Part shown: in pieces, positions 1-64,000 of the stretch | How the letters are laid out: every line of letters begins with the position of its first letter | How positions within the stretch are numbered: position 1 is the stretch's first letter | Source: an uncultured Planctomycetota bacterium | GTDB lineage: Bacteria; Planctomycetota; Planctomycetia; Isosphaerales; Isosphaeraceae | Direction: 5' to 3' | NCBI GenBank assembly: GCA_963737655.1 | Contig: CAVTTN010000002.1 | Location: forward strand, 1-64,000 | DNA length: 64,000 bases | Translations under genes and position numbers: made by a program | The notes under the pieces: generated by a model | The model's input: only the letters and a program-made list of their open reading frames with translations | What the model was told of the DNA's origin: nothing | Databases searched by the model: none

Positions 1-132
1 CGTGGTCACAAGCTTGAGGATGACGCCGTGATGGCAGGGATTGCCACGCGGGTCAACGAGCTTCGGGAAGTCGAGATTCCGGATCTCCAGCTTCCTGGGC
101 CCGACGTACGCCACCGCGCGGTTGCCTGCCAT
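1..132 (-). CDS. fdhA: Glutathione-independent formaldehyde dehydrogenase, N-terminal part (runs off the window)
   Basis: Manual translation MAGNRAVAYVGPRKLEIRNLDFPKLVDPRGNPCHHGVILKLVTT matches the FdhA N-terminus; GGAGGA RBS upstream; absent from the ORF track. Confidence 0.85.
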   Translation of the reverse strand, partial: MAGNRAVAYVGPRKLEIRNLDFPKLVDPRGNPCHHGVILKLVTT

Positions 133-191
133 GTCAGATCCTCCTCGAATGTTGAACTATCGAGTGGAGAGCCTTGGGGGGAACCCCGAAA

Positions 192-205
192 GCAACGTCC
201 GTACC
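192..205 (-). promoter_or_regulatory. Putative sigma54 -24/-12 promoter for fdhA
   Basis: Minus strand reads cGGtacggacgttGCt (GG-N10-GC). Confidence 0.55.
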
Positions 206-329
206 GACATCCCGCGCCGGTTTAGATCGGCGATCACAAGCCGTTGCGTCGAATCGACTTGCCCAACGCGGGCTCCGACAACGATCGCCGCCACTCGACG
301 TGAAAGGCTGATCTCCGCCGTCCGGCTCG

Positions 330-340
330 GACAATGTGTC
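330..340. promoter_or_regulatory. GACA-N3-TGTC palindrome, putative enhancer site
   Basis: GACAATGTGTC, 135 bp from the fdhA -24 element. Confidence 0.5.
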
Positions 341-688
341 CGCGCTCGCCGCGCGGCTGGACCGAGAGGTTCCCGGCGCCGCATCGGCCGAAAGGGTGCA
401 ATCGAGCCTCTGGCAGCAGAAGCTCGCGAGATTGTAGATGTTTGTGGAGCGCCCGTAGGCTGGGGGCGATGGGATCAGGGATCGGGATGGGAATGCGTTT
501 GGCTTTGCTCTGCTGATCTCCCGGACAGTATTCAAAAGTTTCAAGAGACGACCAAGGATGACGACGATCGAGGCAGTCCTGCCCTGAATCGAAACGGTTC
601 CTTCCGCCCCGGGCAAGAAGTCCCGCTCGAGGGAAGCCCGTGCTGATTCTCCTCCCTTGGCGGATGGCAGCTATCGCTCGCCCGTTGG

Positions 689-877
689 GCCAAGATGTCG
701 GTCGACCGGATCGATCCCGACAAAATGTCACACGGGAGTAGCCGGAATTAGGGATACCCTGTGGCGACGAAACCCTCGGCCACCGGGTATCCAATCCCCA
801 ACGTCTTGCGCAGAAACGTGATGAAGTCGATCGACTCGGACACCTCTCGGGCAGACCCGGCCCGGCGCAGTCGTTGC
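689..877 (+). promoter_or_regulatory. Paired palindromes (689-699, 719-729) plus sigma54 promoter (864-877)
   Basis: GCCAAGATGTC and GACAAAATGTC 30 bp apart; cGGcgcagtcgttGCg. Confidence 0.55.
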
Positions 878-1006
878 GATGATGGGCCGTTCCATGGGTT
901 GGACGTTCCGGACATGTCGAGATCGGGGAGCGACACGGCGTCTCGGCGTAGGAACTCGCTCCCACCGTAAAGGGTCGAGTCTTCCCGGAATCACAGGGGT
1001 GATCAC

Positions 1007-2008
1007 ATGGCGGCCGGACACTCACCGGTCGGCGAAGATGGGCCGAACGGCTTCCGGAAGATGTTCGCGCCGGGCCGACTGACGCTCGGCGTCTTCTTCC
1101 CGATCGAGGCGTACCCGGGCGATCGGCCGACGATGCGCGACCAGGAACGCCTGGCTCGCCGGGCGGAAGAGCTAGGCTTCGCCGCGCTCTGGGTGCGGGA
1201 CGTGCCTCTGCGCGACCCGAGCTTCGGAGACGTCGGCCAAGTCTACGACCCCTGGGTCTATCTCGGCTGGATGGCGGCCCGGACGAGCTCGATCGCGCTG
1301 GCCACCGGCTCGATCGTGCTCCCGCTGCGCCACCCGCTGCACAGCGCCAAGGCTTCGGCTTCTGTCGACCGGCTCACGGAGGGCCGACTCGTGCTCGGCG
1401 TGGCCTCCGGAGACCGGCCGGTCGAGTTCCCGGCATTCGGCGTCGACTACGACCGTCGCGGCGACCTCTTCCGCGAGAACTTCCGCGTCATCCGCGCGGT
1501 GCTCGACGAGGAGTTCCCGACGGTCCAATCGGCCTATGGCAGGCTATCCGGGACGGCGGACCTGGTGCCCAGGCCGACCGGTCGGCTGCCGATTCTGGTC
1601 ACCGGCACCAGCCGTCAGAGCCTGGATTGGATCGCCGAACATTCGGACGGCTGGATCACCTATCCCCGCTCCCTGGAGCAGCAGGCGCAACTCGCGGCGC
1701 GCTGGCGGGCCGCCGTGTCGGCCGCGGCGCCGGGCGTGTTCAAGCCGTTCGTCCAGTCGTTGTACGTCGATCTGACCGACGATCCGGACGGGCCGCCGGA
1801 GCCGATCCACCTCGGCTTCCGCGCCGGCCGCAACGTCGTCTTCGGCTTCCTCGACGGCCTGCGCGGGGCCGGAGTGCACCACGTCATCCTCAACTTCAAG
1901 TACGCCAGGCGGGACGCGGCCGAGATCCTCGAAGAGGTCGGGGGGGAGATCCTGCCGCGACTCGAAGCGGAACGATCCGCCGTCCCGACTGCTTCGCCCG
2001 CGGTTTGA
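1007..2008 (+). CDS. LLM-class flavin-dependent oxidoreductase (luciferase-like)
   Basis: ALWVRDVPL, DPWVYLG and GVASGDRPVEFPAFG motifs. Confidence 0.9.
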   Translation: MAAGHSPVGEDGPNGFRKMFAPGRLTLGVFFPIEAYPGDRPTMRDQERLARRAEELGFAALWVRDVPLRDPSFGDVGQVYDPWVYLGWMAARTSSIALATGSIVLPLRHPLHSAKASASVDRLTEGRLVLGVASGDRPVEFPAFGVDYDRRGDLFRENFRVIRAVLDEEFPTVQSAYGRLSGTADLVPRPTGRLPILVTGTSRQSLDWIAEHSDGWITYPRSLEQQAQLAARWRAAVSAAAPGVFKPFVQSLYVDLTDDPDGPPEPIHLGFRAGRNVVFGFLDGLRGAGVHHVILNFKYARRDAAEILEEVGGEILPRLEAERSAVPTASPAV

Positions 2009-2023
2009 GCGAGGGCAGCGACG

Positions 2024-2989
2024 ATGAGCGAGGTAGAAACGGCCCGGGCAACGATGCGTTCCTGGGCCATCGACGCCTACGGCGGCCCGGAGCGGATGCA
2101 GATCAGGAGACTCCCGGTGCCCGAGCCGGGGCCGGGCGACGTGCTGATCGATATGTCCGGCGCCGAGGTCGGCGACTGGGACATCCTGGTGCTCGAAGGC
2201 GAATGGCCGATGGGCCGGCCGTTCCCGCTCGTCCTCGGCCTGGCCGGAGCGGGCCTGGTCGCGGCGCTCGGCGGGGAGGTGGCCGGCTTCGCCGAGGGGG
2301 ACCGCGTCTACACCTACAGTTATCCGCTCTACAACAACGGCGCCTGGGCCGAGTTCATGCTCGTGCCCGCGTCCTACGTCGCCCTCGCGCCCGCCTCGCT
2401 CGACCTGACGCGGGCGGGCGGGGTGCCGATCGTCGGCCTGACCGCGCACGAGACCCTGACGGACCTCCTGGCCGTGCAGCGGGGCGACGTGGTGTTGATC
2501 ACGGCCGCCGCCGGCGGGGTCGGCCACCTCGCCGTCCAGATCGCCTCGCGGCTCGGGGCGCACGTCGTTGCGACGGCCGGCCGGAGGAACCACGACTTCG
2601 TCCGCGCCCTCGGGGCCGAGGCGGTGATCGACTACACGGCCGAGGATGTCGTCGCGGCGATCCGGGCCCGATACCCGGACGGTGTCGACAAGGCGTTGAA
2701 TGGCGTCCCGGGCGAGGAGGCGAACCGAGTCGTGGGGACGCTTCGGAAGGGCGGTCGGATGGTCGACCTCACCGGGTCCGTGTCCGTCGTGTCACGCGAC
2801 GTCCGCGTCGATCGCGAGTACGTGGTCCAGGCCGATGGTGATCGGCTTTCCCGGGTCGCCAGGATGATCGACGACGGTTGGCTGAAGGTGGAGATCCAGG
2901 AATTCTTCCCCTTCGAGCGCGCGCCGGACGCCCTCAAGGTGATCCAGGCCAAGCACGTACGCGGCAAGATCGTGCTCCGGATCGCGTGA
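2024..2989 (+). CDS. NADP-dependent oxidoreductase (MDR / quinone oxidoreductase family)
   Basis: GroES-like N-terminus, AAAGGVG nucleotide-binding motif, C-terminal RGKIVL. Confidence 0.9.
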   Translation: MSEVETARATMRSWAIDAYGGPERMQIRRLPVPEPGPGDVLIDMSGAEVGDWDILVLEGEWPMGRPFPLVLGLAGAGLVAALGGEVAGFAEGDRVYTYSYPLYNNGAWAEFMLVPASYVALAPASLDLTRAGGVPIVGLTAHETLTDLLAVQRGDVVLITAAAGGVGHLAVQIASRLGAHVVATAGRRNHDFVRALGAEAVIDYTAEDVVAAIRARYPDGVDKALNGVPGEEANRVVGTLRKGGRMVDLTGSVSVVSRDVRVDREYVVQADGDRLSRVARMIDDGWLKVEIQEFFPFERAPDALKVIQAKHVRGKIVLRIA

Positions 2990-3060
2990 CGGCACCCGGC
3001 CTCGTCGCCGGTCGAATGGGCGCCCGGGAGGCGCGGGGCACCGCGTGACGATCGGCCACC

Positions 3061-3819
3061 ATGAGCGCCATCCTCGTTCTCCTACTCGTGCTGATGTTCT
3101 CTCTACTCGTCACGCGACTGGCCACCTCGGCCTTGATGCTGACCGGCGTCTCTCATCAACTGGCGAGGTTGCAGGCGCTCTCTGCGCTCACGGGCGTCGG
3201 CTTCACGACCTCGGAATCCGAGCGCATCGTCGACCACCCGGTGCGACGCCGGATCCTGATCCTCATGATGCTCGTCGGCAACGCCGGGTTCGTGACGGAG
3301 GCCTCGACGCTCGTCCTGTCGTTCGTCGGGGTGACCGGGCGGGCCGAGGTCCTGCTGCGCGGTGGCTGGCTCGTTGGCGGGCTGCTGGCCCTCGGGCTGG
3401 TCGCCCGGAGCGAGTGGATCGAGCGGCACATGCTCCACGTGATGGGCTGGGCCCTGCGCCGGTGGACCGACCTGGAGGACTACGACTTCGTGGAACTGCT
3501 GGAGATGGCCGGAGGCTACCGAGTCCGGAGGATCGGCGTCGATCTCGGTGACTGGGTGGAAGGCCGGCGGCTCGATGAGCTGAAGCTCCTCGACGAGGGG
3601 ATCACGGTACTGGGCATCCACCGCCCGGATGGGTCTTACCTCGGAGTTCCTCGCGGCGAGACGATGATCCGGGTAGGCGACCGGCTCGTGCTGTACGGGC
3701 GCGACGATCGGCTCCGGGAGCTGGACGATCGCCGGTCAGGGGAAACCGGCGCCCAGGGCGCATCTCCGGGCCATGAACGACCACGGGCAAGACCGCCGGC
3801 ATCAGTCGCGATTCGATGA
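3061..3819 (+). CDS. Membrane protein with C-terminal TrkA-C (RCK_C) domain
   Basis: N-terminal TM helices with TGVGFTTSESE; C-terminal GITVLGIHR...GDRLVLYG. Confidence 0.8.
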   Translation: MSAILVLLLVLMFSLLVTRLATSALMLTGVSHQLARLQALSALTGVGFTTSESERIVDHPVRRRILILMMLVGNAGFVTEASTLVLSFVGVTGRAEVLLRGGWLVGGLLALGLVARSEWIERHMLHVMGWALRRWTDLEDYDFVELLEMAGGYRVRRIGVDLGDWVEGRRLDELKLLDEGITVLGIHRPDGSYLGVPRGETMIRVGDRLVLYGRDDRLRELDDRRSGETGAQGASPGHERPRARPPASVAIR

Positions 3820-3901
3820 GGCGCTCCCTCAGGGCGCGACTGGGGGCCAATCGCCCCCATGATCCGTGGCCAGCGCCCAAGCTGGCGCCGGGGCGGGATG
3901 C

Positions 3902-4081
3902 GACAAATCGTCACCTCCTCCGGGTCACGGCGACAGTCTGTCCCGGTCGGTGGCCGGCCCCGGGCGAGCGGACCGGGGACCGCGGCGCCCTCACCTCTAT
4001 CCCCAAATCGTTTCAAGTCAAGGCGTTTCGCGGCGCCGCCCCGGCCCCCCAGGCGAGTTGGCGGCACGGCCTTCCCATTGC
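3902..4081 (+). promoter_or_regulatory. Paired palindromes (3902-3912, 3932-3942) plus sigma54 promoter (4068-4081)
   Basis: GACAAATCGTC and GACAGTCTGTC 30 bp apart; cGGccttcccattGCa. Confidence 0.6.
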
Positions 4082-4178
4082 AATAAGGCGGATCGGTCGG
4101 CAGCCCTGCCCGTTCGGGCGGGGGCCGGCGGACCGGCACCCGGAGACGGACGAGTCGGAAGGGACGGAGGAGTGAGCC

Positions 4179-4724
4179 ATGAGCACCTCGACGGTGACGG
4201 ACAGCGAGCTGGAACGCCACGTCCTGGAAGTGCTGGAGTGGGATCTGAGCGTGGACGCGGCGAACCTCGACCTCCTGGTCGAGGACGGCACCGTCACCCT
4301 CCGCCGCCACGTGCCGTCGGATGCGGAGCGGAACCTGGCCGAGCGAGTGGGGATGCGCGTCTTCGGCGTCGAGGCCGTTATCAACGAGCTCGACGTCAAG
4401 CTGCCCGGCAAAAGCCCTCGCAGCGATCAGGAGATCGCCGTGGCGGCCGTCTTCGCCCTCGGGTCCGCCCTCGCCGTGACGGCGGACCGGATCCAGGTCA
4501 CGGTCGGTGAGGGGTGGCTAAAGCTGGAAGGCGAGGTGACCATCGTCAGCAGGGCCAGGACGAACACCACCCAGGACGCCGTCCGCTACCTGGCCGGCGT
4601 GACGGGGGTCATCAGCCTGATCTCGCTCGGGTCGCGCGGTTCCACGGCGAATAGACGATTGAAGGTCGAGCAGGCGTTGGAGCGCAATGCCGAGCTGGTG
4701 TTCGATTCGCACGATCGGAAGTGA
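4179..4724 (+). CDS. BON-domain (OsmY-like) protein, degenerate and truncated paralog of 9383-10048
   Basis: Collinear with the intact BON protein, but diverged and lacking most of the third BON domain. Confidence 0.75.
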   Translation: MSTSTVTDSELERHVLEVLEWDLSVDAANLDLLVEDGTVTLRRHVPSDAERNLAERVGMRVFGVEAVINELDVKLPGKSPRSDQEIAVAAVFALGSALAVTADRIQVTVGEGWLKLEGEVTIVSRARTNTTQDAVRYLAGVTGVISLISLGSRGSTANRRLKVEQALERNAELVFDSHDRK

Positions 4725-4746
4725 GTCGGACGGAAAGAGGCCACCG

Positions 4747-4962
4747 ATGAGCGTAGGCAAACTCTTGATTCTGATCGGGATCGCCCTCGTGGTCGTCGGC
4801 GTGTTGTGGACGCTGGGGGGGCGGGTGGGGCTGGGCCGGTTGCCGGGGGACATTGTCGTCCGCGGCGAGCGGTGCACGTTCTACTTCCCCCTGGCCACCT
4901 GTCTGGTGCTCAGCGTCCTGTTCAGCCTGGTCCTGTGGTTCCTCCAGCGCTGGGGTCGGTGA
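4747..4962 (+). CDS. DUF2905-family small membrane protein
   Basis: GLGRLPGDI...FYFPLATC signature. Confidence 0.85.
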   Translation: MSVGKLLILIGIALVVVGVLWTLGGRVGLGRLPGDIVVRGERCTFYFPLATCLVLSVLFSLVLWFLQRWGR

Positions 4963-5529
4963 TCGAACCGCCCTCGGGTGGGGGTGGCGCGGCGACGACC
5001 ACCCTGGCCGGGCGGAGGACCCGCTCGTGCAGGCGGTAACCGGGTTCGAGGACCTCAACCACGGTGCCCGGGGACAGGTCCGATCGGGGTCGCTGCATGA
5101 CCGCCTCACGCACGTTGGGGTCGAACGGCTGATCGAGGGCAATGATAGGGGTGACCCCGGAGCGGCCCAGGATCGCGAGCAGGTTCGACTGCACCAAGGC
5201 CACCCCTTGGATCATCGGTCCCGACTCCGCCTGCCCGCGGACGGCTCCCAGGGCGCGTTCCAGGTCGTCCAGGACCGGCAACAGCTCGCGGGCGAAGGAG
5301 CCGAAGGCGTGGCGCTGCCCCTCGGTCTGGTCACGCCGGACGCGCTTCTGATAGTTGTCGAAATCGGCCCGGCTGCGCTGGAGCAGGGAGAGATACTCGT
5401 CCCGCTGTTGCTCGGCGGCCGCCACAGCGACTCCATGTCATCCAGGACGGCCGAGGACGTCCCGGCCTCCGGCTCCGCCGCGTTCGGGCTGCCTTCGCCG
5501 GCGGATGCTCCTGTCTCGCGATCGGCCAT
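4922..5529 (-). pseudogene. grpE: Nucleotide exchange factor GrpE, frameshifted near 5425
   Basis: RADFDNYQKR, LLPVLDDLERA, FDPN, GYRLHERVLRPARVVV; the N-terminus (MADRETG...) is in another frame. Confidence 0.85.
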
Positions 5530-5555
5530 GGCTGATGCTCCGTTGAAGGACGGAA

Positions 5556-6647
5556 CTACGCATGTGATCCCGCGGGGACGTTCCCACTCGTCTCCGGGGC
5601 GGTGCCCGAGGCGTCGGCTCGTTCGCCCGCCTTCAGGTATTCACCGGCCAGCAGGCGTTCTCTCAGCGTTTGGCGGGCCGCTTCGATGTCCGCCTCCACT
5701 TCGCCCGCGGGGCGGCCCTGGAGCCTGGCGACTTCGGCCGCGGAGTAGTTCTCCAGGGCGTGGAGCAGGAAGGCTTGCCGCCGGGCCCGCGGCAGTTGGT
5801 GGATCAGGGACAGGAGGCGGTCCCTCTGCTCCTCCGAGTCGAGCTCGTCCCAGGCGGGGGTCGCCTTTGCATCTGGGATCAAGTCCCCCAGGGTGAATGT
5901 CTCCGTTTCGCTGAGGACTTCCTTCCACCATTCCTGCTCGTCCTGGGGGTGCCCTTCGTCCGTCCGGGCCTTCTGTTCCAGCGAGATGTGGGGCCGGGGC
6001 TCCTGCTTGATCCACTGCTCCAGGGCCTCATCGAGGAGGTCGACGAGCCAGAGGTCCAGGGGCAGTTGCGTCGGGCGGTCCGCGAAGCGCTGCCACGCCT
6101 TGATCAGGACCTGGTCCAGCAGGTCGTCCAGGGCCACCTCTCCCCGATGGAGCAGCCCCTCCAGTTCTAGCGTCCTCAGCGCACGGCGCGCGTGGTCGCG
6201 GAGGATGCGGAGGTGCGGGCGGAGCAGCCGGTCGAAGTCCTCCCGCCGCCCGTGCCCCACGTCCCGCTCCAGTAAGGGGCCGGCTGCGCTCAGGTCGGCC
6301 CGGTTGCGGCCCTTACGCTTGAAGAGGGAGTCTTGACGGACCCGCTCCTTGTGCTTCTTGATCTCGGTGACGAGCGCGTCGGCAACGCGGTCGAGGGCGA
6401 CTTGCGGGTCCTCTGCGTTCGCCTCTGCCGCCAGCGTACCGGTCGGCAGGTGGAGGACGGCCCGGACTTCATACCACGACGGCTGGGAATCCCGCCGGTG
6501 TTACGAGGCGGTGAGCCGGATCTCCCGAGGGTCCGCGCGGTTTGGGACCAGGAGCTTTTCCAGCCGCGGCAACTTCTTCTCCCAGTAGGATTCCAGGCTT
6601 TGCTTGACGGCGTCGTCAACCCCGTTGAAGACCCGATGGCTGCTCAT
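5556..6647 (-). pseudogene. HPF/RaiA-like domain fused to an ECF/sigma70 region-4-like domain; in-frame TAA at 6501-6503
   Basis: MSSHRVFNGVD...KKLPRLEKLL...[TAA]...ALDRVADALVTEIKKHKERVR, then in the same frame LPRARRQAFLLHALENYSAAEVARLQGRP. Confidence 0.7.
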
Positions 6648-6732
6648 CCGGCTCTCCTCTGGTCTCGGACAAGGATCACCTCCTTCCTGGAGGGGACGTT
6701 CCGCGGATGCAGAAGCTCGACTCCGCTGCTCC

Positions 6733-7048
6733 GCAAGAGGAATGCCGAAGCCCCTGAGGCCGTCGGCCCGGATGCGTCGCGACGCAAACCCAGGTTTTCG
6801 CCGGGAAACGGGGTCGCCGGTCCAAGCCGGGTGCCGGGTAGGCGACGCCTGCGGGTGCGGCAATATGTCCCTCGACAGGGGCGGTCCCGACAGAATGTCA
6901 CGCCGCGGAGGCCGGGACGATCGTCCACGTCCGGGATCCTTCTCCCCGCCCCGCGGCGATTCCATCCCTAACGGTTTGCTCGGGCGAGTCTTGAGGACGT
7001 CCGCTCCGAGGGTCCGTACCGGCCCCGGCCGCCCGGCACATGCGTTGC
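6733..7048. promoter_or_regulatory. Divergent sigma54 promoters (6733-6746 minus, 7035-7048 plus) sharing paired palindromes (6859-6869, 6889-6899)
   Basis: cGGcattcctcttGCg (minus); cGGcacatgcgttGCg (plus); GGCAATATGTC and GACAGAATGTC 30 bp apart. Confidence 0.65.
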
Positions 7049-7107
7049 GTTCGATCGGGTGGGGCCAGTTTGGGAGAAGGGCATCGGTCAGGCAGGATTC
7101 AACACGC

Positions 7108-8259
7108 ATGACCATCGAGCTGCGGATTCATGAAGGGACCATCCGACCCAGCGTGGTGGACGCGCTGGAGACCCTCAGCGCCCCGGAGCGCTGGGCGAGC
7201 AGCTACTACCTCGACCTGGGCTCGCGAGACCAGGTCGACGTCCGCGGGATGCGCCTGGCGGTGTCTCAGAGCCTGGAGCAACAACGGAAGCGACTCGACG
7301 AACTCGACGTGCGGGGGGAGGTGCGACACGCGCTTCAAGGCGACTGGGAGAAGGTCCAGGAGTTCGCCCTGACGACCGTGGGAAAGCGCGGGATCCGGTC
7401 GCTGGCCTGTTTCATCGCGTCCGAGAGCGACCAGGCCGTGGCGCTGCGCCTCACCTGGCCCCTCCGGGACCGAGCGTTCTTCGAGGATCGGTTCGTCGTG
7501 TGGCCCCTCCAACAGGTCCTGGACCAGTCCGATCGTTATGCCATCGCGCTGACGGACAAGGATGACGCGCGGCTCTTCCTCTACAACCAGGGGCAGATCG
7601 AGGAGGTCGGCGAAATCCATGATGAGATCCCGGGGAAGATCCGCTTCTCCGTGCGTTGGCGCGAGATGGAATACAGGCACAAGCATGTCGAAGCCTTCCA
7701 CCACCACTTCGCGAAGGTGGCCGAGACAGTGCTGCGTCTGTTCCGGCGGGAGCCATTCGAGCACCTGATCATCGGCGGGCTCTGGGAGACCCTTCCCCAG
7801 TTCGAGGCCCATCTGCACCGCTACCTGCACGACCGGCTCGTGGCCCGGTGGGACATCAACGTGGGAACGGCCACCCAGGGGATCATCGGGCGCACCGAGC
7901 AGGAAGAACGGCAGTTCCTTCGGCGCCAGGCCGAGGAGACCTGGGAGGAGATTCAGGACCAGCGGCCGCAGCCGGGGGCGCTGGGGCCCGAGGAGGTGTT
8001 CTCCGCCCTCTGGGGGCGGCGGGTCCAGACTCTGCTCGAGGAGCCTGACGCGGTGCGGGCGGGTCTTCGCTGCACCGTCTGCGGCCGGCTGCAACTCGGC
8101 CAGGGCCCGTGCGTCGAGTGCGGCGGCCAGACGGCCGGGATACCCGACATCTTCGAGGAGGCGGTCCGCGAGGCCATCGAGCAGGACGCCCACGTGCGCT
8201 ACTGGAAGGCCCCGGCCCTGGAGCGGGTCGACTCCATCGCAGCATCCCGCCGGTACTGA
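7108..8259 (+). CDS. Bacterial aeRF1/pelota-like protein (baeRF family, Balon-like) with Zn ribbon
   Basis: eRF1-like layout (SYYLDL, ARLFL, HLIIGG, VQTLL), CxxC...CxxC insert, no GGQ motif. Confidence 0.7.
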   Translation: MTIELRIHEGTIRPSVVDALETLSAPERWASSYYLDLGSRDQVDVRGMRLAVSQSLEQQRKRLDELDVRGEVRHALQGDWEKVQEFALTTVGKRGIRSLACFIASESDQAVALRLTWPLRDRAFFEDRFVVWPLQQVLDQSDRYAIALTDKDDARLFLYNQGQIEEVGEIHDEIPGKIRFSVRWREMEYRHKHVEAFHHHFAKVAETVLRLFRREPFEHLIIGGLWETLPQFEAHLHRYLHDRLVARWDINVGTATQGIIGRTEQEERQFLRRQAEETWEEIQDQRPQPGALGPEEVFSALWGRRVQTLLEEPDAVRAGLRCTVCGRLQLGQGPCVECGGQTAGIPDIFEEAVREAIEQDAHVRYWKAPALERVDSIAASRRY

Positions 8260-9106
8260 ACTGACGACCGGCCCCGGGGGAGCCGACCCGACAGGAGCCC
8301 TGAGCTGGAGTCTCGTCCCGGAGAGAGCCGGTGCCGGTGGTCTCCGCCCACAAGACCAGCTCGAACTTGTCATCCATCTTGATTGCCACGGGCCCCATGG
8401 ATTGCTTGATCCGCGTCCCTTCCAACCGGGTGCTGTAGTCGTTGCCGATCTCGCCCTCATAGGACTCGCTCCCCCGACCTCGCCCACGGCCATGACCGTG
8501 ATTCGGCGGGAGGGCGACTCGGATGACGATTGTCGGGCGACGTTCGGCGACGCGGACGCCTACGCGGAGCATTTCCACGACCCACGCCGCGGTGGGGCTT
8601 GGCTCTGATCGGTCAGCCGGTCGGGCGAGCAGTTGTTCCATACGGCCGACTCTGGAGTGCAATCTCGGAGCGACGGAGCGGTCTGATGGCTGTCCGAATT
8701 GGTCATGTACTCGGCCTCGCCGGGCACTTCGGCCGGCACTCGATAGCCACGCCATCGGAGCCTCACCGCGAGTTATCAGAGCAAGATGCCGACTGCTTGG
8801 CGAGGCCTCCCGGACCCCGCCGTCTGGGCGTGACAGAGGATCTCCCGGCGGGGCATTGTGAGCGCCGAGGCAATCGTCCGTAGCCAGGTCGGGAGACCTG
8901 CCAGTCGAGGCGGCGGGGCGACGTCCCCGGTCCGTTTGCCTAACGATGGCGCCCCCCACCCTGGCCCCCCCTGGGATGGCTTCGAAGCACGATCACCGGC
9001 GAATCGATCCCTGCAAATCCAGGTTCCCCGACGAGGAGGGTCGGGGCGAGGGGTCGGCTCGCCCACCCCGGACTGTGCGGGAAGCGACTCGTGCATGTTT
9101 GCCGAA

Positions 9107-9287
9107 GACAAAACGTCATCTCGGCACGAGTCCGACGACAGATTGTCCCAGACGGATGGCATCCCCGATGGATGGGCCGGGGACCAGGACAACCTCCCTT
9201 CTTTCCACAAATCGGTTGAGGGCGAAGCGTTTCGCCTCGATCACCGAGTGCCCCCCGGCCATCGGGACGACGCGGCCTCCCCGTTGC
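9107..9287 (+). promoter_or_regulatory. Paired palindromes (9107-9117, 9137-9147) plus sigma54 promoter (9274-9287)
   Basis: GACAAAACGTC and GACAGATTGTC 30 bp apart; cGGcctccccgttGCa. Confidence 0.6.
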
Positions 9288-9382
9288 AAGAGGGCGGATC
9301 GGTCGGCAGCCTCGCCCGATCGGGCCGGGCCAGGCGGACCACCACCCGGGGACGGACATGGCGGAATGGGGAGGAGGCACAC

Positions 9383-10048
9383 ATGAGCACGGCTACGACA
9401 TCGGACACCGAACTGCAGAGTGACGTCCTGGACGAGCTGAGGTGGGAGCCGACCGTGGACGCGGCCCACATCGGCGTCTCGGTCAAGAACGGCGTCGTCA
9501 CCCTCACCGGCCACGTGCCGTCGTACGCGGAGAAGTACGCGGCGGAGAGGGCGGCCCAGCGCGTCCACGGCGTCAGGGCCGTCGCCAACGAGATCGACGT
9601 CAAGCTGCCCGGCAGCAGCCGCCGCACCGACGAGGACATCGCCGCGGCGGCCGTCAACGCCCTGAAAGCCAATCTCTCCGTGCCGCACGACAAGGTCAAG
9701 GTCACCGTCAGCAACGGCTGGGTGACGCTCGAGGGCGAGGTCGAGTGGCAGTATCAGAAGATGGCCGCCGAGAACTCCGTCCGCTACCTGGCCGGCGTGA
9801 CGGGGGTGAGCAACCTGATCACCGTCAAGCCGCACGTCTCGCCGGGCGAGATCAAGTCCAAGATCGAGAATGCCCTCAAGCGCAGCGCCGAGATGGATGC
9901 CCGCCGGATCACCGTCGAGGTGGACGGGGGCAGGGTGACGTTGCGCGGTACCGTGCGCTCCTGGGCCGAGAAGGAGGAGGCCGCGCGGGAAGCCTGGGCG
10001 GCCCCCGGGGTCTCCAGCGTCGAGAATCACATCGTCGTCGAACCGTGA
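9383..10048 (+). CDS. BON-domain protein (three BON domains, OsmY-like)
   Basis: Three GxVTLxG...V..V.N.I repeats; GGAGG RBS. Confidence 0.92.
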
Positions 10049-10269
10049 CGACCGCGCGGACCCGGACCTTCCGGCCGGGGTCAACGCCATCGAGCAACCT
10101 TCCTCGCCTCCGCCCCCGAGACTCGGAGCGGACGCGACCACAATCTCGAGATCTCCACGCGTTCGACCGGGTCGGCGACACGGCGCCGCTCGATCGGCTA
10201 CGGCGGGGTCGAACAAGGCACTCCGTATCGGGAATGATCGCCAGGGACTCAAACTTCAGGGAGTAGATC

Positions 10270-11283
10270 ATGAGTGGTCGATTTTCGACGTCGAGGTGGC
10301 GGCTCGTCGGGTCGGGCTTGGTGGCCCTCCTGGTCTTCGCCGGGCCGGCGAGGGCGCAAGAGAGCTCCTCCAAGTCATCCGACAAGGGCCGGTCCAACGA
10401 GGACGGGGCCGTCGTCCGGACCTTGGGCAGCGAGGGCGGCTACCGCACCGAGGTGAAGAGCCGGACCACCGGCAAGCTCACGACCGAGGATCTGCGGCAG
10501 GCCTCGCTGCTGATGGCCGAGGTCTTCCAGCACATCGGCGAGGCGCGCGACAAGATCGACGAGGACGACTCCAAAGAGGCCCTCAAGGAGGTGAACAAGG
10601 CTCGCGACGCCATCAAGGCCATTCGCTCCATGTTGCCCAAGACCGAGGTGCACACCCGGACGCTCGCGCCCGACGGGAAGGCGATCTACGAGGACGAGCG
10701 CGAGGACCAGCCCGGTCGCATCCCCTTGTACGAGGGGATCCTGCACAGGCAGACCCTGGAGCCGATCCTGGCGGCCCGTCGCAGTGCGCTGGAAATCGCC
10801 GGTTACCGCGTGGTCGACGCCGAGACGATCGCCACCGAGGTCGTCGCCGACGTCGACTCGATCGAGACTCAGTTGACGAGGGCGGCCAAGGCCCTGGAGC
10901 GCGACAAGACGACCGAAGCCGCCAAGGCGCTGGCGACGGCCATGATCCATGGCCTCTCCGTCCATTACAACAAGGACGACTCGCCGCTGACCGCGGCCCG
11001 AGATGCGATCTGGATGGCGCGTCGCTCCCTGGAAGAGAACAACTCGACCCAGGCCCTCGTCAACCTGGAGACCGCGAGGCTCCGGCTGCAGACCTATCGC
11101 GGGTTGCTATCGGCGGACCAGCGCCAGGAAGTGGACCAGCTGCTCCGCGACATCGCGGAGCTTGAGGGCGAGCTCCGCCAGGAGGGGAACCGGTCGGTCA
11201 GCAGCGCCGAACGGGCTCGCCAGGGCAACTTGCTGACCAAGTGGTGGGACCGGGTCAACGGCTGGTTCCACCGGCATCTCTGA
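10270..11283 (+). CDS. YfdX-like secreted protein
   Basis: Signal peptide ending ARA-QE; helical AREAL/ARxAL-type repeats typical of YfdX. Confidence 0.6.
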   Translation: MSGRFSTSRWRLVGSGLVALLVFAGPARAQESSSKSSDKGRSNEDGAVVRTLGSEGGYRTEVKSRTTGKLTTEDLRQASLLMAEVFQHIGEARDKIDEDDSKEALKEVNKARDAIKAIRSMLPKTEVHTRTLAPDGKAIYEDEREDQPGRIPLYEGILHRQTLEPILAARRSALEIAGYRVVDAETIATEVVADVDSIETQLTRAAKALERDKTTEAAKALATAMIHGLSVHYNKDDSPLTAARDAIWMARRSLEENNSTQALVNLETARLRLQTYRGLLSADQRQEVDQLLRDIAELEGELRQEGNRSVSSAERARQGNLLTKWWDRVNGWFHRHL

Positions 11284-11388
11284 CCGTCGACCCGGGGGCC
11301 GCGTGCCACGCCCCCGGCGCCCATCGGGCGCGTGGGGCTTCCGGGTGTCGGTCGAAACGACCGTCTTCATGAGAGGAGCGAAGTGCTC

Positions 11389-12003
11389 ATGGTGATCGTC
11401 TTGTCGCAGAACTGGTGGGCCCTGGCCTTGCGGGGCCTCTTCGCCATGCTCTTCGGGATCGCGTCCTTCGCCTGGCCGGGGATCACCTGGGGGGCGCTGG
11501 TGCTCCTCTACGGCGTCTATGCCGCGGTCGACGGCAGCTTCGCCATCGCGGCGGCCGTGGCCGGCCGAACCGGGGGCATGCCCTGGTGGGCCATGCTGGT
11601 GCAGGGCCTGGTCGGCGTCGCCATGGGGATCATAACCTTCCTCTGGCTTCCCGTCGCCGAACTGGCGCTGCTCTACGTGGTCGCGGCCTGGGCCATCATG
11701 ACGGGCCTGTTCCAGGTCATCGCCGCCATCCGACTCCGCAGGGAGATCGAGGGCGAGTGGTTGCTGGCCCTGGGTGGCATCGCCTCGATCCTGTTCGGCC
11801 TGCTCGCGGCGATGCGGCCCGTCGCGGGGGTGGTGGCCATCTCCTGGATGATCGGGGCCTATGCGATCGTCTTCGGCACCCTGATGATCGCCCTCGGCTT
11901 CCGGATGAGGGATTGGGCACGTCGGCTTTCGCGCATCACGGTCGGTTCGTCGATCGGGCCGGCGGCCTCGGTGGCGCCCGGTTCACGGAATGCGGCACTC
12001 TAA
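11389..12003 (+). CDS. HdeD/DUF308-family acid-resistance membrane protein
   Basis: NWWALALRG...WPG, AAIRLRREIEGEW; about six TM segments. Confidence 0.88.
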   Translation: MVIVLSQNWWALALRGLFAMLFGIASFAWPGITWGALVLLYGVYAAVDGSFAIAAAVAGRTGGMPWWAMLVQGLVGVAMGIITFLWLPVAELALLYVVAAWAIMTGLFQVIAAIRLRREIEGEWLLALGGIASILFGLLAAMRPVAGVVAISWMIGAYAIVFGTLMIALGFRMRDWARRLSRITVGSSIGPAASVAPGSRNAAL

Positions 12004-12159
12004 TGGCGTCGGAGATTCGTTGGAGCCGGAGCGGTGCGAGGAGGTCGGGGCACGAAGGCTGTGTTCCGGCCGCTCCTCGCCGCGTGGTGCCGCAAATCGG
12101 TCGCGGATTTCGTCGCCAGAGCCCCGACTCCGGGATGAAGCCCCGGAAGGAGTCTTGCC

Positions 12160-14086
<1,927 letters not shown>

Positions 14087-14157
14087 GCCCGTCCCGGTCT
14101 CGGATCCGATGGGAGCGGCGACGGTCCGCCCCTGCCCCCTGCGGAGGCGACGTGATC

Positions 14158-14892
<735 letters not shown>

Positions 14893-17667
14893 GTGCAGAA
14901 TCAACAGACTTGCTGTGTGAGGCGTTCAAGCTGTTCGCAGCGGTAGTAGCGGCAGACCCGCTCCTCCACCTCGGCCGCCGTCAGCTTCCGCTCCGCCTCG
15001 ATGATCGCCCGCTTGCCGTGGACCCACTTCGGCTCGATCGCGTTGAGCCACGGCGACTTGACCGGCAGGTAGCAGGCCACGATCCGCACCCCGCCACCGG
15101 CCTTCGCCCGGCGGTTATGCTCCCGGATCCAGGCCCGCGCCCGCTCTGACGTGCCAGGCCGCGTTGTCCCAGACCAGCAGCAGCGCCGTCTTCCCCTCGG
15201 CGGCCAGCCGCGTGCAGGCCCAGGCCAGGAAGTCCTCGGTCACCTGGCTGACCGGCCGGCCCCGGACGAACCGCAGCAGCATCCCGCCGGTGTCGCCGCG
15301 CAGCAGCCCGTAGCAGGCCGGCGCCTTCGGGTCGGTGTCGGCGGCGTCGGCCGCCGGCTCGCGCAGCCGCCGCGGCTGGCCGCCGGCCCAGGCATGCAGC
15401 GCCGGCCGGGCCAGCCGGCTCCACCAGACCTCGTCCTGGAAGCCGAGCACCCAGTCGGGGTGCGACGCCGCCAGGCGGATCAGCCGGTCGCGCGCGTTTC
15501 TTTTCGCAGGTACGCCGGGTCGGGGCTGGTGATCCAGGCCTTGGCCCGCTTCCAGCCGGCTCCGAGGCGCCTCAGGGCCTGGCGGATCGTCTCGCCGCTG
15601 ACCGGCCGCGCGGTCAGGCCCTCGGCGAAGGCGACCTCGGCGGCCAGGGCCAGCGTCCAGAGCGAGGTCGGCTTGCCGAAGTCGCGGGGGCTGCGGTGCA
15701 GCAGGGCCCGCAGCCGCTCGCACCCGGCGTCGTCGATCTCCGGCCGGGCGGACCTGGGGCGATGCGAGCCCCTCGTTGAGGCAGTCGGTGCCGATGGCGT
15801 GGAAGGCGCGGATAGCGTTGCGGGCGGTCTGCGCCGAGCCGCCGAGCCGGGCGCCGATCAGGGCGGGCTTGAGCCCCTCGGCGCTGGCCAGGAGGATCTG
15901 GGAGCGCCGCAGGGTGAAGGCCGAGGGGGAGCGCAGGCCGTCCCTAAGCAGTAGTTTCCCTGAAAATCGAGCAACCGATCTGAAGTTCCGTATATCTTGA
16001 GCGGGGCATCTCCCCAGCGGACCTTGATGGGTGCTTACCCTCCCATCAACTCCGCAAACGGAGATGCCCCGATGCGGCAGGCTACAGTCGTCTGGTCCCT
16101 CTGGCAACTACTCCTCAAACCCTTCGCCTCCGCATTCACTCGACCCGGCTACCGCCGCTTCGTCGAGTGGGTCACCGCTCTATCCCTCAACGTCGAGGAG
16201 CACACCATCACCCAGTCGGTCGTCGCCATCGAGCGACTGGCCGACTGGAAGGCCCTGGAATCCTTCGCCGAGTACGCCGTCTGGAAGCCCGAGATCCTCA
16301 CCAGCAACCTCTCCGGACTCATCGACGAGGCTCCCGGCCGGATCTGGCACGGCTATCGGATCTCGGCCGTCGATGACACCAAGGTCCATCGCTCGGGCGA
16401 GCACGTCTGGGGCACATGCACCTTCCACGAATACACCGCTCGCTGTCCCAACCGGGCCACCACCGTCCGGGCTCACAACTGGGTCTGCCTCGGGGCCTTG
16501 CTCAAGAACGATGGCCAGCCCGCCTGGTATCTGCCGATCTCCGGGCGGCTCTACTTCCGCAAGTCGCAACTCCCCTTCCGCTGTGGCGTCGCCGGCCCCA
16601 AGCAGGTCTTCCGGACCAAGTGCGAACTGGCCGTCGAACTGCTGCGGGAACAGGCCCGGATCAACGCCGGGCCTCACCTGGGCGTCTTCGACGGCGGCTA
16701 CGCCCTGAAGAATGTCGTTCGGCCACTGGTCATGGCCGAAGAGGGCTTGCCTCGCATCGACTTCCTGACCCGGTTGCGGCACGACGCCCGACTCCACGCC
16801 CTGCCGCCGGCCAAGCGACCCAAGGGGAAACGAGGCCGGACTCCCGTGTGGGGCAAGAAGCTGTCCCCGCCTCGCCAGGGGGGACGCTGGCCCGGGGATT
16901 GGAAGAAGGGCGAGGCCTTTATCTACGGCCGGGTGCGAAAGGTCCGTTGGAAGGAGATCGCCTGCCTCTGGCGGGTGCTCGGACATGACGTGACGGTCAA
17001 GGCGGTGGTGGCCGAGGTCGAGGGTTACCAGAAGCGATTCACGGTGGTGAGTTCGGCGTTGGGTCTGAGCGGGTTGGAGATGGTCGAGTTGTTCGCCGCG
17101 AGGTTCCGCCAGGAGGACGGGTTCCGGGACCTGAAGCAGAGGCTGGGATGGGAGGAGTGTCGAGCCTGGACGAAGTCGCCGATCGAGCGGACGACGCAGG
17201 TGCAATGGATCACTATGAGCCTGCTGCGGCTGTTGCAATTCGCGTTGGATGAGCGAGGATGCACGGATTGGTGGTCGCCGCCGCCGTGGAACAAGAAGAA
17301 GGACCGAGCGAGCGTGCTGGACGTGGAGCGGTTGCTGAGGCGTCATCGGCCGGAAATCCAGCGTCTCCTCTCGAACTGGCTGAAACACGAGGAGAAAGTG
17401 GCCTGAGTGTAGGCCGCGATGAAGTATCGCAGATGGATCCGACGCACTCAAGGTGTCGGACGCCTGGTTTTCAGGGCCTCGGGAGCCGCTCGGCGGCGTC
17501 GAGGGGACGGAGATGCTACGCGACGTCGCGACGAGAGTGTCGATTTCCAGGGAAACTACTGCCTAAGGGCCCGGTGCTCCTCGGGGGACAACGGGCGGAC
17601 GAACAGGGGTGGCTTCATACCCTCTGTACGACGATGCCATCGAAAAGGATCAGCCTTGAATCTGCAC
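14893..17667 (-). mobile_element. IS630-family element, degenerate and interrupted by the IS at 15949-17561
   Basis: Ends GTGCAGA(A/T)TCAA; the ORF starts at 17618 (MKPPLFVRPLS...) and rejoins LRDGLRSPS; FQDEVWW, WDNAAWH and SPWLNAIE motifs. Confidence 0.85.
15949..17561 (+). mobile_element. IS4/IS701-superfamily element, copy 1 (transposase 15997/16072-17406)
   Basis: 22-bp TIR CAGTAGTTTCCCTG(A/G)AAATCGA; 6-bp TSD CCTAAG; DDT, DGGY and EDGFRDLKQ DDE motifs. Confidence 0.92.
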
Positions 17668-17721
17668 TAGGAGCGATCATCGTGCCAAACCTCCGGTCGA
17701 AACGAAGTAAGGGTAGACGCT

Positions 17722-19164
17722 CTAATGCTACTCCGTTAGCTGTTTTGGAGGGTCTGCGGACCGGCAGTATGGGCGATCATGCCGGCAGATCGGCACCAGC
17801 AGCCTCTGGAGCCCGCGACGGATCGCCGGCACCGTGATCACCGGCTCGGGATCCCCTTTTTTCCCGGCCGGGCCGGGGCACGCTTCGCTCGCAGCCGCTC
17901 CAACGCCAGGAAGCCGTAGGCCAGCATCACCAGGCAGGCGTGGTGGTGGAACCCCCGCCACGAGCGGCCCTCGAAGTGGTCCAGCCCGAGTCCCTCCTTC
18001 ATCTGCTGGTCGCCCTGCTCGACCGGCCAGCGGCTCCGCCACAGGCGGACCGCCGCGATCCGGGACGTGCCCGCCGGCAGGTTGCTGAAGGCGTATTTGA
18101 TCTGGCCGTCGGCCTGCTCCTCGATCAGGAGCCAGATCGGCTCGGCCCCGGCGCACTCCCCCGTGGCCCAGCCCCCGGCAGGCCGGACCCGCAGCCAGGA
18201 GAAGCGGCCTGACATCGGGCCCTTGGTCCCCTCGCGCCACGTCACCTTGGGCCGGGGCGTCTGCCCGGCCAACTCCTTGAGGCTGACCGGCCGCGGCGAC
18301 TCGTCGGTGAGCCGGCGTCGCTTCTGCGGGCGGCCGCCGGCGGCGGCCTTCGGCTCGACCCAGCGCGGCTCCTCGGCGAAGACGACCATCTCGTCGGTGA
18401 CGCCGACGACGTCGTGCAGGCCCCGCTCGGCCAGGCCATCGCGGAACGGCCCCGAGACCCCGTAGCCGGAGTCCGCCACGACGACCTGCCCCGGCAGGCC
18501 CTCGGCTCGGGCCTGGTCGAGCAACTCCAACGCAATCTGCCCCTTGCTCCGGGGGCGGCGGGCCTCCTCCGGGACGCCGGCCCGGTCGAGGCGATCCGGC
18601 TCGGCGAGCCACGACTCGGGCAGGTAGAGCCGCATGTTCAGCGGGTAGTGCCCCTCCGGGGCGACGTGGTGCACCGAGACGGCGCACTGGCAGTTGGCCG
18701 TCTCGCCCAGGGCGCCGCAGTACTGCCGCTGAACGCCGACGGAGTGCTTGCCCTGCTTGGGGAAGGTCGTGTCGTCGATGACGAAGATCCCCGCCGGGTC
18801 GGCGAATGCCTCGGCCATCCGCGCGCGGTAGCGTCGCCACACGGCCCGGTCGTCCCAGGTGCTCTGGCTGACGAACTGCTGGAGGGCCCGGTCGGGGTCG
18901 GCGACGGTGAGGCCGGCGGGCAGCGGGACGGCGCGGGCCATCGGCTCGATGCTCTTGCGGTCGGCGTCCTGGAGCAGGCCGCGGAGGTAGACGCCGCACC
19001 ACTGGCCCTGGCGGGGCCGGTTGAAGTCGTCGCGGGATCCGGCGGCGTAGTCGCCGAGCCGGTCGAGCACGTCGGGGTCGAGTTCGGGGGTGTAGGTCCG
19101 GTTCGTACTATCGGTACGAGCCGGACCGGCGAACCGTTCGTAGGATCTAACGGAGTAGCATTAG
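17722..19164 (-). mobile_element. IS701-family element (transposase about 17838-19070)
   Basis: IR CTAATGCTACTCCGTTAG; IDDTTFPKQGKHSVGVQRQYCG, ADSGYG, GLDHFEGRSW. Confidence 0.9.
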
Positions 19165-20060
19165 AGTCTGTCCCATATGTATGGTCAGGCTGTTTCTCGG
19201 TAGTGGAACTCAGCGTCCGCTTCGTCGGGCTCGAGCCGGTGGAGCATCAACTGGATCATGGCCAGCTTGATGAACGACTCCGATGACAGGAGGCTCTTCT
19301 CCCGGTCCTTGCTCAGGCGGCGACAGCGGCCCAGCCAGGCGAACGTCCGCTCCACCGTCCAGCGGATCGGCAGCCTCACCCGGCCCTTCTTCCCCTCGGG
19401 ACGGCTGATGATCGTCACCTCGAAGTCGGCGTTGGCCCCGACCCATTCGTAGAGGCTCATGTTGTGGTACTTCGAGTCGCCGAACATCCGCCGCACCCGG
19501 CTGATCGGCTGGCCCTCCAACCGGGCGAACAACTCGGACGCCGCCCGGCCGTCGTCGACCGAGGCGGCTGTGACCAGGACGGCCAGCAGCAACCCCATGC
19601 TGTCGACGACGATGTGCCGCTTCCGGCCGTCGACATTCTTGGCGTTGTCCCGACCCCTCGCCTCGCCGCCGGAGGTGGTGTCGACCGACTGGCTATCGAC
19701 GCTGGCGGTGGTCCGGGGGCGATAGGGCTTCTCCATCGCGCGGACCTTGCGGCGGAGCCGGTCGTGGATCTTGTCGAGGGTGCCGTTATGCCGCCACTCG
19801 TCGAAGTACCGCCAGACGGTGCTCTTGGGCGGGAAGTCCAGGGGCAGGTAGCGCCACTGGCAGCCGGTGCGGAGGACGTAGAAGACGGCGTCGACGACGT
19901 CCCGGAGGTCGGTCTTGCGGGGCCGTCCGCCCGGGTAGACGGGGATGAGCGGCTCGATCAGGGGCCATTGCTCGTCGGTGAGGTCGCTGGGATAGTGGTG
20001 AGTTCTCATCCTATTTCTACGCCGCTCGGACCGCCGGTGTTCCCCTTATGGGACAGACTC
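19164..20060 (-). mobile_element. IS5-family element (transposase 19185-20009)
   Basis: TIR GAGTCTGTCCCATA; TTA on both sides; YPSDLTDEQW, GCQWRYLP, RWTVERTFAW. Confidence 0.92.
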
Positions 20061-20618
20061 TTACTGAGCAAGAAGAGGTATTCGTGGGACTTCGTCGGCC
20101 TATCCGTCACGCTCTCCGGCATCGGATTCGGTTTCGACCAGATGATGTCGCTGCGGAGATACCAGCCGTCTGCCTGAAGTGCGAAAGCCACTTTCCATGG
20201 GATGCCAATCAAGTCTTTCGGTTTTATTTCTCCGACCGCAGGCGTATTACCTCCGCCCCAACGGCCTTCACCGCGGGGCAGTCTTTTGCTACGGCAGATT
20301 ACGTTTTTTGCCCCGCTCGCGGCGTTGGAAGATGTCGCCCATATGGGGGGTCTGGTTTGTCCCGCCACGAGTAGCGTAGCTGTCGCCGAGGTTTAACCAC
20401 AGAGTCCCGTCATCACGAAGGACACGTCGAACCTCACGAACGACCTGTACTTTCGCATTTACGAAGTCATCGGGCGAAGGCTCAAGTCCGATCTGCCCTT
20501 CCATGCCATAGTCACGAAGCCCAAAGTAAGGAGGACTTGTAATGCAGGTGTTTACAGATTGGTCCGGCATTGCTGCCATCATTGACAAACAGCATCCGGT
20601 AAGTATGGTGATAGTCAT
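20061..20618 (-). pseudogene. DNA methyltransferase (N4C/N6A, beta class) remnant, frameshifted and cut by IS5
   Basis: CITSPPYFGLRDY, GTLWLNLGDSY, IIWSKPNPMPESVTDRPTKSHEYLF; lower GC. Confidence 0.85.
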
Positions 20619-21121
20619 AATCGCAAACTCCATTTTGCGGTTTACAGGGGCGGTGGCCTCATACCATCGCCCCACCTTTCTAGCAGATTAGCGCCTTCGT
20701 TCAAGCGTTTATTGATAAAAAGATCGTTTGCTCCGCCTCTAGAAACCTGTCCTTCTTCCCATGAATGCAGGGCGGCGCAGCCGACCTCTTGGACGCTTCA
20801 GCGTCCGGCGGAGCTGCGATAGGCATGCGTAGGCGGCTTCAGCCGGTCGCCCCTCCTCGGGCGCCGGAACCCGGATCTCGCCGACGGCTTTAGCCGGATC
20901 GCCCAAGTGGTTGGACGCAGGACTTCGAGGGACCGCTGGTCCGGGGTATCGAGGTAAAGGAGATTGAGCGGGAGGGATTGTCCGCCTGGAAAGTCTCGCA
21001 GGGCCGCCGCTTCGCCCGGTCCAGCGGATTAGCCATTCCGCGATTCCTTTGAACCTCGGCTGAATTGGAGCGACTACTCTTTACGTCATCCAAACGAATC
21101 GGATCAGCAGGGGGAAAGGCG

Positions 21122-21703
21122 GTGTCACGCGGCCCAGAGGAAATCCTGGAAGAATGGCTGGTCATTGAGGCCCAAAGCGGCCGCCCCGCCGCCTTGCAGG
21201 CACTGGCCCACCGCTGGCACCCGCGACTCGTCGGCCATGCGTATCGCAGGACCAGACAACCAGATGCGGCTGCCGAGGTCGTCCAGGAAGCCTGGATCGC
21301 CATTATCCGCGGGCTACGGGGGCTAGAGGACCCCGCATACTTTCGCGTCTGGGCCTACCGGATCGTCGACCGCAAGGCCTTCGATTGGATTCGGCATCGC
21401 CGTCGTGGGCGTGATCTGGTGAGCCGGTTGGCTAACGACCCATCCCTGCACGACCCCGGGTGTGACCCGGGCGTCGAGGCCCGACGACGCGAGTCCGAAA
21501 GCCGCGAGGAGCCGATCGGGCACTTACGCTCAGCCCTCAGGTTGCTACCGGACGAATCCCGCATCCTGCTGACCATGTTCTATGTCGACGGACTCTCGGT
21601 GATCGAAATCGCCGAGGCTCTCGCGCTGCCGGAGGGCACCGTCAAATCTCGTCTCTTCTATGCCCGGAAACGGCTCCGGGATTCCTTCGAGGACCGATCA
21701 TGA
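21122..21703 (+). CDS. ECF RNA polymerase sigma factor
   Basis: AEVVQEAWI, FRVWAYRI, EIAEAL...GTVKSRLFYAR. Confidence 0.9.
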   Translation: MSRGPEEILEEWLVIEAQSGRPAALQALAHRWHPRLVGHAYRRTRQPDAAAEVVQEAWIAIIRGLRGLEDPAYFRVWAYRIVDRKAFDWIRHRRRGRDLVSRLANDPSLHDPGCDPGVEARRRESESREEPIGHLRSALRLLPDESRILLTMFYVDGLSVIEIAEALALPEGTVKSRLFYARKRLRDSFEDRS

Positions 21704-22128
21704 AAACCAACGACCGCAACTTTGATGCACTACTGGTCGAGGCCCTCTCACGCGAGGAGGCCGAGATCTTCCAGCGTTTGGGCAAGCCCTCCGTCTTCGA
21801 CCTCGTCACCGATACCTTCCGCGGCTCGATGCGGTGGCTGAACATCCTGGGCTCCGTCGTCACCATCGTCCTCTTCGGGTTGGGCGTCGTCTGCCTCGTC
21901 GGACTCCTCGGCACCGAGCACCCACCGACGATGCTCCGCTGGGGCCTGGGCTTCGGCTTCTGCCTGATCTCCGTCACGGCCCTGAAGCTCTGGTTCTGGA
22001 TGGAGATCCACCGGCACTCGCTCCTACGCGAGATCAAGCGAGTGGAACTTCAGGTGGCCCACCTCGGGGCAGAGCTCCGCGAGGCGAGGCTTGTACCCGA
22101 GCCGCGAGGCGACGAGCCTGGCCACTGA
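21700..22128 (+). CDS. Small membrane protein coupled to the ECF sigma (DUF6768-like, possible anti-sigma)
   Basis: ATGA overlap with the sigma gene; two TM helices; KLWFWME...LLREIKRVELQVA. Confidence 0.65.
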   Translation: MKTNDRNFDALLVEALSREEAEIFQRLGKPSVFDLVTDTFRGSMRWLNILGSVVTIVLFGLGVVCLVGLLGTEHPPTMLRWGLGFGFCLISVTALKLWFWMEIHRHSLLREIKRVELQVAHLGAELREARLVPEPRGDEPGH

Positions 22129-22267
22129 TGGGCGCAGTGAAGCGGGTTGCTCTTGCGACGGAACCCGGAGGAGAGCCGACGGCCAACGGCTGGATCGCCC
22201 GAGCCTTGATGAAGGAATTCGGAGAGGATAGGATAAAGCGAAGTCCGCTCGTCGTCATGAGGCCAAG

Positions 22268-22513
22268 ATGGCTTACCACTGCCCCACTTGCCGCAGGACG
22301 ATCCTAAGCCGCAGGAACAAGCTGTGCGGCTTCTGCGGTAAACCCATTCCGCAGGAGTTGCTTTTCACTGCGGCTGAAGTCGAAGTGATCGAGGCGGCTG
22401 AGCGGAAGCGAGCGGAGGCGAGCCGGCTTCGGGACGAGGAACGCGTCAAAGAAGCCACAAGAAGGAATGCTTCCAGTGGCGAAGATGGTGGCGGCTTCCC
22501 CATGGGTTTTTGA
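22268..22513 (+). CDS. Hypothetical Zn-ribbon protein
   Basis: CPTC...CGFCG followed by a charged helix. Confidence 0.5.
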   Translation: MAYHCPTCRRTILSRRNKLCGFCGKPIPQELLFTAAEVEVIEAAERKRAEASRLRDEERVKEATRRNASSGEDGGGFPMGF

Positions 22514-22581
22514 GAAGGTGATTTTCGAGTGGAGTCCAGCCCACGCAATTCCCCCGCGATCTCAATACGGACGGATCTCCC

Positions 22582-23115
22582 ATGCGGCCACAAATTTCCA
22601 TCCGCCTCCTCATTACCAGCATCTTTCTGTGTGGAATCGGTTTTGCTGCCCTGACTGAACCGACGAGGCTTTGGGCCTCTGTTCTGTTCGCCTTGGCCTT
22701 GTTCGCGTTCGGAGTAGCCACCCTGGCCGCCGTGTTCAGTCGAGGGTCAAATAGAGTTACCTACACAGGATTTGTTTTCTTCGGCTCGGTCTACCTCGTA
22801 CTCGCCTTTGGCCCCTGGTTTCGCGAAGAGGTTCGTCCCCATCTTCCAACGACCTGGCTCATCGAAAATCTTCCACAGAAGCATTCGGAAATTCTCAAAT
22901 GCCCCGATGACCTGGAGACGATCCCTGGACCCGGCAACCTAACGTATAGCGTGGGCGGTTTTCATCGCTGGAATTCCGTCCCGTTTGTTGCATCTCCCAA
23001 ATTGGATGTATCGATTCGTGAACAAATCGGGCACTCATTGTTCGCCTTCATCTTCGCTTTCATGGCGAGCAGCATCGCTCGGTTTAGATTCCCATCGCCG
23101 AACCCAAGAAGCTAA
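22582..23115 (+). CDS. Hypothetical membrane protein
   Basis: Hydrophobic segments; MRPQISIRxLL-type N-terminus. Confidence 0.6.
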   Translation: MRPQISIRLLITSIFLCGIGFAALTEPTRLWASVLFALALFAFGVATLAAVFSRGSNRVTYTGFVFFGSVYLVLAFGPWFREEVRPHLPTTWLIENLPQKHSEILKCPDDLETIPGPGNLTYSVGGFHRWNSVPFVASPKLDVSIREQIGHSLFAFIFAFMASSIARFRFPSPNPRS

Positions 23116-23219
23116 CGCCACCTCAGGCGAGTTCTGAACGCCCTCAAATGGTCCGGGGGCTGGCCTACTGCCGTAAACTTGGACGAGCCTTCACCAAACG
23201 CGACCAGCTTGGGGATTCC

Positions 23220-23696
23220 ATGGAAATTCTCGACGCCTACCTTGCCTCAATCAAGGACCTCCGCGCCGCCTACGACGGCATGACCAGGGAGCAGCTCAAC
23301 GCCCGCCCCGTCGAGGGGAAGTGGAGCGCATTGGAGGTGCTTTGTCACCTGGTCGACACCGATTTGATGACGGCGACGCGAATCCGTGCCGCCCTGCAAC
23401 GGGACACGCCGAGGCTGCCGGCAGCGACCTTCGAGGAGCTGACCGCGAAGCTGGCCGTGGATGCCCGTGACTCAGCGGAAGAGCTGACCTGCTTCGAGAC
23501 CATCCGCAGCCAGACGGCCCGGATCGTTGGCTCGTTCCCGGAATCCGCCCTCGACAGAGACTTGATTCTCGTCAAGGTCACCGGCGAGGAGGTCACGAAG
23601 ACAGTGAGGGGGCTTTTGACTGGAATCACCGGGCATGTGACGCATCACCTGGGCTTCGTCATCGAGAAGCGAAAGGCGTTGGGGCTGGCTGGGTGA
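23220..23696 (+). CDS. DinB-family protein
   Basis: GKWSALEVLCHL...HVTHHL. Confidence 0.85.
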   Translation: MEILDAYLASIKDLRAAYDGMTREQLNARPVEGKWSALEVLCHLVDTDLMTATRIRAALQRDTPRLPAATFEELTAKLAVDARDSAEELTCFETIRSQTARIVGSFPESALDRDLILVKVTGEEVTKTVRGLLTGITGHVTHHLGFVIEKRKALGLAG

Positions 23697-25452
23697 AAGC
23701 GCATGACGGGCGGCGATAAAACGCCGAAAGCCGGGTAGGTTTCCCTACCCGGCCTCGGTTGTGGGTGCCCCGACTGCCGCTCGCGGCGGGTGCAATCCTG
23801 GGCGGTCGAGCCGCCGAGGAGCATGAATTTTTGGCGCGGAGCACTGTCGGAGCACACAGGTCTTATCGGCTCGCGGTCGGCGGGGCTTGAAGAGGCTTGC
23901 CGTTGAAAGGCCCACGGTAGCCGTTCCCGGCGCGGGTTGCTTGGTCACGTCCGCGCGATTATAACGGCGGCATGGACCGGCCGACCTCGATCCCTCAGCA
24001 CGTCTGGGACAGCCTTTCGGATGAAGCCCGTGTGGTCATCGGCTCCGTCGTCGAGGGATTGGAACGACGGGTCGCCGAGTTGGAACAGCACGTCCGGGAT
24101 CTGATGGCCCGCCTAGAACAGGATTCCACCAACAGCTCCAGGCCGCCGTCGTCCGACCCGATCGGCGTCAAGCGGAAGCCACCTGCGCCGCCGTCGAGGG
24201 AGCGCCGGGGCGGGCAGAAGGCCCATCCGCGTCGGTTGAGGGCCCTGGTGCCGCCCGAGCGCGTCGCCTCGGTCACCGACTGTAAGCCGACGGAATGCCG
24301 GCGCTGTCGACGCCCGTTGAGCGGGGTGGACGCCCAACCCCGGCGCCACCAGGTGGCCGAACTGCCGCCGATCGAGCCGGAGGTGCATGAGTGCCGGCTC
24401 CATCGCCTCGGTTGCCCCCACTGCAGGACGGTCACCTGCGGGACGCTGCCCGATGGCGTGCCCCGCACGTCGTTCGGGCCCCGTTTGCACGCGGCCCTCG
24501 GCGTGTTGACCGGGGCGTACCGGCTGAGCAAGCGGCAGGTCGTGCAGCTCGGCTCCGACCTCCTGGGCCTGACGATCTCCGTCGGAATGATCTCCAAGCT
24601 GGAGCGGATCACGGCGGAGGTGCTGGAGCAACCGGCGGCCGAGTTGGCCGAGGCGGTGAAGGCGGCCCAGGCGGCGAACATCGACGAGACGGGCTGGCGG
24701 GAGGCGCACCTCAAGGCCTGGCTCTGGGTCGTGGTGACCTCGGTGGGGGTCGTCTTCCGCATCGCCCGCTCGCGGGCCGGGGCGGTGGCCGCGGACCTGC
24801 TCGGTGAGGAGCCGAAGCCGATCGTCATCAGCGACCGCTGCCCCGGCTACGAGTGGATCAAGCTGAAGTCGAGGCAAGTTTGCTGGGCCCACCTGCGTCG
24901 CGATTTCCAGGCGATGATCGACCGCGATGGCGACGGCGCCGAGGTCGGACGGCAACTGCTCTGGCAGTCGAACGAGCTGTTCGAATCCTGGCACAAGGTC
25001 CGCGACGGCACCATCCAACGATCGACGTTCCATCAATACCTCGCGTGGCTGCGGCCGATGGTCCGTTCGAGCCTGGGGCGCGGGTCTCGATGTGCCTGTC
25101 CGAAGACGGCGGCGACGTGCGGCGAGTTGCTGCGCCTGTGGGATTGCCTGTGGACCTTCACCCAGGTCGACGGCGTCGAGCCGACGAACAACGCGGCGGA
25201 GCGAGCGTTGCGGCACGCCGTGATCTGGCGGCGGATCAGCGGTGGGACTGACAGCGAAGGCGGGAGCAGGTTCGTGGAGCGGATGCTGTCGGTGGTGGCC
25301 ACCTGCCGGCTGCAGAAGCGTAGCGTGCTGGAGTACTTGACGCGGTGTCATCAAGCCTATCGTCACGCCCAACACGTCCCCTCCCTTTTGTCGCCGGCCG
25401 CGTCCCTGACTCGCGCCGGGTGATCGTATCCGCTCGCCCTCTCGACGGAGAC

Positions 25453-25806
25453 TCAATGTCGTGGGGCCACTTCCGCTGTGTCGTTCGGCAACGTCGAATC
25501 AGCTGTAATCCTCCCGCGAGCAACGCATTTGTTGCCCTCGTACAGTTCGAACTCCCTGCCCTCACGAAGTGAGTCGTGCGGTGCCTCGTCAAAGAGGTAA
25601 TGAACGTCGGCGACCCACCGAAACTCCGTGCTGAGTGATTCACGCTTGACGATGACTAACGACCAGGACGCACCTGCCGGGGGCCAAGGATCGTCGAGGA
25701 ACCGCACTTCGGTGGCATATGCAGGAATTCCGACTCCGAGAGGGGGCCTGGAACGCCCGCCATCAGCCTTTGGAATCCAGTCCACTACCGCACACTTCGT
25801 GACCAT
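25453..25806 (-). CDS. Stand-alone EF-Tu domain III-like protein, putative immunity protein
   Basis: VDWIPKADGGRSRP...LREGREFELYEGNKCVARGRI resembles EF-Tu VYILSKDEGGRHTP...GLRFAIREGGRTVGAGVV; directly follows the toxin-like ORF. Confidence 0.6.
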   Translation of the reverse strand: MVTKCAVVDWIPKADGGRSRPPLGVGIPAYATEVRFLDDPWPPAGASWSLVIVKRESLSTEFRWVADVHYLFDEAPHDSLREGREFELYEGNKCVARGRITADSTLPNDTAEVAPRH

Positions 25807-26165
25807 TTCGATGACTCCAAGGGGCGTGGTTTGAGCGGCGGCAAGTCATCGTTATGGAGATAACGCGCCGGGCGATGACCGTCGAGATTCGGACGAGTAG
25901 AGAGACTCGGAGCGTTGTTCGGGACGTCAACTTCGATGAGTTTATACTTCCCGTCGGGGAACAAGGGACGTGTCCTGCTATTCCCTAGGGCGTGGGACTT
26001 GGCGCCTTCGAGGGAGTCGGCAAACCATTTCCCTTCGAGCGAGTTGGGGCCTTGTCGAAGTTGGCCGGTCTTGAGTATGTCCTGATACTCCGCCTCACTT
26101 ACCGCACGGTAGACGCGAGTGTAACCGTCGGGCACCGGCAACTTGTTCGGGGCGTGAACGCCTAC
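25785..26165 (-). pseudogene. Orphan C-terminal polymorphic-toxin tip, putative ADP-ribosyltransferase fold
   Basis: RVYRAVSEAEYQDILKTGQL...KWF...YKLIEVDVP; begins at the IS end with no native start. Confidence 0.55.
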
Positions 26166-26262
26166 GGTCCACGAGATTGACGCCTTTATCGGCGGCAAGT
26201 AAAACTTCGTACAGTCGATCAAGGAACACGACGAAAACGCTCGGGGTTTAGAGGATCTCACC

Positions 26263-26766
26263 ATGCCCGCCCGCAAGGCCGACAAGACTTCCAAACCCGG
26301 AGACGGGCAACCGGTCGATAGCACGGAGGCACAAGGCGAAACGTCGCTGCCGGAAGCCATGACCGGCAGGGCAAGCCCCGCGAAGGCCGCGGTCGGCGAC
26401 AAGCCGGTTTTCGCCTACATCGCCAGCCTGCCGCAACCGCAGCGCGGCATCGCTGAGAGCGTCGACGCCCTGGGGACAAGGACGCTGCCCGGCTTACAGC
26501 GCTCCGTGAAGTGGGGCATGTCGTACTATGGGGTCGGCGACGGCTGGTGCTTCAGTTGCGGCGGCTTCGCCGGCCACGTCAAGCTCATGTTCATCAACGG
26601 AGCAGCGCTCGATCCGGTACCGCCGGTGACGCCGGTGGGGATGGGCAAGTCAACGCGGGGCGTGGAACTCGAATCCGTGGACGACATGGACGAAAGCCAG
26701 ATCGCTTCGTGGATGAAGCAAGTCGCGGCCGTGCCCGGTGTCGGGAGGAAGAAGCGTAAGGACTGA
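26263..26766 (+). CDS. DUF1801-domain protein
   Basis: VFAYIASLP...SVKWGMSYYG...VKLMFINGAALDP. Confidence 0.75.
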   Translation: MPARKADKTSKPGDGQPVDSTEAQGETSLPEAMTGRASPAKAAVGDKPVFAYIASLPQPQRGIAESVDALGTRTLPGLQRSVKWGMSYYGVGDGWCFSCGGFAGHVKLMFINGAALDPVPPVTPVGMGKSTRGVELESVDDMDESQIASWMKQVAAVPGVGRKKRKD

Positions 26767-26932
26767 AGGCGGCCGCGAAGACGGATGCCAGAGATCATGG
26801 ACTGGCGTGTACTTGCGGTGGGTCACGCGACATACTCCTTCTCCACTTCGCCGTTGACCTTCCGGCCCGCCGTGTGAGGGCTGGGGTGTGAGTAGCAATG
26901 GAACAGAAAACCGGCGCAAGGGCCTCCCATGA

Positions 26933-27520
26933 TCACGACGCCGGTGCCGTGGCCAGGTACCGGAGAGCCGTCCGCCGGCTGATGCCCAGAGCGGTGGCGA
27001 TCTCCTGCACCGTCAGGCCGCGGCCGCGCAGTTCCCCGGCACGTCGCGGTGGCGCCTTGGTCGTGCCTCGCTGTCGGCCGCGATAGACGCCCCGCTCCTT
27101 CGCCACCGCGATCCCCGCCGCTTGCCGCTCCCGCCGGTACTCCGACTCGATCTCCGCCAGCCCGAACAGCACGCTCGCCACCATCCGGCCCACCGCCCCG
27201 CTCAGGTCGATCTGCTGGGTCACGGCCACCACGCGGACCCCACGCTCGCACCAGTCGGCCAGCAGGTCCACGCCGTCACGCTGACGGCGGGAGAGCCGGT
27301 CCAGCTTCCAGACCACGACCGTCTTGATCGTCCCCGCGAAGACGCCCTTTCGCAGCCGATCGAACGCGGGCCGCTTCAGGGTGCGCCCGGTCTCCTTGTC
27401 CTCGAACCATCCGACCGCCGCCGGGTCGATCCCGTTGCCTTCGAGCCAGCGGCGGATCTCGGGCTTCTGGCTGTCGGTCTTCTGACGGGCGGACGAGACG
27501 CGGCAGTAGCAGGCGATCAT
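26933..27520 (-). CDS. tnpR: Serine resolvase
   Basis: YCRVSS, VWKLDRLSR, C-terminal HTH. Confidence 0.92.
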   Translation of the reverse strand: MIACYCRVSSARQKTDSQKPEIRRWLEGNGIDPAAVGWFEDKETGRTLKRPAFDRLRKGVFAGTIKTVVVWKLDRLSRRQRDGVDLLADWCERGVRVVAVTQQIDLSGAVGRMVASVLFGLAEIESEYRRERQAAGIAVAKERGVYRGRQRGTTKAPPRRAGELRGRGLTVQEIATALGISRRTALRYLATAPAS

Positions 27521-27728
27521 GCCGATGCCCCCGAGGCCAACCGCTCCGGCAGGACCGTCGGGCGATTGGAGTGCCCCGCCTGGTGCCAGATAGGATGTAG
27601 CCATTTTGTCACCACCCATCGGCTCTGGGAAGCCGATGGTTTACCGTGTCCGCGAATGCCTCGAACGCGGTGACCCTATTTGGCACTCGGCATCGAGGCG
27701 ACGAGGCTGTTTTCGGGAGGGGCCTTGG

Positions 27729-30700
27729 ATGCCCGTCGACTTCCTGACCGAGCATCAGCAGCGCCGCTACGGTCGCTACGCCGGTGAGCCCACACCTGCC
27801 CAACTGGAGCGATACTTTCACCTCGACGACAAGGATCGTGGTCTCATCGGTCGGTGCCGGAGCGAGCACACCCGCCTCGGCTTCGCCGCGCAACTCGGGA
27901 CGGTGCGATTCCTGGGCACCTTCCTGACCAACTCCGCCGAGGTCCCATCGGGGGTCGTCGCCTGCATCACCCGGCAACTGGGCATCACCGGGACCGAGGG
28001 ATTGAAACGTTACGCCACGAGCGAGAAGCGATGGGACCACGCCGCCGAGATCCGCCGGGCCTATGGCTACCGTGATTTCCACCAGGGCTCCGAGGCCGCG
28101 GCCTTGAACCGCTGGCTCGCCAACCGTGTCTGGGTCAGTGCAGAACGTCCCAGCGTCCTCTTCGACCTGGCGACGGCTCGGTTGGTCGAGCGCAAGGTCC
28201 TATTGCCGGGGGTCACGGTGCTGGCCCGCCTGGTGGCCCAGGTCCGTGACCGGGCCGCCTCGCGGTTGTGGCACACCTTGGCACGTACCCTGAAGCCATG
28301 CCAAGCGGCCCGCCTGGAGACGTTGATGGTCGCCGATGAGAGTTCACGGCCGTCACCCCTGGAGCGGCTCCGCCTCGCCCCGACGCGGGTCAGCGTCGTC
28401 GGCATGGTCGAGGCACTCGAGCGACTCCGGGAGATCCGAGCCCTCGGAATAGATCGCATCGACCTGTCGACCGTGCCGCCCGTGCGGGTCCAGGCCCTGG
28501 CCCGGTTCGCCGCCGCGGCACGGGCGCAAGCCATCGCCCGAATGCCCCCGCCACGCCGGCACGCAACCCTCCTGGCTTTCGCCAAGGTCCAGGAAACCGC
28601 GGCCCTCGATGACGTCGTGGACCTGCTCGATCAGTTGATCGCCGCGATGCTCGCCCGCGTCGAGCATGCCGGGCAGCGGCGCCGCCTCCGTACGCTCAAG
28701 GATCTTGACAGAGCTGAGTTGCAGCTCCACGAGGCATGCCGCGTTCTGCTCGACCCGGGATGTACCGACCGTCTCGTCCGCGACACCGTATTCGCCCGCG
28801 TCCCCCGGGACCAGCTCACCCAGGCCGTCGCCTTGGTCGCCGACCTGGTCGGGCCGCCCGACGACCATTACTTCGAGGACCTGCGGACCCGATACGGCCA
28901 GGTACGTCGCTTCCTGCCGGGCCTCCTGGAGGCGGTCGAATTCGCGGCGACCGACGCGGGCCGCCCCGCGACCGAGGCATTCGGCTTCCTCAAGGCGATC
29001 GAGGGACAGAAGCGACTTGACATGAGTCAGGCACCCCAGGCCATTCTGACCCCGGCCTGGAGGCGGATCGTCATCGGGCCGGAGGGCCGAGTCGACCGCC
29101 AGCTCTATACGTTTTGCGTCATGGAACGGCTGCAGGACGGCCTCAAACGCCGCGACCTGTTCGTGCCCGCCAGCCGCCGCTGGAGCGACCCGCACGCCAG
29201 GCTCCTGCAAGGGACAGCCTGGGAGAAGGTGCGGTCGCGCGTCTGCCGAACGTTGGGACGATCGCCGACGGCGGCCACGGAACTGGAGGGCCTCGGCAAG
29301 CAGCTCGGAGAAACATACCGGCGGACCGCGAACAACTTGCCGACCAACTCCGCCGTGACGATCGAGCGGGATGGCCGGCGCGACGTCCTGAGGCTCACGC
29401 CTCTGGACAAGCTGGACGAGCCTGCCAGTCTGGTCGATCTCCGCCGGGACGTGGCCGCGCGACTGCCCCGCGTGGACCTGACCGAGGTCCTCATGGAGGT
29501 CCGGGCCTGGACGGAATTCGCCGGCGAATTCCGCCACGTCAGCGAGGCCGACGCCCGGGTCGGCGACCTCGACTTGAGCCTCTGCGCCGTGCTCCTGGCC
29601 GAGGCTTGCAACATCGGCCTGGAGCCCCTGGTCCGCCCCGACGTCCCGGCGCTGACCCGCGGCCGGCTGTCCTGGGTGCAGCAGAACTACGTTCGCGCCG
29701 AGACGCTCACCAAGGCGAACGCCCGGTTGGTCGAATACCAGGCGCAGATCCCGCTGGCACGGGCCTGGGGCGGCGGCGAGGTCGCCTCGGCCGACGGCCT
29801 GCGGTTCGTCGTCCCGGTCCGCACCCTCAACGCCGGCCCGAACCCGAGGGATTTCCACACCGGCCGAGGCGTCACCTACTACAACTTCACCAGCGACCAG
29901 TTCACCGGCTTCCACGCCATCGTCGTACCGGGCACCATCCGAGATTCCTTGTTCATCCTCGAAGGCCTGCTGGAGCAACAGACCGGCCTGCGTCCTCACG
30001 AAGTCATGAGCGACACGGCCGGCTACAGCGACCTGGTTTTTGGACTGTTCTGGCTCCTGGGCTACCAATTCAGCCCCCGGCTGGCCGACTTCGGAGAAGC
30101 CCGCTTCTGGCGGGTGGACCCGAAGGCCGATTACGGTGCACTCGACGGCCTGGCCCGCCAGCGGATCAACATCCCGCGGATCGAGAGGAACTGGGACGAC
30201 CTGCTGCGGGTGGCCGGCTCGCTGAAGATGGGGGCAGTCAGCGCCTCGGAGCTGATCCGCGGCCTGCAGGGCGGCGGCCGCCCCTCGACGCTGGGCCGGG
30301 CGATCGGTGAGCTGGGCCGCGTGGCCAAGACGCTCTACCTGCTGAACTACGTGGATGACGATGGGTATCGCCGCCGCATCCTCACCCAGCTCAACCGGGG
30401 TGAGAGCCGGCACGCCATGGCGCGGGCGATCTTCCACGGCCAGCGGGGTGAACTCCGGCAGCGCTACCGCGAAGGCCAGGAGGACCAACTGGGGGCGCTG
30501 GGGCTGGTGGTAAACGCGGTGGTGCTCTGGAACACTCGCTATCTGGATGCCGCCCTGGCCCAGGTCCGCGCCCCTGGCGCGATGGTCAAGCCAAGGGATA
30601 TCGAACGGCTCTCGCCGCTGCTGCTCGATCATGTCAATGTGCTGGGCCGTTACGAGTTCGTCCTGAAGGAGTCCGTCCGGCAGGGACGACTGCGGCCGCT

Positions 30701-30737
30701 CCGGAAACCTGACGAAGCGGATGACCTGGCAGCGTGA
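27729..30737 (+). CDS. tnpA: Tn3-family transposase
   Basis: MPVDFLT start, ASADGLRF, SDTAGY, LNRGESRH. Confidence 0.95.
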   Translation: MPVDFLTEHQQRRYGRYAGEPTPAQLERYFHLDDKDRGLIGRCRSEHTRLGFAAQLGTVRFLGTFLTNSAEVPSGVVACITRQLGITGTEGLKRYATSEKRWDHAAEIRRAYGYRDFHQGSEAAALNRWLANRVWVSAERPSVLFDLATARLVERKVLLPGVTVLARLVAQVRDRAASRLWHTLARTLKPCQAARLETLMVADESSRPSPLERLRLAPTRVSVVGMVEALERLREIRALGIDRIDLSTVPPVRVQALARFAAAARAQAIARMPPPRRHATLLAFAKVQETAALDDVVDLLDQLIAAMLARVEHAGQRRRLRTLKDLDRAELQLHEACRVLLDPGCTDRLVRDTVFARVPRDQLTQAVALVADLVGPPDDHYFEDLRTRYGQVRRFLPGLLEAVEFAATDAGRPATEAFGFLKAIEGQKRLDMSQAPQAILTPAWRRIVIGPEGRVDRQLYTFCVMERLQDGLKRRDLFVPASRRWSDPHARLLQGTAWEKVRSRVCRTLGRSPTAATELEGLGKQLGETYRRTANNLPTNSAVTIERDGRRDVLRLTPLDKLDEPASLVDLRRDVAARLPRVDLTEVLMEVRAWTEFAGEFRHVSEADARVGDLDLSLCAVLLAEACNIGLEPLVRPDVPALTRGRLSWVQQNYVRAETLTKANARLVEYQAQIPLARAWGGGEVASADGLRFVVPVRTLNAGPNPRDFHTGRGVTYYNFTSDQFTGFHAIVVPGTIRDSLFILEGLLEQQTGLRPHEVMSDTAGYSDLVFGLFWLLGYQFSPRLADFGEARFWRVDPKADYGALDGLARQRINIPRIERNWDDLLRVAGSLKMGAVSASELIRGLQGGGRPSTLGRAIGELGRVAKTLYLLNYVDDDGYRRRILTQLNRGESRHAMARAIFHGQRGELRQRYREGQEDQLGALGLVVNAVVLWNTRYLDAALAQVRAPGAMVKPRDIERLSPLLLDHVNVLGRYEFVLKESVRQGRLRPLRKPDEADDLAA

Positions 30738-30780
30738 TGACTCCTGCGCCGGTTTTCTGTTCCATAGCTACTCACGCCCC

Positions 30781-31262
30781 ACAGTCTCGCGATGGACCTT
30801 CTCACCACGGTGCGGGCAACCACGCCGGAGCGGTTTGAGAGGCTCGTTGTCGATCTGCTGGTAAGAATGGGTTACGGCGGAACGAGGCGAGACGCAGGCC
30901 AGGCACTAGGGAGGAGCGGAGACGGAGGGATTGACGGCATCATCAAGGAAGACCGTCTCGGTCTCGACGCCATCTACATTCAGGCAAAGTGGTGGGCGTA
31001 CACAAACGGGGTTGGTAGGCCTGAGATCCAGAAGTTCGCAGGAGCCTTGCAAGGGCACCGAGCGAGGAAAGGGGTCTTCATCACGACGTCTTACTTCACC
31101 AGAGACGCCGAGGATTACGTGACTCGCATCGACAGCAAGATCGTTCTCATCGACGGGGAGACCCTTGCCCAGCTCATGATTGACCACGGGCTGGGGGTGG
31201 CCCCCATTGCTGCCTACGAGGTGAAGCGAATCGACTCGGATTATTTCACCGACGAGGAGTAA
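30781..31262 (+). pseudogene. mrr: Mrr restriction endonuclease catalytic domain, 5' part removed at the Tn3 end
   Basis: FERLVVDLL.MGY, DGGIDG, IYIQAK, KGVFITTS. Confidence 0.85.
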
Positions 31263-31347
31263 ACTCTCGAGGTCGATAGATTTGGGTCATCTTTGCGATA
31301 TGTCAACGTAAATGTTTCCGGTTTGCTGGCGTTTCAGGCATCGCCAA

Positions 31348-32667
31348 TCAGGTTCGGTCGGAGCCGCCGCCGAGGGCAAGCTCAATCGCGTATCTGCGGC
31401 GATCACGCATCGAGGCCGAGGACGTCCGAGCGTTGATCAGCACTCCCAGCTTCTCTAGATGCACGGGCCTCAAGACGACCATCGCTCTCCGCTCGCCATG
31501 CAGCGGGTGCCGAATTTCGATCCGGCTCTCCGTCGCTTGGTCGTGCGTGGTCGGGTAGAGAATCGTGGCCGACTTGCCCTCGTGGCTCATCGCATAAATC
31601 GAGAGCTGGTAGAGCATGTTCCTCGGCAACGCGTTCTCCCAAAGGTCCCGATACTTCGCATCCAGAATCGCCGCCACCTCTACCCCATGCGACACGACAA
31701 AATCCGGACGAGGCGTGGGGGCCTGACTCTGGCGCGGGTTCCATCCTGGCACGTAGGCAAACATCCCCGTAAGCCGGAACTCCGAGCGGACGACGTACTC
31801 CGTGAGATTACCCGAGAGGAATTTTCCCAAGAGGGTCTGGAAGAACCGATTCATGTCGAAGAGGAAACCAGGCATCTCTGGGCCACCCTTCACCTCATTC
31901 AGCGAGAGGCCTCCCGCCTCATAGAGGATGCGGATGAGCGAGACGGCCGGTTCATATTGCCTCGTCATCCGATCCATCTCGCCTGCCAGCCGCCCGAAGA
32001 CTTGCCGGTCGAGCCGGATCGGCGTGACGGTTTCGCTCATCAAATCGGCAAGCCGAGTCGCCTTGAGTCGCAGCCCCCGCTCCGTAGCCAGGGAGGCTGC
32101 CAGCCGAAGTCCAGAGAGAAGCACCCGGTTGATCAACCGATCCTGATCTCTCAGGTGATGGACGCAAGGCAACGTTGCATGCGCGGCCGAGCCGCCATTC
32201 GCCATGGCTTGGAAGTTGATCCGTCCTCGAGGCGAGGACAGCGCCTCATGTCGCCGCGTGTACGCCCGCTGGAGCCCTCTTGCGAAAAGCTCCCGAGCTT
32301 CCTCGACCAGCTGCCAGATGAGGATGTCCTGCAACCCGAGAGCTTGAGTCGCCTGGGTGATCGACGGCAGTAGTTGCAAGTCCCGCAGACCGTATGCGTC
32401 GCGAAGTAGCGAGTGCAGTGTTTCCGAGGCAAGCTTTGGGACAACGGTGATCTCCACCTGACCGAGCCTGACCCGCCCGACGAACGAAGTCGATCTCACC
32501 GATAGGCCCGTGTGGAGCTCCTGAACCTCCAGCATTTGTGTCTCGGATAACCGCCGGGCGAGGTCTCGGACGCGAGGTTCGCCTGCGAGCCCGACGCCCT
32601 CCGTCGGGCTCCCATTGGTGGGCGAGACGGTCTGCCACTCGGACAGCCGGATGGCGACGTCGGTCAC
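31348..32667 (-). CDS. mcrC: McrC-family restriction subunit
   Basis: FLFDMNRFFQ, RPDFVV...ILDAKYR, LYQL. Confidence 0.88.
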   Translation of the reverse strand: MTDVAIRLSEWQTVSPTNGSPTEGVGLAGEPRVRDLARRLSETQMLEVQELHTGLSVRSTSFVGRVRLGQVEITVVPKLASETLHSLLRDAYGLRDLQLLPSITQATQALGLQDILIWQLVEEARELFARGLQRAYTRRHEALSSPRGRINFQAMANGGSAAHATLPCVHHLRDQDRLINRVLLSGLRLAASLATERGLRLKATRLADLMSETVTPIRLDRQVFGRLAGEMDRMTRQYEPAVSLIRILYEAGGLSLNEVKGGPEMPGFLFDMNRFFQTLLGKFLSGNLTEYVVRSEFRLTGMFAYVPGWNPRQSQAPTPRPDFVVSHGVEVAAILDAKYRDLWENALPRNMLYQLSIYAMSHEGKSATILYPTTHDQATESRIEIRHPLHGERRAMVVLRPVHLEKLGVLINARTSSASMRDRRRYAIELALGGGSDRT

Positions 32668-34962
32668 GAGTCAGCTCCCGCTTCCTCCTCGTCCTCGCTC
32701 GACACGTCGCGCGTCTCGTCGTCGCGAGAAGTGCTCACGGCACGGAGCGACGTCAGGATGTCTGGGCAGGGAGCCAGTAGAGCCTGGACGAGCTCCGGGC
32801 TCGTTGGCTCCTCGAAGAGATCATGACGAATCGTCCGGTTCGCGAGATCCACCAGGCCGCCGCCGAGGATATTGTGGAGGGCTTCGAAGTCCTCGTAGCA
32901 GTACTCCTCCAGCAGAGGGATGATCTCGTCACGGACGACGCGGAAGAATCGCGCGGCGTCCTTCAGGGGCCCGCGTCCTTCCATCAGGAACGAGTGGCCT
33001 ACCTGGAGATTCCGGGCGTCGCGCCCGACGTGCTCGCAGATTCTGCGGTTCAAAGAGTCCAGCCACGGACCCAGCGGGATGTCAGCGACCGTCGCCTGCT
33101 CCAGGATCGACGCGTCCGGCATCAGCTCGACGAATCCGAACCGGCGGCGAAGCGCGGTGTCGAGTAGAGCGATCGAGCGGTCTGCCGTGTTCATGGTCCC
33201 GATGAGCATGACGTTCGGCGGAACCCGGAAGGCCGACCGGCTCAGCGGCAGGACCACCGACTTGCCCCGCTTGTCCTTCTCGATCAGCGACATCAGCTCG
33301 CCGAAGATTCGTGGGACATCGCCCCGATTGATCTCGTCGATGATCAAGTAGAGAGGACGATCTGGCCGGCCTGCGGCGTCTCGGCAAACTTGCTTGAAGA
33401 TCCCGTCTCGGAGGGCGAAGTTCATCCGCCCGTCTTGCAGTTCCGGACGGAAACCTTCGATGAAATCCTCGTAGCCGTAAGCGGGGTGGAAGCTGACCAT
33501 CCGAACCACGCCGAGTGTCTCGGGACCTCCTTCCACTTCGGTCTTCTCGTCCTGGGACAGGCGTTCGAAGGGCTTCCCTGCGAGGGAGTAGGCGGCGAGA
33601 TCGAGCGCGGCGCGCTCAGCCCAATATGTTTTGCCGGTCCCCGGAGGTCCGTAGAGGATCACTTGCCCTTTGCGCTCGAGCGCAGCCTGGATGCGGCCCG
33701 CAACGCCTCCGAGACTGGGAGTTGCCGGAGTCGTGCCGGGCGCCCGTTCCGTAGGGGCTGGCGCACGACGTCCGGAGCGTCGAGCATGTGTCGTTCTGCT
33801 TGGACGAGATTGACGGTGGCCTTCTTGAGCCGGTGAACGGTCGTCTGGAGCCCCTCCGGCTCGGGCATCTTCCACTCGTCAAACGAGAGCCACTGTACCG
33901 GCCGGCGGTGCGGGAAGTCGGACCCCTCCGAGTAGGAATAGCCGCCGGTGACCCGGCCGACGCCGAGGACGGTCTGTCCGTCGCAGGCGAGGATGACGTC
34001 TCCCTGTGCGATCGTCGTGGCGAAGTTGAGTATCTGGTTAGCCGTCTTGCCTATTTGCTGGGGGCTTGCCGGATATCGCACCGCAAGAAGCTGGGCCAGC
34101 TTTTCCTTCGACGACGCATCCTTCTCTAAACTCAGGAGGTCTCCCAGGTCGGACCAACCGATCGCCGCACAGCCACCGTCCCGCATGAGCGACCACCGGT
34201 TCCGTGGCTGCTGGCCGTCGGAGGTGCCGATCCGCCAGTACGCGTGGGGCATCGAGTAGTGATGATTGAGTGTCGTCAGGTGGTTGATCGGGATCTCGAG
34301 CTCGTGGGCCGCGGCGACGAAACGACCGGCGCACAGGTAACGACCGTCCCCCTCCGGCGGGACCTGGAGCATCTTGATCAGGTGGAACCGCTGGTAGTCG
34401 GCGTTGTGATAGTCGTCGAGGAGATGGGCGCGAGCAGGCTGAAGTACTTGTGGCCCCAGGCAAGGTCCCTGACCGCCGGTGCGATCCGGTCGAGGTCCGC
34501 CTGCAGGGCACGATACTCGGCGTCGTCGGCGAGCTCGGGCAAGTTACCGACTCGTTCGGCTCCGTGGATCAGTTGGTCCCTGTGCCTCCGCGCGATCTCG
34601 ACCGCCTCCTTGACGCTCACTTCGCGCATGTCCTTCGGAGTTCCAGTCATCCACGCCTTGGTCTCGTTGCTCCGGAAGACGCCGAACTTCAGGGCACTGC
34701 CGCCGGCGATGCTGCCGAATTTCGCCGGGAACTCCTCGTCGTTCTTGAATTCGAGCCAGTAGACGAGGCTGTCCCTGTTGCCGTGGGCGTGCATCTTCTC
34801 GAGGAGCTCTTCGCCGTCGAGCTTCGCCAAAACTTCCGGCCCGAACCGGGTCCGGAAAGTTTGGTAGCAGGCGTCCAGTTGAGATCTTGAGAGGAGCTTC
34901 CCCTCGGCGGTGAGCCGCTTATGGTCATCAAGGAGTCGGGCCCTGATTCGGTCGTCAAGCAT
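32664..34962 (-). pseudogene. mcrB: McrB-family AAA+ GTPase with two frameshifts (near 34425 and 33720)
   Basis: GPPGTGKT, FHPAYGYEDF, IIDEINRG, GTMNTADRS; N-terminal domains lie in two other frames. Confidence 0.85.
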
Positions 34963-35372
34963 ATAAGCAGATCCGTCTCTGATTGGATGCCGGTGCTAAA
35001 GGGCCGCAAAAGACCGGCCGCTCGAATAGCACCATGATGCAGGATGCGGAGGCAAATGACATCTCCGCCCGCGATCATCGATCTGTTCCGCGGAGCGAAC
35101 ATCCTTTGGGAGCCGAGGAGCTGGGGTCGAAAAGAGCGACGCCGCGCCCGCGAGCGCAGCCCAGTTCGTCCGATCGAAGATCGCGGCGGCCGGCAGCGCA
35201 AATCGGGAGTCGGCGCCCCCGAATCCGGAGTATGTGGACGTAATCGTAGCCGACCGTTGCTAAATCGATGCGAAAGTCGGGTCTTACCGGCCCAGACTCA
35301 CTCGAGAATATCCGCCTTGCCGTGTCCGGCGACCCGGCGCATAATCCTTCAACTTTCTTGAAGGATTATGCA

Positions 35373-35975
35373 ATGCCCCGTTCGACCCGAGAAGCCGCAA
35401 GGTCGCTCCGCACGACGGCCCAGGAGCAGGGCGGCTATTTCACCGCAAAGCAAGCTAAAGTATCGGGTTACGACTATCCGCACCTCGAGTACCACCTGTC
35501 GACCGGGGCGTTCGAGCGGGTTGAGCACGGGCTCTACAGGCTCGCCGACATGCCAACGGCTGAGAATGAGGATCTCATTCGGCTTTCCCTCTGGAGCCGG
35601 AATCGCGCCGACGAACCGCAAGCCGTCGTGTCGCACGAATCGGCGTTGGTCCTGCACGATCTGACGGAGCTGCTCCCGAACGAGATTCACCTCACCGTAC
35701 CTCAGGGATTTCGAAAAGAAGCGCCACCGGGATGCGTTCTTCACAAGGCGGTCCTTGCGGCAGGCGACATCGAAGAGAGGATCGGTTTCCGGGCCACGAC
35801 CCCACTTCGGACGCTTCTTGACGTTGCGGCCGGCACCATCAGCCAGGAGCAGCTGGAGAGGGCGGTGGCGGAGGCTCTGGAGCGAGGCGTTGTTCGGAGG
35901 AGCAAACTCGTCGCGGCGATTCGCCGATCTCCCGGGCTGCATCGCCTCAGGCATGCATTGGGAGCGAGTCTCTGA
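35373..35975 (+). CDS. abiEi: Type IV TA antitoxin, AbiEi family
   Basis: QGGYFT, GLYRL, VVSHESALVLH, TTPLRTLLD. Confidence 0.88.
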   Translation: MPRSTREAARSLRTTAQEQGGYFTAKQAKVSGYDYPHLEYHLSTGAFERVEHGLYRLADMPTAENEDLIRLSLWSRNRADEPQAVVSHESALVLHDLTELLPNEIHLTVPQGFRKEAPPGCVLHKAVLAAGDIEERIGFRATTPLRTLLDVAAGTISQEQLERAVAEALERGVVRRSKLVAAIRRSPGLHRLRHALGASL

Positions 35976-36007
35976 GCTGAACGCGGACCGAAAAAGGCAA
36001 GGAAGCC

Positions 36008-36895
36008 ATGGCAAGACACTTCGGATCGGCGGCGGCCTTCAAGGCATCGCTCGAGGCCCACCTGCGAAAGCTGGCTGGCGAACGCACCACTCCATTGAGC
36101 ACGCTCCAGCTGAAGCTCGTCATCGAGAGGCTCCTCGCGCGGCTATTCCGGGAGCCGAATCCGCCTTGGCTCCTCAAAGGCGGTTTCGCGATGGATCTCC
36201 GGTTCCGGCCACGCGCGAGAACGACGAAGGACGTCGACATTTCGCTCGCGCTTGGGGCGGGAGACTCCGTCGAATTCTCGGCCGCATTCCGCGAGCAGCT
36301 CCAGGAGACCGTCGACTTCGAACTGGGCGACTATCTCACCTACCGCATCGGAAGTCCGAAGCGCGAACTCACCAACGCGCCGCGAGGCGGGGCGCGGTAT
36401 CCGTGCGAGGCGGTCCTCGTCGGCAAGACCTACGCCAAGTTCCACATCGATGTCGGTTGCGGCGATGTGCTCGTCGGCGAGCCCGAAAGGATCGTCGGCG
36501 ACGATCTCTTGTCGTTCGCCGGCATCCCCCCCGCCGAGGTTCTCGCGATCTCCAAGGCCCAACAGTTCGCCGAGAAGGTCCACGCCTACTCGTTCGCGTG
36601 GAAGGATCGCCTCAACACCCGGACCAAAGACCTCGTCGACCTCGTGCTCCTGATCGAGCGCGGTCTTCCCGACGTCGACCAGATACGAGCGGCCCTCGCT
36701 GTGACGTTTTCGTCGAGGGCGACGCACCCGATGCCGGCAGAGCTTGCGTCCCCTCCGACGGCTTGGGCGACGGATTTCCCCGCAATGGCGGCCGAGGCGG
36801 GGCTCTCGACGAGCGACTACCTCCAGGCGTTCGCGATTCTCGACGCATTCTGGACTGCGGGTTCGCTGTTCTCGACCAGCCCGCCGGCGGAGTAA
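36008..36895 (+). CDS. abiEii: AbiEii/AbiGii nucleotidyltransferase toxin
   Basis: LLKGG, RTTKDVD, AEKVHA, RTKDLVDL. Confidence 0.9.
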   Translation: MARHFGSAAAFKASLEAHLRKLAGERTTPLSTLQLKLVIERLLARLFREPNPPWLLKGGFAMDLRFRPRARTTKDVDISLALGAGDSVEFSAAFREQLQETVDFELGDYLTYRIGSPKRELTNAPRGGARYPCEAVLVGKTYAKFHIDVGCGDVLVGEPERIVGDDLLSFAGIPPAEVLAISKAQQFAEKVHAYSFAWKDRLNTRTKDLVDLVLLIERGLPDVDQIRAALAVTFSSRATHPMPAELASPPTAWATDFPAMAAEAGLSTSDYLQAFAILDAFWTAGSLFSTSPPAE

Positions 36896-37125
36896 GCGCA
36901 GACACCGTCTGCGCTTTCACACCCGACTTCCTCTTCGCCGCGTCGTTGCCGGATACGATCACCCTCCCCGTGCCAGCCCGAGGATGGCCTCTCTGACAGG
37001 CGGCGAAAGTCGGTGCCACGTCAGGACGAGTTCGCGAAGGGCCTCGTCTTCCCGACACCCTTCCGACAAGGCGACCTTGCAGTTTCCACAAATCATTTCG
37101 CCGAAGCGGCTTGCGTCGTTTGGTT

Positions 37126-37153
37126 CGCGGGTGCAATTCCCGCCGCCTCCACT
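37126..37153 (+). repeat. 28-bp duplicate of the ssrA 3' end (att core), inverted relative to ssrA
   Basis: CGCGGGTGCAATTCCCGCCGCCTCCACT is the exact reverse complement of 55720-55747. Confidence 0.92.
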
Positions 37154-38431
37154 CCTGACAATCGCTGTCAGGGGACGAAAAATGACGACAACCCCCGTCT
37201 TCGACGGGGGTTGCGTCGTTTACGGATTGGGCCTCGCCACTGCCAACGGATGCCCCGTCGTGACAGGATGGGACACCCGGAATACTCCCATTACGCTGCA
37301 ACCCGTCGGCGGTCGGGCCGGCTTCACCCCCACCCCCGCTTCTCTCCCCGGGGGGCGTCCAGGGGAGCTGGCTCAGGGCCTTCGCCTGGTCGTCGATCCC
37401 GATGTGGGTGTAGCGCATCGTCATGTTGACGTCGGAGTGCCGGGCGAGCTCGCGGGCCTCGGGGACGGTCGCGCCGTTGCGGAGCAGCTCCGTGATGTAG
37501 GTGTGCCGGCCCGCCGCGTGGAAGTCGGCGATCCCCTCCGCCGTCTCGTACGGGATGCCGGCCCGCTCCAGGTCCTTCCGGACCATCAGCCAGGTCTTCT
37601 TGCCGGCGAGCCCGGGGAACAGCGGCGCATCGGCCGGCAGGGCGGGCATCCACTCCCGGAGCATCCGGAGCAGCTCGGGGTGGACCGGCAGGATGTCCTC
37701 GCGGCGGTGCTTCGAGAACGCGGCCCGGACGGTGACCTTGGGCGGCTCGGACGCGAAGTCGAAGCTGCCCGGCGTCAGGCTCGACAGCTCGTTCTTGCGG
37801 AGGCCGGTGAGGTACGAGACGGCGTACAGCCGGGCCCGCTCCTCGCCGGAATACCCCTGGATCGGCCTCGAGCAGCCCCGTGCCGAGGCGATCAGCCTCG
37901 AAACCTCGTCGGCGGTGAGCGCCCGCCGCTTGTGCCGGACGTCGACCTCGGTGTTTAGCCTGGTGAGCGAGGCGACCGGGTTGTGGGGCAGCCGCTTGCT
38001 GGCGACGAGCCACTTGCCGAACTCGTCGATCGCCTGGACGTAGTGGTTGTACGTCTTGTTGCCGAGGTCCTCCTCCCTCGCCATCTTGCGGAGGAACCGC
38101 TCCACATCCTCGGCGTTCAGGTCGTCCAGGGTCCTGAATCCGCACCCCGAGACGACCCGTTCGATCCGGGTGGTGATGAGGCGGACGTGCTTCGGCGTGT
38201 TGTGCGCGAGGCTCATTAGGAAGGCCTTGACGTGGCCGGCGACGGCCGATCGCTTCCGCTCGACGAGCTGCTCCTGCGCGGGGTCGATCGAGCCCCCGTC
38301 TGCGGAGCATCGCCTCGTGCTCGAGCCGGGCGGCGAGCCGCTCGGTCTCGCCCCGGTCGGTGAACCCCTTGACGGTGCGTCGTGCCCCGTCGTGGTCGGT
38401 GTAGCCGATGTACCAGGGGGCCCCCTTCCTA

Positions 38432-39617
38432 GTGGTCTACCGCTGTAAAGGTTGTGGGTAGAGATGGGCGAGTTTCCGACGGGCGTCGGCCACACGGAAG
38501 CTCCACTCCAGCCTTACCCCGAGCCGATTCCGCTCCGTCTGCCACGTATCGACCTCCCTCGTCACGGACTCCTTGTCGGGCAGGCGGCGGTCGAGGCACT
38601 GCCGGGAGAGCACCGACAGCTCGCACTCCGCCATGTTCAGCCAGCTGGCGTGCTTGGGCGTGAAGTGGAACTCCAGGCGACGGGCCAGCCGCCACGCCTC
38701 ATCCGGCGGATAGGTGGCGAAGAGCGACCCGAGCGCATGAGTGTTCAAGTTGTCCAGCACTACCCGGATCACGTCCGCCTCCGGATACAACTCGTCGCAG
38801 AGGTGGCGCATCTGGGCGGCGAAGTCGGGGATCGCCCGGCGGTCCGTCACCGTGACATGACGCCGGCCAGCCAGGGGCTCGACGATCACGAACAGGTTGG
38901 CCGTGCCATGGCGGGTGTATTCGTAATCCTGCTTGGCTGGCGAGCCCGGCCGAGGCGGGATCGGCTCGGCGACATCGCCCCGCAGCTCCTTGCTCGCCTC
39001 GTCGAAGCAGACCACCGGCCGGGCCGAGTCGTGGGCCTCGGCATACAGCTCGAGCACGTCCTCCATGCGATGGATGAACTCCCCATCTACGCCCTTCGGC
39101 AGGCACCACGACTTCTTCTGCCACGGCTTGAGCTCGCTTTTTTTAGGACCCGCAGGATCGTGTCCTCGGAGACCGATTCGACAACCTGGAGCTCGACCAG
39201 GCGGTTGGCCAGCATGCGTGCGGTCCAGGTGGCCCGCCCCTCAGGCACCGGGTTGCATGCCATGGCGATGACGATCGCCTCGGCCTTGCCGTCGAGGAGG
39301 GGCTTGGCCCCGGGGCGTGGCCTCTCGTGGATCGCGGCGCCGAGCCCGCCGGCGGCGAACCGACGCCGGACGTTGGCGACGGTCCCGAGGGAGACACCGA
39401 CCCCCTCGACGATCTCCTCGTCGGTCTCGCCGGCATCGGTCCGGAGGAGGATCTGCGCCCGATTCCGCTGACGACGGGTCAGGGGACCGGCCTCCCACCG
39501 ATCGAGCCTCCATCCTCTGGTCATCTGTCAACTGAACCGCATGTCGCTTCGGCATGATCGGCCTCCTATGAGGCCATCTTACCGGAATGACCGTCAATCT
39601 CTACAGCGGGCAACCAC
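38432..39617 (-). mobile_element. IS630-family element inserted at a TA within int2
   Basis: CTAG context at both ends; imperfect IR GTGGT..CCGCTGTA; A7G slippery site near 39140; FDEA, LDNLNTH, ASWLNMAE. Confidence 0.9.
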
Positions 39618-39947
39618 TAGAGCGGTCGCTTTTCTGCTTGTAGATCGAGGCCATGACGCATCTCCCTGGGGAAGATCGGATTCTGGATCGCCGGGGTCGG
39701 CGGTACAAGAGCAATCCGACGGCCCGTGGAGAGCCGGATGCGGCCGGGGCCTGTGCCGGCGAAGACGCTGGTGCCGATACACAGTCCAACGCGCCGGGGG
39801 CGACCCACGGCAGTCCAGGCTCGGTCGATTCTGGGACTACGCGTCCCGACCCGGTTGGTGGCACACTTCCGGGTGGCCGTCCCACGAGTTGCGGCAAGAC
39901 CACGATTCTTGTAAACTAGTCGGATAAACTAGATTGGAGGGACGACC

Positions 39948-40193
39948 GTGGAATCCGTCGGGACTTTCGAGGCCAAGACGCACCTCACCCGCCTCCTGGA
40001 GCGGGTCGCGAAAGGCGAGCGGATCGTCATCACGAACCGGGGCAAGCCCGTCGCCATGCTCGTGCCCCCCGAGGTCGGCGATCGGGCCGATGTCGCGGAA
40101 GTCGGCCGGGCCATGCTGGCCTACCGCGACCAGGTGAAACGCGAGCTCGGCGGTTCTTTCCGCGACCTGGCGCACGAGGGCCATCGGCACTGA
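39948..40193 (+). CDS. Phd/YefM-family antitoxin
   Basis: GTFEAKTHLTRLLERV..GE.IVIT.RGKPVA. Confidence 0.9.
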   Translation: MESVGTFEAKTHLTRLLERVAKGERIVITNRGKPVAMLVPPEVGDRADVAEVGRAMLAYRDQVKRELGGSFRDLAHEGHRH

Positions 40194-40216
40194 TCGGGGT
40201 CCGATATTCGATGATC

Positions 40217-40645
40217 ATGCCTCACCCGCCCGACCGCTTCGTGCTGGACGGCTCGATCACCCTGGCCTGGCTCTTCCACGACGAGAAGGATCCTTACGCG
40301 GACGCGATCGTGGGCAAACTCCCGCGACTCGAGATGCTCGTGCCGAGGCTGTGGCACCTGGAGATCGCGAACGTCCTGCTCGTCGGCGAGCGCCGCGGCC
40401 GTTGCACCCAGGCGGACGTGACGACCTGGCTCTCGTTCCTCTCGGGGCTCCCGGTCGTCGTCGACCGCGACACCGAGGCGCGGGCGTGGTCCGACACCAT
40501 CCCCCTGGGGCGGCAGTACGGTCTGAGCGCCTACGACGCCGCCTACCTGGAGCTGGCGTTGCGCGAGGGCGTCCCGCTCGCCACCCTCGACGCGAGGCTC
40601 GAGGCCGCGGCGACGGCGGCCGGTGTGGCGATCTATCAACCGTGA
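40217..40645 (+). CDS. vapC: VapC PIN-domain toxin
   Basis: FVLDGS, EIANVL, LSAYDAAYLELA, LATLD. Confidence 0.9.
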   Translation: MPHPPDRFVLDGSITLAWLFHDEKDPYADAIVGKLPRLEMLVPRLWHLEIANVLLVGERRGRCTQADVTTWLSFLSGLPVVVDRDTEARAWSDTIPLGRQYGLSAYDAAYLELALREGVPLATLDARLEAAATAAGVAIYQP

Positions 40646-40881
40646 TCCGACGAACCGAAGTTGCAAGGGGGCAAGAGGTCGCGCGAACTCCCGCGGATGG
40701 CGTGGACGCAGATCCCTCGATTCAGGCCCGATGAGATCACGCGATGCTGACGACGATTTGCCGTGCACCATCTCCATCTTCGGCCGAATCGCGCGCCCGG
40801 GCGTTCACCGCATCCCGGGGGATGGCTTGAGGGTCCGCCGCCGGCGGGTGGACAAGTCGGATCACGCGCACCGTCTCGGGC

Positions 40882-41082
40882 TCAGTGGGACCCGGCCCCT
40901 CGCCCGCGGGCACCCCTGGACATCGCCTCCAGTTCCTCCCGCGCGACCCGGTAGAACTCCCGGTCGGCGTCGGCCCACTCCTCCTCGCGGAGCACCACCT
41001 GGATGATGGAGCGGCACCGCCGGGCGATCCGGATGGCCGCCTCGTGGGTGCGAGTGTCGGTCGGCTGGTTCTCGATGAACAT
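40882..41082 (-). CDS. Small conserved hypothetical protein (homolog of 52979-53161)
   Basis: MFIENQ...CRSIIQVVLREEEWADADREFYR; GAGG RBS. Confidence 0.75.
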   Translation of the reverse strand: MFIENQPTDTRTHEAAIRIARRCRSIIQVVLREEEWADADREFYRVAREELEAMSRGARGRGAGSH

Positions 41083-41090
41083 CGCGATCC

Positions 41091-41741
41091 TCACCCCCTG
41101 GCAACCGGGATCGTATCGATATGAATTGATGAAACTTCGCCAGTGAGCCAGACGTGGCCCGCCGTCGTGAGGAACTCGGCCCCGCCCCCGGCCGCTTCGG
41201 CGGAGCGCACCCGCAACACGATCCACGACCCGCCGGCCGCCCTCGCGACCCCCAGGGCATAACCGAGGTCCGACGTGAGGTGGACATAAGCCCGCCTCAT
41301 CGGGCGGAGCCCGTGCTCCCGGATCCGCCCTTCGCGGTCCGAGGACGTGCCGTGGAAGAGTCGGGCCGGCGGAGACGCCGGACGGGCCGCGACGACGCCG
41401 GGCAGGGAGTGCCCGTAGAGGGCCCGGATCTTCCCCGGGCGGATCTCGAACCGCCCCGAGTCCTGCGTCCGGACGAGGTCCTCGAGACACCGGACGTTGA
41501 CGGCCTGCAGACGCTGTCCCGCCCCCCGGACGGCCCGCGCCACGTCCCTGAGATTCGCCCAACCCTCCGCGTCGACCGCGACCCCCCGAGGGGGCCCGCC
41601 ATGCCGGAGCAGGAACGCCAGGACGCGGACCAGCGACGGACCTTCCTCTTCCAGCCCCATCGCGAACCCGGCGGTGTCCGAGGCGGCCTCGGCGAAGATG
41701 AGCGCCGCGCGTCTCCGCAGTTCATCGTCCTCGTTCGACAT
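41091..41741 (-). CDS. kptA: RNA 2'-phosphotransferase, Tpt1/KptA family
   Basis: LLRH, DAEGW, RFE, IRALYGHS, LFHGT, GLRPMRRAYVHLT. Confidence 0.85.
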   Translation of the reverse strand: MSNEDDELRRRAALIFAEAASDTAGFAMGLEEEGPSLVRVLAFLLRHGGPPRGVAVDAEGWANLRDVARAVRGAGQRLQAVNVRCLEDLVRTQDSGRFEIRPGKIRALYGHSLPGVVAARPASPPARLFHGTSSDREGRIREHGLRPMRRAYVHLTSDLGYALGVARAAGGSWIVLRVRSAEAAGGGAEFLTTAGHVWLTGEVSSIHIDTIPVARG

Positions 41742-41744
41742 CGG

Positions 41745-41975
41745 TCACCCCTTGGCGGCGCGGCCGGGGGTCGGGCACCCGGAGGCGACCCACGCCTCGA
41801 CGTCCGCACGCCGCCAGCGCGTGCTGCCGCCGAACTTGACCGGGGCCACGATCTTCCTCGTGCTGACCAGCCTCCAGAGGGTCCGCGTCGAGATGTCCAG
41901 CATCCCGGCGACCTCGTCGGCCGAGATCAGCAGCGGGGCGGGCGGCGCCCCCACTCCCCTCTCAGTCGCTCCCAT
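41745..41975 (-). CDS. AlpA/excisionase-like HTH protein (element 2)
   Basis: LISADEVAGMLDISTRTLWRL...STRWRRADVEAW. Confidence 0.85.
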   Translation of the reverse strand: MGATERGVGAPPAPLLISADEVAGMLDISTRTLWRLVSTRKIVAPVKFGGSTRWRRADVEAWVASGCPTPGRAAKG

Positions 41976-42221
41976 CGTCTGCCTCCGTCCCCGGCCCGGC
42001 GACCTGCCTCGATGCAGGTTCTCCGGTCAATCTTCCCGGCCCGGGGAGGGCTGAGGACAGTTCAGGCTCGGTTCATCCTGGAGAGATTTGAATGGAATTA
42101 GCCCCGATCCCTGCCGGGAACGACGAGGTCGGGTTGGCGTCATCAACAGCAAGTGCGGCTCGGCCAGAAGGTCCGCAGGTCGTCGCGTCTGCGCCTCGAC
42201 ACGCCAGAATGTCAGTAATTG

Positions 42222-42854
42222 GTGTGCGTCCGGCAAACCCCTTCTTGCAGCCCACTCTACGATCGGGGCATGGTCGAAAGGGGGTGAACCATGGCACAGG
42301 CGATACGGGATCTGGGGCGAGAGCCACACCGGCGACGGGTCCTGGTGCGGTGGCGGCGTAGCGGACTTTCCGTGCGGGCCTTCTGCCGGGCGGAGGGCAT
42401 CAGCGAGCCGTCGTTCTACGTGTGGCGGCGGAAGTTGGACCCGGCCGACCACAAGAAACCGGCCTTCCTCCCGGTGCATGTCGTTACCGAGGAGGCCAAA
42501 CAGCCCGTGACTCGTGACATCGAGATCGTCCTGGCCAACGGTCGCTGCCTGCGGGTCGGGCCGGGCTTCGATCCCCACACGCTGGTGACGCTCGTCGATC
42601 TCCTCGAAGCCGGGGGCACCTCATGCTGAGCTTGCCCCCGACCGTACGCATCTGGCTCGCGGCGGAACCGGTCGATCTTCGAAAATCGTTCGACGGTTTG
42701 GCGGCCATGGTCCAGGAAGGACTGCGGGGCAACCCGCTGTCGGGAGACATCTTCGTTTTCCGCAACAAGGCCGCCGACCGGATCAAGCTCCTGGTCTGGG
42801 AGGAAGACGGATACGCGATCTGGTACAAACGATTGGAAGCAGGACGCTACCGTT
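42222..42854 (+). mobile_element. Canonical IS66 left part (tnpA 42291-42629, tnpB from 42623), truncated by the second IS66-type element
   Basis: End GTGTGCGTCCGGCAAACC; SGLSVRAFCRAEG; DLRKSFDGL...KLLVW. Confidence 0.88.
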
Positions 42855-45047
42855 GTAGCCGTTCCCGGCGCGGGTTGCTTGGTCACGTCCGCGCGATTAT
42901 AACGGCGGCATGGACCGGCCGACCTCGATCCCTCAGCACGTCTGGGACAGCCTTTCGGATGAAGCCCGTGTGGTCATCGGCTCCGTCGTCGAGGGATTGG
43001 AACGACGGGTCGCCGAGTTGGAACAGCACGTCCGGGATCTGATGGCCCGCCTAGAACAGGATTCCACCAACAGCTCCAGGCCGCCGTCGTCCGACCCGAT
43101 CGGCGTCAAGCGGAAGCCACCTGCGCCGCCGTCGAGGGAGCGCCGGGGCGGGCAGAAGGCCCATCCGCGTCGGTTGAGGGCCCTGGTGCCGCCCGAGCGC
43201 GTCGCCTCGGTCACCGACTGTAAGCCGACGGAATGCCGGCGCTGTCGACGCCCGTTGAGCGGGGTGGACGCCCAACCCCGGCGCCACCAGGTGGCCGAAC
43301 TGCCGCCGATCGAGCCGGAGGTGCATGAGTGCCGGCTCCATCGCCTCGGTTGCCCCCACTGCAGGACGGTCACCTGCGGGACGCTGCCCGATGGCGTGCC
43401 CCGCACGTCGTTCGGGCCCCGTTTGCACGCGGCCCTCGGCGTGTTGACCGGGGCGTACCGGCTGAGCAAGCGGCAGGTCGTGCAGCTCGGCTCCGACCTC
43501 CTGGGCCTGACGATCTCCGTCGGAATGATCTCCAAGCTGGAGCGGATCACGGCGGAGGTGCTGGAGCAACCGGCGGCCGAGTTGGCCGAGGCGGTGAAGG
43601 CGGCCCAGGCGGCGAACATCGACGAGACGGGCTGGCGGGAGGCGCACCTCAAGGCCTGGCTCTGGGTCGTGGTGACCTCGGTGGGGGTCGTCTTCCGCAT
43701 CGCCCGCTCGCGGGCCGGGGCGGTGGCCGCGGACCTGCTCGGTGAGGAGCCGAAGCCGATCGTCATCAGCGACCGCTGCCCCGGCTACGAGTGGATCAAG
43801 CTGAAGTCGAGGCAAGTTTGCTGGGCCCACCTGCGTCGCGATTTCCAGGCGATGATCGACCGCGATGGCGACGGCGCCGAGGTCGGACGGCAACTGCTCT
43901 GGCAGTCGAACGAGCTGTTCGAATCCTGGCACAAGGTCCGCGACGGCACCATCCAACGATCGACGTTCCATCAATACCTCGCGTGGCTGCGGCCGATGGT
44001 CCGTTCGAGCCTGGGGCGCGGGTCTCGATGTGCCTGTCCGAAGACGGCGGCGACGTGCGGCGAGTTGCTGCGCCTGTGGGATTGCCTGTGGACCTTCACC
44101 CAGGTCGACGGCGTCGAGCCGACGAACAACGCGGCGGAGCGAGCGTTGCGGCACGCCGTGATCTGGCGGCGGATCAGCGGTGGGACTGACAGCGAAGGCG
44201 GGAGCAGGTTCGTGGAGCGGATGCTGTCGGTGGTGGCCACCTGCCGGCTGCAGAAGCGTAGCGTGCTGGAGTACTTGACGCGGTGTCATCAAGCCTATCG
44301 TCACGCCCAACACGTCCCCTCCCTTTTGTCGCCGGCCGCGTCCCTGACTCGCGCCGGGTGATCGTATCCGCTCGCCCTCTCGACGGAGACTCAATGTCGT
44401 GGGGCCACTTCCGCTGTGTCGTTCGGCAACGTCGAATCAGCTGTAATCCTCCCGCGAGCAACGCATTTGTTGCCCTCGTACAGTTCGAACTCCCTGCCCT
44501 CACGAAGTGAGTCGTGCGGTGCCTCGTCAAAGAGGTAATGAACGTCGGCGACCCACCGAAACTCCGTGCTGAGTGATTCACGCTTGACGATGACTAACGA
44601 CCAGGACGCACCTGCCGGGGGCCAAGGATCGTCGAGGAACCGCACTTCGGTGGCATATGCAGGAATTCCGACTCCGAGAGGGGGCCTGGAACGCCCGCCA
44701 TCAGCCTTTGGAATCCAGTCCACTACCGCACACTTCGTGACCATTTCGATGACTCCAAGGGGCGTGGTTTGAGCGGCGGCAAGTCATCGTTATGGAGATA
44801 ACGCGCCGGGCGATGACCGTCGAGATTCGGACGAGTAGAGAGACTCGGAGCGTTGTTCGGGACGTCAACTTCGATGAGTTTATACTTCCCGTCGGGGAAC
44901 AAGGGACGTGTCCTGCTATTCCCTAGGGCGTGGGACTTGGCGCCTTCGAGGGAGTCGGCAAACCATTTCCCTTCGAGCGAGTTGGGGCCTTGTCGAAGTT
45001 GGCCGGTCTTGAGTATGTCCTGATACTCCGCCTCACTTACCGCACGG
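42855..45047 (+). mobile_element. IS66-family element copy B (direct repeat of 23917-26109), right end deleted
   Basis: Identical transposase (42910-44361) and 117-aa passenger (44391-44744); cut by the IS starting at 45048. Confidence 0.9.
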
Positions 45048-46948
45048 CTGTACTTTCCGGGATTTTATAGCTTCCGAACCGTCGGTCGGGTCCGAGGCCG
45101 CGCGAGGATTGGAATCAGCCGCTCTCGAGGCTCAGTTCCCAGCCCGTGCTCAGACAGAGTATCTCCCAGCAGTGGGAGACCTGGGCAACGCCCCGGTTGA
45201 CCTGAACCCAGACTCGCTCCACAGGACCGCCGGTACCGAGGTTGAAGGTGACTTCGTATGATTCGGATTCCACGTGGCCGCACATGAAGGAGGGTCGCTG
45301 CTCCAGGGCTCCACTCACCATCTCTGGCAGCGCGATCCCTCGTGCGTTAAGGCTCGCGAGCTTCTCCCGGCCGGACGGTGACCAGTCGAACGCGACATCA
45401 GGGAATACGGCGCGAAGTGACTGCTGGACCGAAGTCGGTGTGCCCAGCGGCTGGCCGTCGTCTCGTTGGAGCGTTCCCTGGATACACACGAGCGGAGCCG
45501 CCTGTCCAAATCGATTAGACGGGGGCCGGCCCGAGCGGGACGATGGCGGTTACCACACCAGCCTGACACCCCGAGCGGAGCCGGCCCCCGATGACATCCT
45601 CGCATCTCACGCCCGCCCCGTGCCAGTGGTTCTCCTGGCTCGCCGTCGCCCTCGACCGTCGCTCCGCTCCCCGGCTCGCCCTGCTGTTCCTCGGCGCCGT
45701 CCTGGCCCGGGGCCGGCGCACCGTCACCACCTGGATCAGGGCGGCCAAGCTCGGCGGTCAATATCAGCGCTGCTACGTCGCCGTGGCGGCCGCCGGCAAG
45801 CGGGCCGATCGCATCGCCCGACGACTGCTGACCGAGGTGGTCCGGCCGCTCCTCAAGGGGGCCACGCGGCTAACCCTCGCCCTGGACGACACCCCGACGA
45901 AGCGGTATGGCCCGCACGTCCAGGGGGCCGGCGTGCATCACAACCCGACACCCGGCCCTGCCGGTTCGCCCTATGTCTACGGCCATGTCTTCGTCGTCCT
46001 GGCCCTGCTCGTGGCCCATCCGTCGTGGGGAGTCGTCGCCCTGCCGCTGCTGGCCCGGCTCTACGTCCGCAAGAAGGACCTGCCGGGCATCGACCCGAAG
46101 CATCGGCCGCCGTTCCGCACCAAGCTGGAAATGGCCGTCGAACTGCTGCGGTGGGCCAAGCCCTGGCTGGGGCTGCTGGGATTGCCGATCCGGGTGGTGG
46201 CCGACGGTGCCTATGCCAAGGCGGCCTTCCTCAAGCCGGCGATGTCACTGGGCATGACGGTCGTCAGCCGACTCAGAAAGGATGCGGCGTTGCGGACGTT
46301 GCCCGGCCCACGGCCGGCGGGGAAGCGGGGCCGGCCGCGGACCTACGGGGAGGAAAAGATCGACCTGGCCAAGCGAGGCGGCCAGCGGCGTGGCTGGTCG
46401 TCCGACACGTTCGACCTTTACGGGCAGAAGGCGGTCAAGAAGTACAAGACGTTCCTGGCGACCTGGCGGCCGGCCGGTGGCGCGATCCGAGTGGTGCTGG
46501 TCGATGAGCCGACCGGATGGCGGGCCTATTTCTGCTCCGACACCGAGGCGAGCGTGGCCGACATCCTGGGGATGGTGTCCGACCGGTTCAGCCTGGAGAT
46601 CACCTTTCGCGAGTGCAAGCAGGTCGTCGGGGCGGGCCAACAGCAGGTGCGGTTCATCTGGGCGAACATCGGGGCGTTCCACGTCTGCCTGTGGACGTTC
46701 ACGCGGACCGAGGCGTGGGCCTGGGGCCGGAAGCAGGAGGAGTTGGTAGACCGCTCGGGCTCGCCGTGGGATAGCTCGCCGCGCCGTCCGAGCCACGCGG
46801 ACAAGCGGCGGGCGTGGCGTCGTGAATTGCTGGGCGAGGAGATTCGTGCGACTCTACGCCCGGGGGCGACCGAGGCGGAAATCCCGGCCATGGCAGAAAG
46901 GCTGCTCAGCTTGGCCGCATGAGATATACATTCACCCGGAAAGTACAG
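45048..46948 (+). mobile_element. IS701/IS4-like element (transposase 45591-46922) with a passenger ORF
   Basis: 14-bp TIR CTGTACTTTCCGGG; DDTPTKRYG, ADGAY, RFSLEITFRECKQ; no TSD. Confidence 0.88.
45115..45489 (-). CDS. Hypothetical passenger protein inside the IS
   Basis: 124-aa ORF with globular-protein composition, between the left TIR and the transposase. Confidence 0.5.
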   Translation of the reverse strand: MCIQGTLQRDDGQPLGTPTSVQQSLRAVFPDVAFDWSPSGREKLASLNARGIALPEMVSGALEQRPSFMCGHVESESYEVTFNLGTGGPVERVWVQVNRGVAQVSHCWEILCLSTGWELSLESG

Positions 46949-47708
46949 TTACGAAACCATCTTCGGGACAGGTCGCCTCCTGGCTGCCCTGGCGGTTGGG
47001 ATTCCCGCTCTCACCGCCCAGATTTTCCCCGGCCCGATGACAGAGCAGGAAAAGGCGCTCAAGCGGCTGGCGGAGAACCTGCACCGTAAGAACTACACCG
47101 GCTATGAGCAGGTGGTGCGCATCACCGAGCTGGCGGAGCTGACGGGCAAGCAGGGCAAGGATCTGGCCGAAGCGCTCAACTGCGATCCGTCGTGGGTGTC
47201 GCGCATGCGGTCAGTGGCGAAGCTCCGGCCCGAATGGCTGGAGGCGTTGCGGGCCGAGCAGGTGACGATTTCCGACTGCTCCGAGGCCAACAAGCTCAGC
47301 ATCGACGATCAGGTGATCCTGCTGGAGTCGAAGCTTTCCGGCCATGCCATCGGACGCGAGGGAATGAAGGCCGCCGCACAGAAGCTACGGCAGGGCGGAG
47401 GCAAGTCGGCTAATTCAACGCCGCCCGAGCGCAGCAACCGCGTCAAAATCCCGCTCGCCATGACTTTGAAGGAACCGGACGCAGCCGGGAAGGTCACAGA
47501 GGTGAATATCCGGGGCATCGTCACCGTGGCCAGCCATCCGGGTGAGGAGGTTGACTTGGAAGGCTCGGAAACGCTGCTGCATGAAGCGTTGCGGGCCGTG
47601 CGCGCCGCACGGACACGAGGGCTCGGCCTCAAGGCCGCGCAAGCTTCCTGGAAAGATATGGCGGCAATGAAGGCGAAGACCGCGCCCGCTCCGCCCGCCG
47701 CGGACTGA
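46949..47708 (+). pseudogene. ParB/Spo0J-like protein, 5' end truncated by IS
   Basis: YETIFGTGRLLAA...LAENLHRKN...HTH GKDLAEALNCDPSWVSR. Confidence 0.7.
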
Positions 47709-48088
47709 TCCCGGTAGCAACTCGATTCAGTAGGCCCACCGGAGCGTTACCGGCGGGGGAGTTCGGAAATCTGCGCAAAAAAAGGACGGCGGTGTGGTGG
47801 CCGCCGTCGCGATTCAAGCAATTTACCCCAACTCAGGAACCCGCGCAATGAAAAAAGACCGACGACCATGGCCCTTATTGCGGCTGCATCAAATGCAAGC
47901 CGCTCGACGCTGCCGACCCCGCAGAAACGGGCGAGTGGCCAGCCCTCACACCGGATGCATTGGCTGCTCGGGAGGAAGGGGGAGGTGCCGGTACTCTCAC
48001 CGGCATGCAGGGAAACCCCGCACTGTCACGCCTGAAAGGAGGTGGCGTTCCCCCAGCCAATCGCCGGTGACTGGCCAACCCTACTAAG

Positions 48089-49701
48089 CAGTAGTTTCCC
48101 TGGAAATCGACACTCTCGTCGCGACGTCGCGTAGCATCTCCGTCCCCTCGACGCCGCCGAGCGGCTCCCGAGGCCCTGAAAACCAGGCGTCCGACACCTT
48201 GAGTGCGTCGGATCCATCTGCGATACTTCATCGCGGCCTACACTCAGGCCACTTTCTCCTCGTGTTTCAGCCAGTTCGAGAGGAGACGCTGGATTTCCGG
48301 CCGATGACGCCTCAGCAACCGCTCCACGTCCAGCACGCTCGCTCGGTCCTTCTTCTTGTTCCACGGCGGCGGCGACCACCAATCCGTGCATCCTCGCTCA
48401 TCCAACGCGAATTGCAACAGCCGCAGCAGGCTCATAGTGATCCATTGCACCTGCGTCGTCCGCTCGATCGGCGACTTCGTCCAGGCTCGACACTCCTCCC
48501 ATCCCAGCCTCTGCTTCAGGTCCCGGAACCCGTCCTCCTGGCGGAACCTCGCGGCGAACAACTCGACCATCTCCAACCCGCTCAGACCCAACGCCGAACT
48601 CACCACCGTGAATCGCTTCTGGTAACCCTCGACCTCGGCCACCACCGCCTTGACCGTCACGTCATGTCCGAGCACCCGCCAGAGGCAGGCGATCTCCTTC
48701 CAACGGACCTTTCGCACCCGGCCGTAGATAAAGGCCTCGCCCTTCTTCCAATCCCCGGGCCAGCGTCCCCCCTGGCGAGGCGGGGACAGCTTCTTGCCCC
48801 ACACGGGAGTCCGGCCTCGTTTCCCCTTGGGTCGCTTGGCCGGCGGCAGGGCGTGGAGTCGGGCGTCGTGCCGCAACCGGGTCAGGAAGTCGATGCGAGG
48901 CAAGCCCTCTTCGGCCATGACCAGTGGCCGAACGACATTCTTCAGGGCGTAGCCGCCGTCGAAGACGCCCAGGTGAGGCCCGGCGTTGATCCGGGCCTGT
49001 TCCCGCAGCAGTTCGACGGCCAGTTCGCACTTGGTCCGGAAGACCTGCTTGGGGCCGGCGACGCCACAGCGGAAGGGGAGTTGCGACTTGCGGAAGTAGA
49101 GCCGCCCGGAGATCGGCAGATACCAGGCGGGCTGGCCATCGTTCTTGAGCAAGGCCCCGAGGCAGACCCAGTTGTGAGCCCGGACGGTGGTGGCCCGGTT
49201 GGGACAGCGAGCGGTGTATTCGTGGAAGGTGCATGTGCCCCAGACGTGCTCGCCCGAGCGATGGACCTTGGTGTCATCGACGGCCGAGATCCGATAGCCG
49301 TGCCAGATCCGGCCGGGAGCCTCGTCGATGAGTCCGGAGAGGTTGCTGGTGAGGATCTCGGGCTTCCAGACGGCGTACTCGGCGAAGGATTCCAGGGCCT
49401 TCCAGTCGGCCAGTCGCTCGATGGCGACGACCGACTGGGTGATGGTGTGCTCCTCGACGTTGAGGGATAGAGCGGTGACCCACTCGACGAAGCGGCGGTA
49501 GCCGGGTCGAGTGAATGCGGAGGCGAAGGGTTTGAGGAGTAGTTGCCAGAGGGACCAGACGACTGTAGCCTGCCGCATCGGGGCATCTCCGTTTGCGGAG
49601 TTGATGGGAGGGTAAGCACCCATCAAGGTCCGCTGGGGAGATGCCCCGCTCAAGATATACGGAACTTCAGATCGGTTGCTCGATTTTCAGGGAAACTACT
49701 G
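48089..49701 (-). mobile_element. IS4/IS701-superfamily element, copy 2 (inverted relative to copy 1)
   Basis: Same TIRs and identical transposase; 6-bp TSD ACTAAG. Confidence 0.92.
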
Positions 49702-49822
49702 ACTAAGGGCGCTCCATCGGTTTCGACTTTTCTACGCTCCACCGATTTCACAGCACCCCGTTCGCACGGGATTCAACGACCAAACTAAATCACAGTTCCA
49801 CCCTTCGCACAAGGACATTTCG

Positions 49823-50131
49823 ATGCTCAAGAATTTCAGCGAGTCCCTGAGGAACACGATCCAGCTCATCACCAGCCTCGTCCAGCTCGGCATCCTGCTG
49901 GCCGTAATCGGCGGCGGCTGGTGGGTCTACGACAAGATCAGCAACATCGGCAAGCACATGCCGAGCCTTCCCAGCATGGCCGACATCGTGCCGCCGAAGA
50001 TCGAGGTGAAGGTGCCGGACGTGAAGCTGCCCGACATCAACATGACCGACCTCACCGTGCCCGAGATGCTGTTCGGTCGGAAACAAAGGCCGGTGGATAA
50101 CGGGCACTTATGGCAGTTTGATGAACCTTGA
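49823..50131 (+). CDS. Hypothetical single-TM protein
   Basis: AAGGA RBS, TM helix, Pro-rich VKVPD/VKLPD repeats. Confidence 0.6.
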   Translation: MLKNFSESLRNTIQLITSLVQLGILLAVIGGGWWVYDKISNIGKHMPSLPSMADIVPPKIEVKVPDVKLPDINMTDLTVPEMLFGRKQRPVDNGHLWQFDEP

Positions 50132-50254
50132 CTTGGAAAGAAAGCGGTATTGCAGAGAACACGGCTGCCTTTCGAGCGAGCACAATCACTCTCCCGGCGT
50201 CGATGGTGGAATCCTTCGAGGCGCGCGAGCGATGGCAAAGTTGATGGGACGCCT

Positions 50255-51767
50255 ATGACAACCATCGCCGTCGGCCTCATCCTCGGGGTGCTGTTCTGGC
50301 TGCTCAGGCAGCGCGAGCGGCGAACAGCGCCCCCAATGTCACCCAAAGACCCACTCGATTCACCCTTGATGTTCTGGTCGCCCAAAGACCCATTGACACA
50401 ACGCGATTTGTTTAGGTCGGTATGCGTTATGGGTTCATCAGGCTCAGGGAAAACATCGGGCGTCGGTTTCCAACTCGGCAAGGCGCTGGCGCGCGCGAAA
50501 AACTGTCGATGCTCATCTTCGCATCGAAACCGGAGGACCGCAAATTTTGGCAAAGCATCGCCGGGGCCGCCGGGAAGGAGCTAATCACGTTCGCGCCCGG
50601 CGAGCCGCACCGCTTCAACTTCATGGATTTCGAGTCGAGGCATGCCAATGTTTCAGCGCGGGAACTGACACAAAGCATCCTTATCGCGGCGGAAACGCTG
50701 ACAAAATCGGAGGGCGGCACTACAGAAAGTTTCTGGAAGATCAACAAGGCCCGCGTGCTGCAAAACGGCATCGAGCCGCTGTTGCAAGCCTACGGCAAAC
50801 TCGACCTGTACGACTTGCAGCGGTTCATCACCGACGCGGCGAAATCGCTGGATCAGTTCGCCTCGGAGCAATGGAAGGCCGGATACCACCACGAAGCCAT
50901 GGGCAAGGCTTATGAGAATTGCAACAAGCGAAAAGTGGAGGGCAAAGCAGGTGTGGGAATAGCCGCACACGATCTGGATGTAGCATTTGAATTCTGGGGC
51001 GAATGGGCGGCGATGAATGATCGCACCCGCTCGTCAATCCTGGCCGACGTGATGGCCACGCTGTTCGTCTATAACACTGGCGAAGTGAAGGAGATGATCG
51101 GCACCAGAACGACGATCAGCCCGGACATATTCGAGCAGGGGCCTGGCTGTTTGTGGATTATCCCGTTGCCAACTTCGGGGCGGCTGGTTCCTTCATCATG
51201 GGCGCATGGAAGCTCTCCGCTCAGAAATACATCCTGCGCAGAGCGGCCACGGAAACGACGCCGACGCTGGTGATCTGGGCTGATGAATACCAAAACGTCA
51301 TGTCCAGCTTCGATGCCCCTTTCCTCGCGGAATGCCGCTCGCACCGTGCAGCGATGGTCGTACTGACGCAATCCATCCACAGCTTCTTTTCATCCATCGG
51401 TGGTAAGGAGGCGCACAGCCAAACCAAGGCCCTGCTGACGAATTTCGGCACCAAAATCTTCACGGCGCTGGGGGACGAGGAATCGGCCAAATTCGCCAGC
51501 TCGCACATCAGCCGCACGATCATCCGGCTGGCCAGCTCATCGCGGTCAGGCGCGGCCAAAATGTTCAACGAGTTCTCCGGCAATTACAACCTCAGCACCT
51601 CGCTGAGTGAGTCCGTCAGCGAGAGGCTATTGCCGGGGCTTTTCATGAACGGGCACAAGACAGGCGGCCCGGAAAACGGCTGCATCGTCACCGCCTGGGT
51701 CATCAGGAACGGCGAAAGTTTCTCCAACGGGGAAAACGCCATGCTGGTTGGATTCTCACAGAAATGA
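50255..51767 (+). pseudogene. VirD4/TraD-like type IV coupling protein with two frameshifts
   Basis: N-terminal TM, Walker A GSSGSGKT, Walker B IWADEYQ, VVLTQS, LLTNFGTKIF, spread over three frames. Confidence 0.8.
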
Positions 51768-51814
51768 CCATATCGGTGGCTTCACCGAAATGGTTTCCAT
51801 CAAGAGGAGCAACT

Positions 51815-52381
51815 ATGTCAGAAGGCTATGAACAGCAGCCGAAACCCTCGCTGCGGGAAATCGCCGCCAACACGATGCTGGTGAGGCACACCATCGTCAC
51901 CGTCCACAAGCTCTGCCTCGCCGTCTTCATGCGGCGCGGCTTCGGAACCAAGGCGTTCGACCCCTACGGGTTCTTCGCCCTCGTCGTGCTCATCGGCCTA
52001 TCGGCGGCTTACCCGGTGCTTTACACCTTCATGGTGGTCTGGTTCTTCACCCTCGTCGCGCAGCGCATCGACACCTTCCGGCTTTACCTCAAGGGCTATC
52101 GCGGGCATAGCCGCTATCACGGCTTTCCGTGGCTGGCCGGGCTCATGCCCAACGTCAAAACGCCGGAGCAGGCACTCAGGTTCGAGCCGTTCATGTGCCT
52201 GTTCGTCGGGCTTTTCATCGCCACATTCAGCGCGCCGCTGGGCGTCTTCGTCATGGCCGGGTTCGTTTCATTCCCCGTCAGCATGGCAATTGAGGAAATC
52301 TCGCTTCGCCGCGAGGTGCAGGAGATGAACGATTCGGAGATTGAGATGGAAAACATCTCCGAGCGTTTCCGGCGGCAGTGA
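51815..52381 (+). CDS. Hypothetical multi-TM protein
   Basis: GAGGAG RBS; four hydrophobic segments; HSRYHGFPW. Confidence 0.7.
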   Translation: MSEGYEQQPKPSLREIAANTMLVRHTIVTVHKLCLAVFMRRGFGTKAFDPYGFFALVVLIGLSAAYPVLYTFMVVWFFTLVAQRIDTFRLYLKGYRGHSRYHGFPWLAGLMPNVKTPEQALRFEPFMCLFVGLFIATFSAPLGVFVMAGFVSFPVSMAIEEISLRREVQEMNDSEIEMENISERFRRQ

Positions 52382-52469
52382 TGGCAGCAGGGGCAGGAAT
52401 CGAACCTGCGACCCGCCCGGAAACGGACGAACCGCACTTCCGGGCTGCTCTCCCCTGAGCTACGCCGCC
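52382..52469 (-). ncRNA. tRNA-like RNA whose anticodon loop is replaced by an extended hairpin
   Basis: GGCGGCG-TA-GCTC AGGGGA GAGC-A-GCCCG [21 nt] CGGGC-GGGTC-GCAGG TTCGATT CCTGC-CCCTGCT-G-CCA. Confidence 0.7.
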
Positions 52470-52515
52470 ACGGATTTCAGACCACGTTTCTCTACCTCAG
52501 TCAAGGAGTTTCACA

Positions 52516-52989
52516 GTGGCAAAAGAACCCACGTCGATGATCGGGCACCTGCACAGCGCGGTGCAGCGGAGCGGGCGCGCCGTCTTCATGAACCCCGTTA
52601 CCAGATTCATCGGGCGCACCGTCGTCGAGATGGGCGAAAGGCTCATCCCGCACGGGGCAAACGAGCTTGGCAATGCCATCTACACCGGCAGCGCCTACGC
52701 ACCCCCCGTCCTCCACACCCCGGATCAGGGCAATGTCCACGGCACGGGCGCGGCACAGAAGAAGGAGGAACCCGCGCCGAAAGTCGAGCAGGTCTCTTCG
52801 CCCCAACCGGCCAGCGGGTGGGGGTATCAAGCGCCCATGGGGTTCAGGGAGGTCGGATACCGCGACAACGCCAAGATCGTTGACATGCAGCCGCAACTCG
52901 AAGGAGCCAAACAAGATTACAACGCTCGCCTCGAAGCGGCGGCGGCGCGGGCACCCAAGAGTGACAAGGGACAAGACCATGTTCGTTGA
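52516..52989 (+). CDS. Hypothetical protein
   Basis: AAGGAG RBS with GTG start; overlaps the next ORF. Confidence 0.6.
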   Translation: MAKEPTSMIGHLHSAVQRSGRAVFMNPVTRFIGRTVVEMGERLIPHGANELGNAIYTGSAYAPPVLHTPDQGNVHGTGAAQKKEEPAPKVEQVSSPQPASGWGYQAPMGFREVGYRDNAKIVDMQPQLEGAKQDYNARLEAAAARAPKSDKGQDHVR

Positions 52990-53161
52990 TTCGCAAGCGG
53001 CTGATCCGGCCATCCACCGGATCGCGATCACCATCGCTCTCCAGTGTCGGCATATCATCCAGGGATGCTTGCGCGAAGAAGAATGGCATGACGCCGACTT
53101 GGCCTTTTACCGAATCGTTCGCGAGGCGCTCGAAAAACCCAAACGTCAGGAGGAGGTCTGA
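52979..53161 (+). CDS. Small conserved hypothetical protein (homolog of 40882-41082)
   Basis: MFVDSQ...CRHIIQGCLREEEWHDADLAFYR. Confidence 0.75.
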   Translation: MFVDSQAADPAIHRIAITIALQCRHIIQGCLREEEWHDADLAFYRIVREALEKPKRQEEV

Positions 53162-53163
53162 AC

Positions 53164-53325
53164 ATGCTGCTCGTAGAACTGCGAGACGAAGACGGGTTCG
53201 ACGACCACGATCGGGCACGGGCTTCGGACATGGAGGAAAGCCGCCCGATTTACCCGCGCATCTTCCTCGCCGAAGAAGAAGCGCCGGACCACGAAGAGGT
53301 ACAACCCGACGAACCGGAGGCGTGA
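53164..53325 (+). CDS. Small acidic hypothetical protein
   Basis: GGAGG RBS; tightly packed in the operon; 53 aa. Confidence 0.45.
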   Translation: MLLVELRDEDGFDDHDRARASDMEESRPIYPRIFLAEEEAPDHEEVQPDEPEA

Positions 53326-53327
53326 TC

Positions 53328-53654
53328 ATGGAAGATGAAAAACCCTTGTCCCCGGCGACGCAGAAAGCAGTCTTCGCCGAGATTCGGGCCGACGAACACG
53401 CCGCCCGCGTCCGTGACTTCGGAGAGGCCGACGCTGCAACCTACGACGCCAGGATGGCGGAGGCCTACCGCTTTCGAGCCGAGGCATTGGGCCCTGAGCC
53501 GCCCAACCCACCACCGGTCACTCCGGCGGAACTCGAGCGGGCGGTGGCTGAAATCGAACGCCAATGGCAGCAGCCATCCTCCTACGACCAGCGGCTTGCT
53601 GAAGCCGCCGCACGGATGCCAAACAAACCCAAGGACATCGACAGGGCCCGATGA
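53328..53654 (+). CDS. Hypothetical protein
   Basis: GGAGG RBS; MEDEKPLSP...KDIDRAR. Confidence 0.55.
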   Translation: MEDEKPLSPATQKAVFAEIRADEHAARVRDFGEADAATYDARMAEAYRFRAEALGPEPPNPPPVTPAELERAVAEIERQWQQPSSYDQRLAEAAARMPNKPKDIDRAR

Positions 53655-53831
53655 CGCGCCAGAGGCAAGAGCGACGCGCCCCTGCCGCGATCATCCTGTC
53701 GTTGCTGGGGGGAAAAGTTGACCTGCCGAAAATGAACGGCAAGCAAAGCGGCTCGCCCGGCAGCGTGCTGGGTGGGCCGGGCGGCGGGAGACGGCGGAGA
53801 CGCGACACCGAGGAGAAGGAGGTTACGTGAG

Positions 53832-54026
53832 ATGAGCATCGATGCGGCACCAAAGCTGATCAATGCGGAAGAACTGGCCCAAATGCTCGACGTTTCCGAA
53901 CGGACGCTCTGGCGGCTGCTCTCCGGTCACAAACTGCCCGAGCCGGTCCGCATCGGCCGCAACACGCGCTGGCGGTTGGCCGAGGTCACCGACTGGATCG
54001 AGCGGGGGTGCCCGATTGGAAAATAG
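53832..54026 (+). CDS. AlpA/excisionase-like HTH protein (element 1)
   Basis: LINAEELAQMLDVSERTLWRL...NTRWRLAEVTDWI. Confidence 0.88.
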   Translation: MSIDAAPKLINAEELAQMLDVSERTLWRLLSGHKLPEPVRIGRNTRWRLAEVTDWIERGCPIGK

Positions 54027-54061
54027 CGATTGCGCGACAACGGGTGATGGCAGGATGCTGA

Positions 54062-54244
54062 TTAGCGGGCCAGGGACTTTCCTGTCAGACCTGGCAAAGA
54101 CGGGGCTGCGATGTCGCCGCACTCGGCCAGGGCGATGCCCGTGGTCAGGTCGTCGCGTGCGTGCTGCTCCCATGCGACGAGCGCCTTTGCCTTTCCTTGG
54201 GCGAGGCGCGCCCTCATGGCGTCCATTTTTTCGTCGATACTCAT
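54062..54244 (-). CDS. Small hypothetical protein
   Basis: 60-aa ORF between alpA and int. Confidence 0.35.
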   Translation of the reverse strand: MSIDEKMDAMRARLAQGKAKALVAWEQHARDDLTTGIALAECGDIAAPSLPGLTGKSLAR

Positions 54245-54421
54245 GGCTGGATTATCGCATAAAAGAAGCCCTTGCGCAACGAGGCAGCAAGGGGCGACGA
54301 TGACTAGGCTGAACCTAGCCAGCGATGAAGCCCTGAAGCTCGCCAGCTGACCCACCTGGCGCGCTCCGCCTCCTGAACGTATAATCACCGAACCGACCCC
54401 GACACACCCGGAGCCATCCCC

Positions 54422-55891
54422 ATGGCCTCGATCTACAAGAGATGCCGCGACAAGAAAAAGAAGAACGTCCCCTACCAGATCGAATACCTCGACGTAGACG
54501 GCGAGCGTAAGGTCGTCAAGGGGTTCACCGACAAGGGCCTCACTGAGCAACTGGCCGCGAAGCTGGAGAACGAAGTCCTCCTACGGAAGCGGGGGATGAT
54601 CGACCCGCTGGCCGAGCAACTCGCCGTCCGTAGACAGTCGCTGGTCGGCGACTCCCTCGACGCATTCCGCCGGAGCATGGACAACACGACCCCGAAGCAC
54701 CAGCAGCTCACCATGACGAGGGTGACTCGGCTGGTGGAGGCATCCGGGGCCAAAACGCTCGCCGATCTCGACGCCGAAAAGGTCGAGAACTGCCTGAAGG
54801 AACTCCGCCGGGCCGATGACCTCGGCGCCCGGACGTACAACCACTACCTCCAGGCGATCGACGAATTCGGGAAATGGCTCGTGTCGAGCAAGCGGCTGAC
54901 GATCAACCCGGTGGCGGGCATCGAGCGGCTGAACGCGGAGACGGACATCCGCCATCCTCGCCGTGCGCTCACGACGGAGGAAGTCTCCAAACTCGTCGAG
55001 TCGGCCAGGTCGAGCGGCGTCGAGGTCCAGGGCTACGACGGAGAGCTTCGGGCTCGGGCGTACCTGATGAGCTTCTTCACCGGCCTGCGGCGGCAGGAGC
55101 TGGGGAGTCTCACGCCCCGGTCATTCAAGCTCGACGACGCCCAGCCGACCCTCAAGGTCAAGGCGGCCTGCTCGAAGCACCGGCGGGAGGACACCCTGCC
55201 GATGCACGCGGAGCTGGTCCTCCTGGTGCGTGAGTGGGTGCGTGTTCTTGGTCCGAAAGATCTTCTCTTCCCCCGGATCGAGAAGAAGAAGACCTGGCTG
55301 ATGGTGAAGAAGGACCTGGAGCGGGTCGGCATCCCCTACGAGACGCACGAGGGCATCGCCGACTTCCATGCTGCAGGCCGGCACTCGCATATCACCGGAC
55401 TGCTCAGGAACGGCGCCACGTTGGTCGAGGCCCGCGAATTGGCCAGGCACTCCGACGTCAGGATGACGATGAAATACACCCACATCGGCCTTCAGGATCA
55501 GGCCGACGCCCTGGCAGGTCTGCCAAACCCAAACGCATATACAACCGCTAATTGGCTGGGTATTGGCTGGGTTTCGGGCGGCGCTCAGGGGCAGGAGGTG
55601 ACGCCGAGTGTCAGCGATCCTGACCAGAACACTCAGTCTACAAACGAACAAACCCCGGCGGAGCCGGGGCTTGTGTCGTCTTCTGTCGCAAGTTGTCACC
55701 AGATGGCAACTTACAGCGAAGTGGAGGCGGCGGGAATTGCACCCGCGTCCCGAGATTCATCGACGAGGGCATCTACGTGCGTATCCGGTCGTTTGATTGT
55801 CGGCCTGGTCCCCCCGATCGGCAGGGTGGACTGTGGCTTAGCTCCTCATGAGATTCGTCCGTGCCTCAAGGTGCGGCTTGGCAGGGACTAG
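54422..55891 (+). CDS. Tyrosine integrase of element 1; the ORF reads through att into antisense ssrA
   Basis: TGLRRQEL, DFHAAGRHS, LARHSDVRMTMKYTH; adjacent to the ssrA 3' end. Confidence 0.93.
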   Translation: MASIYKRCRDKKKKNVPYQIEYLDVDGERKVVKGFTDKGLTEQLAAKLENEVLLRKRGMIDPLAEQLAVRRQSLVGDSLDAFRRSMDNTTPKHQQLTMTRVTRLVEASGAKTLADLDAEKVENCLKELRRADDLGARTYNHYLQAIDEFGKWLVSSKRLTINPVAGIERLNAETDIRHPRRALTTEEVSKLVESARSSGVEVQGYDGELRARAYLMSFFTGLRRQELGSLTPRSFKLDDAQPTLKVKAACSKHRREDTLPMHAELVLLVREWVRVLGPKDLLFPRIEKKKTWLMVKKDLERVGIPYETHEGIADFHAAGRHSHITGLLRNGATLVEARELARHSDVRMTMKYTHIGLQDQADALAGLPNPNAYTTANWLGIGWVSGGAQGQEVTPSVSDPDQNTQSTNEQTPAEPGLVSSSVASCHQMATYSEVEAAGIAPASRDSSTRASTCVSGRLIVGLVPPIGRVDCGLAPHEIRPCLKVRLGRD

Positions 55892-56086
55892 CCCGCATTG
55901 GCGTCACCGGGCGGCCCTAGCGGGCGAAGGGACGCCGCGATGCCGTGCGCTGGTGTTTAGGCAGCGAGACGGAGAGAGGGAGTCCTCTCGGCAGATAGTG
56001 TTTGGTCGGCTTTTAACGAGGCCTGCTGACCAACCTCGGCACGCAGCCACACGCGTCAGCAATCCGGTCGATCCTGGTTCGCCCCC
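55722..56086 (-). ncRNA. ssrA: tmRNA; tag peptide (A)AERTPSLRLAA at 55957-55992
   Basis: 5' GGGGGCG and 3' CGCCTCCA acceptor stem with G3:U; T-arm; internal ORF ending LAA-stop; 365 nt. Confidence 0.93.
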
Positions 56087-56404
56087 GGGTTCTTGAGTAT
56101 TCCGGACGAAGGCTGTTAAGATTGTACCTGCCCGCTCCGCCCGATCAAGGTGGTCTCCAGGATTGCGTCTCTCGACGGCCTCGCGAATCCTCTCCGAGGA
56201 TGGATCGGAAGCCCTCTTGGCTAGTGGTTGAGCCCGGAAGTTCTTTGGAGTAATTTCGGCTGCCCTCCTCTCGGAGGGCCTTGATTTCGGCCTATTTTGA
56301 GAGTCTAGCAGCCGGGTTTACTACCCAGAATTTGAGAGTCTGACCACGAGGCGGCGATTCCCGCCCTGTTCTCTTCCTGACGGCGTCTCCTTGTTCCTCT
56401 TAGA

Positions 56405-57364
<960 letters not shown>

Positions 57365-57365
57365 C

Positions 57366-58129
57366 ATGAGACACGTCCCCTCCCTGGTCCGCCGCGAGCT
57401 GGCCGCCTACTTCCTGTCGCCGATGGCGTATCTGATCCTGTTCGGGTTCCAGCTCGTCGCGGCGTTCAATTTCTCTCAGATGCTCGGGGCGCTGGCCCAG
57501 TTCGCTCGATCCGGGGCGTATTCGAGCCTCCGAGACCCGATGAATAGCTATGTTTCGGGGAGCTTGCCGTTCTGGCTGGCGGTCCTCGTGGCCGTCCCGG
57601 CCCTGACGATGAGGCTCCTGGCCGAGGAGACGAGGAACGGGACCATCGAGACCTTGCTCACGGCCCCGGTTACCGAGACCGAGGTCGTGCTCTCGAAATG
57701 GGTCGCCGGGGTGGTGATGTACCTGGCCCTCCTCGTCCCGTTCGCCCTGTATCTGCCGATCCTCAGGCATTACGGGCACTACCCGTTCGACCTCGGCCCG
57801 ATCTATGCCTCGGCGATCGGCCTGACGACGATGGGGATGATGTTCGTGGCCGTGGGCGTGTTCTTCACGCCCTGACGAGGCATCAGGTCGTGGCCGCGGT
57901 GGGGACGTTCGTGACCCTGTTCGCCTTGATTCTGGTCACGATGTTCGCCGCGTCGATCGCCTCGGAGTTGCGGTCGCCGTGGGCGGAGCCGTTGCGATTC
58001 CTCTCGGTGGTGGCGCAGGCGCACGAGCTGGGGTCGGGGATGATGGACGTCCGCCACCTGGCCTTGCACCTCTCGGCCTCGGCGTTCTTGCTCTATTCCA
58101 CCATCAAGATCGTCGAGTTCTCGCGATGA
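57366..58129 (+). CDS. ABC-2 permease (GldF-like), apparent frameshift near 57870
   Basis: RRELAAYFLSP, TMRLLAEE..GTIETL; the C-terminus (LTRHQVVAA) is in another frame. Confidence 0.8.
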
Positions 58130-58172
58130 ATTCCCGATCTTTCGGGTCGAGCGGACCGGGTATGGGACGTCC

Positions 58173-59951
58173 ATGAGCGTGTTGAGCCATCCGGGGTTCT
58201 GGTTCGCGGCGACGGCCCTGGCCGTGGGGATGTCGCTGGCGTGGGCGCTGAGAGGGTCGGCCCCGGGAACCCCGGCCCCGAGCGAGGAAGACGGCGCCTC
58301 TCCGGGCGCCCGTCATCGCGATCGGGCCCTGTTCCTCGCCGTCCTGGGCGCGGTCCTGGCCGCCGGAGGGGCCTTCGTGGCCGGGTCGGCCTCGATCCCT
58401 TGGTCGATCCCCCTGTTCGCCTCGGGGTTCGGCCTGGAATGGTTCGTCGCCCGGGAGAACCGGCCGTATCGCCATTCCAGCCCGAGCCTCCGCCGGATCG
58501 TCCGCTTCTCGGAGACCGCCCTGACCGCCTCCCTGCTCCTGGGCATCCTCGTGGTCGGCAACCTCGCCGCGTTCCGCTACGGGGAGAGGCCGATCGACTT
58601 CACCCGGGAGCGGGTCTTCTCCCTGGAATCGCTGACGATCCGCCAGCTTCAGGCCCTGGACCGGCCGATCCGCCTGATCGCGTTCTTCGATCGCGGGACG
58701 GTCCGTCAGGCCGACCGGCTCCGGCAGCTCCTGGAGCTCTATCGGGCCGAGAACCCGTCGATGGTCCGCACCGAGGTCCTCCCCCTGAACGCCGACCCGA
58801 TCCGCACCGAGGAGTTCCTCAAGGCGTTCCCGGACGCCGAGATGGCGCGGGGCGGGGTGGCGATCGAGTCGGGCGAGGGGCCGTTGCCCGATCGCGTGAT
58901 CGTCCGCAACGCGGAGATTTTCGACGCGGCCCCGTCCACCGAGCCCGGTCGGTTCGAGGTGGTGTTCCGGGGGGAAGACGCGGTGACCTCAGCCCTGATC
59001 CGGCTCCGCGAGGGGAAGAAGGCCAAATTCGCGATGACCACCGGTCATGGGGAGACGCCGGCCGTGGCCTCGGCGGCGAACCGCCCGTCGGTTTCGCGAT
59101 TGAAGGCACGGCTGGAAGGCTCGGGCGCGGAGGTGACCGAGGCGGACCTGGCCCGGGGGCCGATCGCCGACGACGTCGAGGTCGCCCTGATCATCGCGCC
59201 GAGGACCGCGTTTTCCGCCGAGGAGATCGGCCGCCTGTCGGCCTTCGCGAGGCGGGGCGGGCGCCTGGTCGTCCTGCTCGACGGCCGGAAAGCGTCCGGG
59301 CTGGACGAATGGTTGAAGGCGTCGAACCTGGACGTCGGTCCCGGGGTGGTCGTCGACGTCTCCTCGCGATTCGCGACGAACCCGTCGGTCGTCCCGGTGA
59401 CGGTCCCGCCCTCGGTCAGGAATCCGATCGTGGCGCCCCTGGCGAACCTCCGCGTAGTCGTCCCGAACGCGGCCCCTTTGATCGTGAGGACTCCCGGGAT
59501 GAACCCGCCTCCCTTGCCGGGGATCCAGGTGGCGCCCATCCTCTCCACCGGCCGGGAGGCCTGGAGCGAGACGGACCTCTCGGGGCCGGCGCCCGTGTTC
59601 GACCCGAAGACCGACCGGCCGGGCCCGATCGTCGTCGCGGCGGCCGTCCAGGAGGTGCCCTCGGCGAGGGGGCAGGCGCCGACCCCGCGGATGGTCGTCT
59701 TCTCCAGCCCGGACCTGGCCGACGACTACTTCGTCGGCCAGTTCGAGGCGAACCTGGACCTGGTGGTCAACGCCGTCCAGTGGCTCCGCGGCCGTCCCGA
59801 CCTCCAGGGCCTGGCCCCGAGGCGACGGGAAGTCCCCCGGTTCGATGCCGACTACGGGCTCCAGGCCCGTCTGGTCGCGGTCCCGACCTTGCTGGCCCTG
59901 GGCACCATCGTCGCCCTGGGCGTCTCGACGTTCCTGGCCCGGCGGCGATGA
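58173..59951 (+). CDS. GldG-like ABC transporter auxiliary protein
   Basis: DFTRERVFSL, TTGHGE, ANLDLVVNAVQWL, C-terminal TM. Confidence 0.8.
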   Translation: MSVLSHPGFWFAATALAVGMSLAWALRGSAPGTPAPSEEDGASPGARHRDRALFLAVLGAVLAAGGAFVAGSASIPWSIPLFASGFGLEWFVARENRPYRHSSPSLRRIVRFSETALTASLLLGILVVGNLAAFRYGERPIDFTRERVFSLESLTIRQLQALDRPIRLIAFFDRGTVRQADRLRQLLELYRAENPSMVRTEVLPLNADPIRTEEFLKAFPDAEMARGGVAIESGEGPLPDRVIVRNAEIFDAAPSTEPGRFEVVFRGEDAVTSALIRLREGKKAKFAMTTGHGETPAVASAANRPSVSRLKARLEGSGAEVTEADLARGPIADDVEVALIIAPRTAFSAEEIGRLSAFARRGGRLVVLLDGRKASGLDEWLKASNLDVGPGVVVDVSSRFATNPSVVPVTVPPSVRNPIVAPLANLRVVVPNAAPLIVRTPGMNPPPLPGIQVAPILSTGREAWSETDLSGPAPVFDPKTDRPGPIVVAAAVQEVPSARGQAPTPRMVVFSSPDLADDYFVGQFEANLDLVVNAVQWLRGRPDLQGLAPRRREVPRFDADYGLQARLVAVPTLLALGTIVALGVSTFLARRR

Positions 59952-59969
59952 GAGGAGGCGGAACTAACC

Positions 59970-62261
59970 ATGAAATCGTCGAGGCCGCAGCTGGTCCTGA
60001 TGGCCCTGTTCTTCGCCGGGCTCGTCGGCCTCTGGCTGGCCGACCAGACCGGCCTGCGGACCTCGGCCGATCGGGCGAAACGGAGCGGCCGGCTCCTCCC
60101 GGACCTCCTCGAAGCCCGGCCCTCCGAGCTGGCGCGCCTCGAGATCCTCGGCGGGAAGGCGCCGATCGTGATCCGTCGCGACGGGGATCGGTGGATGATC
60201 GTCGAGCCCGTCCTCGCCCTGGCCGATCGGGACCGCGTCGAGGCCCTGATCGCCAACCTCGCCCATCTGCACCGGGCGTCCGACCCGTCGCCTCTCGACG
60301 CGGCCCCTTCGACCTATGGCCTCGAACCCCCCGAACGGGTCGTCCGCCTCTTTCGGGACGATGGGGCCGGGCCGATCGCCTCGCTGGAGGTCGGCAAGGC
60401 CGCCCGGGACCGGCGATACGTCCGGCCCGGCGGGGAAACGAGCGTCGAGCTGGCCGACGCGAGACTCCTCTCGGCCCTCGACGGCGACCCGGCGGACTGG
60501 CGGGATCGTTCGCTGTTCCGGCTCTCGTCGTTCGAGGTCGCGAGGCTGGAGGTGACCGGGCCGGGCCCTCCCTGGACGATCCTCCGAGACGGCGGCCATC
60601 TCCGCATCCAGGAGCCGATCCTCGCCCCGGCCGACCCTTCGAAGGTCGAGGACCTGTTCGCCGGAGTCTGCGGGCTGAAGGTCGCGGCGGGCCCCGAGGG
60701 GTTCGTCGCCGAGAGCCTGGATCGAGCGAAGGAGTACGGCCTCGATCCCCCCTCTCGGACGATTTCCGTGGTCTCGGCCGAGGGCAAGAGGCGATCGATC
60801 CAGGTCGGCGCGTCGGTTCCGGGCCATCCCGGCGAGGTGTTCGCGAGGCGGGAAGGGCTGGCGGAAGTGGTCAAGATGGACGCCTCGGCGCTCGCCCCTC
60901 TGGATGCCGATCCGCACCTGCTCCGCTCGAAGAAGCTGGCCGACGTCGTGCCCGAACGGGTCGTCTCCCTGCGGGTCGAGGCGGGCGGGATCGTCCATCG
61001 CCTGGTCCGCGAAGCGAATCGCTGGAAGGTCGTCGAGCCGGCCTCGGCCGTCGGGCCCGCCGACCCGCAGACCGTCGCCTCCCTCGTTTCCGGCCTGGCC
61101 ACGGCCGAGGCTGCCGAGCTTCTCCAACCCGACAAGGTCCCGGCCCGCGCCGGATTGGAGACGCCGACCCTGCGAATCGAGGTGTGGGAAGACGATCCGC
61201 CCGGCCTCGGCCTCGACCCGGGGAAGCCCGTCGCCGCCGTCGCCCTGGGGATTCGCGATCGGCCCCGGAAAGTGGTCTTCGCGAAGGCCGACGGCGATTC
61301 GACCGTGCTGATGCTGCCCGACTCGTCCCTCGATCTCGGCCCGTCCGGCCCCCTGGCGTTTCGGGACCGGGCGATCGTCGCGAACCGGCCCGGGAGGATG
61401 ACCCGGCTCGTCGTGATCCGCGAGAACCGGACCGTCGCCCTGGAGCCGACCGGCGAGCCGCCGGATTACGCGAAGTGGCGGATGAAGGCGCCGGTGACCG
61501 GGCCGGTCGATCGCGACAACCTCGCGGCGATCGACGTCTTGCTGTCGGGGATGAGGGCCGAGACGCTCGTGGCCGACTCGCCCCGGCCGGAATTCGGCCT
61601 GGATTCGCCGTGGATGACCGTGATCTGGTCGGCCCTGCCGGTCGGGGCCAGCACGCCCGAGGAGAGGACGCTGCGGATCGGCGCCGAGAGGCCCGAAGGC
61701 CGGGGGTCGCGATTCGCGATGGTCAGCGGCTATCCGTGGGTGTTCGCCCTGGCGCCTCGGTCGCTGGCGATCCTCCTCGGGGAGTTGAAGGACCGCCATC
61801 TCGTGGCCCTGGCGCCCGACTCGATCGGCTCGATGGTCGTCTCGTCGCCCGATCGCTCGCTCTCGTTCGAGAAGGCCGCGCCCGGACCGGGCCAGCCGGG
61901 CGGCTGGCGGTTCGGCTCGGGGTCGGAGGGATCGCCGGAAGACCTGAACCGGGCGTCCGGCCTCGCCACGGCGCTGGCCGGTCTCCGAGTCGATCACTAT
62001 TCGCAGTATCTCGGGCCGATCCCGCCCGAAACCGGCCTGGATCGTCCGCTCTTGACGGTCGAAGCCCACCTGAAGGGGTCGCCCCAGATCGTGAAGCTCC
62101 GATTCGGCCGGATTCGGCCCGACGCCCTCCGGTTCGTGACCGCGGAACACGGCGATTCCGGGGCGGTCGGGCTCCTGCCGAACACCTCGGCCGAGCCGTG
62201 GGGCGGGTTCCTGAACGTCCCGAAGCCTGAATTGCCCGAAAACCCGTTCGCTCCTCGGTGA
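59970..62261 (+). CDS. DUF4340 repeat protein
   Basis: Repeated W...P...AD...V..L and YGL..P units; usual position after GldG-like genes. Confidence 0.75.
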   Translation: MKSSRPQLVLMALFFAGLVGLWLADQTGLRTSADRAKRSGRLLPDLLEARPSELARLEILGGKAPIVIRRDGDRWMIVEPVLALADRDRVEALIANLAHLHRASDPSPLDAAPSTYGLEPPERVVRLFRDDGAGPIASLEVGKAARDRRYVRPGGETSVELADARLLSALDGDPADWRDRSLFRLSSFEVARLEVTGPGPPWTILRDGGHLRIQEPILAPADPSKVEDLFAGVCGLKVAAGPEGFVAESLDRAKEYGLDPPSRTISVVSAEGKRRSIQVGASVPGHPGEVFARREGLAEVVKMDASALAPLDADPHLLRSKKLADVVPERVVSLRVEAGGIVHRLVREANRWKVVEPASAVGPADPQTVASLVSGLATAEAAELLQPDKVPARAGLETPTLRIEVWEDDPPGLGLDPGKPVAAVALGIRDRPRKVVFAKADGDSTVLMLPDSSLDLGPSGPLAFRDRAIVANRPGRMTRLVVIRENRTVALEPTGEPPDYAKWRMKAPVTGPVDRDNLAAIDVLLSGMRAETLVADSPRPEFGLDSPWMTVIWSALPVGASTPEERTLRIGAERPEGRGSRFAMVSGYPWVFALAPRSLAILLGELKDRHLVALAPDSIGSMVVSSPDRSLSFEKAAPGPGQPGGWRFGSGSEGSPEDLNRASGLATALAGLRVDHYSQYLGPIPPETGLDRPLLTVEAHLKGSPQIVKLRFGRIRPDALRFVTAEHGDSGAVGLLPNTSAEPWGGFLNVPKPELPENPFAPR

Positions 62262-62308
62262 AATGATCCGTCGGGACCGCGAGAACGAGCCCGACGGATC
62301 AATCCGGC

Positions 62309-62572
62309 TCAATCCGAGCCGTGAAGCTTCACGATCTTGTTGTAGAGGCCGAGGAGGAGGATCGTCGGCACCCAGTGGCCGACGAACTGGGAATCGGTCT
62401 TCCGGCCCGACAGGTGGAGCAAGGCGCGCAGGCCGATCGAGCCGATGGCCAGGCTCAGGTAGACGCCCGAGGGGACCTGGCTGGTGTAATGCTCGATCGC
62501 CTTGGTGAGCGTGCCTTCCTCATGGGTGTGGGGATCGACCTTCATCCCTTCGAACGTGGCGCGAGAGACCAT
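62309..62572 (-). CDS. Small hypothetical membrane protein
   Basis: GGAGG RBS; FVGHWVPTILLLGLYNKIVK. Confidence 0.7.
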   Translation of the reverse strand: MVSRATFEGMKVDPHTHEEGTLTKAIEHYTSQVPSGVYLSLAIGSIGLRALLHLSGRKTDSQFVGHWVPTILLLGLYNKIVKLHGSD

Positions 62573-62657
62573 CGGAACGTTCCTCCTGCGTCGCAGCGGG
62601 TGCCTGGGCGGCTCATTGGGACTGAGGAGGCAACTCCCGGGCCGCTCGGCCCCCGGA

Positions 62658-64000
62658 TCATCGGGAGGTCCCGTACCGGTGAGACAGGAGGGCGTTGAAC
62701 AGCAGCCGGAACGTGCCGTAAGTCTGCCCCCGGTGCTGGGGAGGGAACGCGAACAGGATGACCCGCCCCTCCCCGACGTCGAGGTCGGCCACGGCCGGCT
62801 TCCCCGCGATCTTCTCCCCGCCGAGCAACCAGCCGCTTTCCAGGACCGGCATCGCCCCGTAACGGATCGGGGCCAGATCCCGAGCGGTCTCGGGGAACTC
62901 GAAGGCCAGCGACCGGTCGAAATACGCCGCGTTCTCGTCGGGCAAGCCGACCGTCAGCGAGTTGAAGGGGCGAGAAGTCAGGGGCCCGAGCTTCACGATC
63001 GACCCCGGGCCATAGAACTCCGAAGTCTTCAGCCCCTTGACCACGTTCTTCACCGGGAGCTTCAGCTCGTCGATGGCGAACGGGCAGGAATCCTCCAGGC
63101 AGACCAGCGTGCCGCCCGCCCGGACGAAATCCGCGACCGCCTTCGTCCCCTCGGGACCGAGGCCGCCGGTGTACAGCGGGTCGCTCTCGTTCGGCCCGTA
63201 ACCTTCGCGGATGGTTTTGGGATCCATCGAGGGGATCAGGAGGACGTCGAATCGATTCTTCAGCCCTCCCGCGCGGAGATCGGCATCGTGGACGGTCTGG
63301 TAGGCGAAGCCGAACTTCTCCAGGACGAGCCGGGTCCAGCCCTCGTCCATGCTCGGCACCCACGGTTGATACACCGCGACCCGCGCCACGCCGAGAGGGA
63401 AGATCTTGTCGTTGCCGGCCGCCAGGAGGTCCGAGCCCTCGGCCCTCGCCCGGCTCGAACACTCCTTCAGGGCGCCTTCCAGGACCTGCCGGGCCTTCGG
63501 ATCGGCCGGGATCAGCACCGTCCCCTCCTGGATCGGCTTCTCGCCGACCATGAAGGATTGAAAAACGACCCGCACATCCACGCCGGCCTTCAGGAGCGCG
63601 TTGAGGACGCGGAAATCGTCGTTCGCCTGATTGGCCATCGCGAAGCACTTCGCGGCCTCGACGTCGCCGTCGATCCCGCCTCGGGGGGCCTCGACGGTTT
63701 CGACGGGCTCCAGGTCGCCGACGATCGGCCGTTCCAGGACGACCGACTTGACGCCCATCTGGAGCGGGAGCGTCCATCCGGCCACGTCATAAGGCGGCTC
63801 GGCCTCGCCCGAGGACGAGAACCGGGGCGGGTACTTCTGCTTCTCCATCATGTCCTTCAGGTGGGCCCGATACGGCTGGTTCGCCGGGAGGACCCAGCTC
63901 CCGGCCGGATAGGTCACCCCGCTCGCCTCGATCGGCGTTTTCGCCTTCCGGACCTTGATGCCGGTGTCGGACAGGATGCGGACCATCTCGGCGGCCGTGC
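62658..64000 (-). CDS. M14-family zinc carboxypeptidase-like protein, C-terminal part
   Basis: PPYDVAGWTLPLQMGV, SMDEGWTRLVLE, PQHRGQTYGTF. Confidence 0.75.
   Translation of the reverse strand, partial: TAAEMVRILSDTGIKVRKAKTPIEASGVTYPAGSWVLPANQPYRAHLKDMMEKQKYPPRFSSSGEAEPPYDVAGWTLPLQMGVKSVVLERPIVGDLEPVETVEAPRGGIDGDVEAAKCFAMANQANDDFRVLNALLKAGVDVRVVFQSFMVGEKPIQEGTVLIPADPKARQVLEGALKECSSRARAEGSDLLAAGNDKIFPLGVARVAVYQPWVPSMDEGWTRLVLEKFGFAYQTVHDADLRAGGLKNRFDVLLIPSMDPKTIREGYGPNESDPLYTGGLGPEGTKAVADFVRAGGTLVCLEDSCPFAIDELKLPVKNVVKGLKTSEFYGPGSIVKLGPLTSRPFNSLTVGLPDENAAYFDRSLAFEFPETARDLAPIRYGAMPVLESGWLLGGEKIAGKPAVADLDVGEGRVILFAFPPQHRGQTYGTFRLLFNALLSHRYGTSR

Follow-up and report, generated by a model that had tools for sequence, protein, structure and literature searches.

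Among the described systems closest to the one presented here is TreTu/TriTu of Salmonella. TreTu is a small ART fold at the C-terminus of an Rhs protein (PDB 7ZHL, 7ZHM; PF24691) that modifies Asp21 in domain I of EF-Tu, where it was modelled on helix D, and it is blocked by TriTu, an unrelated alpha/beta lid consisting of a five-stranded sheet and two helices (PMC9825190). Other polymorphic toxin tips also engage EF-Tu. Those with solved structures attach to domain II, in the case of CdiA-CT EC869 and NC101 (PMC9071432), or at the GDP site, in the case of Serratia Rhs2CT; Salmonella Rhs2 is a further example (PMC9071432; bioRxiv 10.1101/2025.10.28.685041; 10.64898/2026.05.10.723254). These CdiA-CT and Rhs2 tips are nucleases, unlike the predicted ART toxin described below, and no account of an EF-Tu origin of their immunity proteins was found in the literature covered.

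Most known immunity proteins block the active site of their toxin with an unrelated fold. The immunity protein of colicin D is reportedly a tRNA mimic, and the poxvirus protein K3L is a decoy of eIF2-alpha. The mechanisms of immunity given in PMC13556189 are steric occlusion, enzymatic reversal, rearrangement, allosteric block and active-site mimicry, the last represented by the Tdi immunity protein. Colicin D immunity, Tdi immunity and K3L have in common, with the protein proposed here, neutralization by imitating something that the enzyme normally binds. However, the first two are not presented as copies of the target gene, whereas the present protein is homologous to one domain of the protein that its toxin presumably targets. 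K3L differs in coming from a virus and in inhibiting a kinase.

We analysed a window of 64,000 nucleotides from an uncultured Planctomycetota bacterium. On its minus strand, an orphan toxin tip with a predicted ART fold (25785..26165), with neither a carrier domain nor an ATG of its own, precedes a 117-aa ORF (25453..25806), a stand-alone homologue of EF-Tu domain III and putative immunity protein. We call an EF-Tu domain III-like gene directly downstream of a toxin tip the partner. Both the ORF and the toxin-like text upstream of it are present as originally predicted, and so is the overlap of the toxin frame with the ORF start, which arises because the stop codon of a relative (L001) reads Ser in the window and the frame continues for 10 codons. 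An orphan tip with its immunity gene and without a carrier is a known arrangement; the module in the window rides in an IS66-family element.

The partner is placed by its predicted fold. Its AF2 model, built from 56 sequences, has six strands and a mean pLDDT of 83.7. Foldseek returned only EF-Tu among the matches listed, and the top four VIA matches are all EF-Tu domain III (Z 9.9-10.3, rmsd 2.9-3.3, 89-92 aligned residues), led by residues 305-396 of 4iw3_B (Z 10.3, rmsd 2.9, 89 aligned). Other translational GTPases rank after EF-Tu, at Z 9.3 and below. The first Atlas match (0.94) is a cluster with PF03143 in 10% of its members. At the sequence level, 55 of 57 candidates are close homologues, and the family extends to 836 clusters at E<=1e-3. 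The Pfam scan of the window protein gave no match, with the PF03143 cut-off not reached, and PF03143 matched 9 of 119 partner relatives weakly (best E 2.5e-4); one EF-Tu-proximal partner (L118) clears the cut-off with 41.1 bits. Sequence-only PDB searches returned nothing significant for partner or toxin, and a broad partner profile ranked EF-Tu first in the PDB at only E=0.05. Some proteins carry the domain III-like module fused to other domains or duplicated (L118:1498-2541; P0056, P0078, P0144). Tandem partner copies, resembling immunity arrays, are found at L009:57-695, L043 and L044, one of them behind a toxin remnant.

The partner is connected to EF-Tu by profiles as well. Searched against EF-Tu domain III of the same genome, the partner family profile gave P=3.7e-5 (probability 71%), which, together with the fold Z of 10.3, puts the domain III likeness asserted by the original prediction beyond chance. 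The broad profile picks up stand-alone proteins much nearer to EF-Tu (L118, E 7e-6; L119, E 4e-5). A profile of five such EF-Tu-proximal stand-alones has matches in 282 of 301 genomes, with E down to 1e-21, and the matches listed are mostly frames of EF-Tu length. In the genome of the window, the matches of this profile at E<1 are limited to another stand-alone, EF-Tu and the two copies in the window. When 19 stand-alones were compared with NCBIfam, nine matched bacterial EF-Tu models and none matched a CysN or SelB model. Judged from these sequences, the 117-aa ORF is linked to bacterial EF-Tu through intermediate relatives, the window clade itself being only about 20% identical to EF-Tu. The tree is unrooted; since EF-Tu is universal, the direction was presumably from EF-Tu to the stand-alones. 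The partner shares with EF-Tu domain III (PF03143) the predicted six-stranded barrel and a continuous chain of homologues, and differs from EF-Tu in standing alone, without the G-domain or domain II.

The toxin frame of the window has no match in a Pfam scan. The AF2 model of the toxin, built from 62 sequences, has a pLDDT of 91.2. In VIA, TreTu ranks first (Z 7.1, rmsd 2.3, 81 aligned residues, 22% identity), with diphtheria-type, RES, Tpt1 and CC0527 structures so close behind, within 1 Z, that the result is a tie. All 50 matches listed are ART-fold by title, none at Z 8 or above, and the best Foldseek E is 0.046. The ART-fold assignment is therefore based on the uniformity of the match list and not on one strong match, and the frame is best described as a predicted ART-fold domain outside every Pfam family tested. 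In 189 aligned toxin rows, R13, K39 and F41 are conserved at 100%, and E19 and D88 at 99%. The canonical H-Y-E or R-S-E triad is not found in the family. The model places the Arg on beta-1, W/F on beta-2 and an Ala at the opening of beta-5, with the near-invariant Asp88 just before it; beta-5, as assigned from the model, has no Glu. By their spacing, W40 and H51 presumably correspond to the two nicotinamide-site aromatics of H-Y-E ARTs. R13 and E19 are six residues apart, as are R6 and E12 of TreTu, both of which are essential (PMC9825190); this comparison is built on the numbering in that article, not on aligned TreTu homologues.

Membership of the toxin in TreTu_C (PF24691) was rejected: one of 62 members matched, at E=0.066, and none of 119 further homologues did at E<=0.02. 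No TreTu_C member was found in 260 genomes and 14 controls. The resemblance to TreTu noted by the original prediction holds for the ART fold, for the top (tied) structural neighbour and for the Arg-to-Glu spacing. The two toxins share the beta-1 Arg, the Glu six residues later and an immunity gene directly downstream. In contrast to TreTu, the present toxin has an aromatic residue instead of His on beta-2 and, in its model, lacks the long C-terminal helix. The partner model is an all-beta EF-Tu barrel, unlike the alpha/beta lid of TriTu. Since Asp21 lies in domain I and TriTu is an unrelated lid, TreTu is no direct precedent for a domain III decoy.

Toxin homologues are spread over Planctomycetota, Alpha- and Gammaproteobacteria, Bacteroidota and other groups. 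Of 359 candidates for longer homologues, 41 were retained, and these carry the domain C-terminally; among 17 long carriers scanned, RHS repeats were seen in six and PT-HINT in two. A Met stands just before the toxin domain in 12 of 45 short-frame homologues. No toxin relative was found in viral contigs with a single toxin query.

The pair is cargo of an IS66-family element of 2,249 bp (23917..26165, plus strand), whose terminal inverted repeats are imperfect and whose 8-bp target duplication contains one mismatch. Its 483-aa transposase (23972..25423, plus strand; PF03050, E=5e-30) is convergent with the pair. The element thus has the DDE transposase, the inverted repeats and the approximately 8-bp target duplication of IS66. 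tnpA and tnpB are absent inside the element, only tnpC being present between the repeats; IS66 does include a subgroup with a single ORF. One Isosphaeraceae MAG carries four copies of a related element at different sites (L001-L004), with 87-88% identity over about 2,080 bp and target duplications of 8-9 bp, three of them clear and one imperfect.

The open frame of the toxin tip starts inside the terminal repeat. The toxin frame takes its first residues from the right repeat, and because a full-length carrier (P0234) has the same residues, the IS end was likely taken from a toxin gene, on the strength of this one case. Since the reading frame stays open through the terminal repeat, the tip could be joined to new N-termini by transposition. 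At L003:6583-7992 (P0205), the IS is inserted in frame in another ORF, fusing this ORF to the toxin tip. At L026:2982-3710, the pair, its IS end decayed, lies immediately behind lpdA, and next to it comes a DDE_5-type IS resembling the neighbour of the second copy in the window. A TTG-started ORF of 205 aa was rejected as the true gene start, its first 79 codons being outside the IS and partly antisense to a DUF1801 gene. No promoter-like or terminator-like sites were found in 25300-26400.

The second occurrence of the pair in the window, claimed in the original prediction, does exist, but it is a single recent duplication in which the toxin start has been lost. Self-BLAST shows that 23917-26109 and 42855-45047 are 100% identical over 2,193 bp, and a duplicate of this kind was rejected as independent support. 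The second element (42855..45047, plus strand) lies inside tnpB of another IS66, and its right end is missing. Its partner (44391..44744, minus strand; ORF list and self-BLAST) is identical to the first, and its toxin tip (44723..45047, minus strand) is 5'-truncated, with a stop closing the frame a few codons upstream of the conserved Arg. The copy is cut at 45048 by another IS. The following DNA is more than 99% like an IS elsewhere in the genome, and a DDE_5 transposase is found at 45591-46922, to the right of the copy.

The window toxin lacks an ATG and its stop codon, and has Arg at position 91, where 97% of its relatives have Gly; this copy may therefore be decaying. The dN/dS of the toxin between the window and L001 is 0.16 (p=8e-6). 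That of the partner is 0.85 against L001, on few changes, and 0.29 against L026. These values suggest that the tip was translated within the IS lineage, like the internally started Rhs tips (PMC7043789).

Several other features of the window deserve mention. A Tpt1/KptA-family 2'-phosphotransferase (PF01885), an NAD-using ART-fold protein, is encoded at 41091-41741 (minus strand), 2.7 kb from the second copy. An AbiEi/AbiEii pair (35268-36895), a Phd/PIN pair (39948-40645) and an Mrr-type nuclease (30792-31262) lie among Tn3, IS66, DDE_3 and DDE_5 transposases, and the region looks like a mobile defence island. A near-identical inverted repeat of 1.6 kb (15942-17565 and 48085-49709, 99.8%) is probably another IS pair.

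In dozens of bacteria, the two genes are direct neighbours. Metagenome contigs were searched with the toxin only, and the best 80 of 152 confirmed relatives were taken as toxin loci; the query alignment consisted of toxins found beside partners, and the count covers that lineage. A partner match starting between -60 and +120 bases from the end of the toxin frame was counted as linked. By this measure, 73 of these 80 loci carry a partner directly downstream, which bears out the toxin-immunity gene linkage of the original prediction. The other seven comprise two at a contig edge, four with a disrupted toxin and one (L064) with an intact toxin and no partner. In the reverse direction, 17 of 25 partner loci have a toxin directly upstream, four of them being IS copies in one genome, and no adjacent toxin is found at the remaining eight main-clade loci. 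With a wider toxin profile, nine further matches were obtained in 4 of 17 genomes of another phylum. Eight are followed directly by a domain III gene, and one is at a contig end. These pairs include L118, L119, L155 and L157, in whose partners long EF-Tu motifs persist, and a third subtype that is also found behind a 491-aa carrier (L166). The pair family is rare, being detected in 3 of 301 genomes of the phylum of the window and in 2 of 301 in another class. Neither of the outcomes that had been named as speaking against the prediction, namely a partner without the domain III barrel and homologues unlinked to toxin tips, was seen.

Toxin and partner also share their history. Their pairwise identities are correlated across 61 non-redundant pairs with less than 90% toxin identity (Mantel rho 0.69), a value reached by none of 2,000 permutations. 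In trees of 34 selected pairs, toxin (support 100/99) and partner (93/96) both set the same 28 main-clade rows apart from those of the EF-Tu-proximal and third types. Several small subclades recur in both trees, three toxin subclades matching three partner subclades. As far as sequences tell, the two are inherited as a unit. This is joint inheritance and not physical contact, because relatedness alone can yield such agreement of trees and identities. Mutual information between toxin and partner columns in 62 pairs gave no signal, with a maximum Z of 5.3 vs 4.8-6.3 in neighbour-swap controls.

Domain III-like genes also occur without the toxin. Six EF-Tu-proximal stand-alones (L107, L111, L121, L123, L127, L145) have no toxin nearby. 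One of them, a distant relative in the same genome as the window (G000:C2:4506809-4507222; L107:4810-5223, minus strand), has no such toxin within the 10 kb fetched. In E. coli NZ_CP141089.1 (L120:5688-7940), a partner homologue without the toxin lies among small ORFs of unknown function, which form an island flanked by housekeeping genes. This stretch is found in 173 of 5,426 complete E. coli genomes and is possibly an orphan immunity cluster. At L021, an orphan partner is located beside a Tdi1 immunity gene. Paired core sites resembling attC follow the toxin-less EF-Tu-proximal genes in L123 and L127. Downstream of partners in general, attC-like sites are not enriched (2 of 101 regions vs a shuffle mean of 0.8 and maximum of 3).

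Which part of EF-Tu the partner has retained can be read from the alignment, with the EF-Tu numbering of the partner columns fixed by the 60-residue spacing from Arg to Glu. Eight EF-Tu sequences agree fully in 55 columns of domain III, of which 21 hold polar or charged residues. In a comparison of 62 partners, only two of these 21 are conserved in 90% or more, namely R318 (94%) and E378 (100%), and all five distant partners examined have both. In the window partner, G17, R18, Y30, E90 and G91 equal G317, R318, Y326, E378 and G379 of EF-Tu. Overall, G316-G317-R318, P321, Y326, F374 and E378-G379 are kept in the partner, whereas H319 (kept in 3% of the 62), Q329, R333, M349, M351, R373 and R377 are not. 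G317, R318, H319 and E378 form one EF-Tu pocket beside tRNA/tmRNA, and EF-Tu R318A is not viable (bioRxiv 10.1101/2023.06.09.544387). EF-Tu R318 and H319 contact tRNA (PMC9071432). By chance, both survivors would belong to the three polar residues of the pocket with a probability of 0.014, a value calculated post hoc from EF-Tus of one phylum. Retention of R318 and E378 could also have a structural cause, for example a salt bridge, and the use of the retained patch as an interface is our inference. Several of the most conserved partner positions (W10, W48, S49, P76) differ from the EF-Tu residues.

The partner very probably has an immunity role, because of its gene position, its joint inheritance with the toxin and the orphan copies beside other immunity genes. 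Regarding the mechanism, we lean slightly towards a partner derived from EF-Tu domain III that neutralizes an ART-fold toxin as a decoy of the EF-Tu surface that the toxin recognizes. The toxin would bind NAD+ through R13, E19, W40 and H51, and would dock on, or ADP-ribosylate, the Gly317-Arg318-Glu378 patch of domain III that faces tRNA/tmRNA, thereby blocking translation. The partner would display the same patch (G17-R18-E90) on a dispensable barrel and, with its gained lineage-specific loops, would outcompete EF-Tu for the toxin. The toxicity of the tip, its use of NAD, any physical binding and the part of EF-Tu as target or docking site are all inferred here. The decoy reading is favoured because it explains both the EF-Tu origin of the partner and its one retained charged patch; linkage, joint inheritance and TreTu as the top toxin match also speak for it. 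Against it stand the use of domain I, domain II or the GDP site by the known EF-Tu toxins, the loss of H319, the possible structural role of R318/E378, the tie of the TreTu match with other ARTs, the EF-Tu identity of about 20%, the toxin-less stand-alones and loci, and the toxin at L064 without a partner. No toxin was found described as binding EF-Tu domain III in the literature covered. ART-fold tips can also be NADases or RNA/tRNA modifiers (PMC13285283, PMC13617354).

We regard one alternative as rather unlikely: the EF-Tu-derived partner may be a borrowed scaffold that plugs the NAD cleft with its own loops (W10, Y30, W48-S49, A75-P76), the target being unrelated to EF-Tu, that is, NAD+ itself, RNA or another protein. 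W10, W48, S49 and P76 are highly conserved yet are not EF-Tu residues, as expected of such loops; active-site occlusion is usual among immunity proteins (PMC13556189); and the toxin, which lacks a Glu on the predicted beta-5, resembles the NADase Tne5, which does not need its acidic residue. However, a plug of this kind leaves unexplained why the immunity gene originated from EF-Tu, why the deepest-branching pairs keep long EF-Tu motifs and why two charged residues are common to all subclades. The RNA-facing nature of the retained patch raises another option, in which the toxin ADP-ribosylates tRNA or tmRNA, as related ART folds act on RNA (RhsP2, TreThr, Tpt1), and the partner guards the T-arm of the RNA through the patch instead of binding the toxin. 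This is improbable: H319, Q329 and R333 are lost in partners, one isolated EF-Tu domain should bind tRNA weakly, and the matched toxin and partner subclades fit cognate protein-protein binding better. Finally, EF-Tu is required by some toxins for activity or entry (CdiA-CT EC869, Serratia Rhs2), so the partner might replace EF-Tu as a permissive factor, being an activator or chaperone with no inhibition. We consider this very improbable, as the window toxin has no other candidate immunity gene behind it, and partner orphans, such as those at L021 and in the E. coli island, behave like orphan immunity genes.

The decoy reading can be extended, though with somewhat less than an even chance of being right as a whole. 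Widespread, undescribed ART toxins would attack the tRNA pocket of domain III, possibly ADP-ribosylating Arg318/Glu378, and immunity would be conferred by a domesticated copy of the domain acting as a decoy or sacrificial substrate. The toxin-less stand-alones, in integron-like cassettes and in the E. coli island, would be orphan decoys, and the IS66 element would have captured the pair as an addiction module.

The toxin-immunity pair is of a known kind; immunity derived from EF-Tu was not found described. Neither protein belongs to the curated toxin or immunity families of Pfam and PADLOC or, for partners, NCBIfam, and PADLOC gave no match for eight proteins. No description of an EF-Tu-derived immunity protein was found in titles and the beginnings of abstracts; subscription papers or supplements may name the family otherwise. 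The first 300,000 of the 357,715 characters of PMC3482391 contain neither 'EF-Tu' nor 'elongation factor', and a term search of PMC11148199 found no EF-Tu-derived immunity protein. If the decoy reading is true, copying a domain of an essential protein would be a direct way for an immunity gene to arise, and extant proteins intermediate between EF-Tu and the diverged partner allow this path to be followed. The likely target of an uncharacterized toxin family would then be named from the fold of its neighbour. It would point to a conserved, essential pocket of EF-Tu for which no use by a toxin was found in the literature covered, and it would give a testable function to stand-alone EF-Tu domain III genes, including one present in about 3% of complete E. 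coli genomes.

Follow-up and report, generated by a model that had tools for sequence, protein, structure and literature searches.

A tRNA-shaped gene with a sealed anticodon arm in the core operon of a planctomycete tmRNA-integrated island

The window, i.e., the whole 64,000-nt stretch of planctomycete DNA that was analyzed, carries on its minus strand an 88-nt gene for a tRNA-shaped RNA. The gene appears to derive from a tRNA-Asn(GUU) gene, the anticodon loop of which is closed by pairing with inserted bases in the predicted fold. It lies antisense in an insertion between two core genes of an island integrated at ssrA, the tmRNA gene, and near-identical islands carry other contents at this place. 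We tentatively favor, with somewhat less than even confidence, the reading that the RNA is a swappable, non-decoding tRNA mimic that would act as a decoy.

The tRNA-shaped gene and its anticodon arm

The cloverleaf is real. ARAGORN labels the segment tRNA-Leu(aag), and the tRNA model RF00005 of Rfam matches 52385-52469 with 39.5 bits (gathering threshold, 29; E value over the window, 7.5e-5). Both programs, which had been proposed as checks in a preliminary description of this DNA, thus call a tRNA. The gene and its parts are as follows.

52382-52469, minus strand: tRNA-shaped RNA gene, probably derived from tRNA-Asn(GUU), anticodon sealed in the predicted fold (ARAGORN; Rfam, 39.5 bits; isotype ranking)
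52463-52469, minus strand: 5' strand of the acceptor stem, pairing with 52386-52392 (two G.U pairs and one C-C mismatch)
52447-52460, minus strand: D arm with a 4-bp stem and a short 6-nt loop containing GG (fold and Rfam alignment)
52415-52445, minus strand: extended anticodon arm with an 8-bp helix, a 2-nt bulge, a 4-bp helix and a 5-nt loop (fold, z-score -4.45)
52427-52440, minus strand: putative 14-nt insert pairing with the old anticodon loop (boundaries inferred by counting from the 3' stem; pairing from the fold)
52420-52426, minus strand: vestigial anticodon loop with GUU at 34-36 (sequence and fold; register one of two possible)
52393-52414, minus strand: 5-nt variable loop and canonical T arm (Rfam alignment)

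Every structural element that the preliminary description had assigned to an 88-nt minus-strand cloverleaf is found in the sequence at its place, i.e., U8-A9, a D arm with GCTC/GAGC, an anticodon stem with GCCCG/CGGGC, the variable loop GGGTC, the T arm GCAGG-TTCGATT-CCTGC and an encoded 3' CCA, which adjoins the TGA of the upstream gene at 52379-52381. Likewise, the two G:U pairs and the mismatch in the acceptor are seen in the Rfam alignment, which gives a 7-bp acceptor, a 4-bp D stem, a 5-nt variable loop, a perfect T arm and a 5-bp anticodon stem enclosing 21 nt where 7 are expected. All features of a canonical body are present (7/5 acceptor/T stems, U8, A14, GG in the D loop and a UUCRA T loop), and the canonical anticodon loop with seven unpaired nucleotides, U33 and a purine at 37 is absent. 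Besides tRNA, no Rfam family came near its threshold.

The 88-nt gene has a folding z-score of -3.43. In the lowest-energy fold of the window copy, the acceptor is slipped by three bases and the CC of CCA is paired, a register that is 11.4 kcal/mol more stable than the canonical one (-49.2 vs. -37.8 kcal/mol), and the D arm is lost once the flanks are included in the fold. Since tRNAs are often misfolded by such thermodynamic models, the slipped fold is a caution rather than a refutation. The gene is single-copy in the host genome. Its best match there is to the T arm of tRNA-Arg(UCU), at 24 of 25 nt, and a search of the genome for an identical host tRNA found none; thus, the gene is not a copy of a host tRNA. 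An encoded CCA was found in only one of the 40 other host tRNA genes scored. Another irregular arm in this host belongs to a gene called tRNA-Ile(tat) by ARAGORN (6624238-6624310), which is located in a translation-gene cluster and may overlap a ribosomal-protein leader.

The 21 nt that stand in place of the 7-nt loop do extend the stem, with GAAG/TTTC followed by CGG-TTCGT-CCG, as had been described from the sequence and as also seen in the fold. The 31-nt arm alone has a folding z-score of -4.45, and the first 14 of the 21 nt are predicted to pair with all of the last seven. Counted back from the T arm, these last seven put GUU at positions 34-36, which would occur by chance once in 64 cases at even base use, while one phage alignment permits a register that is one position off. 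This vestigial loop no longer has U33 and R37. Since the 14-nt insert leaves none of the seven bases of the former anticodon loop unpaired, the sealed RNA should be unable to decode. Thus, the earlier label of an anticodon-less RNA is apt for a non-decoding tRNA body but not for its origin, as the Asn anticodon is still in register, albeit paired.

Several comparisons point to tRNA-Asn(GUU) as the source. Among 155 class-I tRNAs compared, a planctomycete tRNA-Asn matches the core best (score 77, the next being 68.5), although other tRNA-Asn genes fare worse, with a mean of 47.9. Of the 15 best phage matches, nine are annotated as tRNA-Asn; several of them are duplicates or near kin, and none covers 80% of the query. 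The acceptor resembles that of Met/fMet more than that of bacterial Asn. A similarity to the 5' half of fMet, which is out of register, was set aside, as tRNA-Asn explains the same bases.

With GUU still in register, the gene might encode a tRNA-Asn with an intron, the splicing of which would yield a functional tRNA. Unexplained inserts in phage tRNAs are on record in the available part of one report (PMC6784885), and a gene for Tpt1/KptA lies 11 kb away. Yet, none of the eight possible contiguous 14-nt removals from the 21 nt, examined by hand, gives a loop with U33; hence, the insert is not an intron in the usual sense. Moreover, the insert of a second allele, X4, described below, comprises only 5 nt and is located at the other side of the loop, and the KptA gene sits in a neighboring element. 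An intron is therefore scarcely credible and is the least probable of the explanations considered here.

The carrier island and the insertion slot

The gene lies within a plus-strand run of genes for a ParB-like protein, a small ORF, a coupling protein, a hydrophobic protein, three to four small ORFs, an excisionase and an integrase, which converges on ssrA. The features of the island, with those of the slot, are listed here.

35268-36895, plus strand: AbiEi/AbiEii pair adjoining the att copy, AbiEii at 36008-36895 (Pfam)
37126-37153, plus strand: 28 nt that repeat the ssrA 3' end in inverted orientation, beside a second integrase
47037-47708, plus strand: ParB-like gene (partial), first of the family core (TIGR00180 below cut-off here, above it in locus L158)
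50150-51767, plus strand: VirD4/TraD-like coupling protein, in three reading frames in the assembly (Pfam; NCBIfam weak; tblastn frames)
51815-52381, plus strand: upstream gene of the slot, conserved hypothetical hydrophobic protein, island core (matches in 57 of 401 genomes of the class, its own included)
52382-52386, plus strand: left TGGCA repeat, the tRNA 3' end read backwards, equal to the ancestral stop/start junction
52499-52508, both strands: TTGACT hexamer (minus) overlapping the AAGGAG ribosome-binding motif of the downstream gene (plus), no -10 box
52516-52989, plus strand: downstream gene of the slot, hypothetical protein (N-terminus 56% identical to the product of the gene abutting the stop in L158)
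52517-52521, plus strand: right TGGCA repeat, where the downstream gene now starts; it bounds the 135-bp insertion
53772-54026, plus strand: excisionase-like HTH_17 (Pfam)
54422-55891, plus strand: tyrosine integrase converging on the ssrA 3' end (Pfam, NCBIfam)
55719-56086, minus strand: tmRNA gene, the integration target (ARAGORN, Rfam; L158, L159 and L177 likewise end at tmRNA)

Both marks of a tmRNA-integrating island are found, i.e., an integrase beside the ssrA 3' end and a duplicated, inverted ssrA 3' end of 28 nt, and the placement of the gene in an ssrA-integrated element is thereby borne out. No relaxase was found among the window ORFs scanned. The VirD4-like gene occupies three frames here vs. 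one ORF of ~480-580 aa in most homologs, which reflects either a pseudogene or assembly indels. The inverted copy of the ssrA end implies an inversion. An inversion between two IS701-type copies was considered as the cause of this orientation and dropped, since the right copy lies between two syntenic core genes and has CTAA on both sides.

Other mobile DNA lies around the island. A second element with an ssrA-type integrase occupies 37126-42100 on the minus strand and includes the inverted 28-nt copy; its integrase is interrupted by an IS630-type transposase gene, an excisionase is present, and it holds a Tpt1/KptA RNA 2'-phosphotransferase (41091-41741) and a Phd/PIN pair. Defense cargo is found at 30792-36895 (a Mrr-type nuclease, a McrBC-like pair and AbiEi/AbiEii), and the AbiEi/AbiEii pair is possibly distal cargo of the ssrA island. 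Further along, a segment of 2193 bp with an IS66 transposase and a further ORF is duplicated with 100% identity as a direct repeat (23917-26109 and 42855-45047), a Tn3 transposon with resolvase is located at ~26.9-30.8 kb, and an ECF sigma factor with DUF6768 at 21.1-22.1 kb.

The carrier family is widespread in planctomycetes, with ParB, a VirD4-like protein, the hydrophobic protein, xis and an integrase, and with many tRNA targets. The hydrophobic protein falls into unnamed Atlas clusters that are commonest in Planctomycetota. The family was studied in 88 regions of 4-20 kb around homologs, 77 of which cover the core well, with kin among them that are not independent; one unreadable locus, one duplicate and two phylum-level matches were left out. 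Many of these loci are bounded by a tRNA or tmRNA gene of the opposite strand; in L158, L159 and L177, the boundary is tmRNA, and the genes follow one another in the order of the window.

The tRNA-like gene is, as judged from these relatives, an accessory insertion and not a conserved part of the island. It lies antisense in an insertion of 135 bp, and the flanking genes abut in the closest relative (locus L018, the same as L158; 43% identity), where stop and start overlap. In this relative, the TGA is followed by the same six bases as in the window, and there they form the start of the next gene; in the window, TGGCA recurs 135 bp downstream, at the present start codon. Since the junction in L018/L158 has these same six bases, the CCA, G73 and the two bases before it may have been supplied by the target of the insertion, which weakens G73 as evidence for the isotype. 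Capture by short homology with a duplication of five bases would be the simplest route. Among the first 29 loci, 28 lack a tRNA after the stop and one is unreadable there, and the next gene starts within a short spacer in most of them. Altogether, a tRNA body was found at the homologous slot in none of the 74 loci with a readable downstream region. The preliminary description had itself named the lack of homologs at the syntenic position as evidence against its reading, and this is what is seen in all 74. Nor does the CCA, which, with the elbow and the arm, it had taken as a hint of selection, carry that weight: it is absent from the X4 allele, and it equals the ancestral start-codon sequence read backwards.

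Other tRNA-shaped genes were detected in three of the 88 related islands by a scan for cloverleaf bodies, further high-scoring bodies, which lie outside the core, at the integrase end or past it, being judged targets or chromosomal. In L158, a tRNA-Met(CAT) that looks intact immediately follows the TGA of the ParB gene, at the same TGA-TGG junction (Rfam, 54.5 bits). In L175, an aberrant tRNA gene begins 3 nt downstream of the ParB stop (35.1 bits). In L229, an fMet-type body at oriented ~2837-2913 has an 8-nt anticodon loop, an encoded CCA and well-spaced promoter-like hexamers, and it heads a divergent cargo operon. Thus, the anticodon arm is abnormal in two of the three. A T-arm-like relic in L159 passed neither Rfam nor the body scan and was discarded. 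All three genes are oriented opposite to the core operon; since the integrity of the operon would force both this orientation and the position next to a stop, neither is evidence of an antisense function.

Other unusual tRNA genes were encountered on the way. Near a family element, L191 (oriented ~13300-15100) holds an array of at least 12 of them. Pirellula-type prophage-like integrase elements (L054:2994-3087, L073 and L108) carry two tandem tRNA-like genes downstream of a gene for an HTH repressor, one of which has an extended hairpin arm, variable between the three copies.

One could regard the gene as a spare attachment site, a landing pad that collects further elements by means of integrases that target tRNA 3' ends. 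It is on the same strand as the target gene of the island, att fragments of tRNA-fMet are similar to its T arm and 3' end, and the island family targets many tRNA genes. Integration at the tRNA-like 3' end would, however, split the core operon, no host tRNA is identical to the gene, and none of the four island-borne tRNA-like genes contains an inserted element. This explanation is very improbable.

Searches for the arm itself gave nothing closer. A DNA search of 60 relatives yielded only T-arm matches of ordinary tRNAs. Protein-based locus searches found one weak archaeal match, none in viral contigs and otherwise only the window's own protein, and a search of plasmids found no match. Patterns of the flanks occur in no metagenome or viral contig and in two genome loci, and the 3'-end pattern occurs in no viral contig and in 29 genome loci, mostly 3' halves of tRNA-fMet with two whole fMet genes. 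Arm-specific patterns had no match in metagenome contigs and seven in viral sequences, none of which is a tRNA on inspection. An extended-arm pattern was present in five of 121 and five of 252 genomes of two families, the own genome included; by eye, none shares the arm. Thus, no homolog of the extended arm was found in the genome, viral, metagenome and plasmid collections searched. A generic pattern for tRNA bodies (D arm, 26-45 nt, T arm) yielded 21 genome loci and 87 viral stretches, none of which shares the arm of the window. Half of the distinct viral sequences (33 of 66) keep the anticodon-stem base, and nearly all of these also the acceptor, without a canonical loop at either side; half of the distinct genome sequences (10 of 20) look like ordinary tRNAs with an intron at 37/38 in archaeal records. 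Non-decoding tRNA bodies of a similar kind thus appear to be common in viral contigs.

Alleles of the slot and possible functions of the RNA

Contigs from four public sequencing runs, out of 19 that hold the sequence in part, were compared with 51800-53000 of the window. None of the runs listed as holding it was of RNA, which has no bearing on expression. The X1 contig (depth 2) differs at 10 positions in 580 nt at the left and 16 in 409 nt at the right; in between, 52385-52501 (117 nt) is replaced by 116 other letters, with the TGG and the AAGGAG side kept. The X4 contig (depth 3.6) extends across the slot; it has 29 substitutions, of which 26 are listed, and six missing bases. Within the 88 nt there are 18 of these substitutions and all six gaps vs. 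at most 11 differences in ~240 flanking nt. The differences cluster between the D loop and the arm, which points to a block exchange more than to gradual change. The X2 contig did not reach the slot, and all that X3 yielded was a match of 36 nt from a gene of high abundance, the loose end of which reads as an ordinary Asn anticodon arm. Contigs with a depth below 5 may carry errors, but errors are unlikely to account for the tRNA features of X4, since they would not restore the tRNA consensus at several places. These low-depth contigs show the slot to be exchangeable, with three different contents in three near-identical islands.

The two tRNA-shaped alleles have much in common. In X4, as worked out by hand, Watson-Crick pairs take the place of the C-C mismatch and of the terminal G.U of the acceptor, and both the D loop (8 nt) and the T loop are canonical. 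The D stem, T stem, U8-A9 and variable loop are unchanged among the listed differences, the conserved elbow bases are all intact in both alleles, and the CCA of the window copy reads CAA. By comparison, the window copy looks partly drifted. The arm of X4 comprises 23 nt, with an intact Asn loop followed by 5 nt that pair with it (by hand); thus, the anticodon is sealed by a 14-nt insert 5' of the loop in the window vs. a 5-nt insert 3' of the loop in X4. When the arms are aligned from the base, each has eight pair positions; both bases differ at three of them and a single base at one, and one does not pair in X4. Instead of compensatory evolution, the double differences may stem from two independent acquisitions.

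A plainer account is possible, even if we do not consider it probable. A small inverted duplication in the anticodon hairpin may have disabled a captured tRNA-Asn gene, which would now be decaying without function as a neutral passenger, occasionally overwritten by recombination with other tRNA-like sequences. Such decay explains the absence of a tRNA from the slot in 74 of 74 loci, the missing promoter (see below) and the poorer state of the window copy, which has a worse acceptor and D loop than X4 and prefers the slipped fold. The constraints of the operon alone would give the orientation and position, X4 outside the D-loop/arm block is as divergent as the flanks (four differences in ~47 nt, no fewer than there), and the island looks damaged, with IS insertions and the coupling-protein gene in three frames. 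It explains less well that two different, separate inserts both seal the anticodon and both give a helix of eight pairs. Nor would one expect from decay that all conserved elbow bases are intact in both alleles, that the differences of X4 lie in one block instead of being scattered, and that two of the three other island-borne tRNA genes have abnormal anticodon arms as well.

A regulatory role was weighed too. Regulatory RNAs like P4 CI have complementary target sites elsewhere in their element, and an elbow lacking an anticodon suffices for RNase P. The elbow might direct RNase P and RNase Z cuts in an antisense transcript that tunes xis and int and pairs with the intergenic part of the operon mRNA, as for tRNA-Other of Bacillus cereus or, loosely, P4 CI. 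By its position, the tRNA-like RNA is fully complementary to the operon mRNA. The TTGACT hexamer at 52499-52504, taken earlier for a -35-like box, is present, but it has no -10 partner, and a scan of 49700-56400 for sigma-70-type promoters found only ssrA's own. Moreover, a terminator-like hairpin follows ssrA at 55674-55648. Complementary ten-mer targets in 37-56 kb number 10 vs. a shuffled mean of 7.2 and a maximum of 23, and this lack of excess speaks against the P4 CI-like regulator that had been proposed. Most members of the family do without a tRNA-like gene, and Rfam gave no weighty match other than tRNA. There is a precedent in a pseudo-tRNA that is part of a larger regulatory RNA, according to the available text on it (PMC3399842). 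Overall, a processing signal or antisense regulator is improbable.

The decoy reading, to which we return, would run as follows. A gene of the tRNA-Asn(GUU) type was captured at a stop/start junction of the core operon, probably by way of the few bases that the tRNA end (G73-CCA) shares with the junction, in antisense orientation upstream of the next ribosome-binding site, the one placement that would leave the operon intact. A later insert, as suggested by the sequence and the predicted fold, paired up the anticodon loop. A synthetase that recognizes its tRNA by GUU should charge an RNA without an accessible GUU poorly. The sealed RNA would therefore be unable to decode and poorly charged, with its D/T elbow kept. 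As an accessory, uncharged mimic, it could bind and distract proteins that recognize the elbow or the acceptor, e.g., enzymes of host defense or toxins, and anticodon nucleases could not easily cut it. In the accessible part of one report, nucleotides are added to the CCA ends of tRNAs by AbiEii homologs, and a decoy role is suggested for phage tRNAs (PMC7725324).

The toxin genes said to share the island are present, i.e., AbiEii and a PIN/VapC-type gene (40211-40645), but the VapC pair lies in the second integrase element. Queries with the island's AbiEii and PIN found no homologs in the 88 loci over 8-10 kb, so the toxin linkage behind the decoy idea does not recur near other tRNA-bearing elements. 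Thus, what endures of the preliminary description is a non-decoding tRNA body in an ssrA-integrated element, while selection on the CCA, syntenic conservation, a promoter, an excess of targets and the link with toxins found no support. A broader version of the decoy reading holds that the planctomycete island family keeps an exchangeable tRNA-shaped slot, in which captured tRNAs are repeatedly sealed and alleles are swapped as in conflict cassettes, and that the RNAs are uncharged decoys against tRNA-targeting defense or toxin enzymes. In this generality, we consider it doubtful.

Comparison with known systems

The locus offers a natural allelic series (empty, two sealed forms and one replacement) in nearly identical backbones, beside which lies a candidate CCA-modifying toxin, and this makes the decoy idea directly testable. 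It also illustrates a possible route of origin, i.e., capture at a stop/start junction followed by sealing of a still-recognizable anticodon, and it shows how annotation tools miscall non-decoding tRNA look-alikes in mobile DNA, here as a tRNA-Leu. If the RNA is not expressed, the locus is an instructive pseudogene; if the decoy-slot reading is true, tRNA mimicry extends from phages to conjugation-linked islands.

Y RNAs of the YrlA type have a circularly permuted tRNA domain, with the T arm before the D arm, and a neighboring Ro60/TROVE gene. In the window gene, the D arm precedes the T arm, and Rfam gave no YrlA row at E up to 10 (one lower-scoring clan overlap omitted), which excludes this identity; no Ro60/TROVE gene was found among 62 chosen window ORFs scanned with Pfam. 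Canonical class I tRNA-Asn(GUU) genes, as in the Pseudomonas phage LUZ100, Rhizobium phage B1VFA and locus L218, which were among the phage and planctomycete comparisons, align with it in the D arm, anticodon-stem base, variable loop, T arm, G73 and CCA. Unlike these, it has 14 extra bases that pair with the loop, lacks U33 and R37, has a Met-like, mismatched acceptor and lies antisense inside an operon. The "tRNA-Asn + intron" of Curtobacterium phage Sunfish (L298:95-187) folds as one long sealed anticodon hairpin, like the window gene.

Allo-tRNAs and irregular tRNAs are likewise odd tRNA-shaped genes of soil-type bacteria, and some irregular tRNAs are, in the part of the report at hand, apparently inactive in translation and located near transposon or toxin-antitoxin genes (Mukai et al., PMC5389517). 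As far as that part goes, allo-tRNAs have 8/4 or 9/3 acceptor/T stems (PMC5389517), whereas the window gene has 7/5 and a 5-nt variable loop; the 7/5 stems in the Rfam alignment rule out an allo-tRNA. The "enigmatic intron" tRNAs of Lak phages also combine a tRNA body with an insert in the anticodon arm, but their inserts are, in the available account, typically identical across cohorts (PMC6784885), whereas that of the window differs between near-identical islands. Furthermore, its removal restores no loop, and the carrier is an integrative island and not a phage. The attR tRNA fragments of integrative elements, as presented in the portion of the paper available, are also tRNA-like, located in mobile DNA and miscalled as tRNA (PMC9897764). 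The window gene differs in being full-length, internal and no copy of a host tRNA end, and on these grounds, with no identical host tRNA, an attR or attL fragment was rejected.

Closest, by the accessible sections of its description, comes tRNA-Other of B. cereus, which is also non-translating and tied to a genomic island, and for which recruitment to a different function has been proposed (PMC3399842). It flanks its island and is expressed within larger RNAs, whereas the window gene is internal, has an extended arm and is known from its sequence. In its working, the tRNA-like gene may come nearest to pseudo-tRNAs and irregular tRNAs of mobile DNA, insofar as the available part of the literature on them allows the comparison (PMC3399842). 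Searches of the open-access literature turned up no description of the island family or of anticodon-sealed derivatives of tRNA-Asn. Within that literature, three things are new: the island as carrier, an Asn anticodon that can still be traced and is sealed in two ways, and a slot with exchangeable contents.
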